Of a stretch of 64,000 nt of DNA, positions 1 to 64,000 are shown one piece after another. The translations under genes were made by a program, and so were the position numbers. The stretch lies in NCBI RefSeq assembly GCF_056746865.1, contig NZ_CM163382.1. One strand, written 5' to 3'. The first letter of the stretch is position 1, and the number at the start of each line of letters is the position of its first letter. Below the pieces are notes generated by a model, which was given only the letters and a program-made list of their open reading frames with translations, did no database searches and was not told the origin of the DNA.

Positions 1-114
1 GCGTATACCGGTCGTGAAGTGCAGGATATTCCCGGTGTGCTGGCCGTGTTTGCTGAACGCCGTAAGGACAGTTTTGGCCCGTATGTCCGGCTGATGAGCG
101 TCACCCTGAACTGA
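1..114 (+). CDS. yeeT: YeeT-like island protein, 3' partial (5' end lies outside the window)
   Basis: Frame open from window start to TGA at 112-114; the translated tail ...AYTGREVQDIPGVLAVFAERRKDSFGPYVRLMSVTLN matches the C-terminus of the complete copy at 29067..29288; lies directly upstream of cbeA as in CP4-44-type islands. Confidence 0.6.
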   Translation, partial: AYTGREVQDIPGVLAVFAERRKDSFGPYVRLMSVTLN

Positions 115-193
115 GTCTGGAAGGGCATTCAGAAGAGCAGAATTATCGCCACCACCGGACCATTCTTAACCAATTTTCTGTGAGGATTTTATC

Positions 194-568
194 GTGCCAG
201 ACACTCTCCCCGGGACAACGCATCCCGACGATAACAACGACCGCCCCTGGTGGGGGCTACCCTGCACCGTGACGCCCTGTTTTGGGGCACGTCTGGTGCA
301 GGAGGGTAACCGGTTGCATTACCTTGCAGACCGCGCCGGTATCAGAGGCCGGTTCAGCGACGCGGATGCGTACCATCTGGACCAGGCCTTTCCGCTGCTG
401 ATGAAACAACTGGAACTCATGCTCACCAGCGGTGAACTGAATCCCCGCCATCAGCATACCGTCACGCTGTATGCAAAAGGGCTGACCTGCAAAGCCGATA
501 CCCTCAGCAGTTGTGGTTACGTTTATATGGCTGTTTATCCGACACTGGCACCCGCAACCACCTCATAA
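194..568 (+). CDS. cbeA: CbeA/YeeU-family antitoxin (cytoskeleton bundling-enhancing factor), GTG start
   Basis: 124-aa ORF; translation (MPDTLPGTTHPDDNNDRPWWGLPCTVTPCFGARLVQEGNRLHYLADRAGIRG...) recognised from memory as YeeU/CbeA; followed by cbtA. Confidence 0.85.
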   Translation: MPDTLPGTTHPDDNNDRPWWGLPCTVTPCFGARLVQEGNRLHYLADRAGIRGRFSDADAYHLDQAFPLLMKQLELMLTSGELNPRHQHTVTLYAKGLTCKADTLSSCGYVYMAVYPTLAPATTS

Positions 569-614
569 CCCCGAATATCTCACCTTTAGCACTACCAGTT
601 ACAGAGAACTTAAG

Positions 615-992
615 ATGAAAACATTACCTGACACACACGTACGGGAGGCATCGCGCTGCCCGTCTCCCGTCACCATCTGGCAGACACTGCTCACCCGACT
701 GTTGGACCAGCATTACGGCCTCACACTGAATGACACACCGTTCGCTGATGAACGTGTGATTGAGCAGCATATTGAGGCAGGCATTTCACTGTGCGATGCG
801 GTGAACTTTCTCGTTGAAAAATACGCACTGGTACGTACCGACCAGCCAGGATTCAGCGCCTGTACCCGTTCTCAGTTAATAAACAGTATTGATATCCTCC
901 GGGCCCGCCGGGCAACCGGCCTGATGGCCCGCGACAATTACAGAACGGTAAATAACATTACCCTGGGTAAACATCCGGGGGCGAAACAATGA
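615..992 (+). CDS. cbtA: CbtA/YeeV-family toxin
   Basis: ATG at 615 inside ORF 513..992; MKTLPDTHVREASRCPSPVTIWQTLLTRLLDQHYGLTLNDTPFADERVIEQHIEAGISLCDAVNFLVEKYALVRTDQPGFS... recognised as CbtA; paired with cbeA; 4-bp overlap with the next ORF. Confidence 0.85.
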   Translation: MKTLPDTHVREASRCPSPVTIWQTLLTRLLDQHYGLTLNDTPFADERVIEQHIEAGISLCDAVNFLVEKYALVRTDQPGFSACTRSQLINSIDILRARRATGLMARDNYRTVNNITLGKHPGAKQ

Positions 993-1480
993 AACTGGCC
1001 CTGACGCTGGAAGCCGACAGCATTAACGTGCAGGCACTGAACATGGGGCGCATTGTCGTTGACGTCGATGGTGTTACTCTCGCTGAACTGATTAACGTGG
1101 TCTGCGATAACGGTTACTCCCTTCGTGTTGTTGATGAATCTGACCGGACATCAGCAGAGCGCACGCCATCATCTGCGGCGGCCCTTACCGGCATACGCTG
1201 CAGTACCGCGCATATCACGGCAAAGGACAACGCCTGGCTGTACTCGCTGTCACATCAGACGAATGGCACCGGCGAATCAGAATGGATTCATTTCACAGGT
1301 AGCGGATATCTGTTACGTACCGATGCGTGGTCATACCCGGTTCTGCGGCTTAAGCGCCTGGGCCTGTCAAAAACGTTCCGTCGTCTGGTTGTCACACTTA
1401 CCCGACGTTATGGCGTCAGTCTCATTCATCTGGATGCCAGCGCTGAATGTCTGCCGGACCTGCCCACTTTCGACTGGTAA
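989..1480 (+). CDS. yeeW: YeeW-like island protein
   Basis: 163-aa ORF translationally coupled to cbtA (ATGA overlap); position and sequence consistent with yeeW of CP4-44. Confidence 0.6.
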   Translation: MKLALTLEADSINVQALNMGRIVVDVDGVTLAELINVVCDNGYSLRVVDESDRTSAERTPSSAAALTGIRCSTAHITAKDNAWLYSLSHQTNGTGESEWIHFTGSGYLLRTDAWSYPVLRLKRLGLSKTFRRLVVTLTRRYGVSLIHLDASAECLPDLPTFDW

Positions 1481-1491
1481 CCAGGAACAAC

Positions 1492-1689
1492 ATGAAATCA
1501 TTAACCACGGAAACCGCACTGGATATTCTGATTGCGTGGCTACAGGACAATATCGACTGCGAATCGGGAATTATCTTTGACAACGATGAGGATAGAACGG
1601 ATTCGGCAGCACTGTTGCCCTGTATCGAACAGGCCAGGGAGGATATCCGTATCCTGCGCCAGTTGCAGCTTCTGCAACAGAACCGGTGA
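1492..1689 (+). CDS. small conserved hypothetical protein downstream of yeeW
   Basis: ATG at 1492 inside ORF 1447..1689 (MKSLTTETALDILIAWLQDNIDCESGIIFDNDED...); the same sequence recurs in the second copy fused in frame to yeeW (30193..30816). Confidence 0.5.
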   Translation: MKSLTTETALDILIAWLQDNIDCESGIIFDNDEDRTDSAALLPCIEQAREDIRILRQLQLLQQNR

Positions 1690-1773
1690 GTCTTACTCAC
1701 CAGACTTCATTCCACTGACGCCAGCCTGAACAGGGCTGGCGTTTTCATTTATCTGCAAAAAGGAATATCGATT

Positions 1774-2640
1774 ATGTCTGAAATCACAGCCCCCCGTCCG
1801 GAAGTGGTCAACGGGCATACGGACGTTATCGGCTCAACCAGCATCCGCCACATTCTGGCTGTACGAAAGAGTGCGCTGCTGCAAATCGACACACTTATCC
1901 GGCAACTGGCAGAAATCTCGGTGCTGACGGAAAGCATCGGAGGTAAAACTGCACTGGACTGGGCCATGAAACAGGATTTTCGCTGCGGTTGCTGGCTGAT
2001 GGAAAAACCGGAAACCGCAATGAAAGCCATCACCCGCAACCTTGACCGCGAAATCTGGCGTGATCTGATGCAACGTTCAGGGATGCTGTCATTAATGGAT
2101 GCACAAGCCCGTGATACATGGTACCGGTCACTGGAGTACGATAATTTTCCGGAAATCAGCGAAGCAAATATCCTGAGCACGTTTGAACAACTGCACCAGA
2201 ACAAAGATGAAGTGTTTGAGCGAGGGGTGCTCAACGTTTTCAGAGGACTGAGCTGGAATTACAAAACCAATTCACCCTGCAAATTTGGCAGTAAAATTAT
2301 CGTCAACAATCTGGTGAGGTGGGACCGGTGGGGGTTTCATCTTATCACCGGACAACAGGCCGATCGACTTGCCGATCTGGAAAGAATGCTGCACCTGTTC
2401 AGCGGCAAACCGATCCCCGACAACCGGGAAAACATCACCATTCATCTGGATGATCACATCCAGTCTGTTCAGGGTAAAGAGGACTATGAAGATGAGATGT
2501 TCAGCATCAGATACTTTAAGAAGGGCTCCGCGCACATCACGTTCAGGAAACCAGAGCTGGTTGACAGGCTTAATGATATTATTGCCAGACACTACCCGGA
2601 AGCCCTGGCAAGCACAGTGAACAAAAGCCGCAAGGCATAA
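1774..2640 (+). CDS. conserved island protein, possibly DUF4942 family
   Basis: 288-aa ORF; a truncated paralog (N-terminal 79 aa) is present at 30916..31155. Confidence 0.55.
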   Translation: MSEITAPRPEVVNGHTDVIGSTSIRHILAVRKSALLQIDTLIRQLAEISVLTESIGGKTALDWAMKQDFRCGCWLMEKPETAMKAITRNLDREIWRDLMQRSGMLSLMDAQARDTWYRSLEYDNFPEISEANILSTFEQLHQNKDEVFERGVLNVFRGLSWNYKTNSPCKFGSKIIVNNLVRWDRWGFHLITGQQADRLADLERMLHLFSGKPIPDNRENITIHLDDHIQSVQGKEDYEDEMFSIRYFKKGSAHITFRKPELVDRLNDIIARHYPEALASTVNKSRKA

Positions 2641-2711
2641 AAGAGGTATTTTACAATTCGCGAATATTAACTATTATTAATTGATAGCAATCAATCGGCG
2701 AGAAAATAACC

Positions 2712-2975
2712 ATGCCTACCAGTGTATCCCTCAGTCCTTACTTTGAAACGTTTATCCGCGAACAAATAGAAAGTGGTCGGTACAACAATACAAGTGAAGT
2801 CATTCGTGCCGGACTTCGTGCTCTGGAAGAACGGGAACAGCAGATAAAGCTTGAATCACTCCAGAGCGCCGTGGCCGCAGGCATCAACAGCGGTGAAAGT
2901 AAAAGTGCTGAAGAGGTATTCGGGCGACTGACGCACAAATACAAAAAGATGGCAGAAGGTGAACAGCCAATATGA
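2712..2975 (+). CDS. parD: type II antitoxin, ParD/RHH family
   Basis: 87-aa ORF (…FETFIREQIESGRYNNTSEVIRAGLRALEERE…) typical of ParD antitoxins; 4-bp ATGA overlap with the following toxin ORF. Confidence 0.75.
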   Translation: MPTSVSLSPYFETFIREQIESGRYNNTSEVIRAGLRALEEREQQIKLESLQSAVAAGINSGESKSAEEVFGRLTHKYKKMAEGEQPI

Positions 2976-3298
2976 AACTGACTGTTTCACCATTAGCAGA
3001 ACACGATCTTGAAGCTATAGGTGACTGGATCGCTCAGGATAATCCTGTCCGTGCAATCAGTTTTACCGAAGAGCTTTACCAACAATGTCTGTTGATAGCC
3101 GAATCGCCAGTACTCTACAGAGAAAGACCCGAGTTAGGGGCTGGGATCAGAGGTTGTTCGTATGGTCGTTACCTTCTGCTGTTCAGGGTACTGGATACTG
3201 AAGTTCGTATCGAACGTATCGTTCATGGTTCCCGGGATATCAACAGGGTACTTGCAGAGCCAGACGACAAACCATCAGATCATTTCTGGCAGCCATAA
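2972..3298 (+). CDS. parE: type II toxin, ParE/RelE family
   Basis: 108-aa ORF coupled to the preceding RHH antitoxin; size and C-terminal region fit ParE/RelE. Confidence 0.7.
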   Translation: MKLTVSPLAEHDLEAIGDWIAQDNPVRAISFTEELYQQCLLIAESPVLYRERPELGAGIRGCSYGRYLLLFRVLDTEVRIERIVHGSRDINRVLAEPDDKPSDHFWQP

Positions 3299-3545
3299 AC
3301 AAAATCTGTGCGTTAACGCTCCCTAACACAGGTAGCCAGGTATTTTATAAATCTCTGTATTTTGTTGTCACTTCGATTCCGCGATTCAGCATATCGAACC
3401 AGACAAAATGATTACAACAAACCACAAGAAAGAGGGATTATAGCGTCAAAAGAATTCGAATTGCACATGGGGGCCTCATTGGTGGCCTCAAAAAGAACAA
3501 GGATAAAACAGTCGATACAAAACAATTGGTTATATAACCAGTTTC

Positions 3546-3564
3546 ATTCCGAGTCCGGGCACCA
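3546..3564 (+). repeat. 19-bp copy of the tRNA-Phe 3' end (ATTCCGAGTCCGGGCACCA): island att direct repeat, not a complete tRNA
   Basis: Exact match to the 3' terminal 19 nt of E. coli tRNA-Phe including CCA; upstream sequence does not match the rest of the tRNA; integrase gene begins about 200 bp downstream. Confidence 0.7.
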
Positions 3565-3576
3565 AATTCATATAAA

Positions 3577-3603
3577 CGGACCTCCACGGAGGTCCGTTTT
3601 TCG
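3577..3603 (+). terminator. rho-independent terminator-like hairpin after the tRNA-Phe repeat
   Basis: CGGACCTCC-ACGG-AGGTCCG stem-loop followed by a T-run. Confidence 0.5.
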
Positions 3604-3761
3604 TTTCAGGACGCCACGATTTAAGTGTCCTGCCGCCAAATCAATTCTACCGAACTCAACCAGACTCCCCCCACATCAACCCCATTGTGTGGGTATAATT
3701 GCGGGTATACCCCAGTTCGACAGAATTTGTACCCTCTTTAACGCATTCAGAAGGCTGAACT

Positions 3762-5027
3762 ATGGCACTGACTGACGCAAAAATCCGGGCTGCAAAGCAC
3801 ACTGACAAGGCTTATAAACTCACTGACGGGGCTGGCATGTTCCTGCTGGTACATCCTAATGGTTCCCGTTACTGGCGTCTCCGTTATCGCATTCTGGGTA
3901 AGGAGAAAACTCTGGCACTTGGTGTATACCCGGAGGTTTCTCTCTCCGAAGCTCGTACAAAACGGGATGAGGCCCGAAAACTGATTTCGGAGGGGATTGA
4001 CCCTTGCGAACAGAAAAGAGCTAAAAAAGTAGTCCCTGATTTACAACTCTCTTTTGAACATATCGCACGACGCTGGCATGCCAGTAATAAACAATGGGCA
4101 CAATCACACAGCGATAAGGTACTCAAAAGCCTCGAAACACACGTTTTCCCCTTTATCGGCAACCGGAACATCACAACACTCAATACCCCGGACCTGCTTA
4201 TCCCTGTTCGTGCTGCAGAAGCTAAACAAATTTATGAAATCGCCAGTCGTCTGCAGCAAAGAATATCTGCTGTAATGCGTTATGCCGTACAGTCTGGCAT
4301 CATCAGATATAATCCTGCTCTGGATATGGCTGGCGCATTGACCTCTGTAAAACGACAGCATCGCCCCGCTCTTGATCTTTCACGTCTGCCTGAACTTCTG
4401 TCGCGTATTAACAGTTATAAAGGTCAGCCTGTCACCCGGCTTGCTGTTATGCTGAATTTACTGGTTTTTATTCGCTCCAGTGAACTCAGATATGCCCGCT
4501 GGGCTGAAATTGATATTGACAATTCAATGTGGACTATTCCAGCCGAACGCAAACCTCTGCCAGGGGTAAAATTCTCACACCGGGGCTCCAAGATGCGAAC
4601 ACCACATCTTGTGCCACTCAGCAAACAGGCTGTAGCCATACTGACAGAACTTCAGACATGGGCTGGTGAAAATGGTCTGATCTTTACGGGAGCACATGAC
4701 CCGCGTAAACCAATCAGTGAAAATACCGTAAATAAGGCCCTCAGAGTGATGGGGTATGACACAACCAAGGAAGTCTGTGGCCATGGATTCCGGGCGATGG
4801 CGTGCAGTGCATTGATTGAATCCGGCTTATGGTCAAGAGATGCGGTTGAACGTCAGATGAGTCATCAGGAGCGCAACGGAGTACGTGCCGCGTATATTCA
4901 TAAAGCAGAACATCTGGAAGAACGTCGGCTTATGCTGCAATGGTGGGCAGATTTTCTGGATGCAAACAGGGAGGAGTGTATCAGTCCGTTTGAATATGCA
5001 AAAGTTAACAATCCACTGAAAAGGTGA
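3762..5027 (+). CDS. int: tyrosine recombinase / P4-type phage integrase
   Basis: 421-aa ORF; N-terminus MALTDAKIRAAKHTDKAYKLTDGAGMFLLVHPNGSRYWRLRYR... is the characteristic P4-integrase N-terminal domain; C-terminal catalytic region present (…HGFRAMA…); lies next to the tRNA-Phe att repeat. Confidence 0.9.
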   Translation: MALTDAKIRAAKHTDKAYKLTDGAGMFLLVHPNGSRYWRLRYRILGKEKTLALGVYPEVSLSEARTKRDEARKLISEGIDPCEQKRAKKVVPDLQLSFEHIARRWHASNKQWAQSHSDKVLKSLETHVFPFIGNRNITTLNTPDLLIPVRAAEAKQIYEIASRLQQRISAVMRYAVQSGIIRYNPALDMAGALTSVKRQHRPALDLSRLPELLSRINSYKGQPVTRLAVMLNLLVFIRSSELRYARWAEIDIDNSMWTIPAERKPLPGVKFSHRGSKMRTPHLVPLSKQAVAILTELQTWAGENGLIFTGAHDPRKPISENTVNKALRVMGYDTTKEVCGHGFRAMACSALIESGLWSRDAVERQMSHQERNGVRAAYIHKAEHLEERRLMLQWWADFLDANREECISPFEYAKVNNPLKR

Positions 5028-5282
5028 CTGAACGCCATTTACACACATGCTCTTCCTCTTAAGGGGAAGAGCACCCGCCTCAATCAATTTCTTTTTTATG
5101 CCGGCGGAACCATCAGCCAGGCTGAGGTTCTCATTCAATAACTCAACGTCTTACCACAGAACAGAATTCACTGTATTATCATGGGCAACGTTAATCCCGG
5201 ACAATAAAAGGACACCGATGCCAGGCATCACAATTTTTATAGCCTGCAGATTATGGTCCATCCTTTTTTACAGGTTCAGAAT

Positions 5283-6326
5283 ATGACTGGCAAATTACGC
5301 TTTGAAGTGAACGATAACCAGGGCTGTTTCATATTTCCGGAAACCTGGTTTGGCTCGTTGCTGGATGAGTTTGAAGAACTGATTGATGCATACGATGCGG
5401 ATGAAATCAGCGAAACAAGTTACATCAACAAACTCAGGCGCCTTGCCCGACAGGAGAATGACTTTATTGATGTACACGCTCACTTGGCATACGTATTTCT
5501 GGAGCAGAATGCCCCGCGTAAGGCGCTGAATGCTGCCCTTAAAGGGCTGGCAGTTGGCAATCGTCTTATCCCTGAAGGTTTCAGTGGCAGAATCATCTGG
5601 ATACATCCTGACAACCGACCTTTTCTTCGTGCCCTCTATGCGGCAATCCTGGCAAATGCACATTTACAGCGTCATCAGGATGCCATCATGCTCATTGAAA
5701 AAATACTGGATTACAATCCCGAAGATAATCATGGTGCACGCTGGCTACTGGGACCGGAACTGTTACGCACTGGCGCTCATGAACAGGCACGCCATATACT
5801 GCAGGAACATGCAGATGAATTTTCACCTTACTGGTATGAACTCGGCCTTCTGCATTTTCTTAATGGGGAACTGGTAAAAGCTGCAACTGCATTTCGTCGC
5901 GGCTTTGCGGCAAATACTTACATCGCAGAAATACTGTGCGGAAATCTGCATCCATTTCCACTTGCTGTATGGCATAACTTTTCAGGCGGTCCGGATACTG
6001 CCGAAGATTATTATGCCACATACCACCCGTTATGGGGGCAATATCCGGAAGCATTGCTGTTTGTAAACTGGCTCTATAATCATTCCTCTGTGCTGCATGA
6101 ACGGGCAGAAATCATTAAATGCGCCGAAATGCTGATGCAGGAAGATGATTTCGAAATATGCGAAAGTATTTTAAGACAGCAGGAGAAGTTGCGTGAAAGA
6201 ATTGATGAGACGCTTTCTGAGAAAATTGTACAGAAATGCAGAAATATGAATGGTGAATATGTCTGGCCCTGGATATTGCCGTTTTCAGCGGCAGGCATGA
6301 AACATACTGGCATACAGTATCAGTAG
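5283..6326 (+). CDS. hypothetical protein, helical/TPR-like, unknown function
   Basis: ORF 5253..6326 (357 aa), internal ATG at 5283; no recognisable catalytic motif; composition suggests alpha-helical repeats. Confidence 0.4.
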   Translation: MTGKLRFEVNDNQGCFIFPETWFGSLLDEFEELIDAYDADEISETSYINKLRRLARQENDFIDVHAHLAYVFLEQNAPRKALNAALKGLAVGNRLIPEGFSGRIIWIHPDNRPFLRALYAAILANAHLQRHQDAIMLIEKILDYNPEDNHGARWLLGPELLRTGAHEQARHILQEHADEFSPYWYELGLLHFLNGELVKAATAFRRGFAANTYIAEILCGNLHPFPLAVWHNFSGGPDTAEDYYATYHPLWGQYPEALLFVNWLYNHSSVLHERAEIIKCAEMLMQEDDFEICESILRQQEKLRERIDETLSEKIVQKCRNMNGEYVWPWILPFSAAGMKHTGIQYQ

Positions 6327-6695
6327 ATATTGCATTAGTGTATCCTGCACACAAGTAATAATTTATCCACCAATAATAACACTGTTAATGTCCCCTTCCC
6401 CTGGTTGTCAGCCAGGGGTTATCTTCTGAATATTTCTTTTGAAAAGGATAACACAGTAAATTATTTTTATGAATTATCCCATGGGCTCATTAACACCCTT
6501 TCATAATGCTTTATTGTCAAATACGTTATGGCTGACATCAAAAAAACCGGATTTCCTCTGCCAGCGGGTAATCACCTCCCCGGTGTTTTCGGTTGGTCTG
6601 GTTACTCCTGTCTGGTTATTAGCAAGATAATTGCTATAAACAGTGGAAAACTCATCGTACATAATCTGGTGATGAACATTACGCTTATTTTCCCT

Positions 6696-6779
6696 TAGAC
6701 TGGCCCCCTGAATCTCCAGACAACCAGTATCACTTAAATAAGTGATACTGGTTGTCTGGAGATTCAGGGGGCCAGTCTA
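6696..6779. repeat. 84-bp perfect palindrome (two 41-bp arms)
   Basis: TAGACTGGCCCCCTGAATCTCCAGACAACCAGTATCACTTAA|ATAAGTGATACTGGTTGTCTGGAGATTCAGGGGGCCAGTCTA reads identically on both strands; abuts the stop of the truncated transposase fragment. Confidence 0.6.
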
Positions 6780-7013
6780 CTGAGCTCTTTCAGTGATATT
6801 TTCTTTGTGAGGAGCCATGATTTTATTAGCAGAGACTTTATCGTTTGAAAAACAACTATAAGCTGCCTTTGTTTCACTCCAGGTACGGCAGGAAACAGGA
6901 ATACTTTCTTCTGGTGAACGACTGAGGCTATTGAGGATATGTTTTACTCTTTTATCAAGTCTTGAGTCCCCTATATCCAGTGATTTTAGCTCCTGAATAA
7001 CCCAGTTTTCCAT
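6777..7013 (-). pseudogene. IS4-family (Tn5/IS50-like) transposase, N-terminal fragment only
   Basis: 78-aa ORF; …DIGDSRLDKRVKHILNSLSRSPEESIPVSCRTWSETKAAYSCFSNDKVSANKIMAP… aligns in pattern with the N-terminal DNA-binding region of Tn5 transposase; a full transposase would be about 450 aa. Confidence 0.55.
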
Positions 7014-7349
7014 AACACCTCTGAAATAATCTCTGTCTTTTCAATATAATACTATTATTTCAACTTGTGGGTAAGGGTATGAGATGCGAAGTGATGATCG
7101 ATAGTGATGCGAATAAGTGTTCGATTCAGATGCGATTATGCAATATGATTTTATGTGTGTTGCTTAATTATCATATTTCTTGCCCGTTCCCCGCCGCGCA
7201 GATCCGGTTTCCGGCTGAAGTGGATACAGACCTGATTTGTTGCTGAGTATCGGTAAAAGTGCGGCTTATAAGCTATTCTGAAACATGGCAAGTGAATCTG
7301 GGCGGTATAATTCCGGCAAATGTCATCTGTATTTAAAGGACGTGTGAGT

Positions 7350-7802
7350 ATGAAATTTCTGGAATGTGCTGTCCGGGATGTGATTTATGGGACCAATGTC
7401 CGTATTGTCAAACCGGTCAACATTTATGAATGTGAACTCAGGGACAACGTGTTTGTCGGCCCCTTCGTTGAGATACAGAAAGGCTGTGTCATTGGTAGTG
7501 GAAGTCGAATACAGTCGCATACGTTTATTTGTGAGAACGTAACACTGGGAGAGAACTGCTTCATTGGTCATAACGTGACGTTCGCCAACGATCTGTTTCG
7601 TTCAGGAGCACCAGATCCGTCACCGGATAACTGGATCAGCATTATCCTGGGGGATTCGGTTACTGTTGGCAGTGGAGCCATTATTCTGTCTCCGTATATA
7701 TGCAGCGGAGCTGTTATCGGTGCGGGGGCTGTTGTAGTAAAACCGATTGAGAACAAAGGCATTTATGCAGGAAACCCGGCAAGACTGATCAGAATATTAT
7801 GA
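7350..7802 (+). CDS. hexapeptide-repeat (left-handed beta-helix) acyl/acetyltransferase
   Basis: ATG at 7350 in ORF 7320..7802; repeated [LIV]-G-x-x-x-x-I hexapeptide pattern (…VIGSGSRI…VTLGENCFIGHNVTF…ILGDSVTVGSGAIIL…VIGAGAVVV…). Confidence 0.7.
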   Translation: MKFLECAVRDVIYGTNVRIVKPVNIYECELRDNVFVGPFVEIQKGCVIGSGSRIQSHTFICENVTLGENCFIGHNVTFANDLFRSGAPDPSPDNWISIILGDSVTVGSGAIILSPYICSGAVIGAGAVVVKPIENKGIYAGNPARLIRIL

Positions 7803-7928
7803 AATCGGGATAGGAGCTGATCTCACGATCAGCTTCCTCCCACACCGTCAAAATTGCTGGTCGGACTCGACTTATTTAATTGTGTAAACAGGGCCTCTCA
7901 GCGAAAGACCCTTATGCATCACCTGACG

Positions 7929-8495
7929 TTAAAAGTCACTACACCCAAGATGACGTTCAATAGCACCATGCGATTCAATGTAAGCCCGGGCCGTCTGTTC
8001 CAGTACACCAGACTCAGCGTTGTATGTGTTAGCTGCATCAAATACCAACGACAACACTTCAGGATACACAACCAGATGTGTAATGGAGTTATCTTCACCC
8101 AATACTTTTCCCCACGCCTGCTCAATCAGATTTCTTAGAACCACCACCTCACGACTCTTACACCAGACATCGTTATTAAGTAGCAACACCATAAGATAAG
8201 GAGTGGTATCGTTAGCCACAGCTTCCCTACTCCAGAGATAATATAAAGGGGTGGGCTCAACAGATTTATCTTTACGTCTCTTGCACTGCAAATATTCAGA
8301 AATGAGTCTATGCAGTTCACCAGTAAAATCGGCCATCAGAGAGGGAATGGTCTTATTAATACCCTGCCCTGGTATTAATTTAAATTGTAATAATTTAATT
8401 TCAGGATGTGTAGCTGCAGCCCGATACAGAGTTGCAAGGACACACTTTTGCCAGAGGGCGTTACAGGAAAGCTTAACATTTGATTCTGTATACAT
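7929..8495 (-). CDS. YfjJ/YagK-like island protein (inovirus Gp2-type family)
   Basis: 188 aa; paralogous to 11200..11805 (shared …YLWSREAV…/…HYVWAREFG… regions); this family is typical of CP4-57/CP4-6-type islands. Confidence 0.55.
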   Translation of the reverse strand: MYTESNVKLSCNALWQKCVLATLYRAAATHPEIKLLQFKLIPGQGINKTIPSLMADFTGELHRLISEYLQCKRRKDKSVEPTPLYYLWSREAVANDTTPYLMVLLLNNDVWCKSREVVVLRNLIEQAWGKVLGEDNSITHLVVYPEVLSLVFDAANTYNAESGVLEQTARAYIESHGAIERHLGCSDF

Positions 8496-8522
8496 AATAA
8501 ATCACCTTACAGTTACAACAGG

Positions 8523-8765
8523 TCAAAAACCGCTGTAGCCAGAGTTACGCTGGCCTGATGCTTTAGTATCGGGCTTCGTCAGATAATCCAGACGTGCCAA
8601 TAAGCGCTGATACTGCTCAGGAAAATCAGGATCATGAATATCCAGGATGTAACGTCCATTAGCAGGGAAATGAACAATGCAGCCCCCTGGATTAACTATG
8701 CAGAAATCGTCCTGAGGCACTGATAAATACGGAGAGGACTCTCGCGTGTGGTTGGTTGACACCAC
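8523..8765 (-). pseudogene. C-terminal fragment of a further YfjJ/YagK-like gene
   Basis: 80-aa ORF ending …QRLLARLDYLTKPDTKASGQRNSGYSGF, matching the C-terminal region of the full copy at 11200..11805 (…QQVLERADYLAKESTKAYGTGERNFGCSRG). Confidence 0.4.
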
Positions 8766-8966
8766 AGTGCGGATTCGGCGAATCCTCGATCACGGTGCGA
8801 TTTCGTCCCACAGTACACAATCAATACCCCGGGTTTTATTCAGGTAAGCAGGACTGCGGATATCCGGTGTCGCGCCGTTGTGTCACGAACGGGGCAGGTG
8901 CGAAACACCGGATAAAATGCAGGTTGCGATACCTCTGAACGCCCTGCGCAGAGCGGCGATTTTGGA

Positions 8967-11033
<2,067 letters not shown>

Positions 11034-11199
11034 AGTATATGTTCCTCTGCGCCAGACGACACGCAGGCAACAGCCGTCCCGGTACGGGCAGCGTGGTCAA
11101 GTGTGAATGGCGGTTTTCAGTTCAGTCTCAGAAGGGAAAATCAGTGTGGTCGCTGTGAACACGTCATCACACTAAGGTCAGATAAGTCGTCTGTCGGGC

Positions 11200-11805
11200 T
11201 CAGCCACGACTGCAGCCAAAGTTGCGCTCACCGGTGCCGTAAGCTTTGGTACTCTCCTTCGCCAGATAGTCAGCACGCTCCAGCACCTGCTGAAAGCCGG
11301 TGTCATCATCGCGTTCCAGCCACACAGCCGGCCTGACCGGAAAATGCGCCAGCGTGGTATGATCTCCGGTATCCACTCCCAGGGCACTGCACCACGCCTG
11401 TTTAATCATCCCGGCCAGTGATCCCGGAGCGCGGTAATCACCGGCACGACACCAGGTATCCCGGTTGACCAGCAGCATCAGGTGATAGTGTTTTTTACCT
11501 TTGCACTCCCCAAACTCCCGGGCCCAGACGTAATGCAGGGTTGTGGGATGCACGCGTTTACCTTCCCGATGCTTACGTTTCTGGTAAGCGTCGATTCGGG
11601 CTTTCAGGGCATTAATGAAGCGGGATATCACAGCTGCGTCCGTTGCTGCCGGTACATCCGGGAAACGCAGGTCAACCCGCAATGCCGTCAGGCGGGGATG
11701 AACATTCAGTGCGTGCCGCACCGTCTCACGAATACGTTGCTGCCAGAAGGGGTTGTATTTGTAGGTCATGGTTAAATCTCCGTATGGTTCATACGGAATA
11801 GCCAC
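11200..11805 (-). CDS. YfjJ/YagK-like island protein (inovirus Gp2-type family)
   Basis: 201 aa; paralog of 7929..8495. Confidence 0.55.
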   Translation of the reverse strand: MAIPYEPYGDLTMTYKYNPFWQQRIRETVRHALNVHPRLTALRVDLRFPDVPAATDAAVISRFINALKARIDAYQKRKHREGKRVHPTTLHYVWAREFGECKGKKHYHLMLLVNRDTWCRAGDYRAPGSLAGMIKQAWCSALGVDTGDHTTLAHFPVRPAVWLERDDDTGFQQVLERADYLAKESTKAYGTGERNFGCSRG

Positions 11806-11964
11806 GTCGTAAAAAATACGCAGAGTCCCTGAAGTGACCTCCGGCAGGACACTGTCTCAGGCACTCTGTGATAACCCGAACGGTCGTCTCCGGACTGACG
11901 GTTGAATTTTCAGCGTCGTTTTTTAATGTAAAAAACCGGTTACGGGTAAGGCTGTGAGGAGGGA

Positions 11965-12165
11965 GTGATGGTGATACGCAAAAAGAAGTGCAGGGACTGT
12001 GGTAACGCGATTACTCATAATACAGTTTGTTGCCCGTATTGTGGCGCTGTCGACCCCTTCGGTTATTACCGGAAGACCGATCGTCTGCTCTGTTTACTGA
12101 CGTTACTGCTGGTGCTGATTCTGGTTACCGTTTCAGGCGTCAGTGTATTTGTACTGTTGCAGTAG
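11965..12165 (+). CDS. small hypothetical protein with zinc-ribbon motif and C-terminal hydrophobic helix
   Basis: 66 aa; C-x2-C…C-x2-C followed by LLCLLTLLLVLILVTVSGVSVFVLL; no homolog recognised. Confidence 0.3.
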   Translation: MMVIRKKKCRDCGNAITHNTVCCPYCGAVDPFGYYRKTDRLLCLLTLLLVLILVTVSGVSVFVLLQ

Positions 12166-12249
12166 GTTACAGGGGAGGGATTATCAGGAATCGGCGGGGC
12201 AGAGCGACCCGCTGCGTTTGTTGTGCCAGACAGTAACGCACCGGCTCCC

Positions 12250-12325
12250 TGCAAAATGGTACCTGAATCAATCACAGTCAGGTATTCCGCCAATCCGTGA
12301 TCGAATCGAGCGGAATACTCAGCCC
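12250..12325. repeat. miniature remnant matching both termini of the IS21-family element at 18514-21142
   Basis: GCAAAATGGTACCTGAATCAATC matches the IS left end (GCAAAATGGCATCTGAATCGATC) and CCAATCCGTGATCGAATCGAGCGGAATAC matches the IS right end (CCAATCCGTGATCGAATAGAGCGGAATAC). Confidence 0.45.
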
Positions 12326-12497
12326 CGACAAATACGAGTCCCCTTCAGAAGATACAGGCCGGTAATGCCTGAACGCCTGCCCCTCTGTACACCATTCCCT
12401 TTTGATTTCGAATTCTTTGTTGCCGTTATACTGCTTAATGTTCCCGATCTTCCGGTGCACAGATAACACCGGAGTCATCGTAGCGCGGATTCAAGAT

Positions 12498-12710
12498 TCA
12501 GGTGACATATTTCCAGACGGAAGCCGGCACGCGATCGTAAAGTTTGTTCATTGTCAGTTCTGCCAGCCGGTTGTCAACGGCAGAGTTAAAGGCTTCCAGC
12601 TCCGCAGGGGTAAGTTTATAACGTGTGTGGGAAATCACTTTTTCCAGCGTCTCCCGGGATGAACAACGACGGAACTGATACAGCCAGTCTTCTTTGGTTT
12701 TAACTTCCAT
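12498..12710 (-). CDS. small hypothetical protein
   Basis: 70-aa ORF with coding-like composition (MEVKTKEDWLYQFRRCSSRETLEKVISHTRYKLTPAELEAF…); function unknown. Confidence 0.4.
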   Translation of the reverse strand: MEVKTKEDWLYQFRRCSSRETLEKVISHTRYKLTPAELEAFNSAVDNRLAELTMNKLYDRVPASVWKYVT

Positions 12711-13434
12711 TAGCCTCTCATTACTTTATGCTGCGGTTAACAGGATGCTGTCAGCATACCGCACCAGCCTGGCATTCTGGTACCCTCCCCAAACTCATTA
12801 CTCCCGTGCCACCACTTAACCGGTCTCTCAGACTGTCACTCACCAGGTCGGATACGTTTACCGCTCAGACGGATGCTTAATGCACTCTGTTCACGTGTGT
12901 TGCAGGTACGTTTTATATACGCAGGTTATACGCCAGCTATCAGAGATAGCCCTGTGGGTACAACGCAATCTGCTGCTACTGCGTTCTCATGCCCACTGAT
13001 CGCACTCACAGTGTTTATTTCACATATATGAACTCATGTATTTGATCTCATGTGTTTGATCTCTCTTATATATTTATAATACCAATCAGACAGTCTTATC
13101 CCACCAGTGATAACTGTCGCCTGCCCACAGGTCACAGGCTGATATACCACAACCGCCTTCAAAAACAACTCTGCAATTATCAGAACGCTAGTTTTCCCCT
13201 TGTCTCACGAAAGTCCTCCCTCCTTTATCGCGTGCGCGTGCGGAAGCATCGTTTCGCAACAACCACCCGACATACCGGTACAGCTCAGCCACCGCAATCC
13301 CCCCGTTTATCTCCTGACGGTCACATTCCCGATTATTTTTTACGTTTCTCCCCGGTTGTTATGCCGGTGAAGGTGGTGCGTTGTTTTCATCACCAACGCC
13401 GGTTGAGATTAACAACATCCGGAGGAACATTCTC

Positions 13435-13641
13435 ATGACCCCCCCAGTTTCACTGATGGATGACCAGATGGTCGACATGGCGTTTATCACTCAACTGACT
13501 GGCCTGACCGATAAGTGGTTTTACAAACTCATCAGGGATGGGGCCTTTCCGGCCCCCATCAAGCTGGGCCGCAGTTCCCGCTGGCTGAAAAGTGAAGTGG
13601 AAGCCTGGCTGCAGGCGCGTATTGCACAGTCCCGTCCGTAA
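13435..13641 (+). CDS. alpA: AlpA-family prophage transcriptional regulator
   Basis: ATG at 13435 within ORF 13381..13641; …MAFITQLTGLTDKWFYKLIRDGAFPAPIKLGRSSRWLKSEVEAWL… is the characteristic AlpA/MerR-like HTH. Confidence 0.7.
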   Translation: MTPPVSLMDDQMVDMAFITQLTGLTDKWFYKLIRDGAFPAPIKLGRSSRWLKSEVEAWLQARIAQSRP

Positions 13642-13721
13642 TTTCTGACCGTTATCCGTTCACCCGCAGCAGACGTAATCCCCGGCCTGCCGGCGGCATT
13701 CTGCTGCCTGTTATATCCCCC

Positions 13722-14339
13722 GTGAGGAATATGAAAATGAAACAACAGTATCAGACCCGTTACGAACTGCTCCACGAAAGCTACCAGAAATGGCTGACCG
13801 GCTTCACCCGGCACGCCGTATCCTGGGGCGTGTGTCATCCGAATATCTACTACTTCCATAATCTGACGCCCGGGTGGGTGTCATTCAATGGTGAAAAACC
13901 GGAGATTGCCATCGTACCCCAGAGCCTGCACCGGCTGATTTATGGCCCTGACAAACGGGCCACGCCGCCCCTGGATGATGATCTGATAGTGAATTTATGC
14001 ACCAGTGAACATCTGCTGGTTCATCATCCGATGCTGGAAGGCATTCTCCTGTCTGAATGTGAACGTCTGAGGCAGCGTTCTCTGGCAAATAAACTGATTA
14101 GCCTCTTCCGTCAGTTTGGTGGCACGGAGTTGCGCCTCAAACTGGTCTGGCTTTGCTGGCTTGATTTAATGACCGGAAACAGCCTTGAAGACTGGAAAGA
14201 GAACCTGAAACGGAAATCAGAAAAAGAGCTGGAGGAATGGATCATCAACCGTCAGAGGCAGAGCGCAGCACTGACGGATCTGATGGATCAGTACGTGCTC
14301 CTGGCATACCGCACAACGGTTGACGATAGCCGCAACTGA
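13722..14339 (+). CDS. hypothetical protein
   Basis: 205-aa ORF immediately downstream of alpA; no family recognised. Confidence 0.45.
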   Translation: MRNMKMKQQYQTRYELLHESYQKWLTGFTRHAVSWGVCHPNIYYFHNLTPGWVSFNGEKPEIAIVPQSLHRLIYGPDKRATPPLDDDLIVNLCTSEHLLVHHPMLEGILLSECERLRQRSLANKLISLFRQFGGTELRLKLVWLCWLDLMTGNSLEDWKENLKRKSEKELEEWIINRQRQSAALTDLMDQYVLLAYRTTVDDSRN

Positions 14340-15541
14340 TGCCGGTTGCTTCCGGAAGGTGTGACAAAATACGGAAATGATGATGCTCCCGGCCCTGCAT
14401 GCTCACCTGCAGAGCGTGTTCGTCGTCATCATACTGAGCCATGACGGGCGTCTTAAGGGCATCCTGTCATTGCTGAGCAGGCAACACCACCAGAGGAGCC
14501 ACGGACAGGGATGTTCTTTACAGCCCGATACACGCCAGGTTCTCAGCAGACTGAATGTGCAGGTGCGGTTATTCACCAGAAATGGCATGCTGCGGTACAT
14601 ACCCATCCTGGTGACAATATGTACGTGGCGACAGCGATCCCGGCACTGTGGAAGAGACTCACTCAGCCTGCAGGATATTCTTTCCGGCATCCGGGAATGT
14701 CCGCCTGAATGCAAACAGGATGATATTTGAATCCGTAATACTGTTCTTTCATCATAAATAATTTATGCAGATACAGTTAACCGTTACAGTAGCAGGTTTG
14801 TTTTACCGGGAAATAATATCCGTCAGACTGATGCCGGAACATATCTGAAACACGTTATGATGTTTTGTTATCAGAAATGTTGTATATTCTTATCCGTGGC
14901 GACAGTTTAATGCCCTCTGGTATCACCTTGGATAATGCATATCCTGCGATGATTCGTTATATTTACGGGACACGCCTCTTTTCATTGTGCTCCTTTTCAG
15001 ACTTCATTTTCCGTAAGTGTTCCCCGGCATAAAGGAGGTACCTTTCTGGCGTTTATAACTCTCTTTATCGGTGACGCCGGTAATACAGGGAATACCACAC
15101 CGACAAACGAGGTATTAACAGACGATATTTCAGTGTCCATAATTTTTCTGTCCGGTTAAATAACGTCAGTCTGCTGCCCTCTGACTGTAATCATCAAAGC
15201 CGGAATGCATACCGGGTTACAACGTAAAAAAAGTGATGCTGGCCCCCGGTGCAGCTGGCGGGCGAAACATGTTTACCTTTCAATACCCCCTGTCTGCAGT
15301 CTCCACTCTTCCATCCTCTTAAGCTACGTCGGCCACATGAATGCACTTCCATGATAACAGGTATTCCTGTCAGCATAACGAAGCCGGTTACCTTCCCTTC
15401 CTCCTGCACTTCCTGTCATAATGACTATACAGCGCGCAGATTGCCTTTTTATTGACCACCTTAATATACCATTATAAACTTCTTTTTATCATGTTATTAT
15501 CACCTTGTTATGTTTAATTTTTAAGCAACCGGAGAAAGGGG

Positions 15542-16459
15542 ATGGTTCAGAAAATTTTGTCGGATAAGGTTATGAATGAAAGAACAAATGCGTATTACTC
15601 TTATTATCTTGGAGAGCGTAATATCTCCGTACTGCCCCTTAATGTTTATGATCCCCCGGAACGTTTTATCGCTTACATAAAAAAAAACAGAGAAAATCTG
15701 AACATCACACTTTCAGATTTTGAACTTGAACAAATAATTTCTGGTATGCGTCTGAAGGCACTGGCCTTCCTGGTCCCCCTGGAAAAAATATCCTGGATCG
15801 CGGGCAGTGAACGCGCATGCTTATTTTCCTGGTATCTGTTGATGCAGTTTATCCAGAATAACAGGGCAAAAATAAGTGCAGACTTGCTTCAAAAGAATAA
15901 ACTGTATCTTAAAGAAGAGTATTTAGAAGGGAATGCCTTCCCGTCGGACTCATCGACACAGTTCAGACAAATACTCAGAGTTCTCGATATTCTTTCTGAT
16001 AAGAATTTGCGGGATGAGTGGATAATCCAGACCAAAGACAGATGGATGCGGGCATTTAAATCAAAGAGCCCTTTCAGTTACCTCCTCCCGGAGAACGAAC
16101 ATGAATGCATATGGACATGGAATTATTTAAAGGAAAAAAATATTGCACTGGACAACCTGGCCAGTTTTCCTGGTTCTGCTGATATTTACCACGCAATTCA
16201 CCTTTCATTTGACATATGGGTTACCCATCCATCTGCCTCACCTGACGATATAAAAAATTTCAGGAACAGTTTCAATAAGGCCAAGGCACAGCGCAAGTAC
16301 AAAAAAATGCAGGAAGATAAAGTCAATGTACAGTTTTTTCTTGACGCAGAAACCAGGGCGCAGCTCAAAGAATTATCGAGGGCCAGAAGACTCAGTACTG
16401 GCGAAATGCTGCATGACCTGATTGTTGAAGAGTATAAAAGGTACCGACATTCCAGATAA
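15542..16459 (+). CDS. hypothetical protein, AT-rich gene with ribbon-helix-helix-like C-terminus
   Basis: 305-aa ORF with markedly lower GC than its neighbours; C-terminal …VQFFLDAETRAQLKELSRARRLSTGEMLHDLIVEEYKRY fits the beta-strand/helix/helix pattern of CopG/Arc-type RHH domains. Confidence 0.45.
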   Translation: MVQKILSDKVMNERTNAYYSYYLGERNISVLPLNVYDPPERFIAYIKKNRENLNITLSDFELEQIISGMRLKALAFLVPLEKISWIAGSERACLFSWYLLMQFIQNNRAKISADLLQKNKLYLKEEYLEGNAFPSDSSTQFRQILRVLDILSDKNLRDEWIIQTKDRWMRAFKSKSPFSYLLPENEHECIWTWNYLKEKNIALDNLASFPGSADIYHAIHLSFDIWVTHPSASPDDIKNFRNSFNKAKAQRKYKKMQEDKVNVQFFLDAETRAQLKELSRARRLSTGEMLHDLIVEEYKRYRHSR

Positions 16460-16542
16460 TTTCAGACATATATTATCTCCGTGAATCCCCCGCCACCTTT
16501 CCGGTGTGTGGGGTTTTGTCTTTTTTCACCGGGAATACATGT

Positions 16543-17415
16543 ATGAATCCGTCTGATGCCATTGAGGCAATTGAAAAACCGCTCTCCTCCCTGCCTTACT
16601 CACTTTCCCGTCACATCCTGGAACATCTGCGTAAACTCACCAGTCACGAACCCGTGATTGGCATTATGGGTAAAAGCGGGGCCGGTAAATCCTCACTCTG
16701 TAATACACTGTTTCAGGGGGAGGTCACCCCGGTCAGTGATGTTCACGCCGGCACCCGGGAAGTGCAGCGCTTCCGTCTGAGTGGCCATGGTCACAGCATG
16801 GTTATCACTGACCTGCCCGGGGTGGGCGAGAGTCGTGACAGGGATGCAGAGTATGAAGCCCTGTACCGTGACATTCTGCCTGAACTGGACCTGGTACTGT
16901 GGCTGATTAAAGCCGATGACCGGGCCCTGTCTGTGGATGAGTATTTCTGGCGACACATCCTGCACCGGGGACATCAGCAGGTGCTGTTTGTGGTGACGCA
17001 GGCCGACAAAACGGAGCCCTGCCATGAATGGGATATGGCCGGCATTCAGCCTTCTCCCGCACAGGCACAGAACATTCGCGAAAAAACGGAGGCGGTATTC
17101 CGTCTGTTCCGGCCCGTACATCCGGTTGTTGCCGTATCGGCCCGCACCGGCTGGGAACTGGATACGCTGGTCAGTGCGCTCATGACAGCGCTTCCCGACC
17201 ATGCCGCCAGTCCCCTGATGACCCGCCTGCAGGACGAGCTGCGCACGGAATCTGTCCGGGGTCAGGCCCGTGAACAGTTTACCGGTGCGGTGGACCGGAT
17301 ATTTGACACGGCGGAGAGCGTCTGTGTTGCCTCTGTTGCCCGTACGGTTCTGCGTGCCGTCCGTGACACGGTGGTCTCTGTTGCCCGCGCTGTATGGAAC
17401 TGGATTTTCTTCTGA
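16543..17415 (+). CDS. yeeP: YeeP/YfjP/YkfA-family GTPase
   Basis: ATG at 16543 in ORF 16504..17415; P-loop GIMGKSGAGKSS and downstream DLPGVGES motif; located just upstream of flu as yeeP is in CP4-44. Confidence 0.75.
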   Translation: MNPSDAIEAIEKPLSSLPYSLSRHILEHLRKLTSHEPVIGIMGKSGAGKSSLCNTLFQGEVTPVSDVHAGTREVQRFRLSGHGHSMVITDLPGVGESRDRDAEYEALYRDILPELDLVLWLIKADDRALSVDEYFWRHILHRGHQQVLFVVTQADKTEPCHEWDMAGIQPSPAQAQNIREKTEAVFRLFRPVHPVVAVSARTGWELDTLVSALMTALPDHAASPLMTRLQDELRTESVRGQAREQFTGAVDRIFDTAESVCVASVARTVLRAVRDTVVSVARAVWNWIFF

Positions 17416-17524
17416 ACAGTCTGCCAGGGAAATGCCTGATAACATTACGTTAACCAACTGAAAACATGACACAACCCCCTCATACTCCTCCTGTTTCTCT
17501 TGCGTGACTGCCTTGCTGTTAATA

Positions 17525-17575
17525 GAATATAACGATCGATAAAACAGATATCGATCGTTACTATCGATCGTTTAT
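17525..17575 (+). promoter_or_regulatory. flu (agn43) phase-variation switch: three GATC Dam sites within the OxyR-binding region
   Basis: CGATCGATAAAACAGATATCGATCGTTACTATCGATCG with GATC at 17534, 17553 and 17566, about 220 bp upstream of the flu start. Confidence 0.7.
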
Positions 17576-17721
17576 AGTGGTTAATGGTCTGCGAAAAGGC
17601 AGCTGAATCTCTTCATCATGCAGAACGGAATTGCACACAACGGACTGATACTTCTCTGGCGGATGAGAGAGGGGAAGCATTTATGTCCGGGAAAAACCAC
17701 TTTATCTGACCATGCTGTTTT

Positions 17722-17761
17722 GTACCTGCCGGTATCCACTTTTGTGGGTACCGGCTTTTTT
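17722..17761 (+). other. stem-loop plus T-run in the flu 5' leader (terminator-like; may close an IsrC-like small RNA or act as a leader structure)
   Basis: GTACCTGCCGGTATCCAC-TTTT-GTGGGTACCGGC followed by TTTTTT, ending about 25 nt before the flu ATG. Confidence 0.35.
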
Positions 17762-17786
17762 ATTCACCCTCTGTAAGGAAAAGCTG

Positions 17787-18515
17787 ATGAAACGACATCT
17801 GAACACCAGCTACAGGCTGGTATGGAATCACATTACGGGTACCCTGGTGGTGGCCTCCGAACTGGCCCGCTCACGGGGAAAACGCGCCGGTGTGGCGATT
17901 GCGCTGTCTCTTGCTGCTGTCACATCAGTCCCGGCACTGGCTGCTGACACGGTTGTACAGGCGGGAGAAACCGTGAGCGGCGGAACACTGACAAATCATG
18001 ACAACCAGATTGTATCCGGAACAGCTGATGGCGTGACTGTCAGTACCGGGCTTGAGCTGGGGCCGGACAGTGACGAAAACACCGGCGGGCAATGGATAAA
18101 AGCGGGTGGCACAGGCAGAAACACCACTGTCACCGCAAATGGTCGTCAGATTGTGCAGGCAGGAGGAACTGCCAGTGATACGGTTATTCGTGATGGCGGA
18201 GGGCAGAGCCTTAACGGACTGGCGGTGAACACCACGCTGGATAACAGAGGTGAGCAGTGGGTACACGGGGGAGGGAAAGCTGCCGGTACAATTATTAACC
18301 AGGATGGTTACCAGACCATAAAACATGGCGGACTGGCAACCGGAACCATCGTCAACACCGGTGCAGAAGGTGGTCCGGAGTCTGAAAATGTGTCCAGCGG
18401 TCAGATGGTCGGAGGGACGGCTGAATCCACCACCATCAACAAAAATGGCCGGCAGGTTATCTGGTCTTCGGGGATGGCACGGGACACCCTCATTTACGCC
18501 GGTGGTGACCAGACT
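17787..18515 (+). pseudogene. flu: antigen 43 (Ag43) autotransporter, 5' portion interrupted by an IS
   Basis: MKRHLNTSYRLVWNHITGTLVVASELARSRGKRAGVAIALSLAAVTSVPALAADTVVQ… matches the Ag43 signal peptide and passenger domain; identity ends at …YAGGDQT where IS sequence begins. Confidence 0.85.
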
Positions 18516-18716
18516 GCAAAATGGCATCTGAATCGATCGCAGTTTGGCATTCGAATCGATCATGATTTGGCATCCATCTCCGATCACAGTTTGGCATCAC
18601 AATCGATCACGATTTGGCATGCTTCCGATCATTGATTGGCATCCTGCCAGTCACTCCGGGAATTAACTCTTTTCACCACAGTCTCCATTGCCGTGTTTAA
18701 ACCAGTGGAGACGTCA

Positions 18717-20282
18717 ATGTCCAGAAAGAGAAAATCCAGGAGCACTATGGAAACCTGTTTTAAGATTCTTCAGCTCAAGTTCGACAAGAAGCTGACTAAC
18801 CGTTGTATCGGACTGACGTTACACATCAGCGCCTCAACCGTTTTTGAGGTTCTTGCCCGCTTCAAAGCCTCTTCTCTGTCATGGCCATTACCTGCTGATA
18901 TATCCCATGACACGCTGGAGAAACTCATTTTTCCGCCCAAAGACACCTTTGCATCAGAGCTTGTAATGCCTGACATGTTGTACCTCGATACGGAAATGAG
19001 AAAACCAGGTGTGACGCGGCAACTGTTGTGGATGGAATACAAGGCACAGGCGGGTAACAAAGCGATGGGATACTCGCACTTCTGCCGTTGCTACCGGGAG
19101 TGGAAAAAAACGCGACGTCTCTCCATGCGCCAGGAGCATCGTGCCGGCGAAAAGCTTTTTATCGACTTCTGTGGTCCTACGGTTCCTGTTATTAATCCGG
19201 ACACCGGTGAGATACGCCGCGTGGCAATCTTCGTGGCCGTAATGGGGGCGTCCAACTATACCTACGTTGAAGCGTGCGAAGGTCAGGACATGATGTCATG
19301 GTTAAATGCCCACAGCCGTTGCCTGACCTTCCTGGGCGGCGTACCGAAGCTGCTCATCCCCGATAACCTCAGAAGCGCAGTGAAAAAGGCCGATCGATAT
19401 GAGCCTGTCATCAACGACAGTTATCAGGCACTGGCTGAGCACTATGGCACGGTTATCATCCCGGCCCGACCACGCAAACCTAAAGATAAACCAAAAGCAG
19501 AAAACGGCGTCCTCATCGTCGAACGATGGCTTCTTGCCCGCATCCGTAATGAAACCTTCCACACGCTCAGGGCGCTGAATGCGCGCCTTAGGGAGTTACT
19601 GACAGACATGAATAACCGGCCAATGAAGGGGTACGGCAATCAAACCCGTGCAGAACGCTTCCGCATACTGGATGCGCCAGCACTCTCTCCGCTGCCTCTG
19701 GCACCTTATGAATACACGGAATACAAAGCTGTGAAGGTTGGCCCTGACTACCACGTTGAATATGCCCGTCACTGGTACTCCGTTCCACACGAACTGGTCG
19801 GTCAGCGTCTGTCACTGAAGGCGGGGCAGTCGGTGGTACAGCTCTGGCACAAGGGGCAGTGTGTGGCGCAACATCCGCGCAGCACACATGAATATAAACA
19901 CACAACCAATCCGCTTCACATGCCAGAGCGCCACCGGCAGCACGGGACATGGACACCGGAACGCCTGATCGAGCAGGGAAAACGTACGGGCCCGTCCACA
20001 GGCCGGGTGGTTGAATCCATGCTGAAGGCAAAACCCCATCCGGAACTGGCTTATCGTGCAGTTCTGGGGCTGCTGGCACTTCAGAAAAAATACGGCCCGG
20101 AACGGCTGGAAAAGGCCTGTTACGTTGCCCTGCACTATAACGCCCCTGACAGACGCTTTATCGACAATCTGCTGCGTCACCATCGGGAGAACCTGGAGCT
20201 TCCATTATCCCGCCAGGGCGAACAACATCCGGCATATGCTTCAGAGCATGAAAACCTGCGTGGTCCGGGCTACTACCACTGA
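18717..20282 (+). CDS. istA: IS21-family transposase IstA
   Basis: Large ORF 18636..20282 with integrase-core features (…LFIDFCGPTVPV…); the start codon is uncertain (18636, 18717 or 18747). Confidence 0.75.
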   Translation: MSRKRKSRSTMETCFKILQLKFDKKLTNRCIGLTLHISASTVFEVLARFKASSLSWPLPADISHDTLEKLIFPPKDTFASELVMPDMLYLDTEMRKPGVTRQLLWMEYKAQAGNKAMGYSHFCRCYREWKKTRRLSMRQEHRAGEKLFIDFCGPTVPVINPDTGEIRRVAIFVAVMGASNYTYVEACEGQDMMSWLNAHSRCLTFLGGVPKLLIPDNLRSAVKKADRYEPVINDSYQALAEHYGTVIIPARPRKPKDKPKAENGVLIVERWLLARIRNETFHTLRALNARLRELLTDMNNRPMKGYGNQTRAERFRILDAPALSPLPLAPYEYTEYKAVKVGPDYHVEYARHWYSVPHELVGQRLSLKAGQSVVQLWHKGQCVAQHPRSTHEYKHTTNPLHMPERHRQHGTWTPERLIEQGKRTGPSTGRVVESMLKAKPHPELAYRAVLGLLALQKKYGPERLEKACYVALHYNAPDRRFIDNLLRHHRENLELPLSRQGEQHPAYASEHENLRGPGYYH

Positions 20283-20298
20283 CAGAAGGAACAACAGT

Positions 20299-21054
20299 AT
20301 GAGTGATAACCTGTTAAACAAACTGACCCAACTGAAACTCCCGGCGATGGCCGGGAGCCTGATACGGCAGCGGGAAACGCCTCAGACCTACGACGAACTG
20401 TCGTTCGAGGAAAGGCTGACGCTGCTGGTTGATGACGAGCTTCTGAGCAGGGAAAACAGCCGTGTGGCACGGTTGAGAAAAAATGCCGGCCTGAAATACC
20501 AGGCAACACCGGAAGGGCTGCGCTATCCGGCCTCAAGAGGTCTGCGGGCTGAACAGATGAGAGAACTGCTGAACGGCCACTACATAACCCACAGGAAAAA
20601 CCTGCTGATAACCGGTCCGACAGGATGTGGCAAGAGCTGGATAGCCAATGCGCTGGGCGAACAGGCATGTCGACAGAAACACAGCGTCCGGTACTGTAGA
20701 ACCGGGCGATTACTGGAACAACTGGCTCAGGGACGTGTTGATGGCAGCTGGCTGAAATATCTGAAACAGTTGCAAAAAATACAGGTTCTAATCCTGGACG
20801 ATCTGGGGCTGGAACAGTTAAGTAACGCCCAGTGTAATGACCTTCTGGAGCTCATAGAGGATCGTTACGGACAAAGCAGCACGATAGTGGTAAGCCAGTT
20901 CCCGGTAGATAAATGGCATGGTCTGATGGAGAACCCAACAACAGCAGATGCCATCCTGGACAGACTGGTACATAACTCACACCGGGTGGTCCTTCAGGGA
21001 GAGTCACTGAGGAAAAATCCCCCGGTAGTGGAAAGCAGCGAAAAAACGCGTTAA
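20299..21054 (+). CDS. istB: IS21-family helper ATPase IstB
   Basis: 251 aa from the ATG at 20299; Walker A GPTGCGKSW and Walker B VLILDDLG. Confidence 0.85.
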   Translation: MSDNLLNKLTQLKLPAMAGSLIRQRETPQTYDELSFEERLTLLVDDELLSRENSRVARLRKNAGLKYQATPEGLRYPASRGLRAEQMRELLNGHYITHRKNLLITGPTGCGKSWIANALGEQACRQKHSVRYCRTGRLLEQLAQGRVDGSWLKYLKQLQKIQVLILDDLGLEQLSNAQCNDLLELIEDRYGQSSTIVVSQFPVDKWHGLMENPTTADAILDRLVHNSHRVVLQGESLRKNPPVVESSEKTR

Positions 21055-21144
21055 AAAGCGGTAGAAAAAGTTAAGTTCCCGGTTGATCGAATGGATGCGA
21101 ATCGCTGATCGGACTTCGATGCCAATCCGTGATCGAATAGAGCG

Positions 21145-23554
21145 GAATACGCACCAGACGGTACACGGAGAGGCACATAACACCCGACTGGAGGGGGGTA
21201 ACCAGTATGTACACAACGGTGGCACGGCAACAGAGACGCTGATAAACCGTGATGGCTGGCAGATGATTAAGGAAGGAGGAACTGCCGCGCATACCACCAT
21301 CAACCAGAAAGGAAAGCTGCAGGTGAATGCCGGCGGTAAAGCGTCTGATGTCACCCAGAACACGGGCGGTGCACTGGTTACCAGTACAGCTGCAACCGTC
21401 ACCGGCACAAACCGCCTGGGAGCATTCTCCGTTGTGGCGGGTAAGGCTGATAATGTCGTACTGGAAAATGGCGGACGTCTGGATGTGCTGAGCGGACACA
21501 CAGCCACTAATACCCGTGTGGATGATGGCGGAACGCTGGATGTCCGCAACGGTGGTGCCGCCACCACCGTATCCATGGGGAATGGCGGTGTACTGCTGGC
21601 CGATTCCGGTGCCGCTGTCAGTGGTACCCGGAGCGACGGAACGGCATTCCATATCGGAGGCGGTCAGGCGGATGCCCTGATGCTGGAAAAAGGCAGTTCA
21701 TTCACGCTGAACGCCGGTGATACGGCCACGGATACCACGGTAAATGGCGGATTGTTCACTGCCAGAGGGGGCTCGCTGGCGGGCACCACCACGCTGAATA
21801 ACGGTGCCACGCTTATCCTTTCCGGGAAAACGGTAAATAACGATACCCTGACCATCCGTGAAGGTGATGCACTCCTGCAGGGAGGCGCTCTTACCGGTAA
21901 CGGCAGGGTGGAAAAATCAGGAAGTGGCACACTCACTGTCAGCAACACCACACTCACCCAGAAAACCGTCAACCTGAATGAAGGCACGCTGACGCTGAAC
22001 AACAGTACCGTCACCACGGATGTCATCGCTCAGCGCGGCACGGCCCTGAAGCTGACCGGCAGCACAGTGCTGAACGGTGCCATTGACCCCACGAATGTCA
22101 TCCTGACATCCGGTGCCACCTGGAATATCCCCGATAACGCCACGGTTCAGTCGGTGGTGGATGACCTCAGCCATGCCGGACAGATTCATTTCACCTCCGC
22201 CCGCACAGGGAAGTTCGTTCCGACAACTCTGCAGGTGAAAAACCTGAACGGGCAGAATGGCACCATCAGCCTGCGTGTACGCCCGGATATGGCGCAGAAC
22301 AATGCTGACAGACTGGTCATTGACGGTGGCAGGGCAACCGGAAAAACCATCCTGAATCTGGTGAACGCCGGCAACAGTGGTACGGGGCTGGCGACCACCG
22401 GTAAGGGTATTCAGGTGGTTGAGGCCATTAACGGTGCCACCACGGAGGAAGGGGCTTTTGTCCAGGGGAATATGTTGCAGGCCGGGGCCTTTAACTACAC
22501 CCTCAACCGGGACAGTGATGAGAGCTGGTATCTGCGCAGTGAAGAACGTTATCGTGCTGAAGTCCCCCTGTACGCCTCCATGCTGACACAGGCAATGGAC
22601 TATGACCGGATTCTGGCAGGCTCCCGCAGCCATCAGACCGGTGTAAACGGTGAAAATAACAGCGTCCGTCTCAGCATTCAGGGCGGCCATCTCGGTCACG
22701 ATAACAACGGCGGTATTGCCCGTGGGGCCACGCCGGAAAGCAGCGGCAGCTATGGCTTCGTCCGTCTGGAGAGTGACCTGCTCAGAACAGAGGTCGCCGG
22801 TATGTCACTGACGACAGGAGTGTATGGTGCTGCAGGCCATTCTTCCGTTGATGTTAAGGATGATGACGGCTCCCGCGCCGGCACGGTCCGGGATGATGCC
22901 GGCAGCCTGGGCGGATATATGAACCTGACACACACCTCCTCCGGCCTGTGGGCTGACATTGTGGCACAGGGAACCCGCCACAGTATGAAAGCGTCATCGG
23001 GCAATAACGACTTCCGCGCACGGGGCTGGGGCTGGCTGGGCTCACTGGAAACCGGTCTGCCCTTCAGTATCACTGACAACCTGATGCTGGAGCCACGGCT
23101 GCAGTACACCTGGCAGGGGCTTTCGCTGGATGACGGTAAGGACAACGCCGGTTATGTGAAGTTCGGGCATGGCAGTGCACAACATGTGCGTGCCGGTTTC
23201 CGTCTGGGCAGCCACAACGATATGACCTTTGGTGAAGGCACCTCATCCCGTGCCCCCCTGCGTGACAGTGCAAAACACAGTGTGCGTGAACTGCCGGTGA
23301 ACTGGTGGGTACAGCCTTCCGTTATCCGCACCTTCAGCTCCCGGGGTGATATGCGTGTGGGGACCTCCACCGCAGGCAGCGGGATGACGTTCTCACCCTC
23401 ACAGAATGGCACTTCACTGGATCTGCAGGCAGGACTGGAAGCCCGTGTCCGGGAAAATATCACCCTGGGCGTTCAGGCCGGTTATGCCCACAGCGTCAGC
23501 GGCAGCAGCGCTGAAGGCTATAACGGTCAGGCCACGCTGAATGTGACCTTCTGA
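21145..23554 (+). pseudogene. flu: antigen 43 (Ag43) autotransporter, 3' portion (rest of passenger domain plus beta-barrel)
   Basis: Reading frame resumes with …HQTVHGEAHNTRLEGGNQYVHNGGTATE… and continues to the canonical autotransporter C-terminus …GYNGQATLNVTF. Confidence 0.85.
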
Positions 23555-23668
23555 CAGAACCATCGCCTCTTTGTGGTCCCGGTCATCATGATCGGGACCC
23601 GGACCGGCGCAACGGATATTCAACGCCACATTCGCTGGCATTAACAATAACATGATATTCATCACGGA

Positions 23669-25168
23669 GTGACTATGTTACAGATAGTCGGCGCGCTGAT
23701 CCTGCTGATAGCAGGATTTGCCATTCTTCGCCTTTTGTTCAGAGCATTAATCAGCACAGCTTCTGCGCTGGCAGGGCTTATATTGCTGTGTCTGTTCGGC
23801 CCGGCTTTACTGGCTGGCTATATCACTGAACGCATAACCCGGTTATTCCATATTCGCTGGCTGGCAGGCGTATTTCTGACAATTGCCGGAATGATCATCA
23901 GCTTCATGTGGGGACTTGATGGTAAACATATCACACTGGAGGCTCATACCTTTGACTCTGTAAAATTTATTCTGACCACCGCTCTCGCCGCTGGTCTGCT
24001 GGCTCTTCCCGTGCAGATAAGAACAATTCAGCAGAACGGGCTCACACCAGAAGATATCAGCAAGGAAATTAACGGGTATTACTGCTGTTTTTATACTGCT
24101 TTTTTCCTTATGGCGTGTTCTGCATACGCACCATTGATCGCATTGCCGTTCGATATTTCACCCTCACTGATGTGGTGGGGCGGGTTGTTGTACTGGCTGG
24201 CTGCATTAGTGACGCTGCTATGGGCGGCCAGCCAGATCCAGGCGCTGAAAAAACTGACCAGTGCCATCCGCCAGACACTGGAAGAACAACCGGTGCTCAA
24301 CAGTAAATCGTGGCTGAGCAGTTTGCAAAACGATTACAGCCTTCCTGAAACGTTGACGGAGCGCATCTGGCTCACGCTCATTTCACAACGGATTTCCCGG
24401 GGAGAACTGAGGGAATTTGAACTGGCAGACGGAAACTGGCTACTGGACAATGCCTGGTATGAAAGAAACATGGCGGGTTTCAACGAAAAGCTGAGAGAGA
24501 GCCTGTCATTTACCCCTGATGAACTGAAAACCCTCTTCCGGAACCGCCTGAATTTATCACCGGAAGCGAATGACGATTTTCTCGATCGTTGCCTGGACGG
24601 CGGTGACTGGTACCCCTTTTCAGAAGGCCGCCGTTTTGTATCATTCCACCACGTGGATGAGCTTCGTATCTGTGCCTCCTGCGGGCTGACAGAAGTACAT
24701 CATGCCCCGGAAAATCATAAGCCGGATCCGGAATGGTACTGCTCCTCTCTTTGTCGCGAAACAGAAACACTGTGTCAGGACATTTATGAACGTTCTTACA
24801 CCGGTTTTATTTCCGATGCAACGGCGAATGGTCTGATTCTCATGAAACTGCCGGAAACCTGGAGTACAAATGAGAAAATGTTTGCTTCCGGAGGGCAGGG
24901 ACATGGGTTTGCCGCTGAACGGGGAAACCATATTGTCGACAGAGTCCGTCTGAAAAACGCACGGATCCTCGGTGATAATAATGCCAAAAATGGAGCAGAC
25001 AGACTGGTCAGCGGAACAGAAATCCAGACGAAATATTGTTCAACTGCAGCCCGTAGCGTCGGTGCGGCATTCGACGGACAGAACGGACAGTATCGTTACA
25101 TGGGAAATCATGGTCCCATGCAACTGGAAGTCCCCGTGATCAGTATGCCGGCGCTGTGGAAACCATGA
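23669..25168 (+). CDS. yeeR: YeeR-like inner membrane protein
   Basis: 499 aa with several N-terminal hydrophobic helices; position downstream of flu as in CP4-44. Confidence 0.55.
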   Translation: MTMLQIVGALILLIAGFAILRLLFRALISTASALAGLILLCLFGPALLAGYITERITRLFHIRWLAGVFLTIAGMIISFMWGLDGKHITLEAHTFDSVKFILTTALAAGLLALPVQIRTIQQNGLTPEDISKEINGYYCCFYTAFFLMACSAYAPLIALPFDISPSLMWWGGLLYWLAALVTLLWAASQIQALKKLTSAIRQTLEEQPVLNSKSWLSSLQNDYSLPETLTERIWLTLISQRISRGELREFELADGNWLLDNAWYERNMAGFNEKLRESLSFTPDELKTLFRNRLNLSPEANDDFLDRCLDGGDWYPFSEGRRFVSFHHVDELRICASCGLTEVHHAPENHKPDPEWYCSSLCRETETLCQDIYERSYTGFISDATANGLILMKLPETWSTNEKMFASGGQGHGFAAERGNHIVDRVRLKNARILGDNNAKNGADRLVSGTEIQTKYCSTAARSVGAAFDGQNGQYRYMGNHGPMQLEVPVISMPALWKP

Positions 25169-26190
25169 AGAATAAGATCCGCGAAGGTAAAGTACCCGGT
25201 GTAACCGATCCCGAAGAAGCGTCCCGGCTGATTCGTCGGGGACATCTGACTTATACCCAGGCCCGTAATATCACCCGGTTCGGGACCATCGAATCGGTCA
25301 CTTATGATATTGCCGAGGGGTCGGTTGTCAGTCTGGCGGCCGGAGGGATCAGTTTTGCCCTGACGGCATCGGTCTTCTGGCTCAGCACCGGCGATCGCGA
25401 TGCTGCCCTGCAGACAGCTGCTGTCCAGGCAGGAAAAACCTTCACCCGCACACTGGCTGTCTACGTCACAACCCAGCAACTTCACCGGCTCAGTGTTGTT
25501 CAGGGTATGCTGAAGCATATTGATTTTTCGACGGCCAGCCCGACTGTCCGGCAGGCGCTTCAGAAGGGGACCGGTGCAGGAAATATCAGTGCCCTGAACA
25601 AAGTGATGAAGGGGTCGCTGGTGACATCTCTGGCACTGGTAGCTGTCACAACCGGCCCTGACATGATCAAAATGTTGCGGGGACGGATCTCCGGTGCGCA
25701 GTTCATCAGGAATCTTGCCGTGGCATCTTCCTGTGTGGCAGGTGGTGCTGTCGGGTCAGTGGCGGGCGGGATATTGTTCAGTCCACTGGGACCATTTGGT
25801 GCACTGACAGGGCGTGTGGTTGGCGGTGTTCTGGGGGGAATGATTGCCTCCGCTGTATCAGGAAAAATTGCCGGAGCGCTGGTTGAAGAAGATCGCGTCA
25901 AAATTCTGGCAATGATTCAGGAGCAGGTGACATGGCTTGCCGGCAGTTTCCTGCTGACCGGACATGAGATTGAAAATCTGAACGCGAATCTGGCCCGTGT
26001 TATCGATCAGAATGCTCTGGAGATCATTTTCGCCGCCGGTATACAACAACGGGCCGCGACCAACATGTTAATCAAACCACTGGTGGTCAGTATCATCAGG
26101 CAACGCCCCGTCATGGAATATGATGCATCCCATCTCGGCAATATGGTTAACCGACTGGAAGAAACATTACCCCCGGAGTTACCGGCATAA
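25156..26190 (+). CDS. hypothetical membrane protein (Gly/Ala-rich hydrophobic segments); may be a frameshifted continuation of the upstream gene
   Basis: 344-aa ORF beginning 13 nt before the upstream stop, in a different frame. Confidence 0.45.
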   Translation: METMKNKIREGKVPGVTDPEEASRLIRRGHLTYTQARNITRFGTIESVTYDIAEGSVVSLAAGGISFALTASVFWLSTGDRDAALQTAAVQAGKTFTRTLAVYVTTQQLHRLSVVQGMLKHIDFSTASPTVRQALQKGTGAGNISALNKVMKGSLVTSLALVAVTTGPDMIKMLRGRISGAQFIRNLAVASSCVAGGAVGSVAGGILFSPLGPFGALTGRVVGGVLGGMIASAVSGKIAGALVEEDRVKILAMIQEQVTWLAGSFLLTGHEIENLNANLARVIDQNALEIIFAAGIQQRAATNMLIKPLVVSIIRQRPVMEYDASHLGNMVNRLEETLPPELPA

Positions 26191-26265
26191 CGGCTATTCT
26201 GCGCCTTTTACGTTTTATCACCTGATTTGTCAGTGTCATCGTCATGACTCAGAGAGGTAAATACC

Positions 26266-26721
26266 ATGATTCACCTGTTCAAAACCTGCATGATTACCGC
26301 CTTCATTCTGGGGTTAACGTGGTCTGCCCCACTCCGGGCACAGGATCAACGTTACATCAGTATACGCAATACAGATACGATATGGCTCCCGGGAAATATT
26401 TGTGCTTACCAGTTCCGGCTGGATAATGGCGGAAACGATGAAGGATTTGGCCCCCTCACCATCACTCTGCAACTCAAAGACAAATATGGTCAGACGCTGG
26501 TGACCAGAAAAATGGAAACGGAAGCCTTTGGTGACAGTAATGCCACGCGAACCACAGACGCATTTCTGGAAACGGAGTGCGTGGAAAATGTCGCCACAAC
26601 CGAAATCATTAAAGCAACTGAAGAAAGTAACGGCCATCGTGTCAGTCTGCCGTTATCGGTTTTCGATCCCCAGGACTACCATCCACTGCTGATTACCGTT
26701 TCCGGAAAAAATGTTAACTGA
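26266..26721 (+). CDS. hypothetical secreted protein
   Basis: 151 aa with N-terminal signal-peptide-like segment (MIHLFKTCMITAFILGLTWSAPLRAQ). Confidence 0.5.
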   Translation: MIHLFKTCMITAFILGLTWSAPLRAQDQRYISIRNTDTIWLPGNICAYQFRLDNGGNDEGFGPLTITLQLKDKYGQTLVTRKMETEAFGDSNATRTTDAFLETECVENVATTEIIKATEESNGHRVSLPLSVFDPQDYHPLLITVSGKNVN

Positions 26722-27110
26722 TCCCTGAAGTCAGTTTCATGCTTCAGCCTCTGCCACAACGTATGGCAGAGGCTATTTATCAGGAGAAACCAGATATGCC
26801 GGGTTACACACAGAGTATGTCCTGGCTGAAGGATCTTTCTCATACGGGCAGGCGGTTGCTGTCATAACAGCTTACCGCAATGTGTTTACTGAAGATGACC
26901 AGGGAACATATTCCCGGCTGGTTATCCGTAATGCTGAAGGTCAGTTGCGCTGGTGATGCCGGAACACAGCTTAATACTCAGCTCGCCAGTTAAGGGCTTC
27001 TCAGACAATAAACGTCATTCATTTCATCTGTCAGGCCGCGTCTTCTCCGGGAGACGTGGCTTTTTCATTTATTACACCAGTAAATCTTAACCACCGATAA
27101 GGAGCAAATT

Positions 27111-27929
27111 ATGCGACTAGCCAGTCGTTTTGGTTATGCGAACCAGATACGCCGTGACCGTCCGCTGACACACGAAGAACTGATGCACCATGTACCGGGT
27201 ATTTTCGGTGAAGACCGGCATACCTCCCGCAGTGAACGCTATACGTACATCCCCACCATCACCGTACTGGAAAGCCTGCAGCGGGAAGGCTTTCAGCCAT
27301 TCTTCGCCTGCCAGACCCGCGTACGTGACCCGGACCGCCGGGAATACACCAAACACATGCTGCGTCTGCGGCGGGCCGGAGAGATAAACGGAGAACATGT
27401 CCCTGAAATTATTCTGCTCAACTCTCATGACGGTACCTCCAGCTACCAGATGCTGCCGGGTTACTTCAGGTTCGTCTGCCAGAACGGATGCGTCTGTGGT
27501 CAGTCTCTGGGGGAAGTGCGTGTTCCGCACCGGGGAAATGTGGTGGAGAAAGTTATTGAAGGGGCTTACGAGGTGGTGGGGGTTTTTGACCGGATTGAGG
27601 AAAAGCGTGATGCCATGCAGTCGCTGATTCTGCCGCCACCGGCACGCCAGGCGCTGGCACAGGCGGCACTGACTTACCGTTATGGTGACGAACATCAGCC
27701 CGTCACCACCGCCGACATTCTGACACCACGACGCCGGGAGGATTACGGTAAGGACCTGTGGAGTGCTTATCAGACCATTCAGGAGAATATGCTGAAAGGC
27801 GGAATTTCCGGTCGCAGTGCCAGAGGAAAACGTATCCATACCCGTGCCATTCACAGCATCGACACCGACATTAAGCTCAACCGCGCATTGTGGGTGATGG
27901 CTGAAACGCTGCTGGAGAGTATGCGCTGA
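27111..27929 (+). CDS. conserved island protein (YfjQ-like, possibly DUF932 family)
   Basis: 272-aa ORF; occupies the position of the yfjQ/ykfC-type gene in CP4-type islands. Confidence 0.55.
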   Translation: MRLASRFGYANQIRRDRPLTHEELMHHVPGIFGEDRHTSRSERYTYIPTITVLESLQREGFQPFFACQTRVRDPDRREYTKHMLRLRRAGEINGEHVPEIILLNSHDGTSSYQMLPGYFRFVCQNGCVCGQSLGEVRVPHRGNVVEKVIEGAYEVVGVFDRIEEKRDAMQSLILPPPARQALAQAALTYRYGDEHQPVTTADILTPRRREDYGKDLWSAYQTIQENMLKGGISGRSARGKRIHTRAIHSIDTDIKLNRALWVMAETLLESMR

Positions 27930-28020
27930 TGCCGTTTCCCTGAAAGCGCAGTTCTGACTCACGTCTGTCCCTTCCCCCGGGGTTTCTTCCATTCATTTAC
28001 TTTTTATAAGGAATAATCTC

Positions 28021-28506
28021 ATGACAACCGTCTTGCATAATTCCACCACTCCTTCTGTTTCCGTAACCGCTGCATCAGGGAATGACCAGCCTCAGCTGGT
28101 TGCCACCATAGTCCCTGATGAACAGCGCATCAGCTTCTGGCCGCAGCACTTTGGCCTCATTCCACAGTGGGTGACCCTGGAGCCCCGTGTCTTCGGCTGG
28201 ATGGACCGTCTGTGCGAAGACTACTGCGGTGGTATCTGGAATCTGTACACCCTGAACAACGGCGGGGCATTTATGGCACCCGAACCGGATGACGATGATG
28301 ACGAAAACTGGGTACTGTTCAATGCCATGAACGGTAACCGCGCTGAAATGAGCCCGGAAGCCGCCGGCATTGCCGCCTGTCTGATGACGTACAGTCATCA
28401 TGCCTGTCGTACGGAGTGTTATGCCATGACGATCCATTATTACCGGTTGCGGGATTACGCCCTGCAGCATCCGGAATGCAGCGCCATTATGCGCATCATC
28501 GACTGA
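28021..28506 (+). CDS. antirestriction protein (KlcA/ArdB-like; YfjX/YafX family)
   Basis: 161 aa; acidic patch PEPDDDDDENW and family-typical context directly upstream of radC. Confidence 0.65.
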   Translation: MTTVLHNSTTPSVSVTAASGNDQPQLVATIVPDEQRISFWPQHFGLIPQWVTLEPRVFGWMDRLCEDYCGGIWNLYTLNNGGAFMAPEPDDDDDENWVLFNAMNGNRAEMSPEAAGIAACLMTYSHHACRTECYAMTIHYYRLRDYALQHPECSAIMRIID

Positions 28507-28998
28507 ATGGAGAGAAGCACAATGCAACAACTTTCCTTTCTGCCCGGAGAGATGACGCCCGGCGAGCGCAGTCTCATTCTGCGGGCCCTGAAAACCCTGG
28601 ACCGCCATCTTCATGAACCCGGCGTGGCCTTCACCTCCACCCGTGCGGCACGGGAATGGCTGATTCTGAACATGGCGGGACTGGAGCGTGAAGAGTTCCG
28701 GGTACTGTATCTGAACAACCAGAATCAGCTGATTGCCGGTGAAACCCTCTTCACCGGCACCATCAACCGCACGGAAGTCCATCCCCGGGAAGTGATTAAA
28801 CGCGCCCTGTACCACAATGCCGCCGCCGTGGTACTGGCACACAATCACCCGTCCGGTGAAGTCACCCCCAGTAAGGCAGACCGCCTTATCACGGAACGTC
28901 TGGTACAGGCACTGGCCCTGGTGGATATCCGGGTACCGGACCATCTGATAGTTGGTGGCAGTCAGGTTTTCTCCTTTGCGGAACACGGTCTGCTTTAA
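28507..28998 (+). CDS. yeeS: RadC-like JAB-domain protein (YeeS/YfjY/YkfG family)
   Basis: 163 aa; JAMM-like motif HNHPSGEVTPSKAD. Confidence 0.8.
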   Translation: MERSTMQQLSFLPGEMTPGERSLILRALKTLDRHLHEPGVAFTSTRAAREWLILNMAGLEREEFRVLYLNNQNQLIAGETLFTGTINRTEVHPREVIKRALYHNAAAVVLAHNHPSGEVTPSKADRLITERLVQALALVDIRVPDHLIVGGSQVFSFAEHGLL

Positions 28999-29066
28999 CC
29001 CGTCACCGTCACAACCACATCACACCTGTTTTCACTTTTATCTTCTGTCTTCAGAGGTATCCCATT

Positions 29067-29288
29067 ATGAAAATCATCACCCGTGGTGAAGCCATGCGTA
29101 TTCACCAACAGCATCCTGCATCCCGTCTATTTCCGTTCTGCACCGGTAAGTACCGCTGGCACGGCAGTGCTGAGGCGTATACCGGTCGTGAAGTACAGGA
29201 TATTCCCGGTGTGCTGGCCGTGTTTGCTGAACGCCGTAAGGACAGTTTTGGCCCGTATGTCCGGCTGATGAGCGTCACCCTGAACTGA
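29067..29288 (+). CDS. yeeT: YeeT-like island protein
   Basis: 73 aa; complete copy of the partial gene at 1..114. Confidence 0.7.
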   Translation: MKIITRGEAMRIHQQHPASRLFPFCTGKYRWHGSAEAYTGREVQDIPGVLAVFAERRKDSFGPYVRLMSVTLN

Positions 29289-29361
29289 GTGGGAATTCTG
29301 ATGAGCAGAATTATCGCCAATACCGGAGCATTCTTAGCCGATTTTCTGTAGGGATTTTATC

Positions 29362-29730
29362 GTGTCAGACACACTCCCCGGGACAACACTTCCCGACGAC
29401 AATCACGACCGCCCCTGGTGGGGGCTGCCCTGCACCGTGACGCCCTGTTTCGGGGCACGTCTGGTGCAGGAGGGTAACCGGTTGCATTACCTTGCCGACC
29501 GCGCCGGTATCAGAGGCCTGTACAGCAATGCAGATGCGTACCACCTGGACCAGGCCTTTCCGCTGCTGATGAAACAACTGGAACTCATGCTCACCAGCGG
29601 TGAACTGAATCCCCGCCATCAGCATACCGTCACGCTGTATGCAAAAGGGCTGACCTGCAAAGCCGATACCCTCAGCAGTTGTGGTTACGTTTATCTGGCT
29701 GTTTATCCGACGCCCGAAATGAAAAATTAA
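29362..29730 (+). CDS. cbeA: CbeA/YeeU-family antitoxin, second copy (GTG start)
   Basis: 122 aa; MSDTLPGTTLPDDNHDRPWWGLPCTVTPCFGARLVQEGNRLHYLADRAGIRG…; near-identical to 194..568. Confidence 0.85.
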   Translation: MSDTLPGTTLPDDNHDRPWWGLPCTVTPCFGARLVQEGNRLHYLADRAGIRGLYSNADAYHLDQAFPLLMKQLELMLTSGELNPRHQHTVTLYAKGLTCKADTLSSCGYVYLAVYPTPEMKN

Positions 29731-29818
29731 CTCTCCAGAATAGCCTTCTGCTACGGCCTGGTGTTTTCACCACGCCACTTTCCCATTTTTATATCTGCAT
29801 ATCAGGAAAATCTTCAGT

Positions 29819-30196
29819 ATGAAAACATTACCTGTATTACCCGGGCAGGCGGCCAGTTCTCGCCCGTCTCCTGTTGAAATCTGGCAGATACTTCTGTCCC
29901 GACTGCTGGACCAGCACTACGGCCTCACACTGAATGACACACCGTTTGCCGATGAACGTGTGATCGAGCAGCATATTGAGGCAGGCATTTCACTGTGTGA
30001 TGCGGTGAACTTTCTCGTGGAAAAATACGCGCTGGTGCGTACCGACCAGCCGGGATTCAGCGCCTGTACCCGCTCTCAGTTAATAAACAGCATCGATATC
30101 CTCCGGGCTCGCAGGGCGACCGGCCTGATGACCCGCGACAATTACAGAACGGTAAATAATATTATCCTGGGTAAGCACCCGGAGGTGAAACAATGA
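29819..30196 (+). CDS. cbtA: CbtA/YeeV-family toxin, second copy
   Basis: 125 aa; near-identical to 615..992. Confidence 0.85.
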   Translation: MKTLPVLPGQAASSRPSPVEIWQILLSRLLDQHYGLTLNDTPFADERVIEQHIEAGISLCDAVNFLVEKYALVRTDQPGFSACTRSQLINSIDILRARRATGLMTRDNYRTVNNIILGKHPEVKQ

Positions 30197-30816
30197 AACT
30201 TTCCCTGACGCCGGAAGCCGACAGCGTTAACGTACAGGCACTGAATATGGGGCGCATTGTCGTTGACGTCGATGGTATTAATCTCGCTGAACTGATTAAC
30301 AAGGTCGCTGAAAACGGTTATTCACTCCGCGTGGTGGATGAATCTGACCAACAGTCAACCTGCACTCCACAACCGTTTACGACTCTTTCCGGCATACGCT
30401 GCAGTACCGCACATATCACGGAAAAGGACAACGCCTGGCTGTACTCGCTGTTACACCAGACCAGTGACTTTGGTGAATCAGAATGGATTCATTTTACCGG
30501 TACCGGTTATCTGTTACGTTCCGTCGTCTGGTCGTCACACTCATCCGGCGTTATGGTGTCAGTCTCATTCATCTGGATGCCAGTGCCAGATGTCTGCCAG
30601 GTTTACCCACTTTCGACTGGTAATCCGGAAATTCACAACATGAAATCATTAACCACGGAAACAGCGCTGGATATTCTGATTACGTGGCTGCAGGACAATA
30701 TCGACTGCGAATCGGGAATTATCTTCGACAACGATGAGGATAAAACAGATTCGGCAGCACTGTTGCCCTGTATCGAACAGGCCAGGGAGGGTATCCGTAC
30801 CCTGCGCCAACAGTAA
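30193..30816 (+). CDS. yeeW: YeeW-like protein fused in frame to the small downstream protein (deletion variant)
   Basis: 207-aa ORF; relative to copy 1 a stretch of about 58 bp is missing in the yeeW 3' region, placing yeeW and the MKSLTTETALDIL… ORF in one frame. Confidence 0.5.
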   Translation: MKLSLTPEADSVNVQALNMGRIVVDVDGINLAELINKVAENGYSLRVVDESDQQSTCTPQPFTTLSGIRCSTAHITEKDNAWLYSLLHQTSDFGESEWIHFTGTGYLLRSVVWSSHSSGVMVSVSFIWMPVPDVCQVYPLSTGNPEIHNMKSLTTETALDILITWLQDNIDCESGIIFDNDEDKTDSAALLPCIEQAREGIRTLRQQ

Positions 30817-30915
30817 CTTTTGCACCAGAACCAGTGAAGATCACTCACCCGATTTCACTTCCCTGACGTCAGCCTGAACACGGCTGGCGTTTTCATTTAT
30901 AAACAGAAAGGAAAA

Positions 30916-31155
30916 ATGATGATGTCAGATACCACACACTCCCGCCCGGAGGTGGTGAGCGGGCATACGGACGTTATCTATTCCACCTCAGTCTGCCACA
31001 TTCTGGCTGTACGAAAAAGTATACTGCTGCAAATCGACACACTTATCCGGCAACTGGCTGAAATCTCAGTTCTGACGGAAAGCATTGGAGGTAAAACCGG
31101 CCTGAACTGGTCGAGAAAGCAGGGTTTTCGCTGCGGTTGTTGGCTGATTGAGTAA
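30916..31155 (+). pseudogene. truncated copy of the DUF4942-like island gene (N-terminal 79 codons)
   Basis: Homology to 1774..2640 ends at about 31180, where the kpsS 3' end begins. Confidence 0.55.
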
Positions 31156-31177
31156 CCTGAAACGCCCATGAAAACCA

Positions 31178-32407
31178 TCATCTGCTACCGTTTAGGAATG
31201 CGGACCTTCTATTGCTTTTTGATTTTACACCATAATAAACAGCATTAATTTGCGTCTTCATCAATAAATATTCACGAAACTTCTTAAACAGTTTCATATC
31301 TGGTTTAAAATCGGCCTGCCAGAATTGGTGCAAATGCCCTTGATACGTCAACCCCTTGATGTCGTACAGAGCATTACCCATCACTTTGAGTGGTTTGTTA
31401 TGAATCAGTGCAGAGATCCCCACTGTACTGTTAATTGTCACAACCGCTTTTGCATGGCGTAATAATTCCGGCATTGGGAGATCGTGTACGTATATGACTC
31501 GCTCGCCTAAGCCATATTCCTTACTCAACCGCTTAATTAATGGTCGATAGAGTCTGTGACCGCGATCCATCGGATGGTGTTTGATCACCAAATAACTCTC
31601 TTTCGGTGCCTTATGCGAAAATGAATATACAACTTCGTTAATATAATCACGCACATCATTATAATTACTGTGATTACGAATTTGGCTATCATTATAAACT
31701 TGTAAAATAACAAGATAGTAACGTTGGTCCAGATCATTCACTAACCGAGCCAATACATTACGTTGCATTATTTTGTAAAATAGCTTACGCCAGTACGCAC
31801 GCCCCCAGCAACGAGCCTCATACCAAGGAGAAAATGATTTGTGATGACGGTAGCGAGTGAATTCATGTCGGTAATGCCATCCCATCAGGTAATACCACAT
31901 TGCATGACCAATACGTTTCATCGTCGAGGGTTTTAAGTTCTCAACATGTGGTGCAGGCATATCTGGTAATTTACGATAAAAGTCAGGATCGCGCGGCAGC
32001 GATGAATACGCGTTTACACCGTCCTCTTCAACAGTAATAAATTGCGGACGTAAATATCCTTCTTCAAATGCCAGAAAGCGGATCCCTTTAGACTTCGCCC
32101 AACGTTTTGCTTCTTTGTGCAATGGACGGCAGTCACCAAAACAGAGAATGGTATCAAAGTCAAATTGCCGGTGGATATCTCGTAACCAACCAGGAAATTC
32201 TTTCGGCGTTTGGTAATAAGCCAGATAGTGTCGATGACGGCAGTAAAAACGATCTCCTCCATTGAATACAACATTCACAGCGTTACGACCTAATGACTCT
32301 AACCACTCGGCAACATCATTGAAGAAAGGTCCCATCGGTCCCTGCAATAGCAGATATTTTTTACCAGATAATAAAATGCTCAGAGCATTATTTTTCATAA
32401 TAATCAA
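31178..32407 (-). CDS. kpsS: capsule polysaccharide biosynthesis protein KpsS
   Basis: 409 aa; …LLSGKKYLLLQGPMGPFF…LAFEEGYLRP… recognised as KpsS. Confidence 0.85.
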   Translation of the reverse strand: MIIMKNNALSILLSGKKYLLLQGPMGPFFNDVAEWLESLGRNAVNVVFNGGDRFYCRHRHYLAYYQTPKEFPGWLRDIHRQFDFDTILCFGDCRPLHKEAKRWAKSKGIRFLAFEEGYLRPQFITVEEDGVNAYSSLPRDPDFYRKLPDMPAPHVENLKPSTMKRIGHAMWYYLMGWHYRHEFTRYRHHKSFSPWYEARCWGRAYWRKLFYKIMQRNVLARLVNDLDQRYYLVILQVYNDSQIRNHSNYNDVRDYINEVVYSFSHKAPKESYLVIKHHPMDRGHRLYRPLIKRLSKEYGLGERVIYVHDLPMPELLRHAKAVVTINSTVGISALIHNKPLKVMGNALYDIKGLTYQGHLHQFWQADFKPDMKLFKKFREYLLMKTQINAVYYGVKSKSNRRSAFLNGSR

Positions 32408-33560
32408 GTAATAGTTGACAATAAAATTTATCAGTTCAGTAAAATTATAAGAATATAATTAATTTCCGTTAACAGCGTATAACTCGTTTCTTTTTTCTGA
32501 TAAAAAATCGAATTTGATTGATGTTTGAAGTAAATATTTCAAAGATTATCCAACCGCAATAGGCTCCAGCCGTATTGGGAGCATAAAATATTGGATAAGC
32601 ACAGATCGCATCTGCGAATCTTAATCTACGCCCGTGACGTGGGGAAAATGGTATACACCAACATTATATCTGTATTAAATTCTAGATTTTCAAGTGTCTG
32701 TCATTTCCTTTAAAAAAGAAAGCGTCGCCATAAACACTCTCTAAACAAAAAACCTATAAGAATAGAATTTATTATAGAACCAAGACGGTTTAGAAACACA
32801 TCTATTACCAAACACTGAACATAACTCTAAACAACATTGAATAAAAATTAATGACTTTTAATATATTTCATATAGTGTATCCTCTGGAGAGCAATATATT
32901 AATCGCTACAGAACGGTTATTAAAAAATATAGAACCAGTGATTGAATCAAAATGACCGATAAACAGTTCAGCAAAGTATAGCAACAGTGACATTTGTTAT
33001 AACAATGATTTTTACTACACGCAAAATATTAACATCACTAAAGTAATGAAAAAACATATTTATCTAAGCACAAAAATACAATATATAGCACATTATAAAA
33101 TAGAATTAAAACAAACCGTAACAACCATGATGCTATATTAATAGTTAAAATATTTTTAGTAAAAGATAAATTACCCCCATTAAAAATTCAAAACTGATGT
33201 TAGTTAACTCATAAGATCCTGCTAATTGATATAACTACGCCCCATGGGATAATGTTTTAATAACAGAACATTATCAGAAAACTGATCCCTCCAAATTTAA
33301 TTATTTTCTTGCTTATTTTATCAATAAAATAGAGTTCTGAAAAGTTATCTTATCTGAAAATATATTAGTGCCATATAGTAACAAAAAATATCAACCTTGC
33401 ATAATGATTTTAACTGTTCAAATAGTGCTCTACCCACATATCACGGGTGACATTTAATATATTTCCTTTGATACTCTACCAATAATAATTTATTGCTGAT
33501 TGTTTAATCACATAATCCCAAACTGCCCTGCAATAATATATTAACTCACAAAAAAAATCA

Positions 33561-35708
33561 TCAGGGTAAAAGTGAACGAAAAAGTCTCAAAGTTTGAGCA
33601 AAAGAAACTAACTTAATTCGCCAACGCTGCCACCACTTAACACCTGCCGTCGTAGCTTTTTTTTGAGTAGATAATAGATGAATTAATTGTTCAGGGCTGC
33701 ACCAAAGCCCTGACTTCCAATCTATATAACGCGGATATTTTACTAATGTAATATATGCTAATGCACTCAACGTTAATGTACGATGGCGTCTTTCTGATGG
33801 ATGCTTATCTTGTGTTAATCCCCAACCACTATAAAACGGCTGTCCCCATGTCGTAACCTTCACTCCTTGAACTAGTGCCTCAAATCCACTAAGCGAAGTC
33901 ATGGTATGTAACTCATTTATGTGTGGATATAGCGATTCCAGTCTAATATCAGATACTTGGCTATCAACACAGTGTGCTAAACAACGCGCCGAAATAGTAC
34001 CTTTTCGATTGCCAGATACCACATCCGGATGAGGTTTGAACAGAATATGTGCATTCGGTTTAGCTTCACGCACAGCCCACAACAACTGTTCATTGCTGCG
34101 GATAATCGGGCTACCACACAAAATGGATGCATCACCATCAACCTGACCAACCACTAGAATCAACTCACGTCCGTCGTTAGGGGGCTCATATTCTTGTGTA
34201 CTCCCCACATTGTATTTACTGACTCGTGATGATTGTAATTGCGCTAATAATGACTCTGCGCGTGCTTCTTCTTTCGCATCTAAAACGTACGTAGTGAGTA
34301 ACTGCTCAAGCTTACTCGGACGGCGGCTATCAAAATAGATTCCAACGGGGTCAATCGAGAGTGATGAAGGTCGACATAAATTAGACCCCAATCCGTTGGA
34401 GCGGATAAAACCATCTTCAATCCGGATCACTGATTGCAGTTCAGGATAACGGTTTCCCCACACCAACACCTGTTCATCATCTTTTAACTGTGAGGGCACA
34501 GTACGAACAAAACAAAGTTCATCTGCCAAATACGCACAAAATGTGCGTATAAAAGCACGCTTCCACAGAGAAAAACCAACGAGATAAAGACGACGCCAAG
34601 GTTTGGGCTCTACCTGCTGCTGAGCCAAAATCGCTACAACATCTTCTACCTCACAACGTTTTCCCAATATAGGATCTAAATAACGCGGATAACGGATCAA
34701 CGCCGCCGCAACTAAGCGGGGCAATGAAATAGATGAAACGCCTTCGGCTGACATTGCTTCTTCACGGCGTATACAACGTTTACTGTCATGCGTTAACCCC
34801 CACCCAGCATAAAATGGCATACCGAAGCAATATACAGGTTTGCCCAACAGCAACGCTTCAAAGCCAACCTGCGATGAAACTGTGTACACCGCATCCACCA
34901 TACGAATTATTCTATGCGGATGGCAAGGTTCACTCACCACCTCAACATCAGCCAGTCGAGGATCACGCCCCACTAAACGTGCTAACACGCCGCTTTTTTT
35001 GCTAAAGCGTGTATCTGGGTGTGTTCGCAACAATAGACGCGCATTAGGGTGATTACGGCGAGCCTCGACCACCATAGAAACAAAATCAGCTTCGCAAGCA
35101 AGAGCCCCAGAAATTGACAAGTCTCCCGCTACTTGATCCACAAGCAAAATACGCGGTCTTGGATCATCCAGTAAACGTGCTAAGTTTGAATGAGCCGTGA
35201 GGGTGAATAACTCAGGTTGTATATGTGTCGGTAAATCTAAAGAAGGCCCGTCAGTAGCACGGACAGAGCCATTAAATGTATGCTCAGTGCTATTGGTATA
35301 GCAGTTATACTTGGTGATTCCTAAACGCAAAATATCAGAGATCAGATGCTCAGCGCGCGCAAGTAAAGCCGTATCAACAGGTTCAATAATAAGCTGTTCT
35401 AATTGACTCGTCTGATGTGCATCATAATATATCCCCAGAGGGTCAGCAATAAGAGAAACCGCCTTTCCTCCTTTTGCTGGGTGCCCGATATAGCCAATAA
35501 AACCATCTTCAAGTTGCCAATAAGATATTCCTAACTCTTGAGCTTTCTGTTTAATCTGCTTAGTATTAGATTTTTTTCCCCAGCCAACTAAAACGTCATT
35601 TTTAGAAAAAGCCTCGTCTCCTTTCATATAAAGCAATGGGTGACCAAGCATAGGCTCAATATTATTTTTTCTGGCAAGAATCCCTTTCGATCCCGTATAT
35701 AAATACAT
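33561..35708 (-). CDS. kpsC: capsule polysaccharide biosynthesis protein KpsC (two-domain)
   Basis: 715 aa; duplicated-domain architecture with motifs …LEDGFIGY… and …IEDGFIRSNGLGS…, …PHPDV…GNRKG…, …HTMTSLSGFEAL…; exact start codon uncertain. Confidence 0.85.
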   Translation of the reverse strand: MYLYTGSKGILARKNNIEPMLGHPLLYMKGDEAFSKNDVLVGWGKKSNTKQIKQKAQELGISYWQLEDGFIGYIGHPAKGGKAVSLIADPLGIYYDAHQTSQLEQLIIEPVDTALLARAEHLISDILRLGITKYNCYTNSTEHTFNGSVRATDGPSLDLPTHIQPELFTLTAHSNLARLLDDPRPRILLVDQVAGDLSISGALACEADFVSMVVEARRNHPNARLLLRTHPDTRFSKKSGVLARLVGRDPRLADVEVVSEPCHPHRIIRMVDAVYTVSSQVGFEALLLGKPVYCFGMPFYAGWGLTHDSKRCIRREEAMSAEGVSSISLPRLVAAALIRYPRYLDPILGKRCEVEDVVAILAQQQVEPKPWRRLYLVGFSLWKRAFIRTFCAYLADELCFVRTVPSQLKDDEQVLVWGNRYPELQSVIRIEDGFIRSNGLGSNLCRPSSLSIDPVGIYFDSRRPSKLEQLLTTYVLDAKEEARAESLLAQLQSSRVSKYNVGSTQEYEPPNDGRELILVVGQVDGDASILCGSPIIRSNEQLLWAVREAKPNAHILFKPHPDVVSGNRKGTISARCLAHCVDSQVSDIRLESLYPHINELHTMTSLSGFEALVQGVKVTTWGQPFYSGWGLTQDKHPSERRHRTLTLSALAYITLVKYPRYIDWKSGLWCSPEQLIHLLSTQKKATTAGVKWWQRWRIKLVSFAQTLRLFRSLLP

Positions 35709-35757
35709 GTTGTCTCTGTGAACTGAAGATTCTCTACAATGGTGTATAAAGTGTGAT

Positions 35758-36309
35758 TTAGATGAACAGCTCTGCGCTCTCTAATGACTTTGCAATACTA
35801 TCTTTTGCTGAAGTGAGAATGTCCGCCTTTAACTCGGGCCACCTAATACCAATTGTAGGATCATTCCATGCAATGCCTCTATCACTGGCAGGGGCATAAT
35901 AATTAGTTGTTTTATACAAAAATTCGGCCGATTCAGTCAGTGTTACAAAACCATGGGCAAATCCTTCCGGAATCCATAACTGTCGTTTGTTTTCCCCTGA
36001 AAGATGAACGCCAACCCATTGTCCGAAGCTCGGTGAGCTTTTGCGAATATCTACCGCAACATCAAACACTTCACCGGCTACACAACGCACTAACTTGCCC
36101 TGGGCATGGGGAGGTAACTGATAGTGCAAGCCACGCAGTACCCCTTTAGAAGATTTTGAGTGATTATCCTGCACAAAGGTAACTGGATATCCTACAGCCT
36201 CTTCAAACAACTTGTGATTAAAACTCTCAAAGAAAAAACCACGCTCATCTCCAAATACTTTTGGCTCAAAAATAAGCACACCAGGAATTGCTGTCTTGAT
36301 TACATTCAT
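35758..36309 (-). CDS. rmlC: dTDP-4-dehydrorhamnose 3,5-epimerase
   Basis: 183 aa; …FGDERGFFFESFN…RGLHYQ… cupin motifs of RmlC. Confidence 0.9.
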   Translation of the reverse strand: MNVIKTAIPGVLIFEPKVFGDERGFFFESFNHKLFEEAVGYPVTFVQDNHSKSSKGVLRGLHYQLPPHAQGKLVRCVAGEVFDVAVDIRKSSPSFGQWVGVHLSGENKRQLWIPEGFAHGFVTLTESAEFLYKTTNYYAPASDRGIAWNDPTIGIRWPELKADILTSAKDSIAKSLESAELFI

Positions 36310-36374
36310 CTATATGCCCACATTTAATTAAATATTTTTAGGGGAAGCATATTCCCTCCCCCTTCTCAATTACA

Positions 36375-37253
36375 TCACGCCTTATCAATCATTTTTAATA
36401 AATATTGCCCATAGGCGTTTTTTGCCAACGGAGCAGCAAGCTCACGAACCTGGTCGGCACTAATAAACTTCTGGCGATAAGCAATCTCTTCCGGACAAGC
36501 CACTTTCAATCCCTGACGCGTCTCGATGGTCTGAATAAAGTTACTCGCTTCAATTAGGCTTTCGTGGGTACCGGTATCAAGCCAGGCATAACCACGCCCC
36601 ATCATTGCCACCGATAGATTGCCTTGCTCCAGGTAAATACGGTTCACATCGGTGATTTCCAACTCACCACGCGGCGATGGCTTGAGACCCTTGGCAACGT
36701 CCACAACGCTGTTGTCGTAGAAATAGAGGCCGGTGACTGCGTAGCTACTCTTAGGCTCCAGTGGTTTTTCTTCCAGTGAAATAGCGGTACCTTGATTATC
36801 AAATTCGACCACTCCATAACGTTCCGGGTCGTGCACATGATAGGCAAATACAGTAGCACCGGTCTCTTTGGCCGCGGCTGCCTCCAACTGTTTCTGTAGG
36901 TCATGACCGTAGAAGATGTTATCCCCCAGCACCAGTGCACACGGGGCTGAACCAATGAATTCTTCACCCAGAATAAAAGCTTGTGCCAACCCGTCTGGGC
37001 TTGGCTGAACCTCATATTGTAAATTCAGTCCCCAGTGGCTGCCATCACCCAGCAATCGCTGAAAGCGAGGAGTATCTTGTGGAGTGCTAATGATCAAAAT
37101 ATCGCGAATTCCAGCCAGCATCAGGGTGCTCAGCGGGTAGTAGATCATCGGCTTGTCATAGATGGGCAACAACTGCTTGCTCACCGCCATAGTAACCGGA
37201 TAGAGACGTGTACCAGATCCACCGGCCAGAATAATACCTTTACGTTTAGTCAT
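36375..37253 (-). CDS. rmlA: glucose-1-phosphate thymidylyltransferase
   Basis: 292 aa; [21 protein letters not shown]… signature. Confidence 0.9.
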
Positions 37254-37333
37254 GATGCTTGTTTCTTATTTTTAAATTACATAAGAATAAAGTGGCTTGA
37301 GCCGCGCCTTTCTGTTTTATCCTCACCTGTGGT

Positions 37334-38221
37334 TTACTTCCCCATGATCTCAGTCAACATCCGCTCAACACCGACTGACCAGTCCGGCAAAACCAGATCA
37401 AATGTACGCTGGAATTTTTTAGTATCAAGTCGGGAATTATGAGGGCGTTTCGCCGGGGTCGGAAAGGCGCCTGTCGGCACTGCATTAAGCTGTGTGACTG
37501 CCAGTTCAACTCCTGCGTCTCTGGCTTTGTCAAACACCAACCGGGCGTAGTCAAACCAAGTGGTAGTACCGGAGGCAGCCAAATGGTACAGCCCGGCAAC
37601 GTCGGGTTTGCTCTGTGCAACTCGGATTGCATGGGCGGTACAATCGGCCAGCAACTCAGCTCCAGTTGGAGCGCCAAACTGATCATTAATGACCGATATC
37701 TCGCGACGCTCTTTGCCAAGACGCAGCATAGTTTTGGCGAAGTTGGCACCGCGCGCAGCATAAACCCAACTGGTACGAAAGATAAGGTGACGTGAGCAGA
37801 GTGCCGCACCGTGTTCCCCTGCCAGCTTGGTTTCGCCATAGACGTTGAGCGGGGAAATCACATCGGTTTCCACCCAAGGACGTTCACCACTTCCATCGAA
37901 AACATAGTCGGTGGAATAATGTACTAGCCACGCACCTAATGCTTCAGCTTCTTTGGCAATAACCGCCACACTAGTTGCATTGAGTAACTCGGCAAATTCC
38001 CGCTCACTCTCCGCTTTGTCGACTGCAGTATGGGCCGCTGCGTTAACAATCACATCCGGCTTGACGAGACGTACCGTTTCAGCCACCCCTGCAGAATTGC
38101 TAAAATCACCGCAATAGTCGGTGGAGTCAAAATCAACGGCAGTGATGTGCCCCAGAGGCGCCAATGCACGCTGCAGCTCCCATCCTACCTGACCATTTTT
38201 GCCAAACAACAGAATATGCAT
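37334..38221 (-). CDS. rmlD: dTDP-4-dehydrorhamnose reductase
   Basis: 295 aa; [20 protein letters not shown]…; start overlaps the rmlB stop (ATGA). Confidence 0.9.
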   Translation of the reverse strand: MHILLFGKNGQVGWELQRALAPLGHITAVDFDSTDYCGDFSNSAGVAETVRLVKPDVIVNAAAHTAVDKAESEREFAELLNATSVAVIAKEAEALGAWLVHYSTDYVFDGSGERPWVETDVISPLNVYGETKLAGEHGAALCSRHLIFRTSWVYAARGANFAKTMLRLGKERREISVINDQFGAPTGAELLADCTAHAIRVAQSKPDVAGLYHLAASGTTTWFDYARLVFDKARDAGVELAVTQLNAVPTGAFPTPAKRPHNSRLDTKKFQRTFDLVLPDWSVGVERMLTEIMGK

Positions 38222-39306
38222 CAGGTACGCTCCCTATAGTTTTGTTCAATCCAGGATTGGTAGGCACCACTCTTGACGTTGTTAATCCATTGTTGATTAT
38301 CCAGATACCACTGCACGGTCTTGCGAATACCAGACTCAAAAGTCTCCTCTGGCTGCCAATCCAACGCAGCGCTCATCTTGCAAGCATCAATCGCATATCG
38401 GCGATCGTGTCCGGGGCGATCCGCCACATAAGTAATTTGATCGCGATAAGAGCCAGCTTTCGGTACCATCTCGTCAAGCAGATCACAAATAGTATGTACT
38501 ACATCCAGGTTCTGCTTCTCGTTGTGACCGCCTATGTTATAAGTCTCCCCGACCAAGCCAGTGGTCACTACCTTGTAGAGTGCTCGTGCATGATCTTCCA
38601 CATACAACCAGTCACGAATTTGGTCACCTTTACCATAAACCGGCAGCGGCTTGCCATCCAGCGCATTGAGGATCACTAGCGGGATCAGCTTCTCGGGAAA
38701 GTGGTAAGGGCCATAGTTGTTGGAGCAGTTAGTGACAATGGTTGGCAGGCCGTACGTACGGTACCAAGCACGCACCAGATGATCGCTGGAAGCCTTGGAG
38801 GCAGAATAGGGACTGCTAGGAGCGTAGGAGGTAGTTTCGGTAAAGAGCGGCAATGCCTCACCGGAGGCTACTTCATCCGGATGGGGCAGATCGCCATATA
38901 CTTCATCGGTAGAAATATGGTGGAAGCGAAAGGCCGCCTTGCTCAACTCGCCCAGACTGCTCCAATAGGCGCGAGCCGCTTCCAGCAATGTATAGGTGCC
39001 TACGATATTGGTTTCGATAAAGTCGGCTGGCCCTGTGATAGAACGATCAACATGGCTTTCAGCAGCCAGATGCATCACGGCATCTGGCTGGTGCAGAGCA
39101 AACACCCGATCCAACTCAGCACGATTACAGATATCAACTTGTTCAAACGAATAACGCTCACTTGACGATACACTGGCCAAAGATTCCAAATTGCCAGCAT
39201 AGGTGAGTTTATCCAGATTGATAACGGAGTCTCCAGTATCACTAATGATATGACGCACCACGGCAGAGCCGATAAAACCAGCACCGCCAGTAACGAGAAT
39301 CTTCAT
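38221..39306 (-). CDS. rmlB: dTDP-glucose 4,6-dehydratase
   Basis: 361 aa; [21 protein letters not shown]… Rossmann motif and SDR catalytic region. Confidence 0.9.
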
Positions 39307-40030
39307 ATATTTCGCTCTCTTATTTTACAATTAATAGCTATTAAAAATAAACTTGTTGACTCCGATATATTAGAAATATCGGGATACCGAACTAAATATT
39401 TTTATATGCTTTTGCCAAGCAGACTCTATATCCACCCTGTATCACTATGCTTTCTGGCATACAATATCCCATCATTGACACAATGATAAACATATAAATA
39501 AAGAAAATTTTAAATCATATAACCAAATTACTTTCACTTTATTATCAATAAGTATTTTGATAAGAATACCTATACCACAGGGAGCCCCCTGAAACATAAT
39601 ATTAGCGAAGAATGATAACTGATAGTTACCATCTTAGAGATAAAAACTTATTTGTGTGGCGGGCATGACATGCCAGAGAATAAAATAGACTCAAAAAAAA
39701 TCACTAAGGGAGTTATTTGCAGCAAGAGAATTTCTTAGTCACTTGATTCAAAACAATCAAATTAAAAAGCGTTTTGATTATTAGCCTTATTTTATATATT
39801 GTGTCGTTACAGATAAAGTAAAAAACACATAATGGCATTTTCGGTTGACATATGTATTAACATATATTGCTTTATCATATAACCATATTTCAATTCAACT
39901 TACACTCTCAAGTTAATTGAAGCAGGCAATGCCTAATATATTTTTGCATCATAACCTATGATTAATATTAAAACACCAATCAGTTCGATTTTTAAACATT
40001 CAATAGCACCAATTAAATAAAAATATCTTT

Positions 40031-41062
40031 TTACTCGACACCTACAATTTTACAAGCATATTTTTTAGCATTGAACGCCAACTCGCTACGTTTATGATCT
40101 GCACTAACAAGTAATGAAAGAGCTTTTATCCATATATGTGGGTCATTCTCCAGCAAGATTCCATTTACATTTTGTTCAATGAAGTCACTATATGGTACAC
40201 AATTACTATATAAACCTACAGCCCCCATTCTGACAAAATCATAAAATTTTACGGGGCCGCGAGCCGAATTAAAGTCAGAGTCAAGTAATGGTGCTAACCC
40301 GATATCCAGATGATGAGTCTTGGTATACGCAAGATAATTTTGCCAACTCATCGGATGCAGTACTGAAACTCTTGGTAGGTCACGATAATATTTATAAATA
40401 TCATGCTCGCCAAAAATTTCAAAGCTGGCACGGGGACATTCTCCCAATACCCCCTCTACGATTTGTCTCAACCAATATTTTTCTTCCCGATGAGAACTTG
40501 AGCCATGATAAGCGATTTTTACTGATCGATGTGTTTCAATGAGTGCCAGTGACGGTTTAGCAGAAACAATCTCCGGGTTAAGATGTGCATATTTATTAGC
40601 CAAATAGGCAGTTGAAACCCAAATGTTATCACAATATTGCGTAATCCATCGATGCTGAGCCGCCGACCTCCTTATTATCTTGGTACGATACTCTTTTGGT
40701 AACGTAGATAGTGCAGTCGGGTCAAACAGGTCGTCATCCATAAAATAAACAATTCGAGAAAACCTGTCGTTATATCTTTCTATGTGCTGTTGCCATTTTG
40801 GGGAGATGAATCTAATGACGACAAGGGCAGATCCTCTAGGAATAAATATATCAGTGGATGCTAATGTGTCGATAAAATGACATTCTGCATCAGGAAACCG
40901 ACTTATAATAGCCGATTCAAAATAGGCTAATGTAGGTGATTTTCCCTCATGTAATATAAACAATCGTTCAAAGTTAATCTCAGAGCTTTGCTGACTTCTA
41001 TAACTCTGTTTATTTAATTTACGATAAGGCTTAAATAGTTTCCTGCGAATTAATTCATCCAT
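40031..41062 (-). CDS. hypothetical protein, putative glycosyltransferase of the capsule serotype region
   Basis: 343-aa ORF, AT-rich, first gene after a 0.7-kb AT-rich spacer; no firm motif recognised. Confidence 0.4.
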   Translation of the reverse strand: MDELIRRKLFKPYRKLNKQSYRSQQSSEINFERLFILHEGKSPTLAYFESAIISRFPDAECHFIDTLASTDIFIPRGSALVVIRFISPKWQQHIERYNDRFSRIVYFMDDDLFDPTALSTLPKEYRTKIIRRSAAQHRWITQYCDNIWVSTAYLANKYAHLNPEIVSAKPSLALIETHRSVKIAYHGSSSHREEKYWLRQIVEGVLGECPRASFEIFGEHDIYKYYRDLPRVSVLHPMSWQNYLAYTKTHHLDIGLAPLLDSDFNSARGPVKFYDFVRMGAVGLYSNCVPYSDFIEQNVNGILLENDPHIWIKALSLLVSADHKRSELAFNAKKYACKIVGVE

Positions 41063-43071
41063 GGCAATACTATATTAGGAGCTCTACTTAAAGAGAAATC
41101 AGGACGTTCATAACTCAAATTTTGGTTGTAGGCTGGATCGTGTTTAAGTGCACATGCCCATCGTTTTTTCATATAGCGCAACTCAGATTTCGCTCGTATC
41201 TGCTGTTGTTTTGATACATCTTTACCACGGGAAATAGACTCATGATGATACAATTCAGCGAAGGGAGTCCAGATTACTCTCCAGCCAGCATCTCGAACTC
41301 TGAGACAATAATCTACGTCATTAAAAGCTATCGGCAAATTCGTTTCATCAAGTCCTCCGAGCGCCAGATATAACTCTTTATGAGTCAATAAACAAGCTGC
41401 AGTCACAGCTGACAGCTCTTGGGCACTAACAGCCCTACGCTGATATCCAGGATCGTTAGCTGACAAACCATTATGAAAATGATCTGCACAACCGCCAGGG
41501 CCGACAGCATCGCCTGCATGCTGAATCAAGCCATTTCCGTAATACAGCTTTGCTCCTACCACACCCACGCCGGGGCGTAATAAATGAGAAACCATTTCAT
41601 CCAGCCAGTCAATACTGATTACCTGAGTATCATTATTCAGCAAACATATCATATCTCCATGTGCGTTTCTCACTGCCAGATTGTTGATGGCTGAATAGTT
41701 AAACGGTTGATCATAAGAAATCACCCTAACGCCATAAACCTGTTCGATATGAGCAAGATAAGCAAGCGTCTCCTCCTCATCGCTCTGATTATCCATCACT
41801 ATGACTTCCATATTGGCATATTGCGTCTTTTGTATCAGGCTTTCGATACAAGGGCGTAAATGAGCAATACCATTTCTAGTAGGGATAATCACTGAAACCA
41901 ATGGCAATTGCGCTGGCAACGGCCAGCGCCAACGACATACACCATGAGGTGCTGCCTCAATGCTCACTCCTGATGGCAGTAAATCTTCTTTATCTTTCAG
42001 CGACTCAAAATCATCCGAAATCAACGCTCTTGCAGGCAAATGCATCATCAATGATGGAATATGGACTATCTGTTTCGGTTCACACATCTTTGCCAACTGT
42101 AGCCACCACTGATGACATGCCGCCGAATCAAAGGGAACACGGCCAGCACCATGTTCACGCCACAAACCACACCAACTAATATAGTTTTGGCTCTGTAGCA
42201 GCGTTTCATTCCAATCAGGTTTAAAGTTGGGAGAGTGACGTTCGCCTCTCTCGTCAAGCAGATCGTGATCACCGTATATCCATAAACAATCAGGATTCTG
42301 GCGTAACTGGTGGGCAACCCAAAATAAGGCGCCGGGCGAAACCACTGCCCCTACAGGCAACACCCACTGCCATTCGCCGCCTGACTGACTGGAGATTTCT
42401 GGATATGCACTATGCTCCTGCAGACTTATATTGCTTGCCGGATAACAGAGTGCCTGAATACTCTCCAGGGTCTTGTTGCGGCTCTGTTCATCCCCAACGC
42501 CAACAAGATGCAAACAGAAACGTGGTAATGTGCCCCAGCGAGCCAGCTGGCGCTTAATCAGCTTGTATTCGGCGGGTTCAAGGGTGTCGAAGTCTGCTAG
42601 CCACTCATCATAGCTATTGAGTGGCTTATCATCGCGAACTCTGCTGACAAGTTGGTAAGCCTGCTGCAAGTCCGTGAGCCACAAATGCCATGAAAGGCCT
42701 AACCTTTTGCGTCTGGACTTCGTTAAGCGTCGGTAAAAAGGCAAAACCCGGCGCAATCGACGCCAGAGACTCTCGGCGCGTGATACACAACAAAGCTGAG
42801 CAATCTCAACATTACACTCAGCGCCCTTAGTACTTGCCAGCAAAGACAAATGACTAGCTCCCGTGGGTAGATAAACCAGCTCCAGCAACGTGCCTCGACG
42901 AGTGACCGGCAACATCTGTTCATGCCATATTCCTTGTCCGCATTGCCAGCGCAGAAGAGTTTCACCTCGAGTTTGAGTCGTCGACACGCGCCCCCGAATC
43001 AGAAGCCAACCAGCATGAAGAGAAAACGAGTCTGGCAATGTCAGAGGCTGCCAATCGCGATAGCTACACAT
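41050..43071 (-). CDS. family 2 glycosyltransferase with N-terminal extension
   Basis: 673 aa; GT-A signature …VSVIIPTRNGIAHLRPCIESL…VIVMDNQSDEE…. Confidence 0.7.
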   Translation of the reverse strand: MCSYRDWQPLTLPDSFSLHAGWLLIRGRVSTTQTRGETLLRWQCGQGIWHEQMLPVTRRGTLLELVYLPTGASHLSLLASTKGAECNVEIAQLCCVSRAESLWRRLRRVLPFYRRLTKSRRKRLGLSWHLWLTDLQQAYQLVSRVRDDKPLNSYDEWLADFDTLEPAEYKLIKRQLARWGTLPRFCLHLVGVGDEQSRNKTLESIQALCYPASNISLQEHSAYPEISSQSGGEWQWVLPVGAVVSPGALFWVAHQLRQNPDCLWIYGDHDLLDERGERHSPNFKPDWNETLLQSQNYISWCGLWREHGAGRVPFDSAACHQWWLQLAKMCEPKQIVHIPSLMMHLPARALISDDFESLKDKEDLLPSGVSIEAAPHGVCRWRWPLPAQLPLVSVIIPTRNGIAHLRPCIESLIQKTQYANMEVIVMDNQSDEEETLAYLAHIEQVYGVRVISYDQPFNYSAINNLAVRNAHGDMICLLNNDTQVISIDWLDEMVSHLLRPGVGVVGAKLYYGNGLIQHAGDAVGPGGCADHFHNGLSANDPGYQRRAVSAQELSAVTAACLLTHKELYLALGGLDETNLPIAFNDVDYCLRVRDAGWRVIWTPFAELYHHESISRGKDVSKQQQIRAKSELRYMKKRWACALKHDPAYNQNLSYERPDFSLSRAPNIVLPWMN

Positions 43072-43174
43072 AATATAACTTACAGTCCAAAGTAACAGAT
43101 GGGGGATACAGATCCTTATTAGCAGGCCTGTAGATAAGAGCAGAAATAAACACCAAAGCGCTTGCTCAATATAT

Positions 43175-44143
43175 TCAAACCATCCATTTCTTCATTTTTT
43201 TTTTGAACCAAGAACCAGTAGGAATAGGTTCAACTGCTGATAACTCAGTCAACTTCACACTTAATCGTTCCATTTCAGCTTTTACTTGTCCTGAGAATGC
43301 GGCAGCGAGAAGGCACTCTTCATCATTACGATCATGTGCCTTGAAATAATCTTTATGCTTCACTCGATTAGCAGTAGCAGCACTACCACGCAGATGCTTG
43401 CCCAACAAGAATTCCTCAAGTGATTTAACTGCATAGTGATTTACCCTGACACCGCTCCAAATCACTTCAGCACTAACTCCTTTACCATGCCTCGGGTGCA
43501 GAATCAAATCACGACCTAACACATCAATATATCGACCATAACGCAAATCAGCATAATGCGGATTATGAAAGCGGTTAACTCGTTCTGGTTTGACCACACT
43601 TTTGAAGTTATGATGAACGTTAAAGGGTTGCGGGGCACGATAGGTAAAACGTTCAATAACCAACCCCTCTTCAGCAAACAGTTCACCACTAGAACCAAAA
43701 TTTGCCCAATTCAATGCAATAGCGCTGACACTCTCATCCTGAAACTTTTCAGAAAAAAAATCTGACAATTTGGTATCCGATTCAAGTGGCAATAAAAATT
43801 CATCAGCATCTATAAATGCAAGCAGGTCTATGTCTCTGGGACAGCTACGTAAAATATGTTCATATGCAGGTAATTGTGGCTTTTGATTCACCAAAATCGG
43901 TTGATCGAACATCTTCACAATACCTAAGCGAGCGAGGGACAATAGCAACTCTCGACTACCATCACGACTACCATTATCTGCAATAATAAACCCATCAACA
44001 CCTAATACTCGATGGTAAGCAATCCATTCAAGTAAACTTGAATACTCATCCTTGATAATAGCGGCTATATAGAGTTTCAAATTATCATCCAGCAAAAATG
44101 TATCAATGCCGATACTATCGGCATTGATACTCAATTTTATCAT
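43175..44143 (-). CDS. putative glycosyltransferase (GT-A-like), paralog of the N-terminal domain of 47216..48445
   Basis: 322 aa; …AAIIKDEYSSLLEWIAYHRVLGVDGFIIADNGSRDGS…AFIDADEFLLP… parallels …AILKNEYPFIVEWIAYHMALGINDIYIADNISSDGS…AFIDADEFISP…. Confidence 0.5.
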   Translation of the reverse strand: MIKLSINADSIGIDTFLLDDNLKLYIAAIIKDEYSSLLEWIAYHRVLGVDGFIIADNGSRDGSRELLLSLARLGIVKMFDQPILVNQKPQLPAYEHILRSCPRDIDLLAFIDADEFLLPLESDTKLSDFFSEKFQDESVSAIALNWANFGSSGELFAEEGLVIERFTYRAPQPFNVHHNFKSVVKPERVNRFHNPHYADLRYGRYIDVLGRDLILHPRHGKGVSAEVIWSGVRVNHYAVKSLEEFLLGKHLRGSAATANRVKHKDYFKAHDRNDEECLLAAAFSGQVKAEMERLSVKLTELSAVEPIPTGSWFKKKMKKWMV

Positions 44144-44586
44144 CAGGCAGGAGAAAAAAATAACCCGTCCAACCAGGTGATCACCCCATCTGATTCCAGC
44201 CCAATAATTATTTTGGTAGAAAATGGAATACTGATATCAAATCCGCACCGAAGTTTTTGATGTTTTTCAGGTGGTTGTTTTAGTATAGCTGAAATAACAT
44301 CAGGCCGCTTTGTATTGAAAGGAAAACTGTATGTCATATGATCAATTTTAACAGCAACATGGGAATCTGCTTCCCCTTCAGCCACTAACCACCCCCGAAG
44401 TACAATCCGGCCATTGACGATCTTTAGTGGTTGTTGTTCTGATGGCGAATCAATATTCCAATATAATTGACCGCCAGACTTGACGAGTGGCGATTTTGTG
44501 AGGGTATAAATAACAGCCATACGATTCCTTCTATTTGAAATATTGCTCAAATAACTCAGACTATCTCCAGATTGCCTTTCAAGCAA
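44143..44586 (-). CDS. small protein carrying the recurring ~100-aa region-2 module
   Basis: 147-aa ORF (start may be the internal MAVIYTL…); shares the G-W…RPDV…CGF pattern with the C-terminus of 47216..48445 and the N-terminus of 45929..47209. Confidence 0.4.
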   Translation of the reverse strand: MLERQSGDSLSYLSNISNRRNRMAVIYTLTKSPLVKSGGQLYWNIDSPSEQQPLKIVNGRIVLRGWLVAEGEADSHVAVKIDHMTYSFPFNTKRPDVISAILKQPPEKHQKLRCGFDISIPFSTKIIIGLESDGVITWLDGLFFSPA

Positions 44587-44713
44587 GATAATCCCAAGTT
44601 TTTATGGGATATACATAACTATGGATACAACCAAGAAAAATGATTTTGCCTCAATGGAAGAAATTACGGTAATAGAATTCCATTATCCCATTTACAATCC
44701 ACTGCTACGTTAT

Positions 44714-45910
44714 TTAATCAGCCCCAAAAAGATCTCTGGTATAAACCTTTTCGGCTACATCGACTAATTCAGCAGCCATGCGATTACAGAGAATAACATC
44801 GCTCAGCGCTTTAAACTCAGCCAGTTCCCGAATCACTCGGGAATTGAAGAATGTATCTTCATGAATAGTCGGTTCAAAGACCACTACCTCAATACCCTTG
44901 GCCTTAATACGCTTCATGACTCCCTGTATCGCAGAAGAGCGGAAATTATCTGAGCCAGCCTTCATCACCAAACGATGGATGCCCACCACCTTAGGTTTAC
45001 GACGCAATACGCTATCAGCAATAAAGTCTTTGCGAGTGCAATTAGCATCGACAATGGCGCGGATCAGATTGTTGGGTACCTTGTTGTAGTTGGCCAGCAA
45101 CTGCTTGGTGTCTTTGGGCAGGCAATAGCCACCATAACCAAATGAGGGGTTGTTATAATGGCTACCGATACGCGGATCCAAGCCAACCCCTTCGATAATC
45201 TGACGACTGTCCAAGTCATGCGACTGAGCATAGGTGTCCAACTCATTGAAATAGGCCACCCGCATTGCCAGATACGTATTAGCAAACAACTTGATGGCCT
45301 CCGCCTCGGTGCTGCCCGTTAGCAGTACCGGAATGTTCTGCTTGATCGCCCCTTCTTGCAACAATTCAGCAAATCGTTTGGCCCGCTCACTACGCTCACC
45401 CACCACAATACGGGAAGGGTATAGGTTGTCATACAGCGCCTTGCCCTCACGCAAGAACTCGGGAGAGAAGATCAGATTATCGGTGCCTAACTCACTACGC
45501 AGCCGCTCGGTAAAGCCTACCGGAATGGTAGACTTGATCACCATCACTGCATTAGGGTTGATACTGATCACATCGCGAATCACCCACTCGACTGAGTCGG
45601 TGTTAAAGTAGTTGGTCTCGGGATCATAATCGGTGGGGGTAGCAATAATCACAAATTCGGCCGCCTCATACGCCTCGAATTTATTCAGCGTCGCCTTAAG
45701 GTTCAGATGATTGTTGGCCAGATAGGCCTCCAGCTCTTTATCTGCAATGGGGGATTGACGGCGATTAATCAGTTCGACTTTCTCTGGTAATATATCCAGT
45801 GCAATTACCTGATGATGTTGAGCTAATAGCACTGCAATAGAAAGACCTACATAACCAGTTCCAGCTATAGCTATTTTCATGTTATAAAATACCTGCTCAA
45901 TTAAGTTCAC
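44714..45910 (-). CDS. ugd: UDP-glucose 6-dehydrogenase
   Basis: 398 aa; [21 protein letters not shown]… NAD-binding motif and catalytic …GGYCLPKD…. Confidence 0.85.
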
Positions 45911-45928
45911 ATATATTTTTTACAAGTA

Positions 45929-47209
45929 TTATGAGGGTGCAGATTCAGTATTATATAATTTACTCATTTTTTCATGATAAAATAAAAGCGAAGGGCAAGA
46001 ATTATACTCAAAATTATTAATCTTTTTCTTGTATATTTTTCTAACAATTTCAGAAGTAAAACAGAAATTGTTTTTAGGTGGCTTCACAATAAATCTAGAA
46101 GCGACCTGAATAATTATTTTTGATGGCTTTTCATGAGCCACCACATCAAGATCCACACTCGCACCAGAAAATACATGGATTACTCTTTTATATTTATTTA
46201 CAAAATATGGAAGCATATTTATAGAATAAGAATCACCAAAAAAAACCACGACACTATCATCTATTTTGCGATTATTTTCAAATACTCTCACCCATCCTCT
46301 ATTATTAACCCCGTTATCATAAACAATATAATTATCAATACCAGAGAAATCAGCCTTCAATATATCCTGCGAAATCGGAGGGGTTGTCTTAATTCCTAAA
46401 TCGCCATAACTCCTTTTAATGTAAAAAGGGAAAATAGAATTATCGAGGACCGTGTTGTTTTTATTTAAGATATTATCTATATATTTAGCCACCTGCAATG
46501 CAGCAAAATCAGACCAGTGCGTATCAACTTTAGAATATGAGCTATCACCGATATCTCTTAATATATCTAAAGGATAAACTATATCAGTACAAATGGAGAG
46601 TAACTGTTCAACTGGTGTCTCTGGCGATTTTTTAAACGGATAGTATGATGACAATACATTCTCTTTGGCTGGAGCCAAACAAAAAACATATTCAATCCGT
46701 TGATCATTCATATATTTCCGAATAAAATCTAGATAGTTCTTCCAAACAGAAATATCATCATTTGTAATTTTTTTAATTCCAATAAACTGCTCTTTACTCT
46801 GATTGGTATCATGATCCAAGAATAAATACCCATTGTGTCCAAAAAGCACTTTTTGAGGAGGAGTTATATCTACTCTCGCTATTACATAATCAACATTATT
46901 AATAGTTGTTCCAATACTAAACGACTCCAAACTAGTAATAGCATAACTAAAACCACACATAGTATCACTAACATTTCCATTGAAATGTCTTACTACGTCT
47001 AATCTGGGTGTATTATAGTCAAGAATTAATTTCTCTCCATTCTTAACTATATATATATTATTCTGACAACCTTTATAGAGTAGCCATCCCGATAAATGAA
47101 TCGCAGAGCAATTTGACTTAAAATAACTACATGTCCGAGGACTATCAATTGAAAACTTGAGCCCGGTAATATCTGGTCTTATAACAGATAGTTTGATATC
47201 ATATTTCAT
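45929..47209 (-). CDS. hypothetical protein with recurring N-terminal module and possible SGNH/GDSL-type esterase or O-acyltransferase region
   Basis: 426 aa, very AT-rich; …VVVFFGDSYSINM… resembles a GDS(L) block. Confidence 0.4.
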   Translation of the reverse strand: MKYDIKLSVIRPDITGLKFSIDSPRTCSYFKSNCSAIHLSGWLLYKGCQNNIYIVKNGEKLILDYNTPRLDVVRHFNGNVSDTMCGFSYAITSLESFSIGTTINNVDYVIARVDITPPQKVLFGHNGYLFLDHDTNQSKEQFIGIKKITNDDISVWKNYLDFIRKYMNDQRIEYVFCLAPAKENVLSSYYPFKKSPETPVEQLLSICTDIVYPLDILRDIGDSSYSKVDTHWSDFAALQVAKYIDNILNKNNTVLDNSIFPFYIKRSYGDLGIKTTPPISQDILKADFSGIDNYIVYDNGVNNRGWVRVFENNRKIDDSVVVFFGDSYSINMLPYFVNKYKRVIHVFSGASVDLDVVAHEKPSKIIIQVASRFIVKPPKNNFCFTSEIVRKIYKKKINNFEYNSCPSLLFYHEKMSKLYNTESAPS

Positions 47210-47215
47210 TAAATT

Positions 47216-48445
47216 TTAAACCAATTTTGAAACTAATTCTTCATTGAGTGGAAATTCTAAACTAACTAATCCAGCCTGATTTAAAGTATATATCTGAACG
47301 CTTGAGATAAGTTGTGTAGGAAGCGACAACGAACATATAAACCCGCACCCAATTCCATTACCAATCCCAGCTTTTTCTACATCAGGCCGATCATAAAATG
47401 ATAGTGAGTCTGGGCGTATTAAAAAAGAGTTATTTATAACCATTACAATACTACTACATGGTTTTTTATCATTATCTACTGCCCAACCTTTTAGAACTAT
47501 AGCACGTCCATCTTTTTTAATTGTATCAATAAATCCAACCCCCATACTTTTAGTAGTCTTATAAAGTGGTTCACTTCTGCTTTCTATGAGCGGCTGATAT
47601 CCACAATCAAGCAATTTCTCATTAATGGTTGCGATTTGACATTTTACTTTTCTCAGAAACCATAATGGAATATGTTGCTCAATATTATTCAAATCATGAT
47701 TTTTAAAAAATTGCAGATTTCTACCGAGACTATTTTTTAGTGTTGTAGCTCTACCTCGAGCGACCTTTTTATTCAAGAATTCAGCCTTTGACTTAATTAC
47801 ATAATGATTAAGTCTGATAACTGACCAGTCAATCACCTCACTTATTCCATCATAACTATGATGTTCTTCTCCACTTGGCATAACAAATTTCTTATCTGAA
47901 TTAATAATAAAAGCATGGGGTGTTGGTCCTGCTTTGATAACATCAGAAACACGAACTATTGACTTATAATGCCTATTAACAGGATGCAGATCAGCAGCTC
48001 TCTTAACGAATCGTTCTATAACAAGACCGTCATCAGGTAAAATTGAATGAGATGAGCCATATACAGCCCAGTTGAGTGATATTGCACCAATCGCCTGATC
48101 ATTTAATAGCGGCATCAGTTTGTTTAAACCATCTTCATAGTCATTTGGTGAAATAAATTCATCTGCATCAATAAATGCAACCCATCTATCTTTATCAAGC
48201 ATTGACAATATTTTATTGTACGCCCCCAATTGTGGGGGAATACCATCTTGTGTCGGATAGTCAATCCTTTTGATAATATTCGCTTTATCTAGAAAATATA
48301 AAAGCTCACTACTTCCATCACTACTAATATTGTCGGCAATATATATATCATTAATGCCAAGAGCCATATGGTAAGCAATCCACTCAACAATGAATGGGTA
48401 TTCATTTTTTAAAATTGCACCTATTGAAAGCATCGCTGTTATCAC
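47216..48445 (-). CDS. putative glycosyltransferase (GT-A-like) with C-terminal recurring module
   Basis: 409 aa; N-terminal domain paralogous to 43175..44143; C-terminal …IVLKGWAV…RPDV…CGF…. Confidence 0.5.
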   Translation of the reverse strand: MITAMLSIGAILKNEYPFIVEWIAYHMALGINDIYIADNISSDGSSELLYFLDKANIIKRIDYPTQDGIPPQLGAYNKILSMLDKDRWVAFIDADEFISPNDYEDGLNKLMPLLNDQAIGAISLNWAVYGSSHSILPDDGLVIERFVKRAADLHPVNRHYKSIVRVSDVIKAGPTPHAFIINSDKKFVMPSGEEHHSYDGISEVIDWSVIRLNHYVIKSKAEFLNKKVARGRATTLKNSLGRNLQFFKNHDLNNIEQHIPLWFLRKVKCQIATINEKLLDCGYQPLIESRSEPLYKTTKSMGVGFIDTIKKDGRAIVLKGWAVDNDKKPCSSIVMVINNSFLIRPDSLSFYDRPDVEKAGIGNGIGCGFICSLSLPTQLISSVQIYTLNQAGLVSLEFPLNEELVSKLV

Positions 48446-48456
48446 TCTACTTAAAA

Positions 48457-50874
48457 TTAAATGGAGAAGTCTTCTCTATCTTTAGATAGGTTTGGACTGT
48501 AGAAGGGATCGAGTTCGAGATGTTTACCCCATTTGCTTTTCATAAAGTTCACTTCCCTGGCAAATCTGGCTATTTTCTCCGGGGAATCTTCGGCACCTCG
48601 ACTAATTGATTCATAGTGGTAAAGCTCGGCATAAGGCGTCCAGAGATTACGGTACCCCGCTTCGCGTACTTTCAGACAGAAGTCCACATCATTAAAAGCA
48701 ACATGCAAATTCTCTTCATCCAACCCGGCAACTTCCTCATAAATATTTTTGCGAATAAGCAGGCAAGCAGCCGTGACGGCCGAGAGAGTTTGTGTCAACA
48801 ACAAACGGCTGAAATAACCCGGATGATGGCGAGGGTACTGTTTATGAGAGTGTCCCGCTACACCACCAATACCGAGAATAACTCCGCCATGTTGTAAAGT
48901 ATCATTACTGTAATAGAGCTTGGCCCCGACACAACCAATCTCTGGTCGCATGCAGTGACTCACCATCTCGGTCAGCCAATCCGGGTTGATTACCTCGACA
49001 TCATTATTGACCAAGCCGATAATGGCCCCCTTGGCGTGACGAACGCCAAAGTTGTTGATGGCCGAGTAGTTAAAGGGGTGGTCATAGCGCAATACTCTGA
49101 CCCGGCTGTCTTCCTGCTGGATCTGGGCAAAGAAATCGAGAGTCTCCTGCTCCACGCTGCCATTATCGAGAATCAGGATCTCGAAATGGGTATAGGTACT
49201 GCGATCGATGATGCTACGCACCGCAGTTTCGGTTAGAGCACGACGATCCCGAGTAGGAATAAGCAAACTAACCAGTGGGGCTGGTTCTGAAATAGGGTAA
49301 CGTACCCGATAGGTGTTGGGAACCAACCCCGCCTCAACCGTAACCTCAGGTTGCTGCTTAGAAAAATAGTCGCGTAGCGCTTTGATGCCAGCCTCCGTGG
49401 TGTAGCTCTTCTCGCCAGAAGCCAAAGCTGTAGAGCCCTCAATGGTACGCCAGTGGTAAAGCACACGGGGAATGTGAACTATCTGCTCTGCAGCTACATG
49501 AGGCAGACAACGCAGCAGCAGATCCTGATCCTGACTTCCTTCTACTCCCAAACGGAATCCCCCAATCTGTTGCAGCAGAGAGCGACGATAGACCCCGAGA
49601 TGCGAGACATAGTTTTGCGAAAAGAATAAATCTGGATTCCAATCGCTCTTGAAATGAGGATCAAAACGCTCACCGCGGGCATTAATTTTATCTTCGTCAC
49701 TGTAAAGGATCTGGGTATGAGGCTGCTCACAAATAGCCTGAGCCATAAATAGCATAGCATGCTCTGGCAACACATCATCATGATCCAACAGAGCTACGAA
49801 ATCCCCTTTTGCAATTTCGAGAGCACTGTTGGAAGCAGCCGAAATATGACCATTGTGCTTTCGGTAGACAACTTTGATTCGGCTATCCTTGGCCTCGTAT
49901 TCGCGCAGTACGCGTTGCACATGTTCTTTTGGCGAACGATCATCGGCAATACAGAGTTCCCAATGGGGATAGCTTTGAGCCAGGACAGAATCCAGACAGG
50001 CACGCAAGTAGATCTCCGCTGGATTATAAACAGGAATCACAATAGATATAACTGGAGGGTGAGTCATACTGGCAAGCATCAGACTCACCTCTTTGTTGCC
50101 AGGCAACGAAGGTAATTCCACCGTTTCTATCCATTCCTCATAACCGACAGAAAACGGGGTAACGCTGAACGTTTCGTTATAGAATGCCTGCAGGCGCTCT
50201 ATTGACATATCGCCATTGTCCATCAATATGGATTTTTTGATTTTTTCTAGCGGCATGTCACGATAGCTTTGGTGTTCTTTTTGAATGCGAGCCAATAGTG
50301 CAGACTCAACTACTTTCACATCAACAGCTGCTATTTCAAACTGATTAATTGCAAATGTTGCTGCCTGTTCTAATGGATCAAATCGTAATGCAACAAGAGG
50401 CGATTCCAGATAGAACAAACGACTGACGCTGACCGCTCGTTTATATGGCAACGTTACTGTTTCAAACTCATTGAACCCTTTACCTGTATCCAAATATAAC
50501 TTAGCTAATCCTTGCTTTGGTTGGCAATTAATAGAGATATTAAATTGATACCATCCCTTGCTAATATTTGAGAGCTGCTCCAAATCAATAATGAAAAATG
50601 GATCATTTCCCTCTGCAACCCAACTTTGTGAATTATCTATATCTATCGAGAGCTGATTTGTTGCCAGATAGGGCAGCACAACTGTATTTTGCATTTTACT
50701 CACTGCAGGAGAAACGTCCCATGCTTCGCATGGTTTCCTACCGAGTAACATCCCATAACGCTTAAAATGTTCTCTTGCTGACAACCCGGTCTGTTTCACA
50801 TCCAAATAGTTATGCAGATACCAATGTTCATCAAAGTGAGCTAGCAACTCGTCTTGGTGATTTTTAACCATCAC
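48457..50874 (-). CDS. two-domain family 2 glycosyltransferase
   Basis: 805 aa; two GT-A signatures (…ISIVIPVYNPAEIYLRACLDSV… and …VSLLIPTRDRRALTETAVRSI…); N-terminal FDEHWYLHNYLDV… motif shared with the C-terminus of the 909-aa protein. Confidence 0.7.
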   Translation of the reverse strand: MMVKNHQDELLAHFDEHWYLHNYLDVKQTGLSAREHFKRYGMLLGRKPCEAWDVSPAVSKMQNTVVLPYLATNQLSIDIDNSQSWVAEGNDPFFIIDLEQLSNISKGWYQFNISINCQPKQGLAKLYLDTGKGFNEFETVTLPYKRAVSVSRLFYLESPLVALRFDPLEQAATFAINQFEIAAVDVKVVESALLARIQKEHQSYRDMPLEKIKKSILMDNGDMSIERLQAFYNETFSVTPFSVGYEEWIETVELPSLPGNKEVSLMLASMTHPPVISIVIPVYNPAEIYLRACLDSVLAQSYPHWELCIADDRSPKEHVQRVLREYEAKDSRIKVVYRKHNGHISAASNSALEIAKGDFVALLDHDDVLPEHAMLFMAQAICEQPHTQILYSDEDKINARGERFDPHFKSDWNPDLFFSQNYVSHLGVYRRSLLQQIGGFRLGVEGSQDQDLLLRCLPHVAAEQIVHIPRVLYHWRTIEGSTALASGEKSYTTEAGIKALRDYFSKQQPEVTVEAGLVPNTYRVRYPISEPAPLVSLLIPTRDRRALTETAVRSIIDRSTYTHFEILILDNGSVEQETLDFFAQIQQEDSRVRVLRYDHPFNYSAINNFGVRHAKGAIIGLVNNDVEVINPDWLTEMVSHCMRPEIGCVGAKLYYSNDTLQHGGVILGIGGVAGHSHKQYPRHHPGYFSRLLLTQTLSAVTAACLLIRKNIYEEVAGLDEENLHVAFNDVDFCLKVREAGYRNLWTPYAELYHYESISRGAEDSPEKIARFAREVNFMKSKWGKHLELDPFYSPNLSKDREDFSI

Positions 50875-50876
50875 TT

Positions 50877-53606
50877 TTATTCTCCCTTATTGACAGGCAG
50901 GCAACTGCGCTGCTCAAACTTCCCATACATAATGTAATGAAGCAGCGGATTAATGCCTCCTTGGGCCACATCCGGATAGGCTTGCAAATACCAGCGAGTA
51001 TCAAACTGCTCACTAGGGCTATAACCTTTATCCGCCCCCACGCTAATAAAATGCTCAAGAGCTGAGAGCCCAGTGTCTGCAACCTCTGGGTAGCGATGTT
51101 GATACCAGAGTTCATCAAACAATCCTGAAGCGGCAATACGCTCCGCGGCACTCTCTGTAGCTGTTGTTCTGGATGGAGTCTCCTTAAATGTTCTGCCAAG
51201 AGCACGAACTGGGGCTGTAATCTTCCAAGAGACGGTTCTCTTCAAATTCTGAGCGCGTTCTTTTGCTCTATTCAATTGCCGCTCTTTTTGTTTTAACTCA
51301 CAGCTAAGCTGCTCCATATGCCGCGTCATGACTGCCAACTCCTGGAAACGCTCTGCAATATTAGCTTCCAACCTTCCGTTGAGTGTGGTTAGTTCTCTTA
51401 CCTGGTCTTGCAGTACAGACTGCTGGCTCTGCAGCAAGGTTTGTTCCCGGATTAAGGCCTCCTTCTCTTCTTTCCAGGCTTGCTGCTGAGCTCTATATGT
51501 TTCATTGGTCTGTTGTTGTTCACTTGCTGCGCTAAGGAGTGCCTGATCACGTTCTTCCAGCCAACGGGTTAAGGTTGCAATCTCGCTGTACCGCTCATTG
51601 AGCACCGATTCCAACTCATCAAGTTGATGTTGCTTTTCTTTTGCTGCTGAGAGCAATGCAGACTGGGCCTGCTGAAGCGACTCTTGCTCAGCCCTTAACT
51701 GCTGCTCTACGCCAGACAACTTGGTGGTAATCAATTGTTTTTCAATCTCTAGTTCAGTGATAATCTGCTTGTGCTCTTCTAATAGACGTGTTAGAGCTAC
51801 CGTTTCACTAAAACGCTCGGCTAATGCCAAGTCCCGTTCGCTAATCTGTTGCTGATGTGTGGTCTGTTCAACTGCCAGTTGTTGTTGTAATGCTGATAGC
51901 GCCTCTGTGAGTTGCTTATACTCTGCTTGTTGAGCAGCCATTACGTCGCTTTGTGACGCAATATTAGACTCGCGCACTGCTATTAGTTGAGTCAGTTCAT
52001 CACATTGTTTAGAAGCCGCAGCCAAAGCAAGAGTTTGCTCATCTATGCTTTGCTGCAATGTTTGTTGCACAAGTTGCCCTTCTTCCAACTGTTGCTGTAG
52101 ATTTGCACTTACCTTTTTCAGTGCATCATATTCCAAGCCTAACGTATCGTGCTGTGCTTCCAGTAATCCATAAGCATGCTGCAACTGGTTTTTAGTTTGC
52201 TGCTCACCGTCAAGCTGCTGCTGCAATGCATTAGCCTGCTGTTGCAACAAGTTCACCATATTGTCTCGCTCGGCCAGTGTACGAACCTGTGTATCCTGGA
52301 CATGTAGCGCTTGTTCCAACTGAAGCTGTAATTCGGTAATTTGCCGCGAATGTTCGCTCAATGCTCTGTTACTCTTGCTGAGCGCGAGAGTAAGGTGAGA
52401 TGCACGCTGTGTTTCTTCACTCAATTGTAACGTCAGGGTATTGACCTGTTGCTCCAGTTGATGGCGAGCTTGCTCCTGGCTCGTGATGCGACTCTGTTGC
52501 TGCTCTAGTTGATGCAGAGCTGTATGCAACTCATCGTTGGCTTGTATTCGCTCCTGCGACCATACACTCAAGTTTGTTTGGGCCTCATTGAGCTGTTCTT
52601 GCAATAATGCCACCTCAGATGTCAGCGAATTGATATGTTGCTGGGCAAAAGATAGCTCATCAGATTGCACTTGAGCATGTGCAAGCTGCTTTTCCATTTC
52701 TAATATGCTGTTATGTTGTGCAGTAATGCGCTCGGCAAGACGCCCTCTTTCCAATGCCTGCTGTTCTACCAATAGCTGCCGTTCAGCCTGAATGTCATCT
52801 TGTTGTGTAGACAACTGACGTTTTAACAGGGAATTCTCCCAACTCTCGCTACAAGATTTCCCCAAACGACAAAAGATGTCTTGGACTTGTTTGGTTACAC
52901 GAGCATTTTCTGAGATTTTATACAAATTATTAAGTTCTGGAGATTGTTCACACCCCACACCAACTATCCCTAGTCCATGCCCATGAGCGAACTCAAAGTG
53001 TGGATATTGTCGTTTTAATTCATCCAAAAGCTGAAATACGCCAAAACCACGTTCCCTAACATTGGTATCATGCATAATGACCACAGCCCTTTCAGAAAGC
53101 TTTGGCAACCAGCTTTCAAAATCATGGCGTACCGCTTCGAACGTATGCAAACCATCAATATGAAGCAGATCAATGCTACCTTGTGAAAAATGCTCTAACG
53201 CTTGGTCAAATGTACTGCGAATGAGAGTAGAAAAACCTGAATAGTGCTGTTGATTATATTCTGATACTTGCCTGTAAACTTCTTCGCCATACAGCCCCGC
53301 ATGTTCATCTCCCCCCCAGGTATCAACGGCAAAGCAGCATGTTTCTAAATCTAGTTTAGAGACTGCCTGGCAGAATGAGAAATAAGAACTTCCATAATGA
53401 GTTCCCAGCTCAACAATATTTCTTGGCCGCAGTGTGTCAACTAACCAGAAAGCAAAAGGAATATGTTCTAGCCAAGCAGATTGTGCAAGATATGTAGGAC
53501 GCCAAAAAAGAGATGATTTGAAAATGAAATTCAATTCCCCGCCAATATCAGTGATGGGATATAACTCACGATTTTCTACTAACTGACTAATTTTTTGACT
53601 ATCCAT
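50877..53606 (-). CDS. methyltransferase-domain protein with ~550-aa coiled coil and C-terminal repeat motif
   Basis: 909 aa; N-terminal …IVELGTHYGSSYFSF…IDLLHIDGLHTFEAVRHDFESWLPKLSERAVVIMHDT… resembles class I SAM-dependent (Methyltransf_24-like) methyltransferases; residues ~250-800 are Q/E/L-rich heptad-like sequence; C-terminus has two FD..WY…YPDV… repeats. Confidence 0.6.
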   Translation of the reverse strand: MDSQKISQLVENRELYPITDIGGELNFIFKSSLFWRPTYLAQSAWLEHIPFAFWLVDTLRPRNIVELGTHYGSSYFSFCQAVSKLDLETCCFAVDTWGGDEHAGLYGEEVYRQVSEYNQQHYSGFSTLIRSTFDQALEHFSQGSIDLLHIDGLHTFEAVRHDFESWLPKLSERAVVIMHDTNVRERGFGVFQLLDELKRQYPHFEFAHGHGLGIVGVGCEQSPELNNLYKISENARVTKQVQDIFCRLGKSCSESWENSLLKRQLSTQQDDIQAERQLLVEQQALERGRLAERITAQHNSILEMEKQLAHAQVQSDELSFAQQHINSLTSEVALLQEQLNEAQTNLSVWSQERIQANDELHTALHQLEQQQSRITSQEQARHQLEQQVNTLTLQLSEETQRASHLTLALSKSNRALSEHSRQITELQLQLEQALHVQDTQVRTLAERDNMVNLLQQQANALQQQLDGEQQTKNQLQHAYGLLEAQHDTLGLEYDALKKVSANLQQQLEEGQLVQQTLQQSIDEQTLALAAASKQCDELTQLIAVRESNIASQSDVMAAQQAEYKQLTEALSALQQQLAVEQTTHQQQISERDLALAERFSETVALTRLLEEHKQIITELEIEKQLITTKLSGVEQQLRAEQESLQQAQSALLSAAKEKQHQLDELESVLNERYSEIATLTRWLEERDQALLSAASEQQQTNETYRAQQQAWKEEKEALIREQTLLQSQQSVLQDQVRELTTLNGRLEANIAERFQELAVMTRHMEQLSCELKQKERQLNRAKERAQNLKRTVSWKITAPVRALGRTFKETPSRTTATESAAERIAASGLFDELWYQHRYPEVADTGLSALEHFISVGADKGYSPSEQFDTRWYLQAYPDVAQGGINPLLHYIMYGKFEQRSCLPVNKGE

Positions 53607-53746
53607 TGAGGAAAACTCACATGTATTTATAGAATTAAATCAAGAAACCTGAAAATACCTATAGTGCGGTAACTTATTAACTAACATTAAAATATTAACA
53701 ATACACTTGGAAATATTAGTTAAAAATAAATCATTATGATTTCTCA

Positions 53747-54949
53747 TCAATCCTGGTGCTCACGCAAAGTTGCCAGCCCCATAATAATAAGACCATAGAA
53801 CAAGCAAAGTAATACACCCACAGTCGCAAGATTATAGAATCGCCGTGGATATTCGGCATCTTCCGCTAAAGTTGGTTGGGTAATAACCAATAGGTGCTTA
53901 AGTTTACGATATGCCTCAACCCGCGTCTGCTCTAAGCTGATAAGGCCAGTTTTGTAGAGATCCGCTGCCAAGGTTGCCTGCGTTTGCACATCCATGTAAC
54001 CGGCGGTGATTTCATTCATGGCATCGTTATCTTGACCAGTCAGCTTAGCACGCTCCTGTTCAAGCTGCTTGGTTAGGGCGTCAACTCGGCTCTGTAATGA
54101 GACTACGGCCGGTGCGGTTTCCTTCATATAGCTGCGCAGTTGTTTTAGCTCCGCCTGTTGACGCACCAGCTCTCCTTCAATCTGGCTGACCACTCCTAAG
54201 CGTGCGCTGCTGGTAGATTCAGGGCTGAGAAGTTGGTGGCTATTCTGAAATGCTAATACTTTAGCTTTTTCATCCTGTAAGCGTTGATATGCTCTATTTA
54301 CTTCTTTTTCAACAAAGGCCAATTGTTCGAGCGCAACCTGATGACCTAATTTGTTAATAAAACGCTCCGATTCTTTGAGCATTAACTCAACAACTCGCTG
54401 ACCGTATTGGGGATCAAATGTCTGCAACTCAACGGTAAGTACTCCTGATAATTCATCAAGATGTAACGTCAAATGTTTGCGGTAATAATCAAGAAAATCC
54501 TCCCTACTGACTCCCTTATGCAACCGCGAGAAATAATCTGCACTATCACTCTGGAAATGTGCTTTAAGTGCAAGTTCTTTGTCCAACTTGGCCAGCATAT
54601 CCCATGACTTCATATAATCCTGAACGAGTAATATATCCTGATGATTACTACCACCGATCCCTAACATTGATAACGCATCAGGCAACATTTTAACTTGATC
54701 GGCTTGTTTAATCATTAATTCAGCCCGGCTCACATAACGATCGGAAGCAATGAAGCCAAAATAGAGCACTGCGATAGAAAAGCAGATAACTACCCAAAGA
54801 AAACTGCCTAGCTGTAAACTTTTCTTCCACGAGCGGTGTACAATTTGATATCCTCTCGAATCAATCAAAAATAGTTTTGGATTATTGCTCAGTTTTCTTA
54901 ACTTTCGCGCAAGGCGAGATATTGAGGATGAAGAATTCGGAGATGTCAT
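53747..54949 (-). CDS. kpsE: capsule export inner-membrane protein KpsE
   Basis: ORF 53747..55006; start at MTSPN (54949) avoids overlap with kpsT; N-terminal TM segment then long periplasmic helical region and C-terminal hydrophobic segment. Confidence 0.7.
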   Translation of the reverse strand: MTSPNSSSSISRLARKLRKLSNNPKLFLIDSRGYQIVHRSWKKSLQLGSFLWVVICFSIAVLYFGFIASDRYVSRAELMIKQADQVKMLPDALSMLGIGGSNHQDILLVQDYMKSWDMLAKLDKELALKAHFQSDSADYFSRLHKGVSREDFLDYYRKHLTLHLDELSGVLTVELQTFDPQYGQRVVELMLKESERFINKLGHQVALEQLAFVEKEVNRAYQRLQDEKAKVLAFQNSHQLLSPESTSSARLGVVSQIEGELVRQQAELKQLRSYMKETAPAVVSLQSRVDALTKQLEQERAKLTGQDNDAMNEITAGYMDVQTQATLAADLYKTGLISLEQTRVEAYRKLKHLLVITQPTLAEDAEYPRRFYNLATVGVLLCLFYGLIIMGLATLREHQD

Positions 54950-54962
54950 AATCAGTTGCTGC

Positions 54963-55613
54963 TCAAAGTGACTGGTAAATTTTGATGGCATCATCAATAT
55001 TATCAAAAACTTCTAATTTACCATCACGTAACAAGATGCCCATATCGCATTGTTGTCGTAGATTTTTCATATCATGTGAAACCATAATCAAACTAGCTGT
55101 TTCTCGCTTTTTGTTAAATACATCAATACATTTTTGTTTAAAACGTGCATCACCTACTGAGGTAATTTCATCGGTAAGATATATATCAAAATCAAAAGCC
55201 ATACTAACAGCAAAAGAAAATTTTGATTTCATGCCGCTAGAGTATGTTTTAATAGGCAACTCATAATGTTGTCCAATTTCAGAAAACTCTTTAACCCACT
55301 CTTCTACGGTGCTTGTATCGCGTACACCATGAATGCGGCAAACAAATCGCGTGTTTTCACGACCAGTCATACTACCTTGAAATCCCCCACCTAGTGCTAG
55401 AGGCCAAGATACTCGGCAGAGACGAGTTACTTTCCCCCTGTTAGGCGTATCCATCCCTCCTAACAAACGTAACAAAGTAGATTTTCCTGCTCCATTGATA
55501 CCTAGAATACCTATATTACGGTCCCTTGGTAGCTCAATATTTACATTCCTCAGGACATAATTTCGTCCAAATTTAGTCGGATAATATTTTGATACATTAT
55601 CAAGAATAATCAT
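54963..55613 (-). CDS. kpsT: capsule ABC transporter ATP-binding protein KpsT
   Basis: 216 aa; Walker A GINGAGKST, ABC signature YSSGMKSKF, Walker B IYLTDE. Confidence 0.9.
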   Translation of the reverse strand: MIILDNVSKYYPTKFGRNYVLRNVNIELPRDRNIGILGINGAGKSTLLRLLGGMDTPNRGKVTRLCRVSWPLALGGGFQGSMTGRENTRFVCRIHGVRDTSTVEEWVKEFSEIGQHYELPIKTYSSGMKSKFSFAVSMAFDFDIYLTDEITSVGDARFKQKCIDVFNKKRETASLIMVSHDMKNLRQQCDMGILLRDGKLEVFDNIDDAIKIYQSL

Positions 55614-55624
55614 TTTTCTTAACG

Positions 55625-56425
55625 CTAACTAGCAATCAATTGGCGATGCCGTAATCGGTAACAACTCATAGCAAAAGTGAGCAATAATAAGGTGACAACC
55701 GACAGATACGCCCAACTTACATCAGGACTACGATAACCAGATATCCATGCCCTTCGGATTAGTTCTACAGCATGCACAAGTGGATTCCATAAAAACCAAT
55801 GCTGATATTGAGGGGGAATAGTAGCAAGAGGAAACATAACACAAGAGATAAACATCAAAGGCATCATTAACAAGCTAAGAAATTTATCTGCCTCTTTCGC
55901 TAAGTTACAAATAACACAAAATACAATACCAAGAGAAAAAGAAAACAGCATCAGAAGAGAATAACCAAGGATCACTTGCAATGGATCCGCAGGTATTGCA
56001 TCAAAGCCAAACCACAATAATCCTAGTACTAGGATGATACCGACAATCATGCCCACCATTGTTTCTAGCATAAAACGTGCTATAAAAGTTGCAAAAGGAG
56101 TCACTTGTCTATAACAAAAAAGTCCCATATTAGCATTGACAGCAGATTTCAACTGAGTCACAACTTTATTGAAAAACATGAAAGGTAAATAACCAGCAGT
56201 AATAAAAACCTGGGCTGGGACACCACCAAAGCCACTTTGGCTTCTCATCCCAAATACTACACTGAACAGGCTAATCATTAATAATGGGTCAAGTAATGCC
56301 CAAGCATAACCTAGTCGGTAATTACCAAATCTTGTTTTTAGCTCACGAATTAATAAGCCAAATACTACATCACGTAATACTTGCAAAGAAGTGCGTGGAG
56401 TTTGACTAATAATGGGTTTGTCCAT
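55625..56425 (-). CDS. kpsM: capsule ABC transporter permease KpsM
   Basis: 266 aa; ABC-2 type permease with six predicted TM segments; immediately upstream of kpsT. Confidence 0.9.
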   Translation of the reverse strand: MDKPIISQTPRTSLQVLRDVVFGLLIRELKTRFGNYRLGYAWALLDPLLMISLFSVVFGMRSQSGFGGVPAQVFITAGYLPFMFFNKVVTQLKSAVNANMGLFCYRQVTPFATFIARFMLETMVGMIVGIILVLGLLWFGFDAIPADPLQVILGYSLLMLFSFSLGIVFCVICNLAKEADKFLSLLMMPLMFISCVMFPLATIPPQYQHWFLWNPLVHAVELIRRAWISGYRSPDVSWAYLSVVTLLLLTFAMSCYRLRHRQLIAS

Positions 56426-56491
56426 TAATACTTACCCAAATAATCGGCTCATTATAGCAACGAGCCTCCGATTAAAATTTAAAACACTCAA

Positions 56492-58237
56492 TCATTTAAT
56501 AGCAACGTTAGCAGCTACAGCGATTTGATAAATAATTTGTGTGATATCTTTAAATGATTGCATGGTTTTGCTATCAACCTGAGGTAGAACCAATATCTGA
56601 TCCCCCGGTTGTACTTTACCTTGCCCTTTAAATTCTACAAGACCATTTGCATGTACAATAGCAATTCGCTTGTCGTTAGCTCGCTCAGTAAAACCTCCGG
56701 CCCATGCAACATAATCATCCAAATTAGCATCGGCATTATATACTACTGCTTGTGGCATCAACACTTCACCACCCACTTGAATAAGATCAGTCTTATTTGG
56801 AATAACTATTTGATCGCCTTGTTCTAATTGGATATTGGCAATAACACCTTTATCTGCAACTACTACTTTACCAAGCGGTTGAACTTTACGAGCCTTTTCA
56901 ACAAACTGCATCACTAACTCTGCTTCTTTAGCACGTATATTCGCCTCACCATCAGATCGCGCGGGTGTGGTAAATACACTACGTTCCAAGCGGTTTAGAG
57001 ATTCATCCAGCATCTCTTTTTGTCTTGCAGCCACACTCTTTCGTATCAGATAAATTGATTGATAATCCGCAAGCTCTGGGTCAATAGGGATATAGTTCAA
57101 TAAATCATGCAATTTAGTTTGCTTACGAACCGTGAAATATGACGGTCCCATATAACTGCCTGATACTTGTATATCATATACTTGTGCATGCATGTCATCA
57201 TTAAAAAGTACTTTGTCACCGTCTTTAAGTTGAAGACGTGTAAAATCTTTATACGGCAAGTAGACGGAAAACGGGCCGCTTTCCCTGTCGCCAATCACAC
57301 CGACATGACTGACTTTTGCGAGAGGAAGTGCATAATTCACCAATTCAGAGCCTAATGCATTGCGCTGGGTAAGCTCAAATCGGAATGGGTTTCGAACCTT
57401 TCCCGCAACATTGATCATTGGACCTTGTTGCTCAACTAAAATCACATCTTGATCTTTTAATGCCAGCTTCGGGAGTTTCCCATACCGTATGAAATCATAA
57501 AGATCAATTTGCTGTATTACTCTATTTTGTCGTAACACCTTAATTTTTCGATAACTTCCACGGTCAGAATCTATTCCACCGGCACGTTTTAAAAAATACA
57601 ATATACTATCAGAAGATTGTCCTGCATACTGCCCAGGACGAATTACAGGCCCCGTAACGAATACACTTACAGGGGTTGCAGTCAAAAGATTTACGTAAGT
57701 ATTTACATTATTGGTAAATACATCACCGATCTTACTTGCCACCAACTGATTAACTTGGCTTGCAGGAACATTTTTTACATTTATTGGACCTACATCAGGT
57801 ATGAAAATATTTCCTTGATTATCTACCGTAACCACATTAGAGAAATTGACCGCTCCCCAAATCCAGATATTTAACTTATCCCCAGGAGCAATCAAATAAT
57901 TATCGCTTAAGCCGTCACTCCTTTCTGTTTCATAGCCTCCGGCAAATAAATTAGCACCATACGGAGGAGGTAAGCCTGCTTCAGATTGCGGCAGTAATTT
58001 TCGTACATCTGACTCTCCTGGAAGCAACATCCCATTACGATTCTGTTGTGTGAAGCTTCCTGTTGTGGAGGTTGTATTAGGCTGTCCAGTGATGTCTGCT
58101 AGCATTTTCCGAGACTCTCCTGTCGAGGCAGCAAGATCATAATCTAAATGTGAACCATTAGATTGATTTTGCTCTATTGCGGCGAATGCTGATGCAGAAA
58201 TAAGAAAGAGAAGAGTGCTAAGTTGCGAAATTTTCAT
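56492..58237 (-). CDS. kpsD: capsule polysaccharide export protein KpsD (Wza-like)
   Basis: 581 aa with signal peptide (MKISQLSTLLFLISASAFA); polysaccharide-export family regions; first recognisable kps gene of a kpsD-M-T-E block. Confidence 0.8.
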   Translation of the reverse strand: MKISQLSTLLFLISASAFAAIEQNQSNGSHLDYDLAASTGESRKMLADITGQPNTTSTTGSFTQQNRNGMLLPGESDVRKLLPQSEAGLPPPYGANLFAGGYETERSDGLSDNYLIAPGDKLNIWIWGAVNFSNVVTVDNQGNIFIPDVGPINVKNVPASQVNQLVASKIGDVFTNNVNTYVNLLTATPVSVFVTGPVIRPGQYAGQSSDSILYFLKRAGGIDSDRGSYRKIKVLRQNRVIQQIDLYDFIRYGKLPKLALKDQDVILVEQQGPMINVAGKVRNPFRFELTQRNALGSELVNYALPLAKVSHVGVIGDRESGPFSVYLPYKDFTRLQLKDGDKVLFNDDMHAQVYDIQVSGSYMGPSYFTVRKQTKLHDLLNYIPIDPELADYQSIYLIRKSVAARQKEMLDESLNRLERSVFTTPARSDGEANIRAKEAELVMQFVEKARKVQPLGKVVVADKGVIANIQLEQGDQIVIPNKTDLIQVGGEVLMPQAVVYNADANLDDYVAWAGGFTERANDKRIAIVHANGLVEFKGQGKVQPGDQILVLPQVDSKTMQSFKDITQIIYQIAVAANVAIK

Positions 58238-58263
58238 TATTTTCTAACCGTCTACCTTCAACT

Positions 58264-58635
58264 TTATTCTTCAATAAGCAAAGTGCTAACTGATGTTTGT
58301 TCCAACTGAGGTACTTGATACCACTTGTTATTCTCTTTACATACAACACTTCGCTTTGAATAATTTTTATTCATCGCATAACTTAACTTTATGCATTGAG
58401 AACCTAAAGCCGATATATACCTTTCCTCAATAGTATAAATTACGCCATTTTTGTTGAATGTCGTGCCTTGATCTTGGTTATTTAATGGTGCCTGCAAATC
58501 TTCAGGAATAAGAGAATAAGAAGAATTAATCGCTGTTACCAATGGACGAGAGGCTTCAACTTGTTTTGGATCATGTGCGCAGGCCGTTATAAAAAAGATT
58601 AGTGAAAATAATAAAATACGATGTGCAAGGTGCAT
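58264..58635 (-). CDS. putative small lipoprotein
   Basis: 123 aa; signal peptide with lipobox-like FITAC; directly upstream of and co-directional with kpsD. Confidence 0.45.
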   Translation of the reverse strand: MHLAHRILLFSLIFFITACAHDPKQVEASRPLVTAINSSYSLIPEDLQAPLNNQDQGTTFNKNGVIYTIEERYISALGSQCIKLSYAMNKNYSKRSVVCKENNKWYQVPQLEQTSVSTLLIEE

Positions 58636-59565
58636 TTTAAAACGTTATCCAAAAGTTGATAGTATGTAAAACAATTACCTTCTATTATTGATACTCTGAC
58701 AGATATCAATAATAGCCCATAAATATAAGATATTTAAAATTATAACCACACAAATTAATCATAGATGTTGCTAGTATAAGATTGACTTTAGTCAACTGGT
58801 GTTTACATCATCTGTTTATAACTAATTACGAATATATCCTTTATCTTTTGGATATGTACTACATATGCAACACACATCCCTAAAAATATTATTTTTATGG
58901 CCCCGTATATTGCTATCTTTTTTTTATAAAATTTAATAATAACAACCATATGGAAGAGAAAATCCCTCTTATACATAAAGAGGGATCAATTAAATAAATT
59001 TGTTTTGTAATGACTCAGTAAGGCATAGACGTTTTCATAAATTCTTAAATTACTATCCCCAAAAATCTAAGTCCTGAAAAACTTTAACACTCTAATATTT
59101 TCATGAGCCGTTCAGCACACCCTCAACTTCGATAAAAAATGCTAACTAGTAAATAATTGTCGCAATAATAATAGTCGTACTTTATCAATAACAGATAAAC
59201 AAAAATAATAAAAAAGAGGGGAGATACACTTGCGATAGAATGGCGGCTTCTTGCCCCCCTTTGCCCGGTCCTGACTAGCATGGCTGGAGTCAGTGTCAGG
59301 CCACGACCATGCTCATCATGGAAGCAGCTTTTGTAGTACACTTCGCAGCTTATTTTCCTGGAACGAAATGTCTGGCATCGTGGTGCATAACATAACCCCC
59401 AATGCCCAGCAGATGCACAGAAGGTTCTAGAATCGCCCACTGATATCCCATACAAAATTTACCAAAACGTGTTCGTATTTCTCGTATAAATAATGTCTCT
59501 ATGGTGACGTTCTAGACTTCAAACCCACTTTTTGAATTTGATGATGTGCTCCTAATCTCTTCAGG

Positions 59566-59577
59566 AATGCTACCGCC
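59566..59577 (-). promoter_or_regulatory. ops-like element (GGCGGTAGCATT on the minus strand) in the kps leader; candidate RfaH recruitment site
   Basis: Reverse complement of 59566-59577 reads GGCGGTAGCATT, matching the ops core GGCGGTAG; lies about 930 bp upstream of the first ORF of the kpsD-M-T-E block. Confidence 0.4.
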
Positions 59578-60062
59578 CCTGGCTTTACAGCTACCAATAC
59601 ACTGGAGGTATACTTATCTGCAACTGGATGAACTAGATATACTTGAGCAAACATTTCATAAGCTCGACGAACAGTTTTCGTAGAAATTATTTTCCTTATT
59701 TAAAATTCACTTATTGATTATCTCTAGGAATTTTACTAATTTCCAAGTCACATAAAATACAGATCACACAAGAATTATCCTATATGCTTTAACCTATCAA
59801 TTATTACTCAATGATTCATTACAACTATTAATAATCATAATGCGTCAAAACACTTAAGCAACTTTACAGTCTGAGAAAGGTGTCGATTCACAAGGACTGC
59901 ATAGTGAAAAACGAATTCCTACAGTATTATCGAACATTCCGTGGTGGTCTGGAGGGAGATAACCCTTGCTACATCGGAACTCAGCCCGGTGAGCGGGTTT
60001 GACAGTTCCGCACTCACCTTTGGGCTAAGGTTATCAGGTGGGGTTTAAGGGGATGGCAATAC

Positions 60063-60599
60063 TTACCCCCGTCCAAACTCCAGCCGCTGCACGTTCACCA
60101 TTCCAGCCTTTTCATCTGCACTGACATCAATTTGTGTCACCCGCAGCGCATACTTTTCATCCAGCGCGTTTAACCAGTTCAGCAGATCATTAAATACCAC
60201 AGGATCTATCCAGACCTGGATATTCTCCCCGCGCTCGGCTATCCGCTTAATGACCACTGAATGCGCCGAAGCACTGTCACTGATGACCCGCGATACCTGC
60301 GCAGGCGTTGTTGTGGCAGATTTTCGCGCTGCAATAATATCCGGCGCGGCGTTCTTCAGTCGGGTGTTCATCGCCACCAGCTGCTGCAATATTGTCTCCT
60401 GTTGCTCAATCCGTTCGCTCAACGGCTGCCAGATGAGGACGTAATATCCGACGCTAAACAGGAACACCACCGCTGCCAGTAACATGCCCTTTTCACGCGG
60501 AGAACGCCCCGCCAGGTGTTGTGCCAGCCAGTGTTCGCCACGGCTTAACTGGCGTTCACGCCATTGCTGAAAATAGTGAATAAATTTATCGCGTAACAT
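60063..60599 (-). CDS. gspM: type II secretion system protein GspM (YghD-like)
   Basis: 178 aa; single N-terminal TM helix; last gene of the gspH-to-M run. Confidence 0.8.
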   Translation of the reverse strand: MLRDKFIHYFQQWRERQLSRGEHWLAQHLAGRSPREKGMLLAAVVFLFSVGYYVLIWQPLSERIEQQETILQQLVAMNTRLKNAAPDIIAARKSATTTPAQVSRVISDSASAHSVVIKRIAERGENIQVWIDPVVFNDLLNWLNALDEKYALRVTQIDVSADEKAGMVNVQRLEFGRG

Positions 60600-60600
60600 G

Positions 60601-61779
60601 TTATTTCCTCCGCAACGTTACGCCGCCGGAAACCGCATCACCCTCTTTCTGTAACGCGTCCTGTTGCACAACATAATCTGCCGCCAGTGCGCTACGCAGT
60701 TTGTCGAAGCTGGCAAAGTTCGCAGCCCGTAGCTGAAGGTGAAGCGTCTGGCGTTTTTGATCAAAGTTGAAACCACGCATTTCGATGTCGGAAAGTGACG
60801 CTGATTTCAGGGCACTGGCGATCGCTGACAATTCTGCGAGCAGCCGGGTATCGTCGGCCTGTGGGCGATATTTTTTCAGCGCCATCGTCACCTGAGAGCG
60901 TAAATTCACAATCCGCTTCTGCTCCGGGAATAGCGTTAAGAACTGTTTCTCCGCCTGGGTGCGGCTTTGCGCCACCTGTTCGCTGACGCTCCATAACGTC
61001 ACGCCCCGTTCCACTACCAGCGCAACCAGAATCAGCAATACCGGCAGAATCATCACCCGCCAGCGCGCCCACTGTTTTCGGTAGCTGACACGAGGCTGCC
61101 ACGGCCCTGTTAGCAGGTTCCCTTTCGGTTCGCCATAAGTGGTAATGGCGGGCAGAGCCGTAACGGTCAGGCGTTCGGCGTCCGCACCAGCCCATGCAGA
61201 CAGTTCTTCCGGTGCAATGCCGACCACAGTTAGTGAAATCGGTAAATCCTGCTCATTGAGCTGTGCGCGGAACATGGCCGGAGCCAGCGCCCGCCCGGCG
61301 CTCCATCCCCGGCATTCATCGATGCGGCAGATAACCCGTTGCGCATCGCCAGCCATAAACCCACAAGGAATAGACATCCAGTCCGGCGCGACGGTAGCGC
61401 GGGTGATGCCGTTTGCCTGCAACCATTGCGCAATGTTGCGCATATGCTGCTGGTGAATCACAGCTACGGTTGCCAGTTGCTGGTCGATTTTCAACGGGGC
61501 GAAATGCAGTTCATCGATATCCTGGTTCAGCTCTTCTTCCAGCAAGGCGGGCAGAATCGTCGGTATCTGCTTGCGGGGCACATCAGGCAGTTCAACCTGC
61601 CAGACGCTGATCCATTCGCCGGGAATGTAGAGTCGAATCGCATCAGTTTGCAGCCATTGCTGGAGACGTTCGTCAGCAACGTCAGGCCAGATACCGTGCT
61701 CCACGTCGGGTGTATGGCGCTGCCAACGGATGGGATCAGCGGCGCAAAGCGGGAAAAAAATCTCAAGCATGGAACTCAC
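60601..61779 (-). CDS. gspL: type II secretion system protein GspL (YghE-like)
   Basis: 392 aa; position between gspK and gspM; central TM segment (…WRVMILPVLLILVALVV…). Confidence 0.8.
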   Translation of the reverse strand: MSSMLEIFFPLCAADPIRWQRHTPDVEHGIWPDVADERLQQWLQTDAIRLYIPGEWISVWQVELPDVPRKQIPTILPALLEEELNQDIDELHFAPLKIDQQLATVAVIHQQHMRNIAQWLQANGITRATVAPDWMSIPCGFMAGDAQRVICRIDECRGWSAGRALAPAMFRAQLNEQDLPISLTVVGIAPEELSAWAGADAERLTVTALPAITTYGEPKGNLLTGPWQPRVSYRKQWARWRVMILPVLLILVALVVERGVTLWSVSEQVAQSRTQAEKQFLTLFPEQKRIVNLRSQVTMALKKYRPQADDTRLLAELSAIASALKSASLSDIEMRGFNFDQKRQTLHLQLRAANFASFDKLRSALAADYVVQQDALQKEGDAVSGGVTLRRK

Positions 61780-61784
61780 TCACT

Positions 61785-62753
61785 TTATCCTGTCTGATGC
61801 CAGAGAACAGAAAAGTGTTGTGGGCCCATGCGGACAATTAACGAATTCATCGTCAGTTCAATCTCATTCACGGTGATATCTGAACGCAGCCAGAAGTAAT
61901 TGCTGTCCACGCTCAGGACGGTTTTTAGCTGTTTTTTAGTACGCTCATCGACGTCTGCAAGTAGCGGCTGAGCAAGAAATTGATCGACATCTTCCCAGCC
62001 CTTCGCCGGACGTTGTTGTAATAACGCCCGCGCCTGAACAGGGCTTAACCACGGGTCAAACAGCGCCTCAAGAATCACACTTTGCGTGACATCTAATGTA
62101 TTGATGTTGATTTGCTGGCGGGCCATCGGCAGCGCACAGACCAACGGTTTCAGTTTTTGATAAAGCCCGGCGTCCATTCCCTGTACCACGCGCATTTCGC
62201 TGATATCCGCCAGCGGTTGATTAGTGGCGTAGAACGGCACCGAGCGGGCGAGATACTCGCTGTCTTCACGACCCAGTCGCGTCTGCACGCTGCGGTCTTC
62301 GTCAATAAACTCCCACAGGCTTTCGGCTATCAGTTCGGCCCGATAAGCAGGCACATCAAGGCGCGAGATCAGGGCAATCAGTTGTTGTACCGCGAGCGGA
62401 CGCGACGCCGTCGTCGGCTGAGCGAGGGCATTCAGGTTAAAGCAGGCCTGTGCGTCACGCAGAGTGACGGCAATTTGCCCCTGCGGCAGTGGGAAAAAAC
62501 GCGGGCCAGAAGCCCACGGTTGTGCCAGATGCACACGCTTTTCATTTTTCAGGCTCAGACTGAGCGCGCTCAGCGCCAGGCTTTCTGCACTGGCGCTGTA
62601 CCACAGCGCCTGCTGGTACTCCTGCTGGCTGCGCGTTCGCCCAAGTTGCTGCTGCATCCGACTGGAAAGCGTGATGGTCACCAGCATCATAACCGCCAGC
62701 AATACCAGCACCACGACCAGTGCCATTCCGCGTTTTGGTGGTGAGGTGATCAT
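61785..62753 (-). CDS. gspK: type II secretion minor pseudopilin GspK
   Basis: 322 aa; N-terminal hydrophobic segment MALVVVLVLLAVMMLVTI; gene order. Confidence 0.8.
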   Translation of the reverse strand: MITSPPKRGMALVVVLVLLAVMMLVTITLSSRMQQQLGRTRSQQEYQQALWYSASAESLALSALSLSLKNEKRVHLAQPWASGPRFFPLPQGQIAVTLRDAQACFNLNALAQPTTASRPLAVQQLIALISRLDVPAYRAELIAESLWEFIDEDRSVQTRLGREDSEYLARSVPFYATNQPLADISEMRVVQGMDAGLYQKLKPLVCALPMARQQININTLDVTQSVILEALFDPWLSPVQARALLQQRPAKGWEDVDQFLAQPLLADVDERTKKQLKTVLSVDSNYFWLRSDITVNEIELTMNSLIVRMGPQHFSVLWHQTG

Positions 62754-63355
62754 GATAATTGCGGCCCACGTAACAACCAGATGCGTTCAATCTCGCCCCA
62801 TTGCGGCGAATGCAGAGTCATGCGCACCGCCACAGGGATCGCCTGCCCTGACGACCAACTCGCCTGCCAGCGCGTGCCGTCGTAGAACTGCAAACGGAGC
62901 GAATCCGCCGGAATTAATTTTTGCGTTGTTGGCTTCACGCTGCCCGCTGCATCGGTCAGCGGCCAGGCTAACCGTTCAAGGTAACCGTCATGAATGCGGT
63001 AACCGACAGTGAGCAGATTACTGCGCGGCAGGCGCATCAACGGATTAACCACGCCGCCACGCACAAAGCGCATCCCTTCACTCTCAGACGCCAGCACGCC
63101 AGCGCCCGCCAGTAACGCTGGTTCACGCTGGCCCTGATCGCCTCTTACCGGACGCGGCATCATTTGTGTCAGATCGTGGTTCAAAAAACTCATCGTTTGC
63201 TGCATGAGGTTTAGTTTTTGATCGTGTCCGGCGACGGCGCTATTCACGCGTGTAACGCCGTTTGTCACCTGCTGCGCCATCAGTGCCAGTGAGGCAAAAA
63301 TGGCTATCGCCACCAGCATTTCCAGTAACGTGAAACCAGTGCGAGCCCTTCTCAC
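62750..63355 (-). CDS. gspJ: type II secretion minor pseudopilin GspJ
   Basis: 201 aa; prepilin motif RTGFTLLEMLVAIAIF. Confidence 0.8.
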   Translation of the reverse strand: MRRARTGFTLLEMLVAIAIFASLALMAQQVTNGVTRVNSAVAGHDQKLNLMQQTMSFLNHDLTQMMPRPVRGDQGQREPALLAGAGVLASESEGMRFVRGGVVNPLMRLPRSNLLTVGYRIHDGYLERLAWPLTDAAGSVKPTTQKLIPADSLRLQFYDGTRWQASWSSGQAIPVAVRMTLHSPQWGEIERIWLLRGPQLS

Positions 63356-63723
63356 TGTTGGCCTCCCACGGCGCTAAACCAGGCGCGTCGTGACTGAATC
63401 ACTGGCGAAAAGTCGTCATGAAGACTGACTTCAATATCCACCGCCTGGAGCAGCACGTTACCGGTATTCAGAGGGATCGTTCGCCAGTACCAGCGGCTTC
63501 CTGCCATATCACTCTCGCCCTGGTGCCTGACCGCTCGTTGTTCACGGGTCATCAGGTAAAGCAGCGCAGTCTGGTTTTCAGCTACCCAGCCCGCTACCGT
63601 TTTCTCCTCAAGAACCTGCTGATTGTTTAGCGCGCCGCTGGCGATCTGTAATACCGCCGTGGCAGCCAGCGCAAAAATCGCCAGTGCGATCATCACTTCC
63701 AGCAAGGTAAATCCGCGCTTCAT
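63352..63723 (-). CDS. gspI: type II secretion minor pseudopilin GspI
   Basis: 123 aa; prepilin motif KRGFTLLEVMIALAIF. Confidence 0.8.
   Translation of the reverse strand: MKRGFTLLEVMIALAIFALAATAVLQIASGALNNQQVLEEKTVAGWVAENQTALLYLMTREQRAVRHQGESDMAGSRWYWRTIPLNTGNVLLQAVDIEVSLHDDFSPVIQSRRAWFSAVGGQQ

Positions 63724-64000: not shown

Follow-up and report, generated by a model that had tools for sequence, protein, structure and literature searches.

The region between gspM and the kps genes as the probable RfaH-read 5' regulatory region of an Escherichia coli group 3 capsule operon, with group 2 ancestry

The interval at positions 58636 to 60062 of the window, the stretch of 64,000 nucleotides that was analysed, is in all probability (approximately 0.85) the 5' regulatory region of one long group 3 (3A-type) capsule operon, composite in structure, derived from a replaced group 2 locus, and read by RfaH. 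The anatomy of the interval and its homologies are observed directly; the position of the promoter upstream of 59683, the need for rfaH and the dispensability of the stretch after the ops element are probable by analogy with strain M12, whose entire interval is 98.5% identical. The M12 kps locus is of group 3 (K96), and its 5' region was described by the Erickson laboratory (mSphere 2026, PMC13410964; bioRxiv 2025). The finding of ops and the leader in the window is therefore correct but known: the ops element, the long leader, the kpsM' fragment and the RfaH dependence were established in this near-identical locus and are no discovery. The M12 paper does not contain the homology to the group 2 promoter PR3, the 532-bp difference in the leader or the IS110 fragment. 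Two points are added here. A PR3-orthologous leader that lacks the 532 bp bearing an H-NS site would offer a testable account of temperature-independence, and the promoter predicted in M12 lies approximately 36 nt downstream of the position matching the mapped start of K5. Invasive E. coli lineages, ST69 among them, increasingly carry group 3 capsules (K54/K96 and relatives), whose expression hangs on this single regulatory region.

Layout of the interval and of the capsule locus

The interval comprises exactly the gap between the stop codon of gspM (60063) and the ATG of an ORF of 123 amino acids (58635). It is bounded on the right by gspM/yghD (60063..60599, minus strand; Pfam T2SSM, E = 5.6e-46), the gene that closes the type II secretion operon; PGAP, in near-identical genomes, labels it 'GspM family protein YghD'. 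The GC content of the interval is 35.6% overall, versus 55.7% in the gsp genes, and is patchy: 25-32% at 58600-59200 and 26-35% at 59600-59900, with richer patches at 59200-59600 (40-50%) and 59900-60062 (approximately 50%). Reading leftwards from gspM, approximately 430 nt of PR3-like sequence are followed by a shortened leader, JUMPstart/ops, the kpsM' pseudogene, the IS110 fragment and a spacer of approximately 580 nt, beyond which the minus strand carries the 123-aa ORF, kpsDMTE, region 2 and kpsCS. A preliminary description of this DNA spoke of a long AT-rich kps leader. The leader stands, and its uniformity does not: the approximately 320 nt proximal to gspM lie upstream of the promoter, and the middle consists of a group 2 kpsM relic and the IS110 fragment. 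The kpsM pseudogene fragment, the IS110-family transposase fragment, the promoter and the group 3 (versus group 2) identity of the locus were absent from that description. No repeats shared by the interval and the opposite end of the cluster were found.

The group 3 capsule operon was delimited with Pfam at 31178..58237 (minus strand), with kpsD, kpsM, kpsT, kpsE, region 2, kpsC and kpsS in order of transcription (kpsD 58237-56492; kpsC 35708-33561; kpsS 32407-31178). The kpsDMTE genes at the 5' end and kpsCS at the 3' end run in one direction and account for the domains Poly_export/SLBB, ABC2_membrane, ABC_tran and two copies of Capsule_synth. Region 2 encodes a methyltransferase-domain protein, glycosyltransferases, ugd and rmlBDAC. 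With regard to kpsF/kpsU, the 20 cluster ORFs that were scanned contain no SIS or CMP-Kdo synthetase domain; the K5 locus, in contrast, has both kpsF and kdsB/kpsU. The locus belongs to the group 3 (3A) capsule clusters of E. coli and not to those of group 2. FDAARGOS_1250 and HCM-24C-3 were considered as full-length matches to the window and rejected, neither being collinear over the whole island.

The cluster sits in the pheV island beside gsp (yghD), with gspM-L-K-J-I on its right and the pheV repeat and island modules on its left. In K-12, pheV (3110366-3110441) lies 148 bp from the gspM homolog yghD (3110590-3111126), as had been stated. The earlier observation that neither a tRNA-Phe nor its 3'-end repeat stands beside gspM in the present locus also holds: no tRNA was detected in the whole window by ARAGORN or by Rfam, and 58636-60062 contains no pheV 3'-end repeat at up to 3 mismatches and no 23-mer or 16-mer match. 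A pheV remnant beside gspM was likewise rejected, since K-12 homology breaks off no more than 2 nt from the stop codon of gspM and the spacer between pheV and yghD in K-12 is unrelated. Pattern search placed the pheV 3'-end repeat TTTCATTCCGAGTCCGGGCACCA at 3542..3564 (plus strand), 56 kb to the left of the interval, where it is followed by a P4-type integrase gene (3762-5027, Pfam domains). This repeat is an internal island junction and not an intact tRNA; the intact pheV of a related genome is located approximately 35 kb past the left edge of the window. Both positions agree with the view that the ancestral tRNA and the insertion point are located further left.

The kpsM' pseudogene (59357..59537, minus strand) represents the decayed first 64 or so codons of a group-2-type kpsM, with 83% identity to K5 positions 975-1263. 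Its lesions, read from the translations, are ATG to ATT, CAG to TAG, a frameshift and truncation. PGAP labels it a pseudogene, 'ABC transporter permease, frameshifted, missing C-terminus', and the M12 paper names the kpsM' fragment too (PMC13410964). Where the group 2 homology ends, there is an internal fragment of an IS110-family transposase (59213..59324, plus strand), with 75-80% DNA identity to the ISEc20/ISSfl4 transposase genes and, by blastx, 56% identity to residues 254-287 of the ISEc20 transposase (E = 5e-7). A single IS110 relic common to group 2 and group 3 boundaries was considered and rejected, the fragment on the kpsF side of K5 being a different, far more divergent IS110-family sequence with no DNA similarity to the window. 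The AT-rich spacer (58636..59212, minus strand; 25-32% GC) is untranslated and group-3-specific; no group 2 homolog of it was found, and among the 5,426 complete genomes of E. coli, 99 carry it at 95% identity or higher. It contains a terminator-like hairpin (58961..58987, minus strand; dG -13.8 kcal/mol) that has a U-rich tail and is oriented as kps is transcribed; divergent loci conserve this hairpin only in part, and its significance is therefore doubtful. The 123-aa hypothetical ORF (58264..58635, minus strand), taken in the preliminary description as the first kps-side ORF, has a lipoprotein-like N-terminus (…FFITAC). It belongs to no Pfam family and has near-identical homologs only, and was rejected as a conserved capsule gene. 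In M12, capsule is still made after a deletion equivalent to window 59561-58126, which leaves ops and 4 nt; the spacer is dispensable and the 123-aa ORF unnecessary for capsule in that strain (PMC13410964). No plasmid copies of the leader were found, the single full match being a chromosome filed among plasmids; a Klebsiella oxytoca plasmid carries its own JUMPstart-kpsMT.

The promoter region next to gspM

The part of the interval adjoining gspM (59634..60062, minus strand) is a PR3-like segment. Its alignment (59634-60075, 442 nt) shows 89.2% identity to K5 positions 1-442, which form the end nearest gspM of the region upstream of kpsM. Approximately 1,450 group 2 genomes match it at 80-90% identity. 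Region 3 of K5 is described as PR3, a 741-nt leader and JUMPstart/ops, with kpsMT after them (Stevens 1997 and Xue 2009, cited by PMC8960920); PR3 is 741 bp ahead of the kpsM ATG and has a -10 but lacks a -35 (Stevens 1997, cited by the same paper). A TATTTT at 59754..59759 (minus strand) is homologous to the K5 PR3 -10 and implies a start at approximately 59746; transferred by alignment and BLAST map, it may serve as the -10 in group 3. The second candidate, TTGGAA-N18-GATAAT at 59717..59746 (minus strand), is the promoter prediction (-35/-10) of the M12 paper and is identical in four group 3 loci. It was also found by promoter scan, which is uninformative by itself because the region yielded 7 sites versus 7.7 expected, i.e. 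chance frequency. The K5-derived start (approximately 59746) and the M12-predicted -10 (59722-59717) thus disagree by approximately 36 nt, the M12 prediction being the downstream one, and either of the two candidate -10 elements may be the one that serves. The bases swapped in the M12 'OxyR-binding-site' mutant pRDP3 correspond to 59781..59798 (minus strand; primer flanks 59825-59799 and 59780-59760), and this replacement abolished reporter activity in M12 (PMC13410964). A scan of the window with the OxyR consensus gave a best score of 12/20 in this region, at 59797-59761, a score reached equally by 130 window sites, so that the sequence by itself speaks neither for nor against an OxyR site.

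The published distances from the kpsD start in M12 (ops 1,473 nt, -35 1,641 nt, -10 1,617 nt; PMC13410964) fit the window exactly when kpsD is started at Met45 (58105). A cloned 1.95-kb upstream fragment of M12 alone drives lacZ from a plasmid, and the reporter pTS3, which starts at the equivalent of window 59683 and has the distal promoter removed, is inactive (PMC13410964). Since pTS3 is inactive although all downstream DNA is kept, there is no proximal promoter; mapped base for base onto the window, the M12 constructs place the promoter, by analogy, upstream of 59683. The same reporters speak to the reading that kps is transcribed mainly by read-through from the co-directional gsp operon. 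This is very improbable, although with gspM co-directional some read-through may occur. The two are on the same strand, gspM and kps being 1.4 kb apart, and the hairpin after gspM is without a U-tract; against this, the fragment drives lacZ from a plasmid and activity is gone without the region upstream of 59683, the homologous region of K5 contains an experimentally mapped promoter (PMC8960920), and gspM is followed by a structured GC-rich stretch (59960-60062, within the PR3-like segment) with a predicted hairpin of dG -33.5 kcal/mol.

The JUMPstart/ops element and RfaH

A JUMPstart element (Rfam RF01707) was detected at 59566..59604 (minus strand) with 54.4 bits, compared with a gathering score of 35 bits; model positions 1-38 of 38 are matched, with E = 1e-9 over the whole 64-kb window. 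The ops 12-mer GGCGGTAGCATT (59577-59566) is the 3' end of this full-length JUMPstart, which includes the hairpin, and the published extended ops motif RGGCGGTAGYNT (quoted from PMC3101779) is matched by GGGCGGTAGCAT at 59578-59567 (minus strand). The 12-mer at 59566-59577 had been called ops-like; the motif search of the interval that was proposed with it identifies a genuine ops, part of the RF01707 match, on the sense strand of the kps genes (58635 down to 31178) and upstream of approximately 27 kb of co-directional operon. The 8-nt core GGCGGTAG occurs only once in the 64-kb window and is by itself at chance level (1 found versus 1.0 expected; at least one in 62 of 100 shuffles), as would suit a chance match in AT-rich DNA, a core of this length being expected approximately once per 64 kb. 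That explanation is already refuted by the match to the full 38-position covariance model with its hairpin and by the orthology, seen in sequence comparison, of the element to the JUMPstart of K5 kpsM. The K5 and M12 elements score 58.5 and 55.8 bits, respectively. The Rfam matches STnc230 and SNORA84 were weak and below threshold, and were dismissed.

The delta-rfaH mutant of M12 makes no capsule, and the dependence on RfaH was shown by this deletion together with complementation (PMC13410964). The predicted -35/-10 and the ops 12-mer of M12 are identical to those of the window, and the RfaH dependence of kps claimed in the preliminary description has thus been seen experimentally in a near-identical locus. 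RfaH would act through the window's own ops. It is unlikely that JUMPstart/ops is instead a functionless remnant of the group 2 kpsM leader that stood here before, with the group 3 genes independent of it and the rfaH phenotype indirect, e.g. through the LPS core. The element does lie directly upstream of a pseudogene, capsule retention in group 2 is altered in LPS-core mutants (PMC8960920), and the link between RfaH and the window motif is circumstantial because a literature search found no ops mutant of any group 3 locus. However, the ops 12-mer is identical in the window, M12, FDAARGOS_1250 and strain 50579417, i.e. 100% conserved in four group 3 loci, whereas the adjacent kpsM' decays differently among them; the reporter without the distal promoter is inactive with all downstream DNA present; transposon insertions across the kps intergenic region of M12 abolish the capsule (PMC13410964); and there is no second ops in the 64 kb.

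With the interval as an RfaH-read regulatory region, transcription would start at a sigma-70 promoter, homologous to PR3, in the AT-rich patch approximately 320-350 nt from gspM. Approximately 130-170 nt further, RNA polymerase would meet JUMPstart/ops, and RfaH would be recruited at the non-template strand. The RfaH-modified polymerase would withstand Rho, H-NS and hairpin-dependent termination, and would traverse 0.93 kb of untranslated DNA to the 123-aa ORF or 1.33 kb to kpsD, crossing the kpsM' pseudogene, the transposase fragment and the AT-rich spacer. Transcription would then run for approximately 27 kb through kpsDMTE, region 2 and kpsCS.

Comparison with known capsule and RfaH-dependent loci

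M12 and the window are alike in the kpsM' fragment, the 123-aa ORF and kpsDMTE, and have the same order in the 5' and 3' parts of the kps locus. The JUMPstart stem differs in one base (G versus A) with pairing kept. The first half of region 2 is unlike, and the K-type of the window is therefore different. The group III K54 boundary of CP9, reportedly described by Russo et al. in 1998, is said to hold a 'truncated kpsM', 5' regulatory sequence and an IS110-like sequence. It would share with the window a truncated group-2-like kpsM and leader at the cluster end and an IS110-related sequence within approximately 50 bp; the IS110 stretch of the window lies inside the transposase gene (ISEc20 residues 254-287) and not in terminal repeats. 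The K10 capsule is also said to be rfaH-dependent (reportedly Clarke et al. in 1999).

K5 occupies the same chromosomal site next to gspM/yghD, with a kpsM-yghD gap of 1,057 bp. Its promoter region is 89% identical to that of the window, and its JUMPstart and kpsM 5' end 83% identical; RfaH/ops antitermination into the downstream biosynthesis genes would be common to K5 and group 3. Mutants in rfaH are also defective in the LPS core, and capsule retention can be affected (group 2, PMC8960920). The BLAST segment map places the junction of a 532-bp indel at 59633..59634 (minus strand), K5 positions 443-974 (+114 to +645) being absent from the window. The implied start consequently lies 209 nt from the kpsM' start position, versus 741 in K5. 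The 28-nt spacing from ops to kpsM is kept, but kpsM is not intact: the first translated ORF of the window begins 930-1,328 nt past ops, as opposed to 28 nt in K5, and ops is followed by kpsDMTE … kpsCS as a single operon instead of intact kpsMT. The H-NS 3' site of K5, at +141 to +219 (PMC8960920), falls inside the 532 bp that the leader of the window lacks. Group 3 capsules are temperature-independent (PMC13410964), and since the 532 bp with the H-NS site for group 2 cold repression (20ºC) are missing, this temperature-independence may follow. We tentatively suggest that the group 3 promoter is a re-used group 2 PR3 whose loss of the 532 bp would explain expression at all temperatures; a link between PR3, the 532 bp and temperature-independence was not found in the accessible published papers.

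In CFT073, RfaH loads at the single ops of the leader and takes RNA polymerase through H-NS-bound AT-rich kps DNA (PMC9765446). The hly leader of uropathogenic E. coli resembles the window in that ops, within AT-rich DNA prone to H-NS binding, precedes the first start codon by a long distance (PMC9765446). The distance from ops to the start is approximately 600 nt in hly (PMC9765446) and 930-1,328 nt in the window; at 0.93-1.33 kb, the latter would exceed every other such distance found for an RfaH operon.

Capsule leader and JUMPstart element

The interval 58636-60062 is the already described RfaH-dependent leader of a group 3 capsule locus. It fills exactly the space that separates the gspM/yghD stop codon (gene at 60063-60599, Pfam T2SSM) from the ATG that opens a 123-aa ORF (58264-58635); both genes are on the minus strand. 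Its GC content averages 35.6%, versus 55.7% in the gsp genes, and in this respect its description as AT-rich holds; the composition is uneven, however, with patches of 40-50% GC at 59200-59600 and of about 50% at 59900-60062. The AT-rich remainder (58636-59212, 25-32% GC) has no group 2 counterpart, and a terminator-like hairpin with a U-rich tail lies in the kps direction at 58987-58961 (dG -13.8 kcal/mol). A perfect 12-nt inverted repeat (CTATTATTGATA … TATCAATAATAG, 10-nt spacer, hairpin dG -13.2) is located at 58682-58715, at a distance of 47-80 nt before the start of the 123-aa ORF, and is only partly conserved in divergent loci. Directly after the gspM stop, the stretch 59960-60062 is GC-rich, strongly structured (dG -33.5 kcal/mol) and kept in group 2 genomes; despite having no U-tract, it is a candidate terminator of the gsp operon.

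The ops 12-mer GGCGGTAGCATT is present on the minus strand at 59566-59577, where the preliminary description had placed an ops-like element. The 8-nt ops core by itself is non-significant (1 copy in 64 kb versus 1.0 expected; at least one copy in 62 of 100 shuffles). A complete JUMPstart element lies at 59566-59604 (minus strand) and has the 12-mer as its 3' end. All 38 positions of the Rfam RF01707 model are matched, hairpin included, with 54.4 bits (gathering score 35) and an E-value of 4.6e-11 over the region and 1.1e-9 over the whole window. This 3' end also agrees with the published motif RGGCGGTAGYNT (PMC3101779). The earlier observation is confirmed, and its interpretation is supported.

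Promoter region in M12 and in group 2

A 2026 mSphere paper (PMC13410964, preprint 2025) describes the leader region of the ExPEC strain M12 (K96, group 3): from the T2SS gene to kpsD runs a 5' UTR of unusual length, which holds a kpsM' pseudogene fragment, a hypothetical ORF, and predicted -35 and -10 hexamers; the ops lies downstream of these hexamers, and a putative OxyR site lies on their upstream side. The interval in M12 and its derivatives is 98.5% identical to that of the window, with the same ops 12-mer and predicted -35/-10. The distances published for M12 appeared about 132 nt too long, which is explained by the supplementary table, where kpsD is counted from Met45 of the 581-aa ORF (window 58105; CDS start 1148869 versus 1148737 in PGAP). 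From 58105, the -35 TTGGAA falls at 59746 (published 1,641 nt) and the -10 GATAAT at 59722 (1,617 nt), both base-exact, and the ops at 59577 (1,473 nt), within one base. Primer mapping places the start of the inactive construct pTS3 at window 59683, the 'OxyR-site' mutation at 59798-59781 (replaced), and the 5'-UTR deletion at 59561-58126, with the ops plus 4 nt retained. The kpsD 5' end (58105-58237) distinguishes the 537-aa form of the M12 paper (from Met45) from the 581-aa PGAP form; the long N-terminus MKISQLSTLLFLISASAFAA looks like a signal peptide, as in the KpsD of K5 (MKLFKSILLIAACHAAQA), and the Met45 form is hydrophilic. The M12 deletion thus extends into the long kpsD form and takes away its codons 1-37. 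Capsule was still made after this deletion of the ops-to-kpsD stretch (called present by Alcian blue, data not shown; PMC13410964); either Met45 is usable as a start, or the assay is blind to exported versus non-exported polymer.

In group 2 (K5) genomes kpsM adjoins yghD, with a spacer of 1,057 bp. In a BLAST segment map of the window against this region, window 60075-59634 corresponds to K5 positions 1-442 (89% identity), K5 positions 443-974 (532 bp) have no counterpart, and window 59632-59357 corresponds to K5 positions 975-1263 (83% identity), comprising the JUMPstart, a conserved 28-nt spacer and the first ~64 kpsM codons. In K5, the region 3 promoter, PR3, has a -10 but lacks a -35; 741 bp separate it from the kpsM ATG downstream, and 28 bp separate the ops from kpsM (Stevens 1997, as cited in PMC8960920). 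Since this 28-nt spacing is that of the aligned K5 genome, the K5 numbering transfers to the window. As judged from the alignment, PR3 of group 2 is the ortholog of the group 3 promoter region. The K5 start site corresponds to window ~59746, and TATTTT is conserved at 59759-59754. The -35 predicted in M12 starts exactly at the K5-derived start position, and the two promoter calls lie ~36 nt apart; the inactive pTS3 construct is compatible with both, and the 'OxyR-site' mutation overlaps the place where the -35 of the TATTTT promoter would fall.

The absent 532 bp are K5 +114 to +645 and include the H-NS 3' site (+141 to +219), reported as essential for PR3 silencing at 20 C (Xue et al. 2009, as cited in PMC8960920); the upstream H-NS site region (K5 -135 to -21, roughly window 59881-59767) is kept. 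According to PMC13410964, group 3 capsules do not depend on temperature. Because the indel, either a deletion in this leader or an insertion in group 2, takes in the site needed at 20 C, we infer that it is a plausible cause of this property. The PR3 orthology and the leader indel are absent from the literature examined and form a modest, testable addition.

The kpsM relic, capsule genes and island structure

In near-identical genomes PGAP annotates a pseudogene in the interval ('ABC transporter permease', frameshifted, C-terminally truncated). Minus-strand translation downstream of the JUMPstart gives SGFEV*NVTIETLFIREIRTRFGKF…, the beginning of KpsM interrupted by an in-frame stop and by a frameshift; this kpsM' has ATT at its start codon position (59537-59535). 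At about 59357 the homology to group 2 stops and is directly followed by an internal fragment of an IS110-family transposase gene (59213-59324, plus strand) with 75-80% DNA identity to ISEc20/ISSfl4 (blastx, 56% identity to ISEc20 residues 254-287, E = 5e-7). Two more divergent versions of the locus, about 85-90% identical, have the truncation point and the IS110 fragment unchanged, so this junction is ancestral to the lineage. Their kpsM' lesions differ (ATG kept, a different frameshift), which indicates that kpsM' is decaying neutrally; their spacer has a ~170-nt indel, and the hairpin at 58987-58961 is weakened and thus not strongly constrained. Among 5,426 complete E. coli genomes, 99 carry the group-3-specific leader, none of them below 95% identity. 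Russo et al. 1998 reportedly described a truncated group-II-like kpsM, its regulatory sequence and an IS110-like sequence at the border of the K54 cluster. About 20 complete genomes have an IS5 within the leader, between kpsM' and the 123-aa ORF, downstream of the ops and oriented against kps transcription (for example strain 50579417, about 1240-2440 of its locus, equivalent to window ~59278/59279). The K5 strain GTEN_23 has an IS110-family transposase fragment upstream of kpsF in the group 2 cluster flank (2690-2872 of its locus); it is highly divergent and without similarity to the window's fragment, and is a different sequence.

The capsule genes left of the interval are all on the minus strand. 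In order of transcription, the 123-aa ORF is followed by KpsD (581 aa, Poly_export/SLBB), KpsM (ABC-2 permease), KpsT (ABC ATPase) and KpsE, then by a methyltransferase-domain protein, several glycosyltransferases, ugd and rmlBDAC, and by KpsC (35708-33561) and KpsS (32407-31178), both Capsule_synth. This is the group 3 layout (kpsDMTE … kpsCS in a single direction, no kpsF or kpsU) instead of the group 2 layout implicit in the preliminary description. Region 2 (43000-53700) differs from M12 K96 in its first half (909-aa methyltransferase-domain, 805-aa double GT2, 409-aa and 426-aa proteins) and shares the distal half (673-aa GT2, 343-aa protein, rmlBDAC), so the K-type is related but different. 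The kpsC-kpsS gap (32408-33560, 1.15 kb, 32-35% GC) has no ORF of at least 100 aa, as in M12. The kpsS stretch 31232-32601 has 84% DNA identity to K5 kpsS but, relative to gspM, is oriented the other way round than in K5; this is consistent with the published group 2 origin of 3A-lineage kpsS (PMC13171606). On a 29-kb Klebsiella oxytoca plasmid (NZ_LR890315.1), a kps-like cluster has a JUMPstart of its own (4144-4182, 51.9 bits), located between kpsS-like and kpsC-like genes, which directly precede it, and kpsMT, which follows closely.

ARAGORN found no tRNA in the whole window, and the pheV 3' end has no match inside the interval with up to 3 mismatches, as the preliminary description had it. 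In K-12, pheV does lie beside yghD, 148 bp away, as the preliminary description stated; K-12/window homology breaks off no more than about 2 nt from the gspM stop codon. The placement of the ancestral tRNA and insertion point further left is supported by a pheV 3'-end repeat TTTCATTCCGAGTCCGGGCACCA (3542-3564, last 16 nt exact), followed by a P4-type integrase gene (3762-5027). Left of the repeat is the tail of another CP4-type island (CbeA, DUF5983, DUF4942, ParE); the window thus holds an internal island junction and not an intact tRNA. HCM-24C-3 matches the first 5.2 kb at 99.8%, is not fully collinear further right, and has an intact tRNA-Phe beside yqgA, about 35 kb past the left end of the window. 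Positions 1-31200 form two tandem CP4-type modules split at 3542-5027, both ending in DUF932/antirestriction/CbeA-CbtA/DUF5983 genes, and the second adjoins the kpsS 3' end at about 31189-31232. Rfam gathering-level matches within the island are the isrC Hfq-binding sRNA (150 bits, 9472-9594, plus strand), also found in M12 adjoining an ISEc31 element, and IS102 RNA (71 bits, 17532-17768, plus strand).

Transcription and RfaH

Transcription would start from a promoter within the AT-rich stretch around 59700-59800, and the ops in the non-template strand would recruit RfaH 130-170 nt later. The RfaH-bound polymerase would then traverse untranslated, AT-rich DNA full of relics, 930 nt of it before the 123-aa ORF or 1,328 nt before kpsD, and go on through the ~27-kb operon. 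An rfaH mutation is reported to abolish the K10 capsule (Clarke et al. 1999). The leader anatomy is seen in the window itself and the genetics in M12, in which capsule was lost upon transposon insertion in the intergenic region, a lacZ fusion required the distal promoter segment, and delta-rfaH and delta-oxyR mutants had no capsule, were serum-sensitive and were attenuated (PMC13410964). The delta-rfaH result and the identical ops uphold the earlier claim of RfaH dependence, and we infer that RfaH acts through the window's ops. The proposed route is the established mode of action of RfaH: in CFT073, RfaH loads at the single ops of the kps leader and takes RNAP through H-NS/StpA-bound DNA (PMC9765446). 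In CFT073, the start lies 40-67 nt from the ops in kps, wzx and rfa, and about 600 nt from it in hly (PMC9765446), versus 930 nt (123-aa ORF) or 1,328 nt (kpsD) in the group 3 leader of the window.
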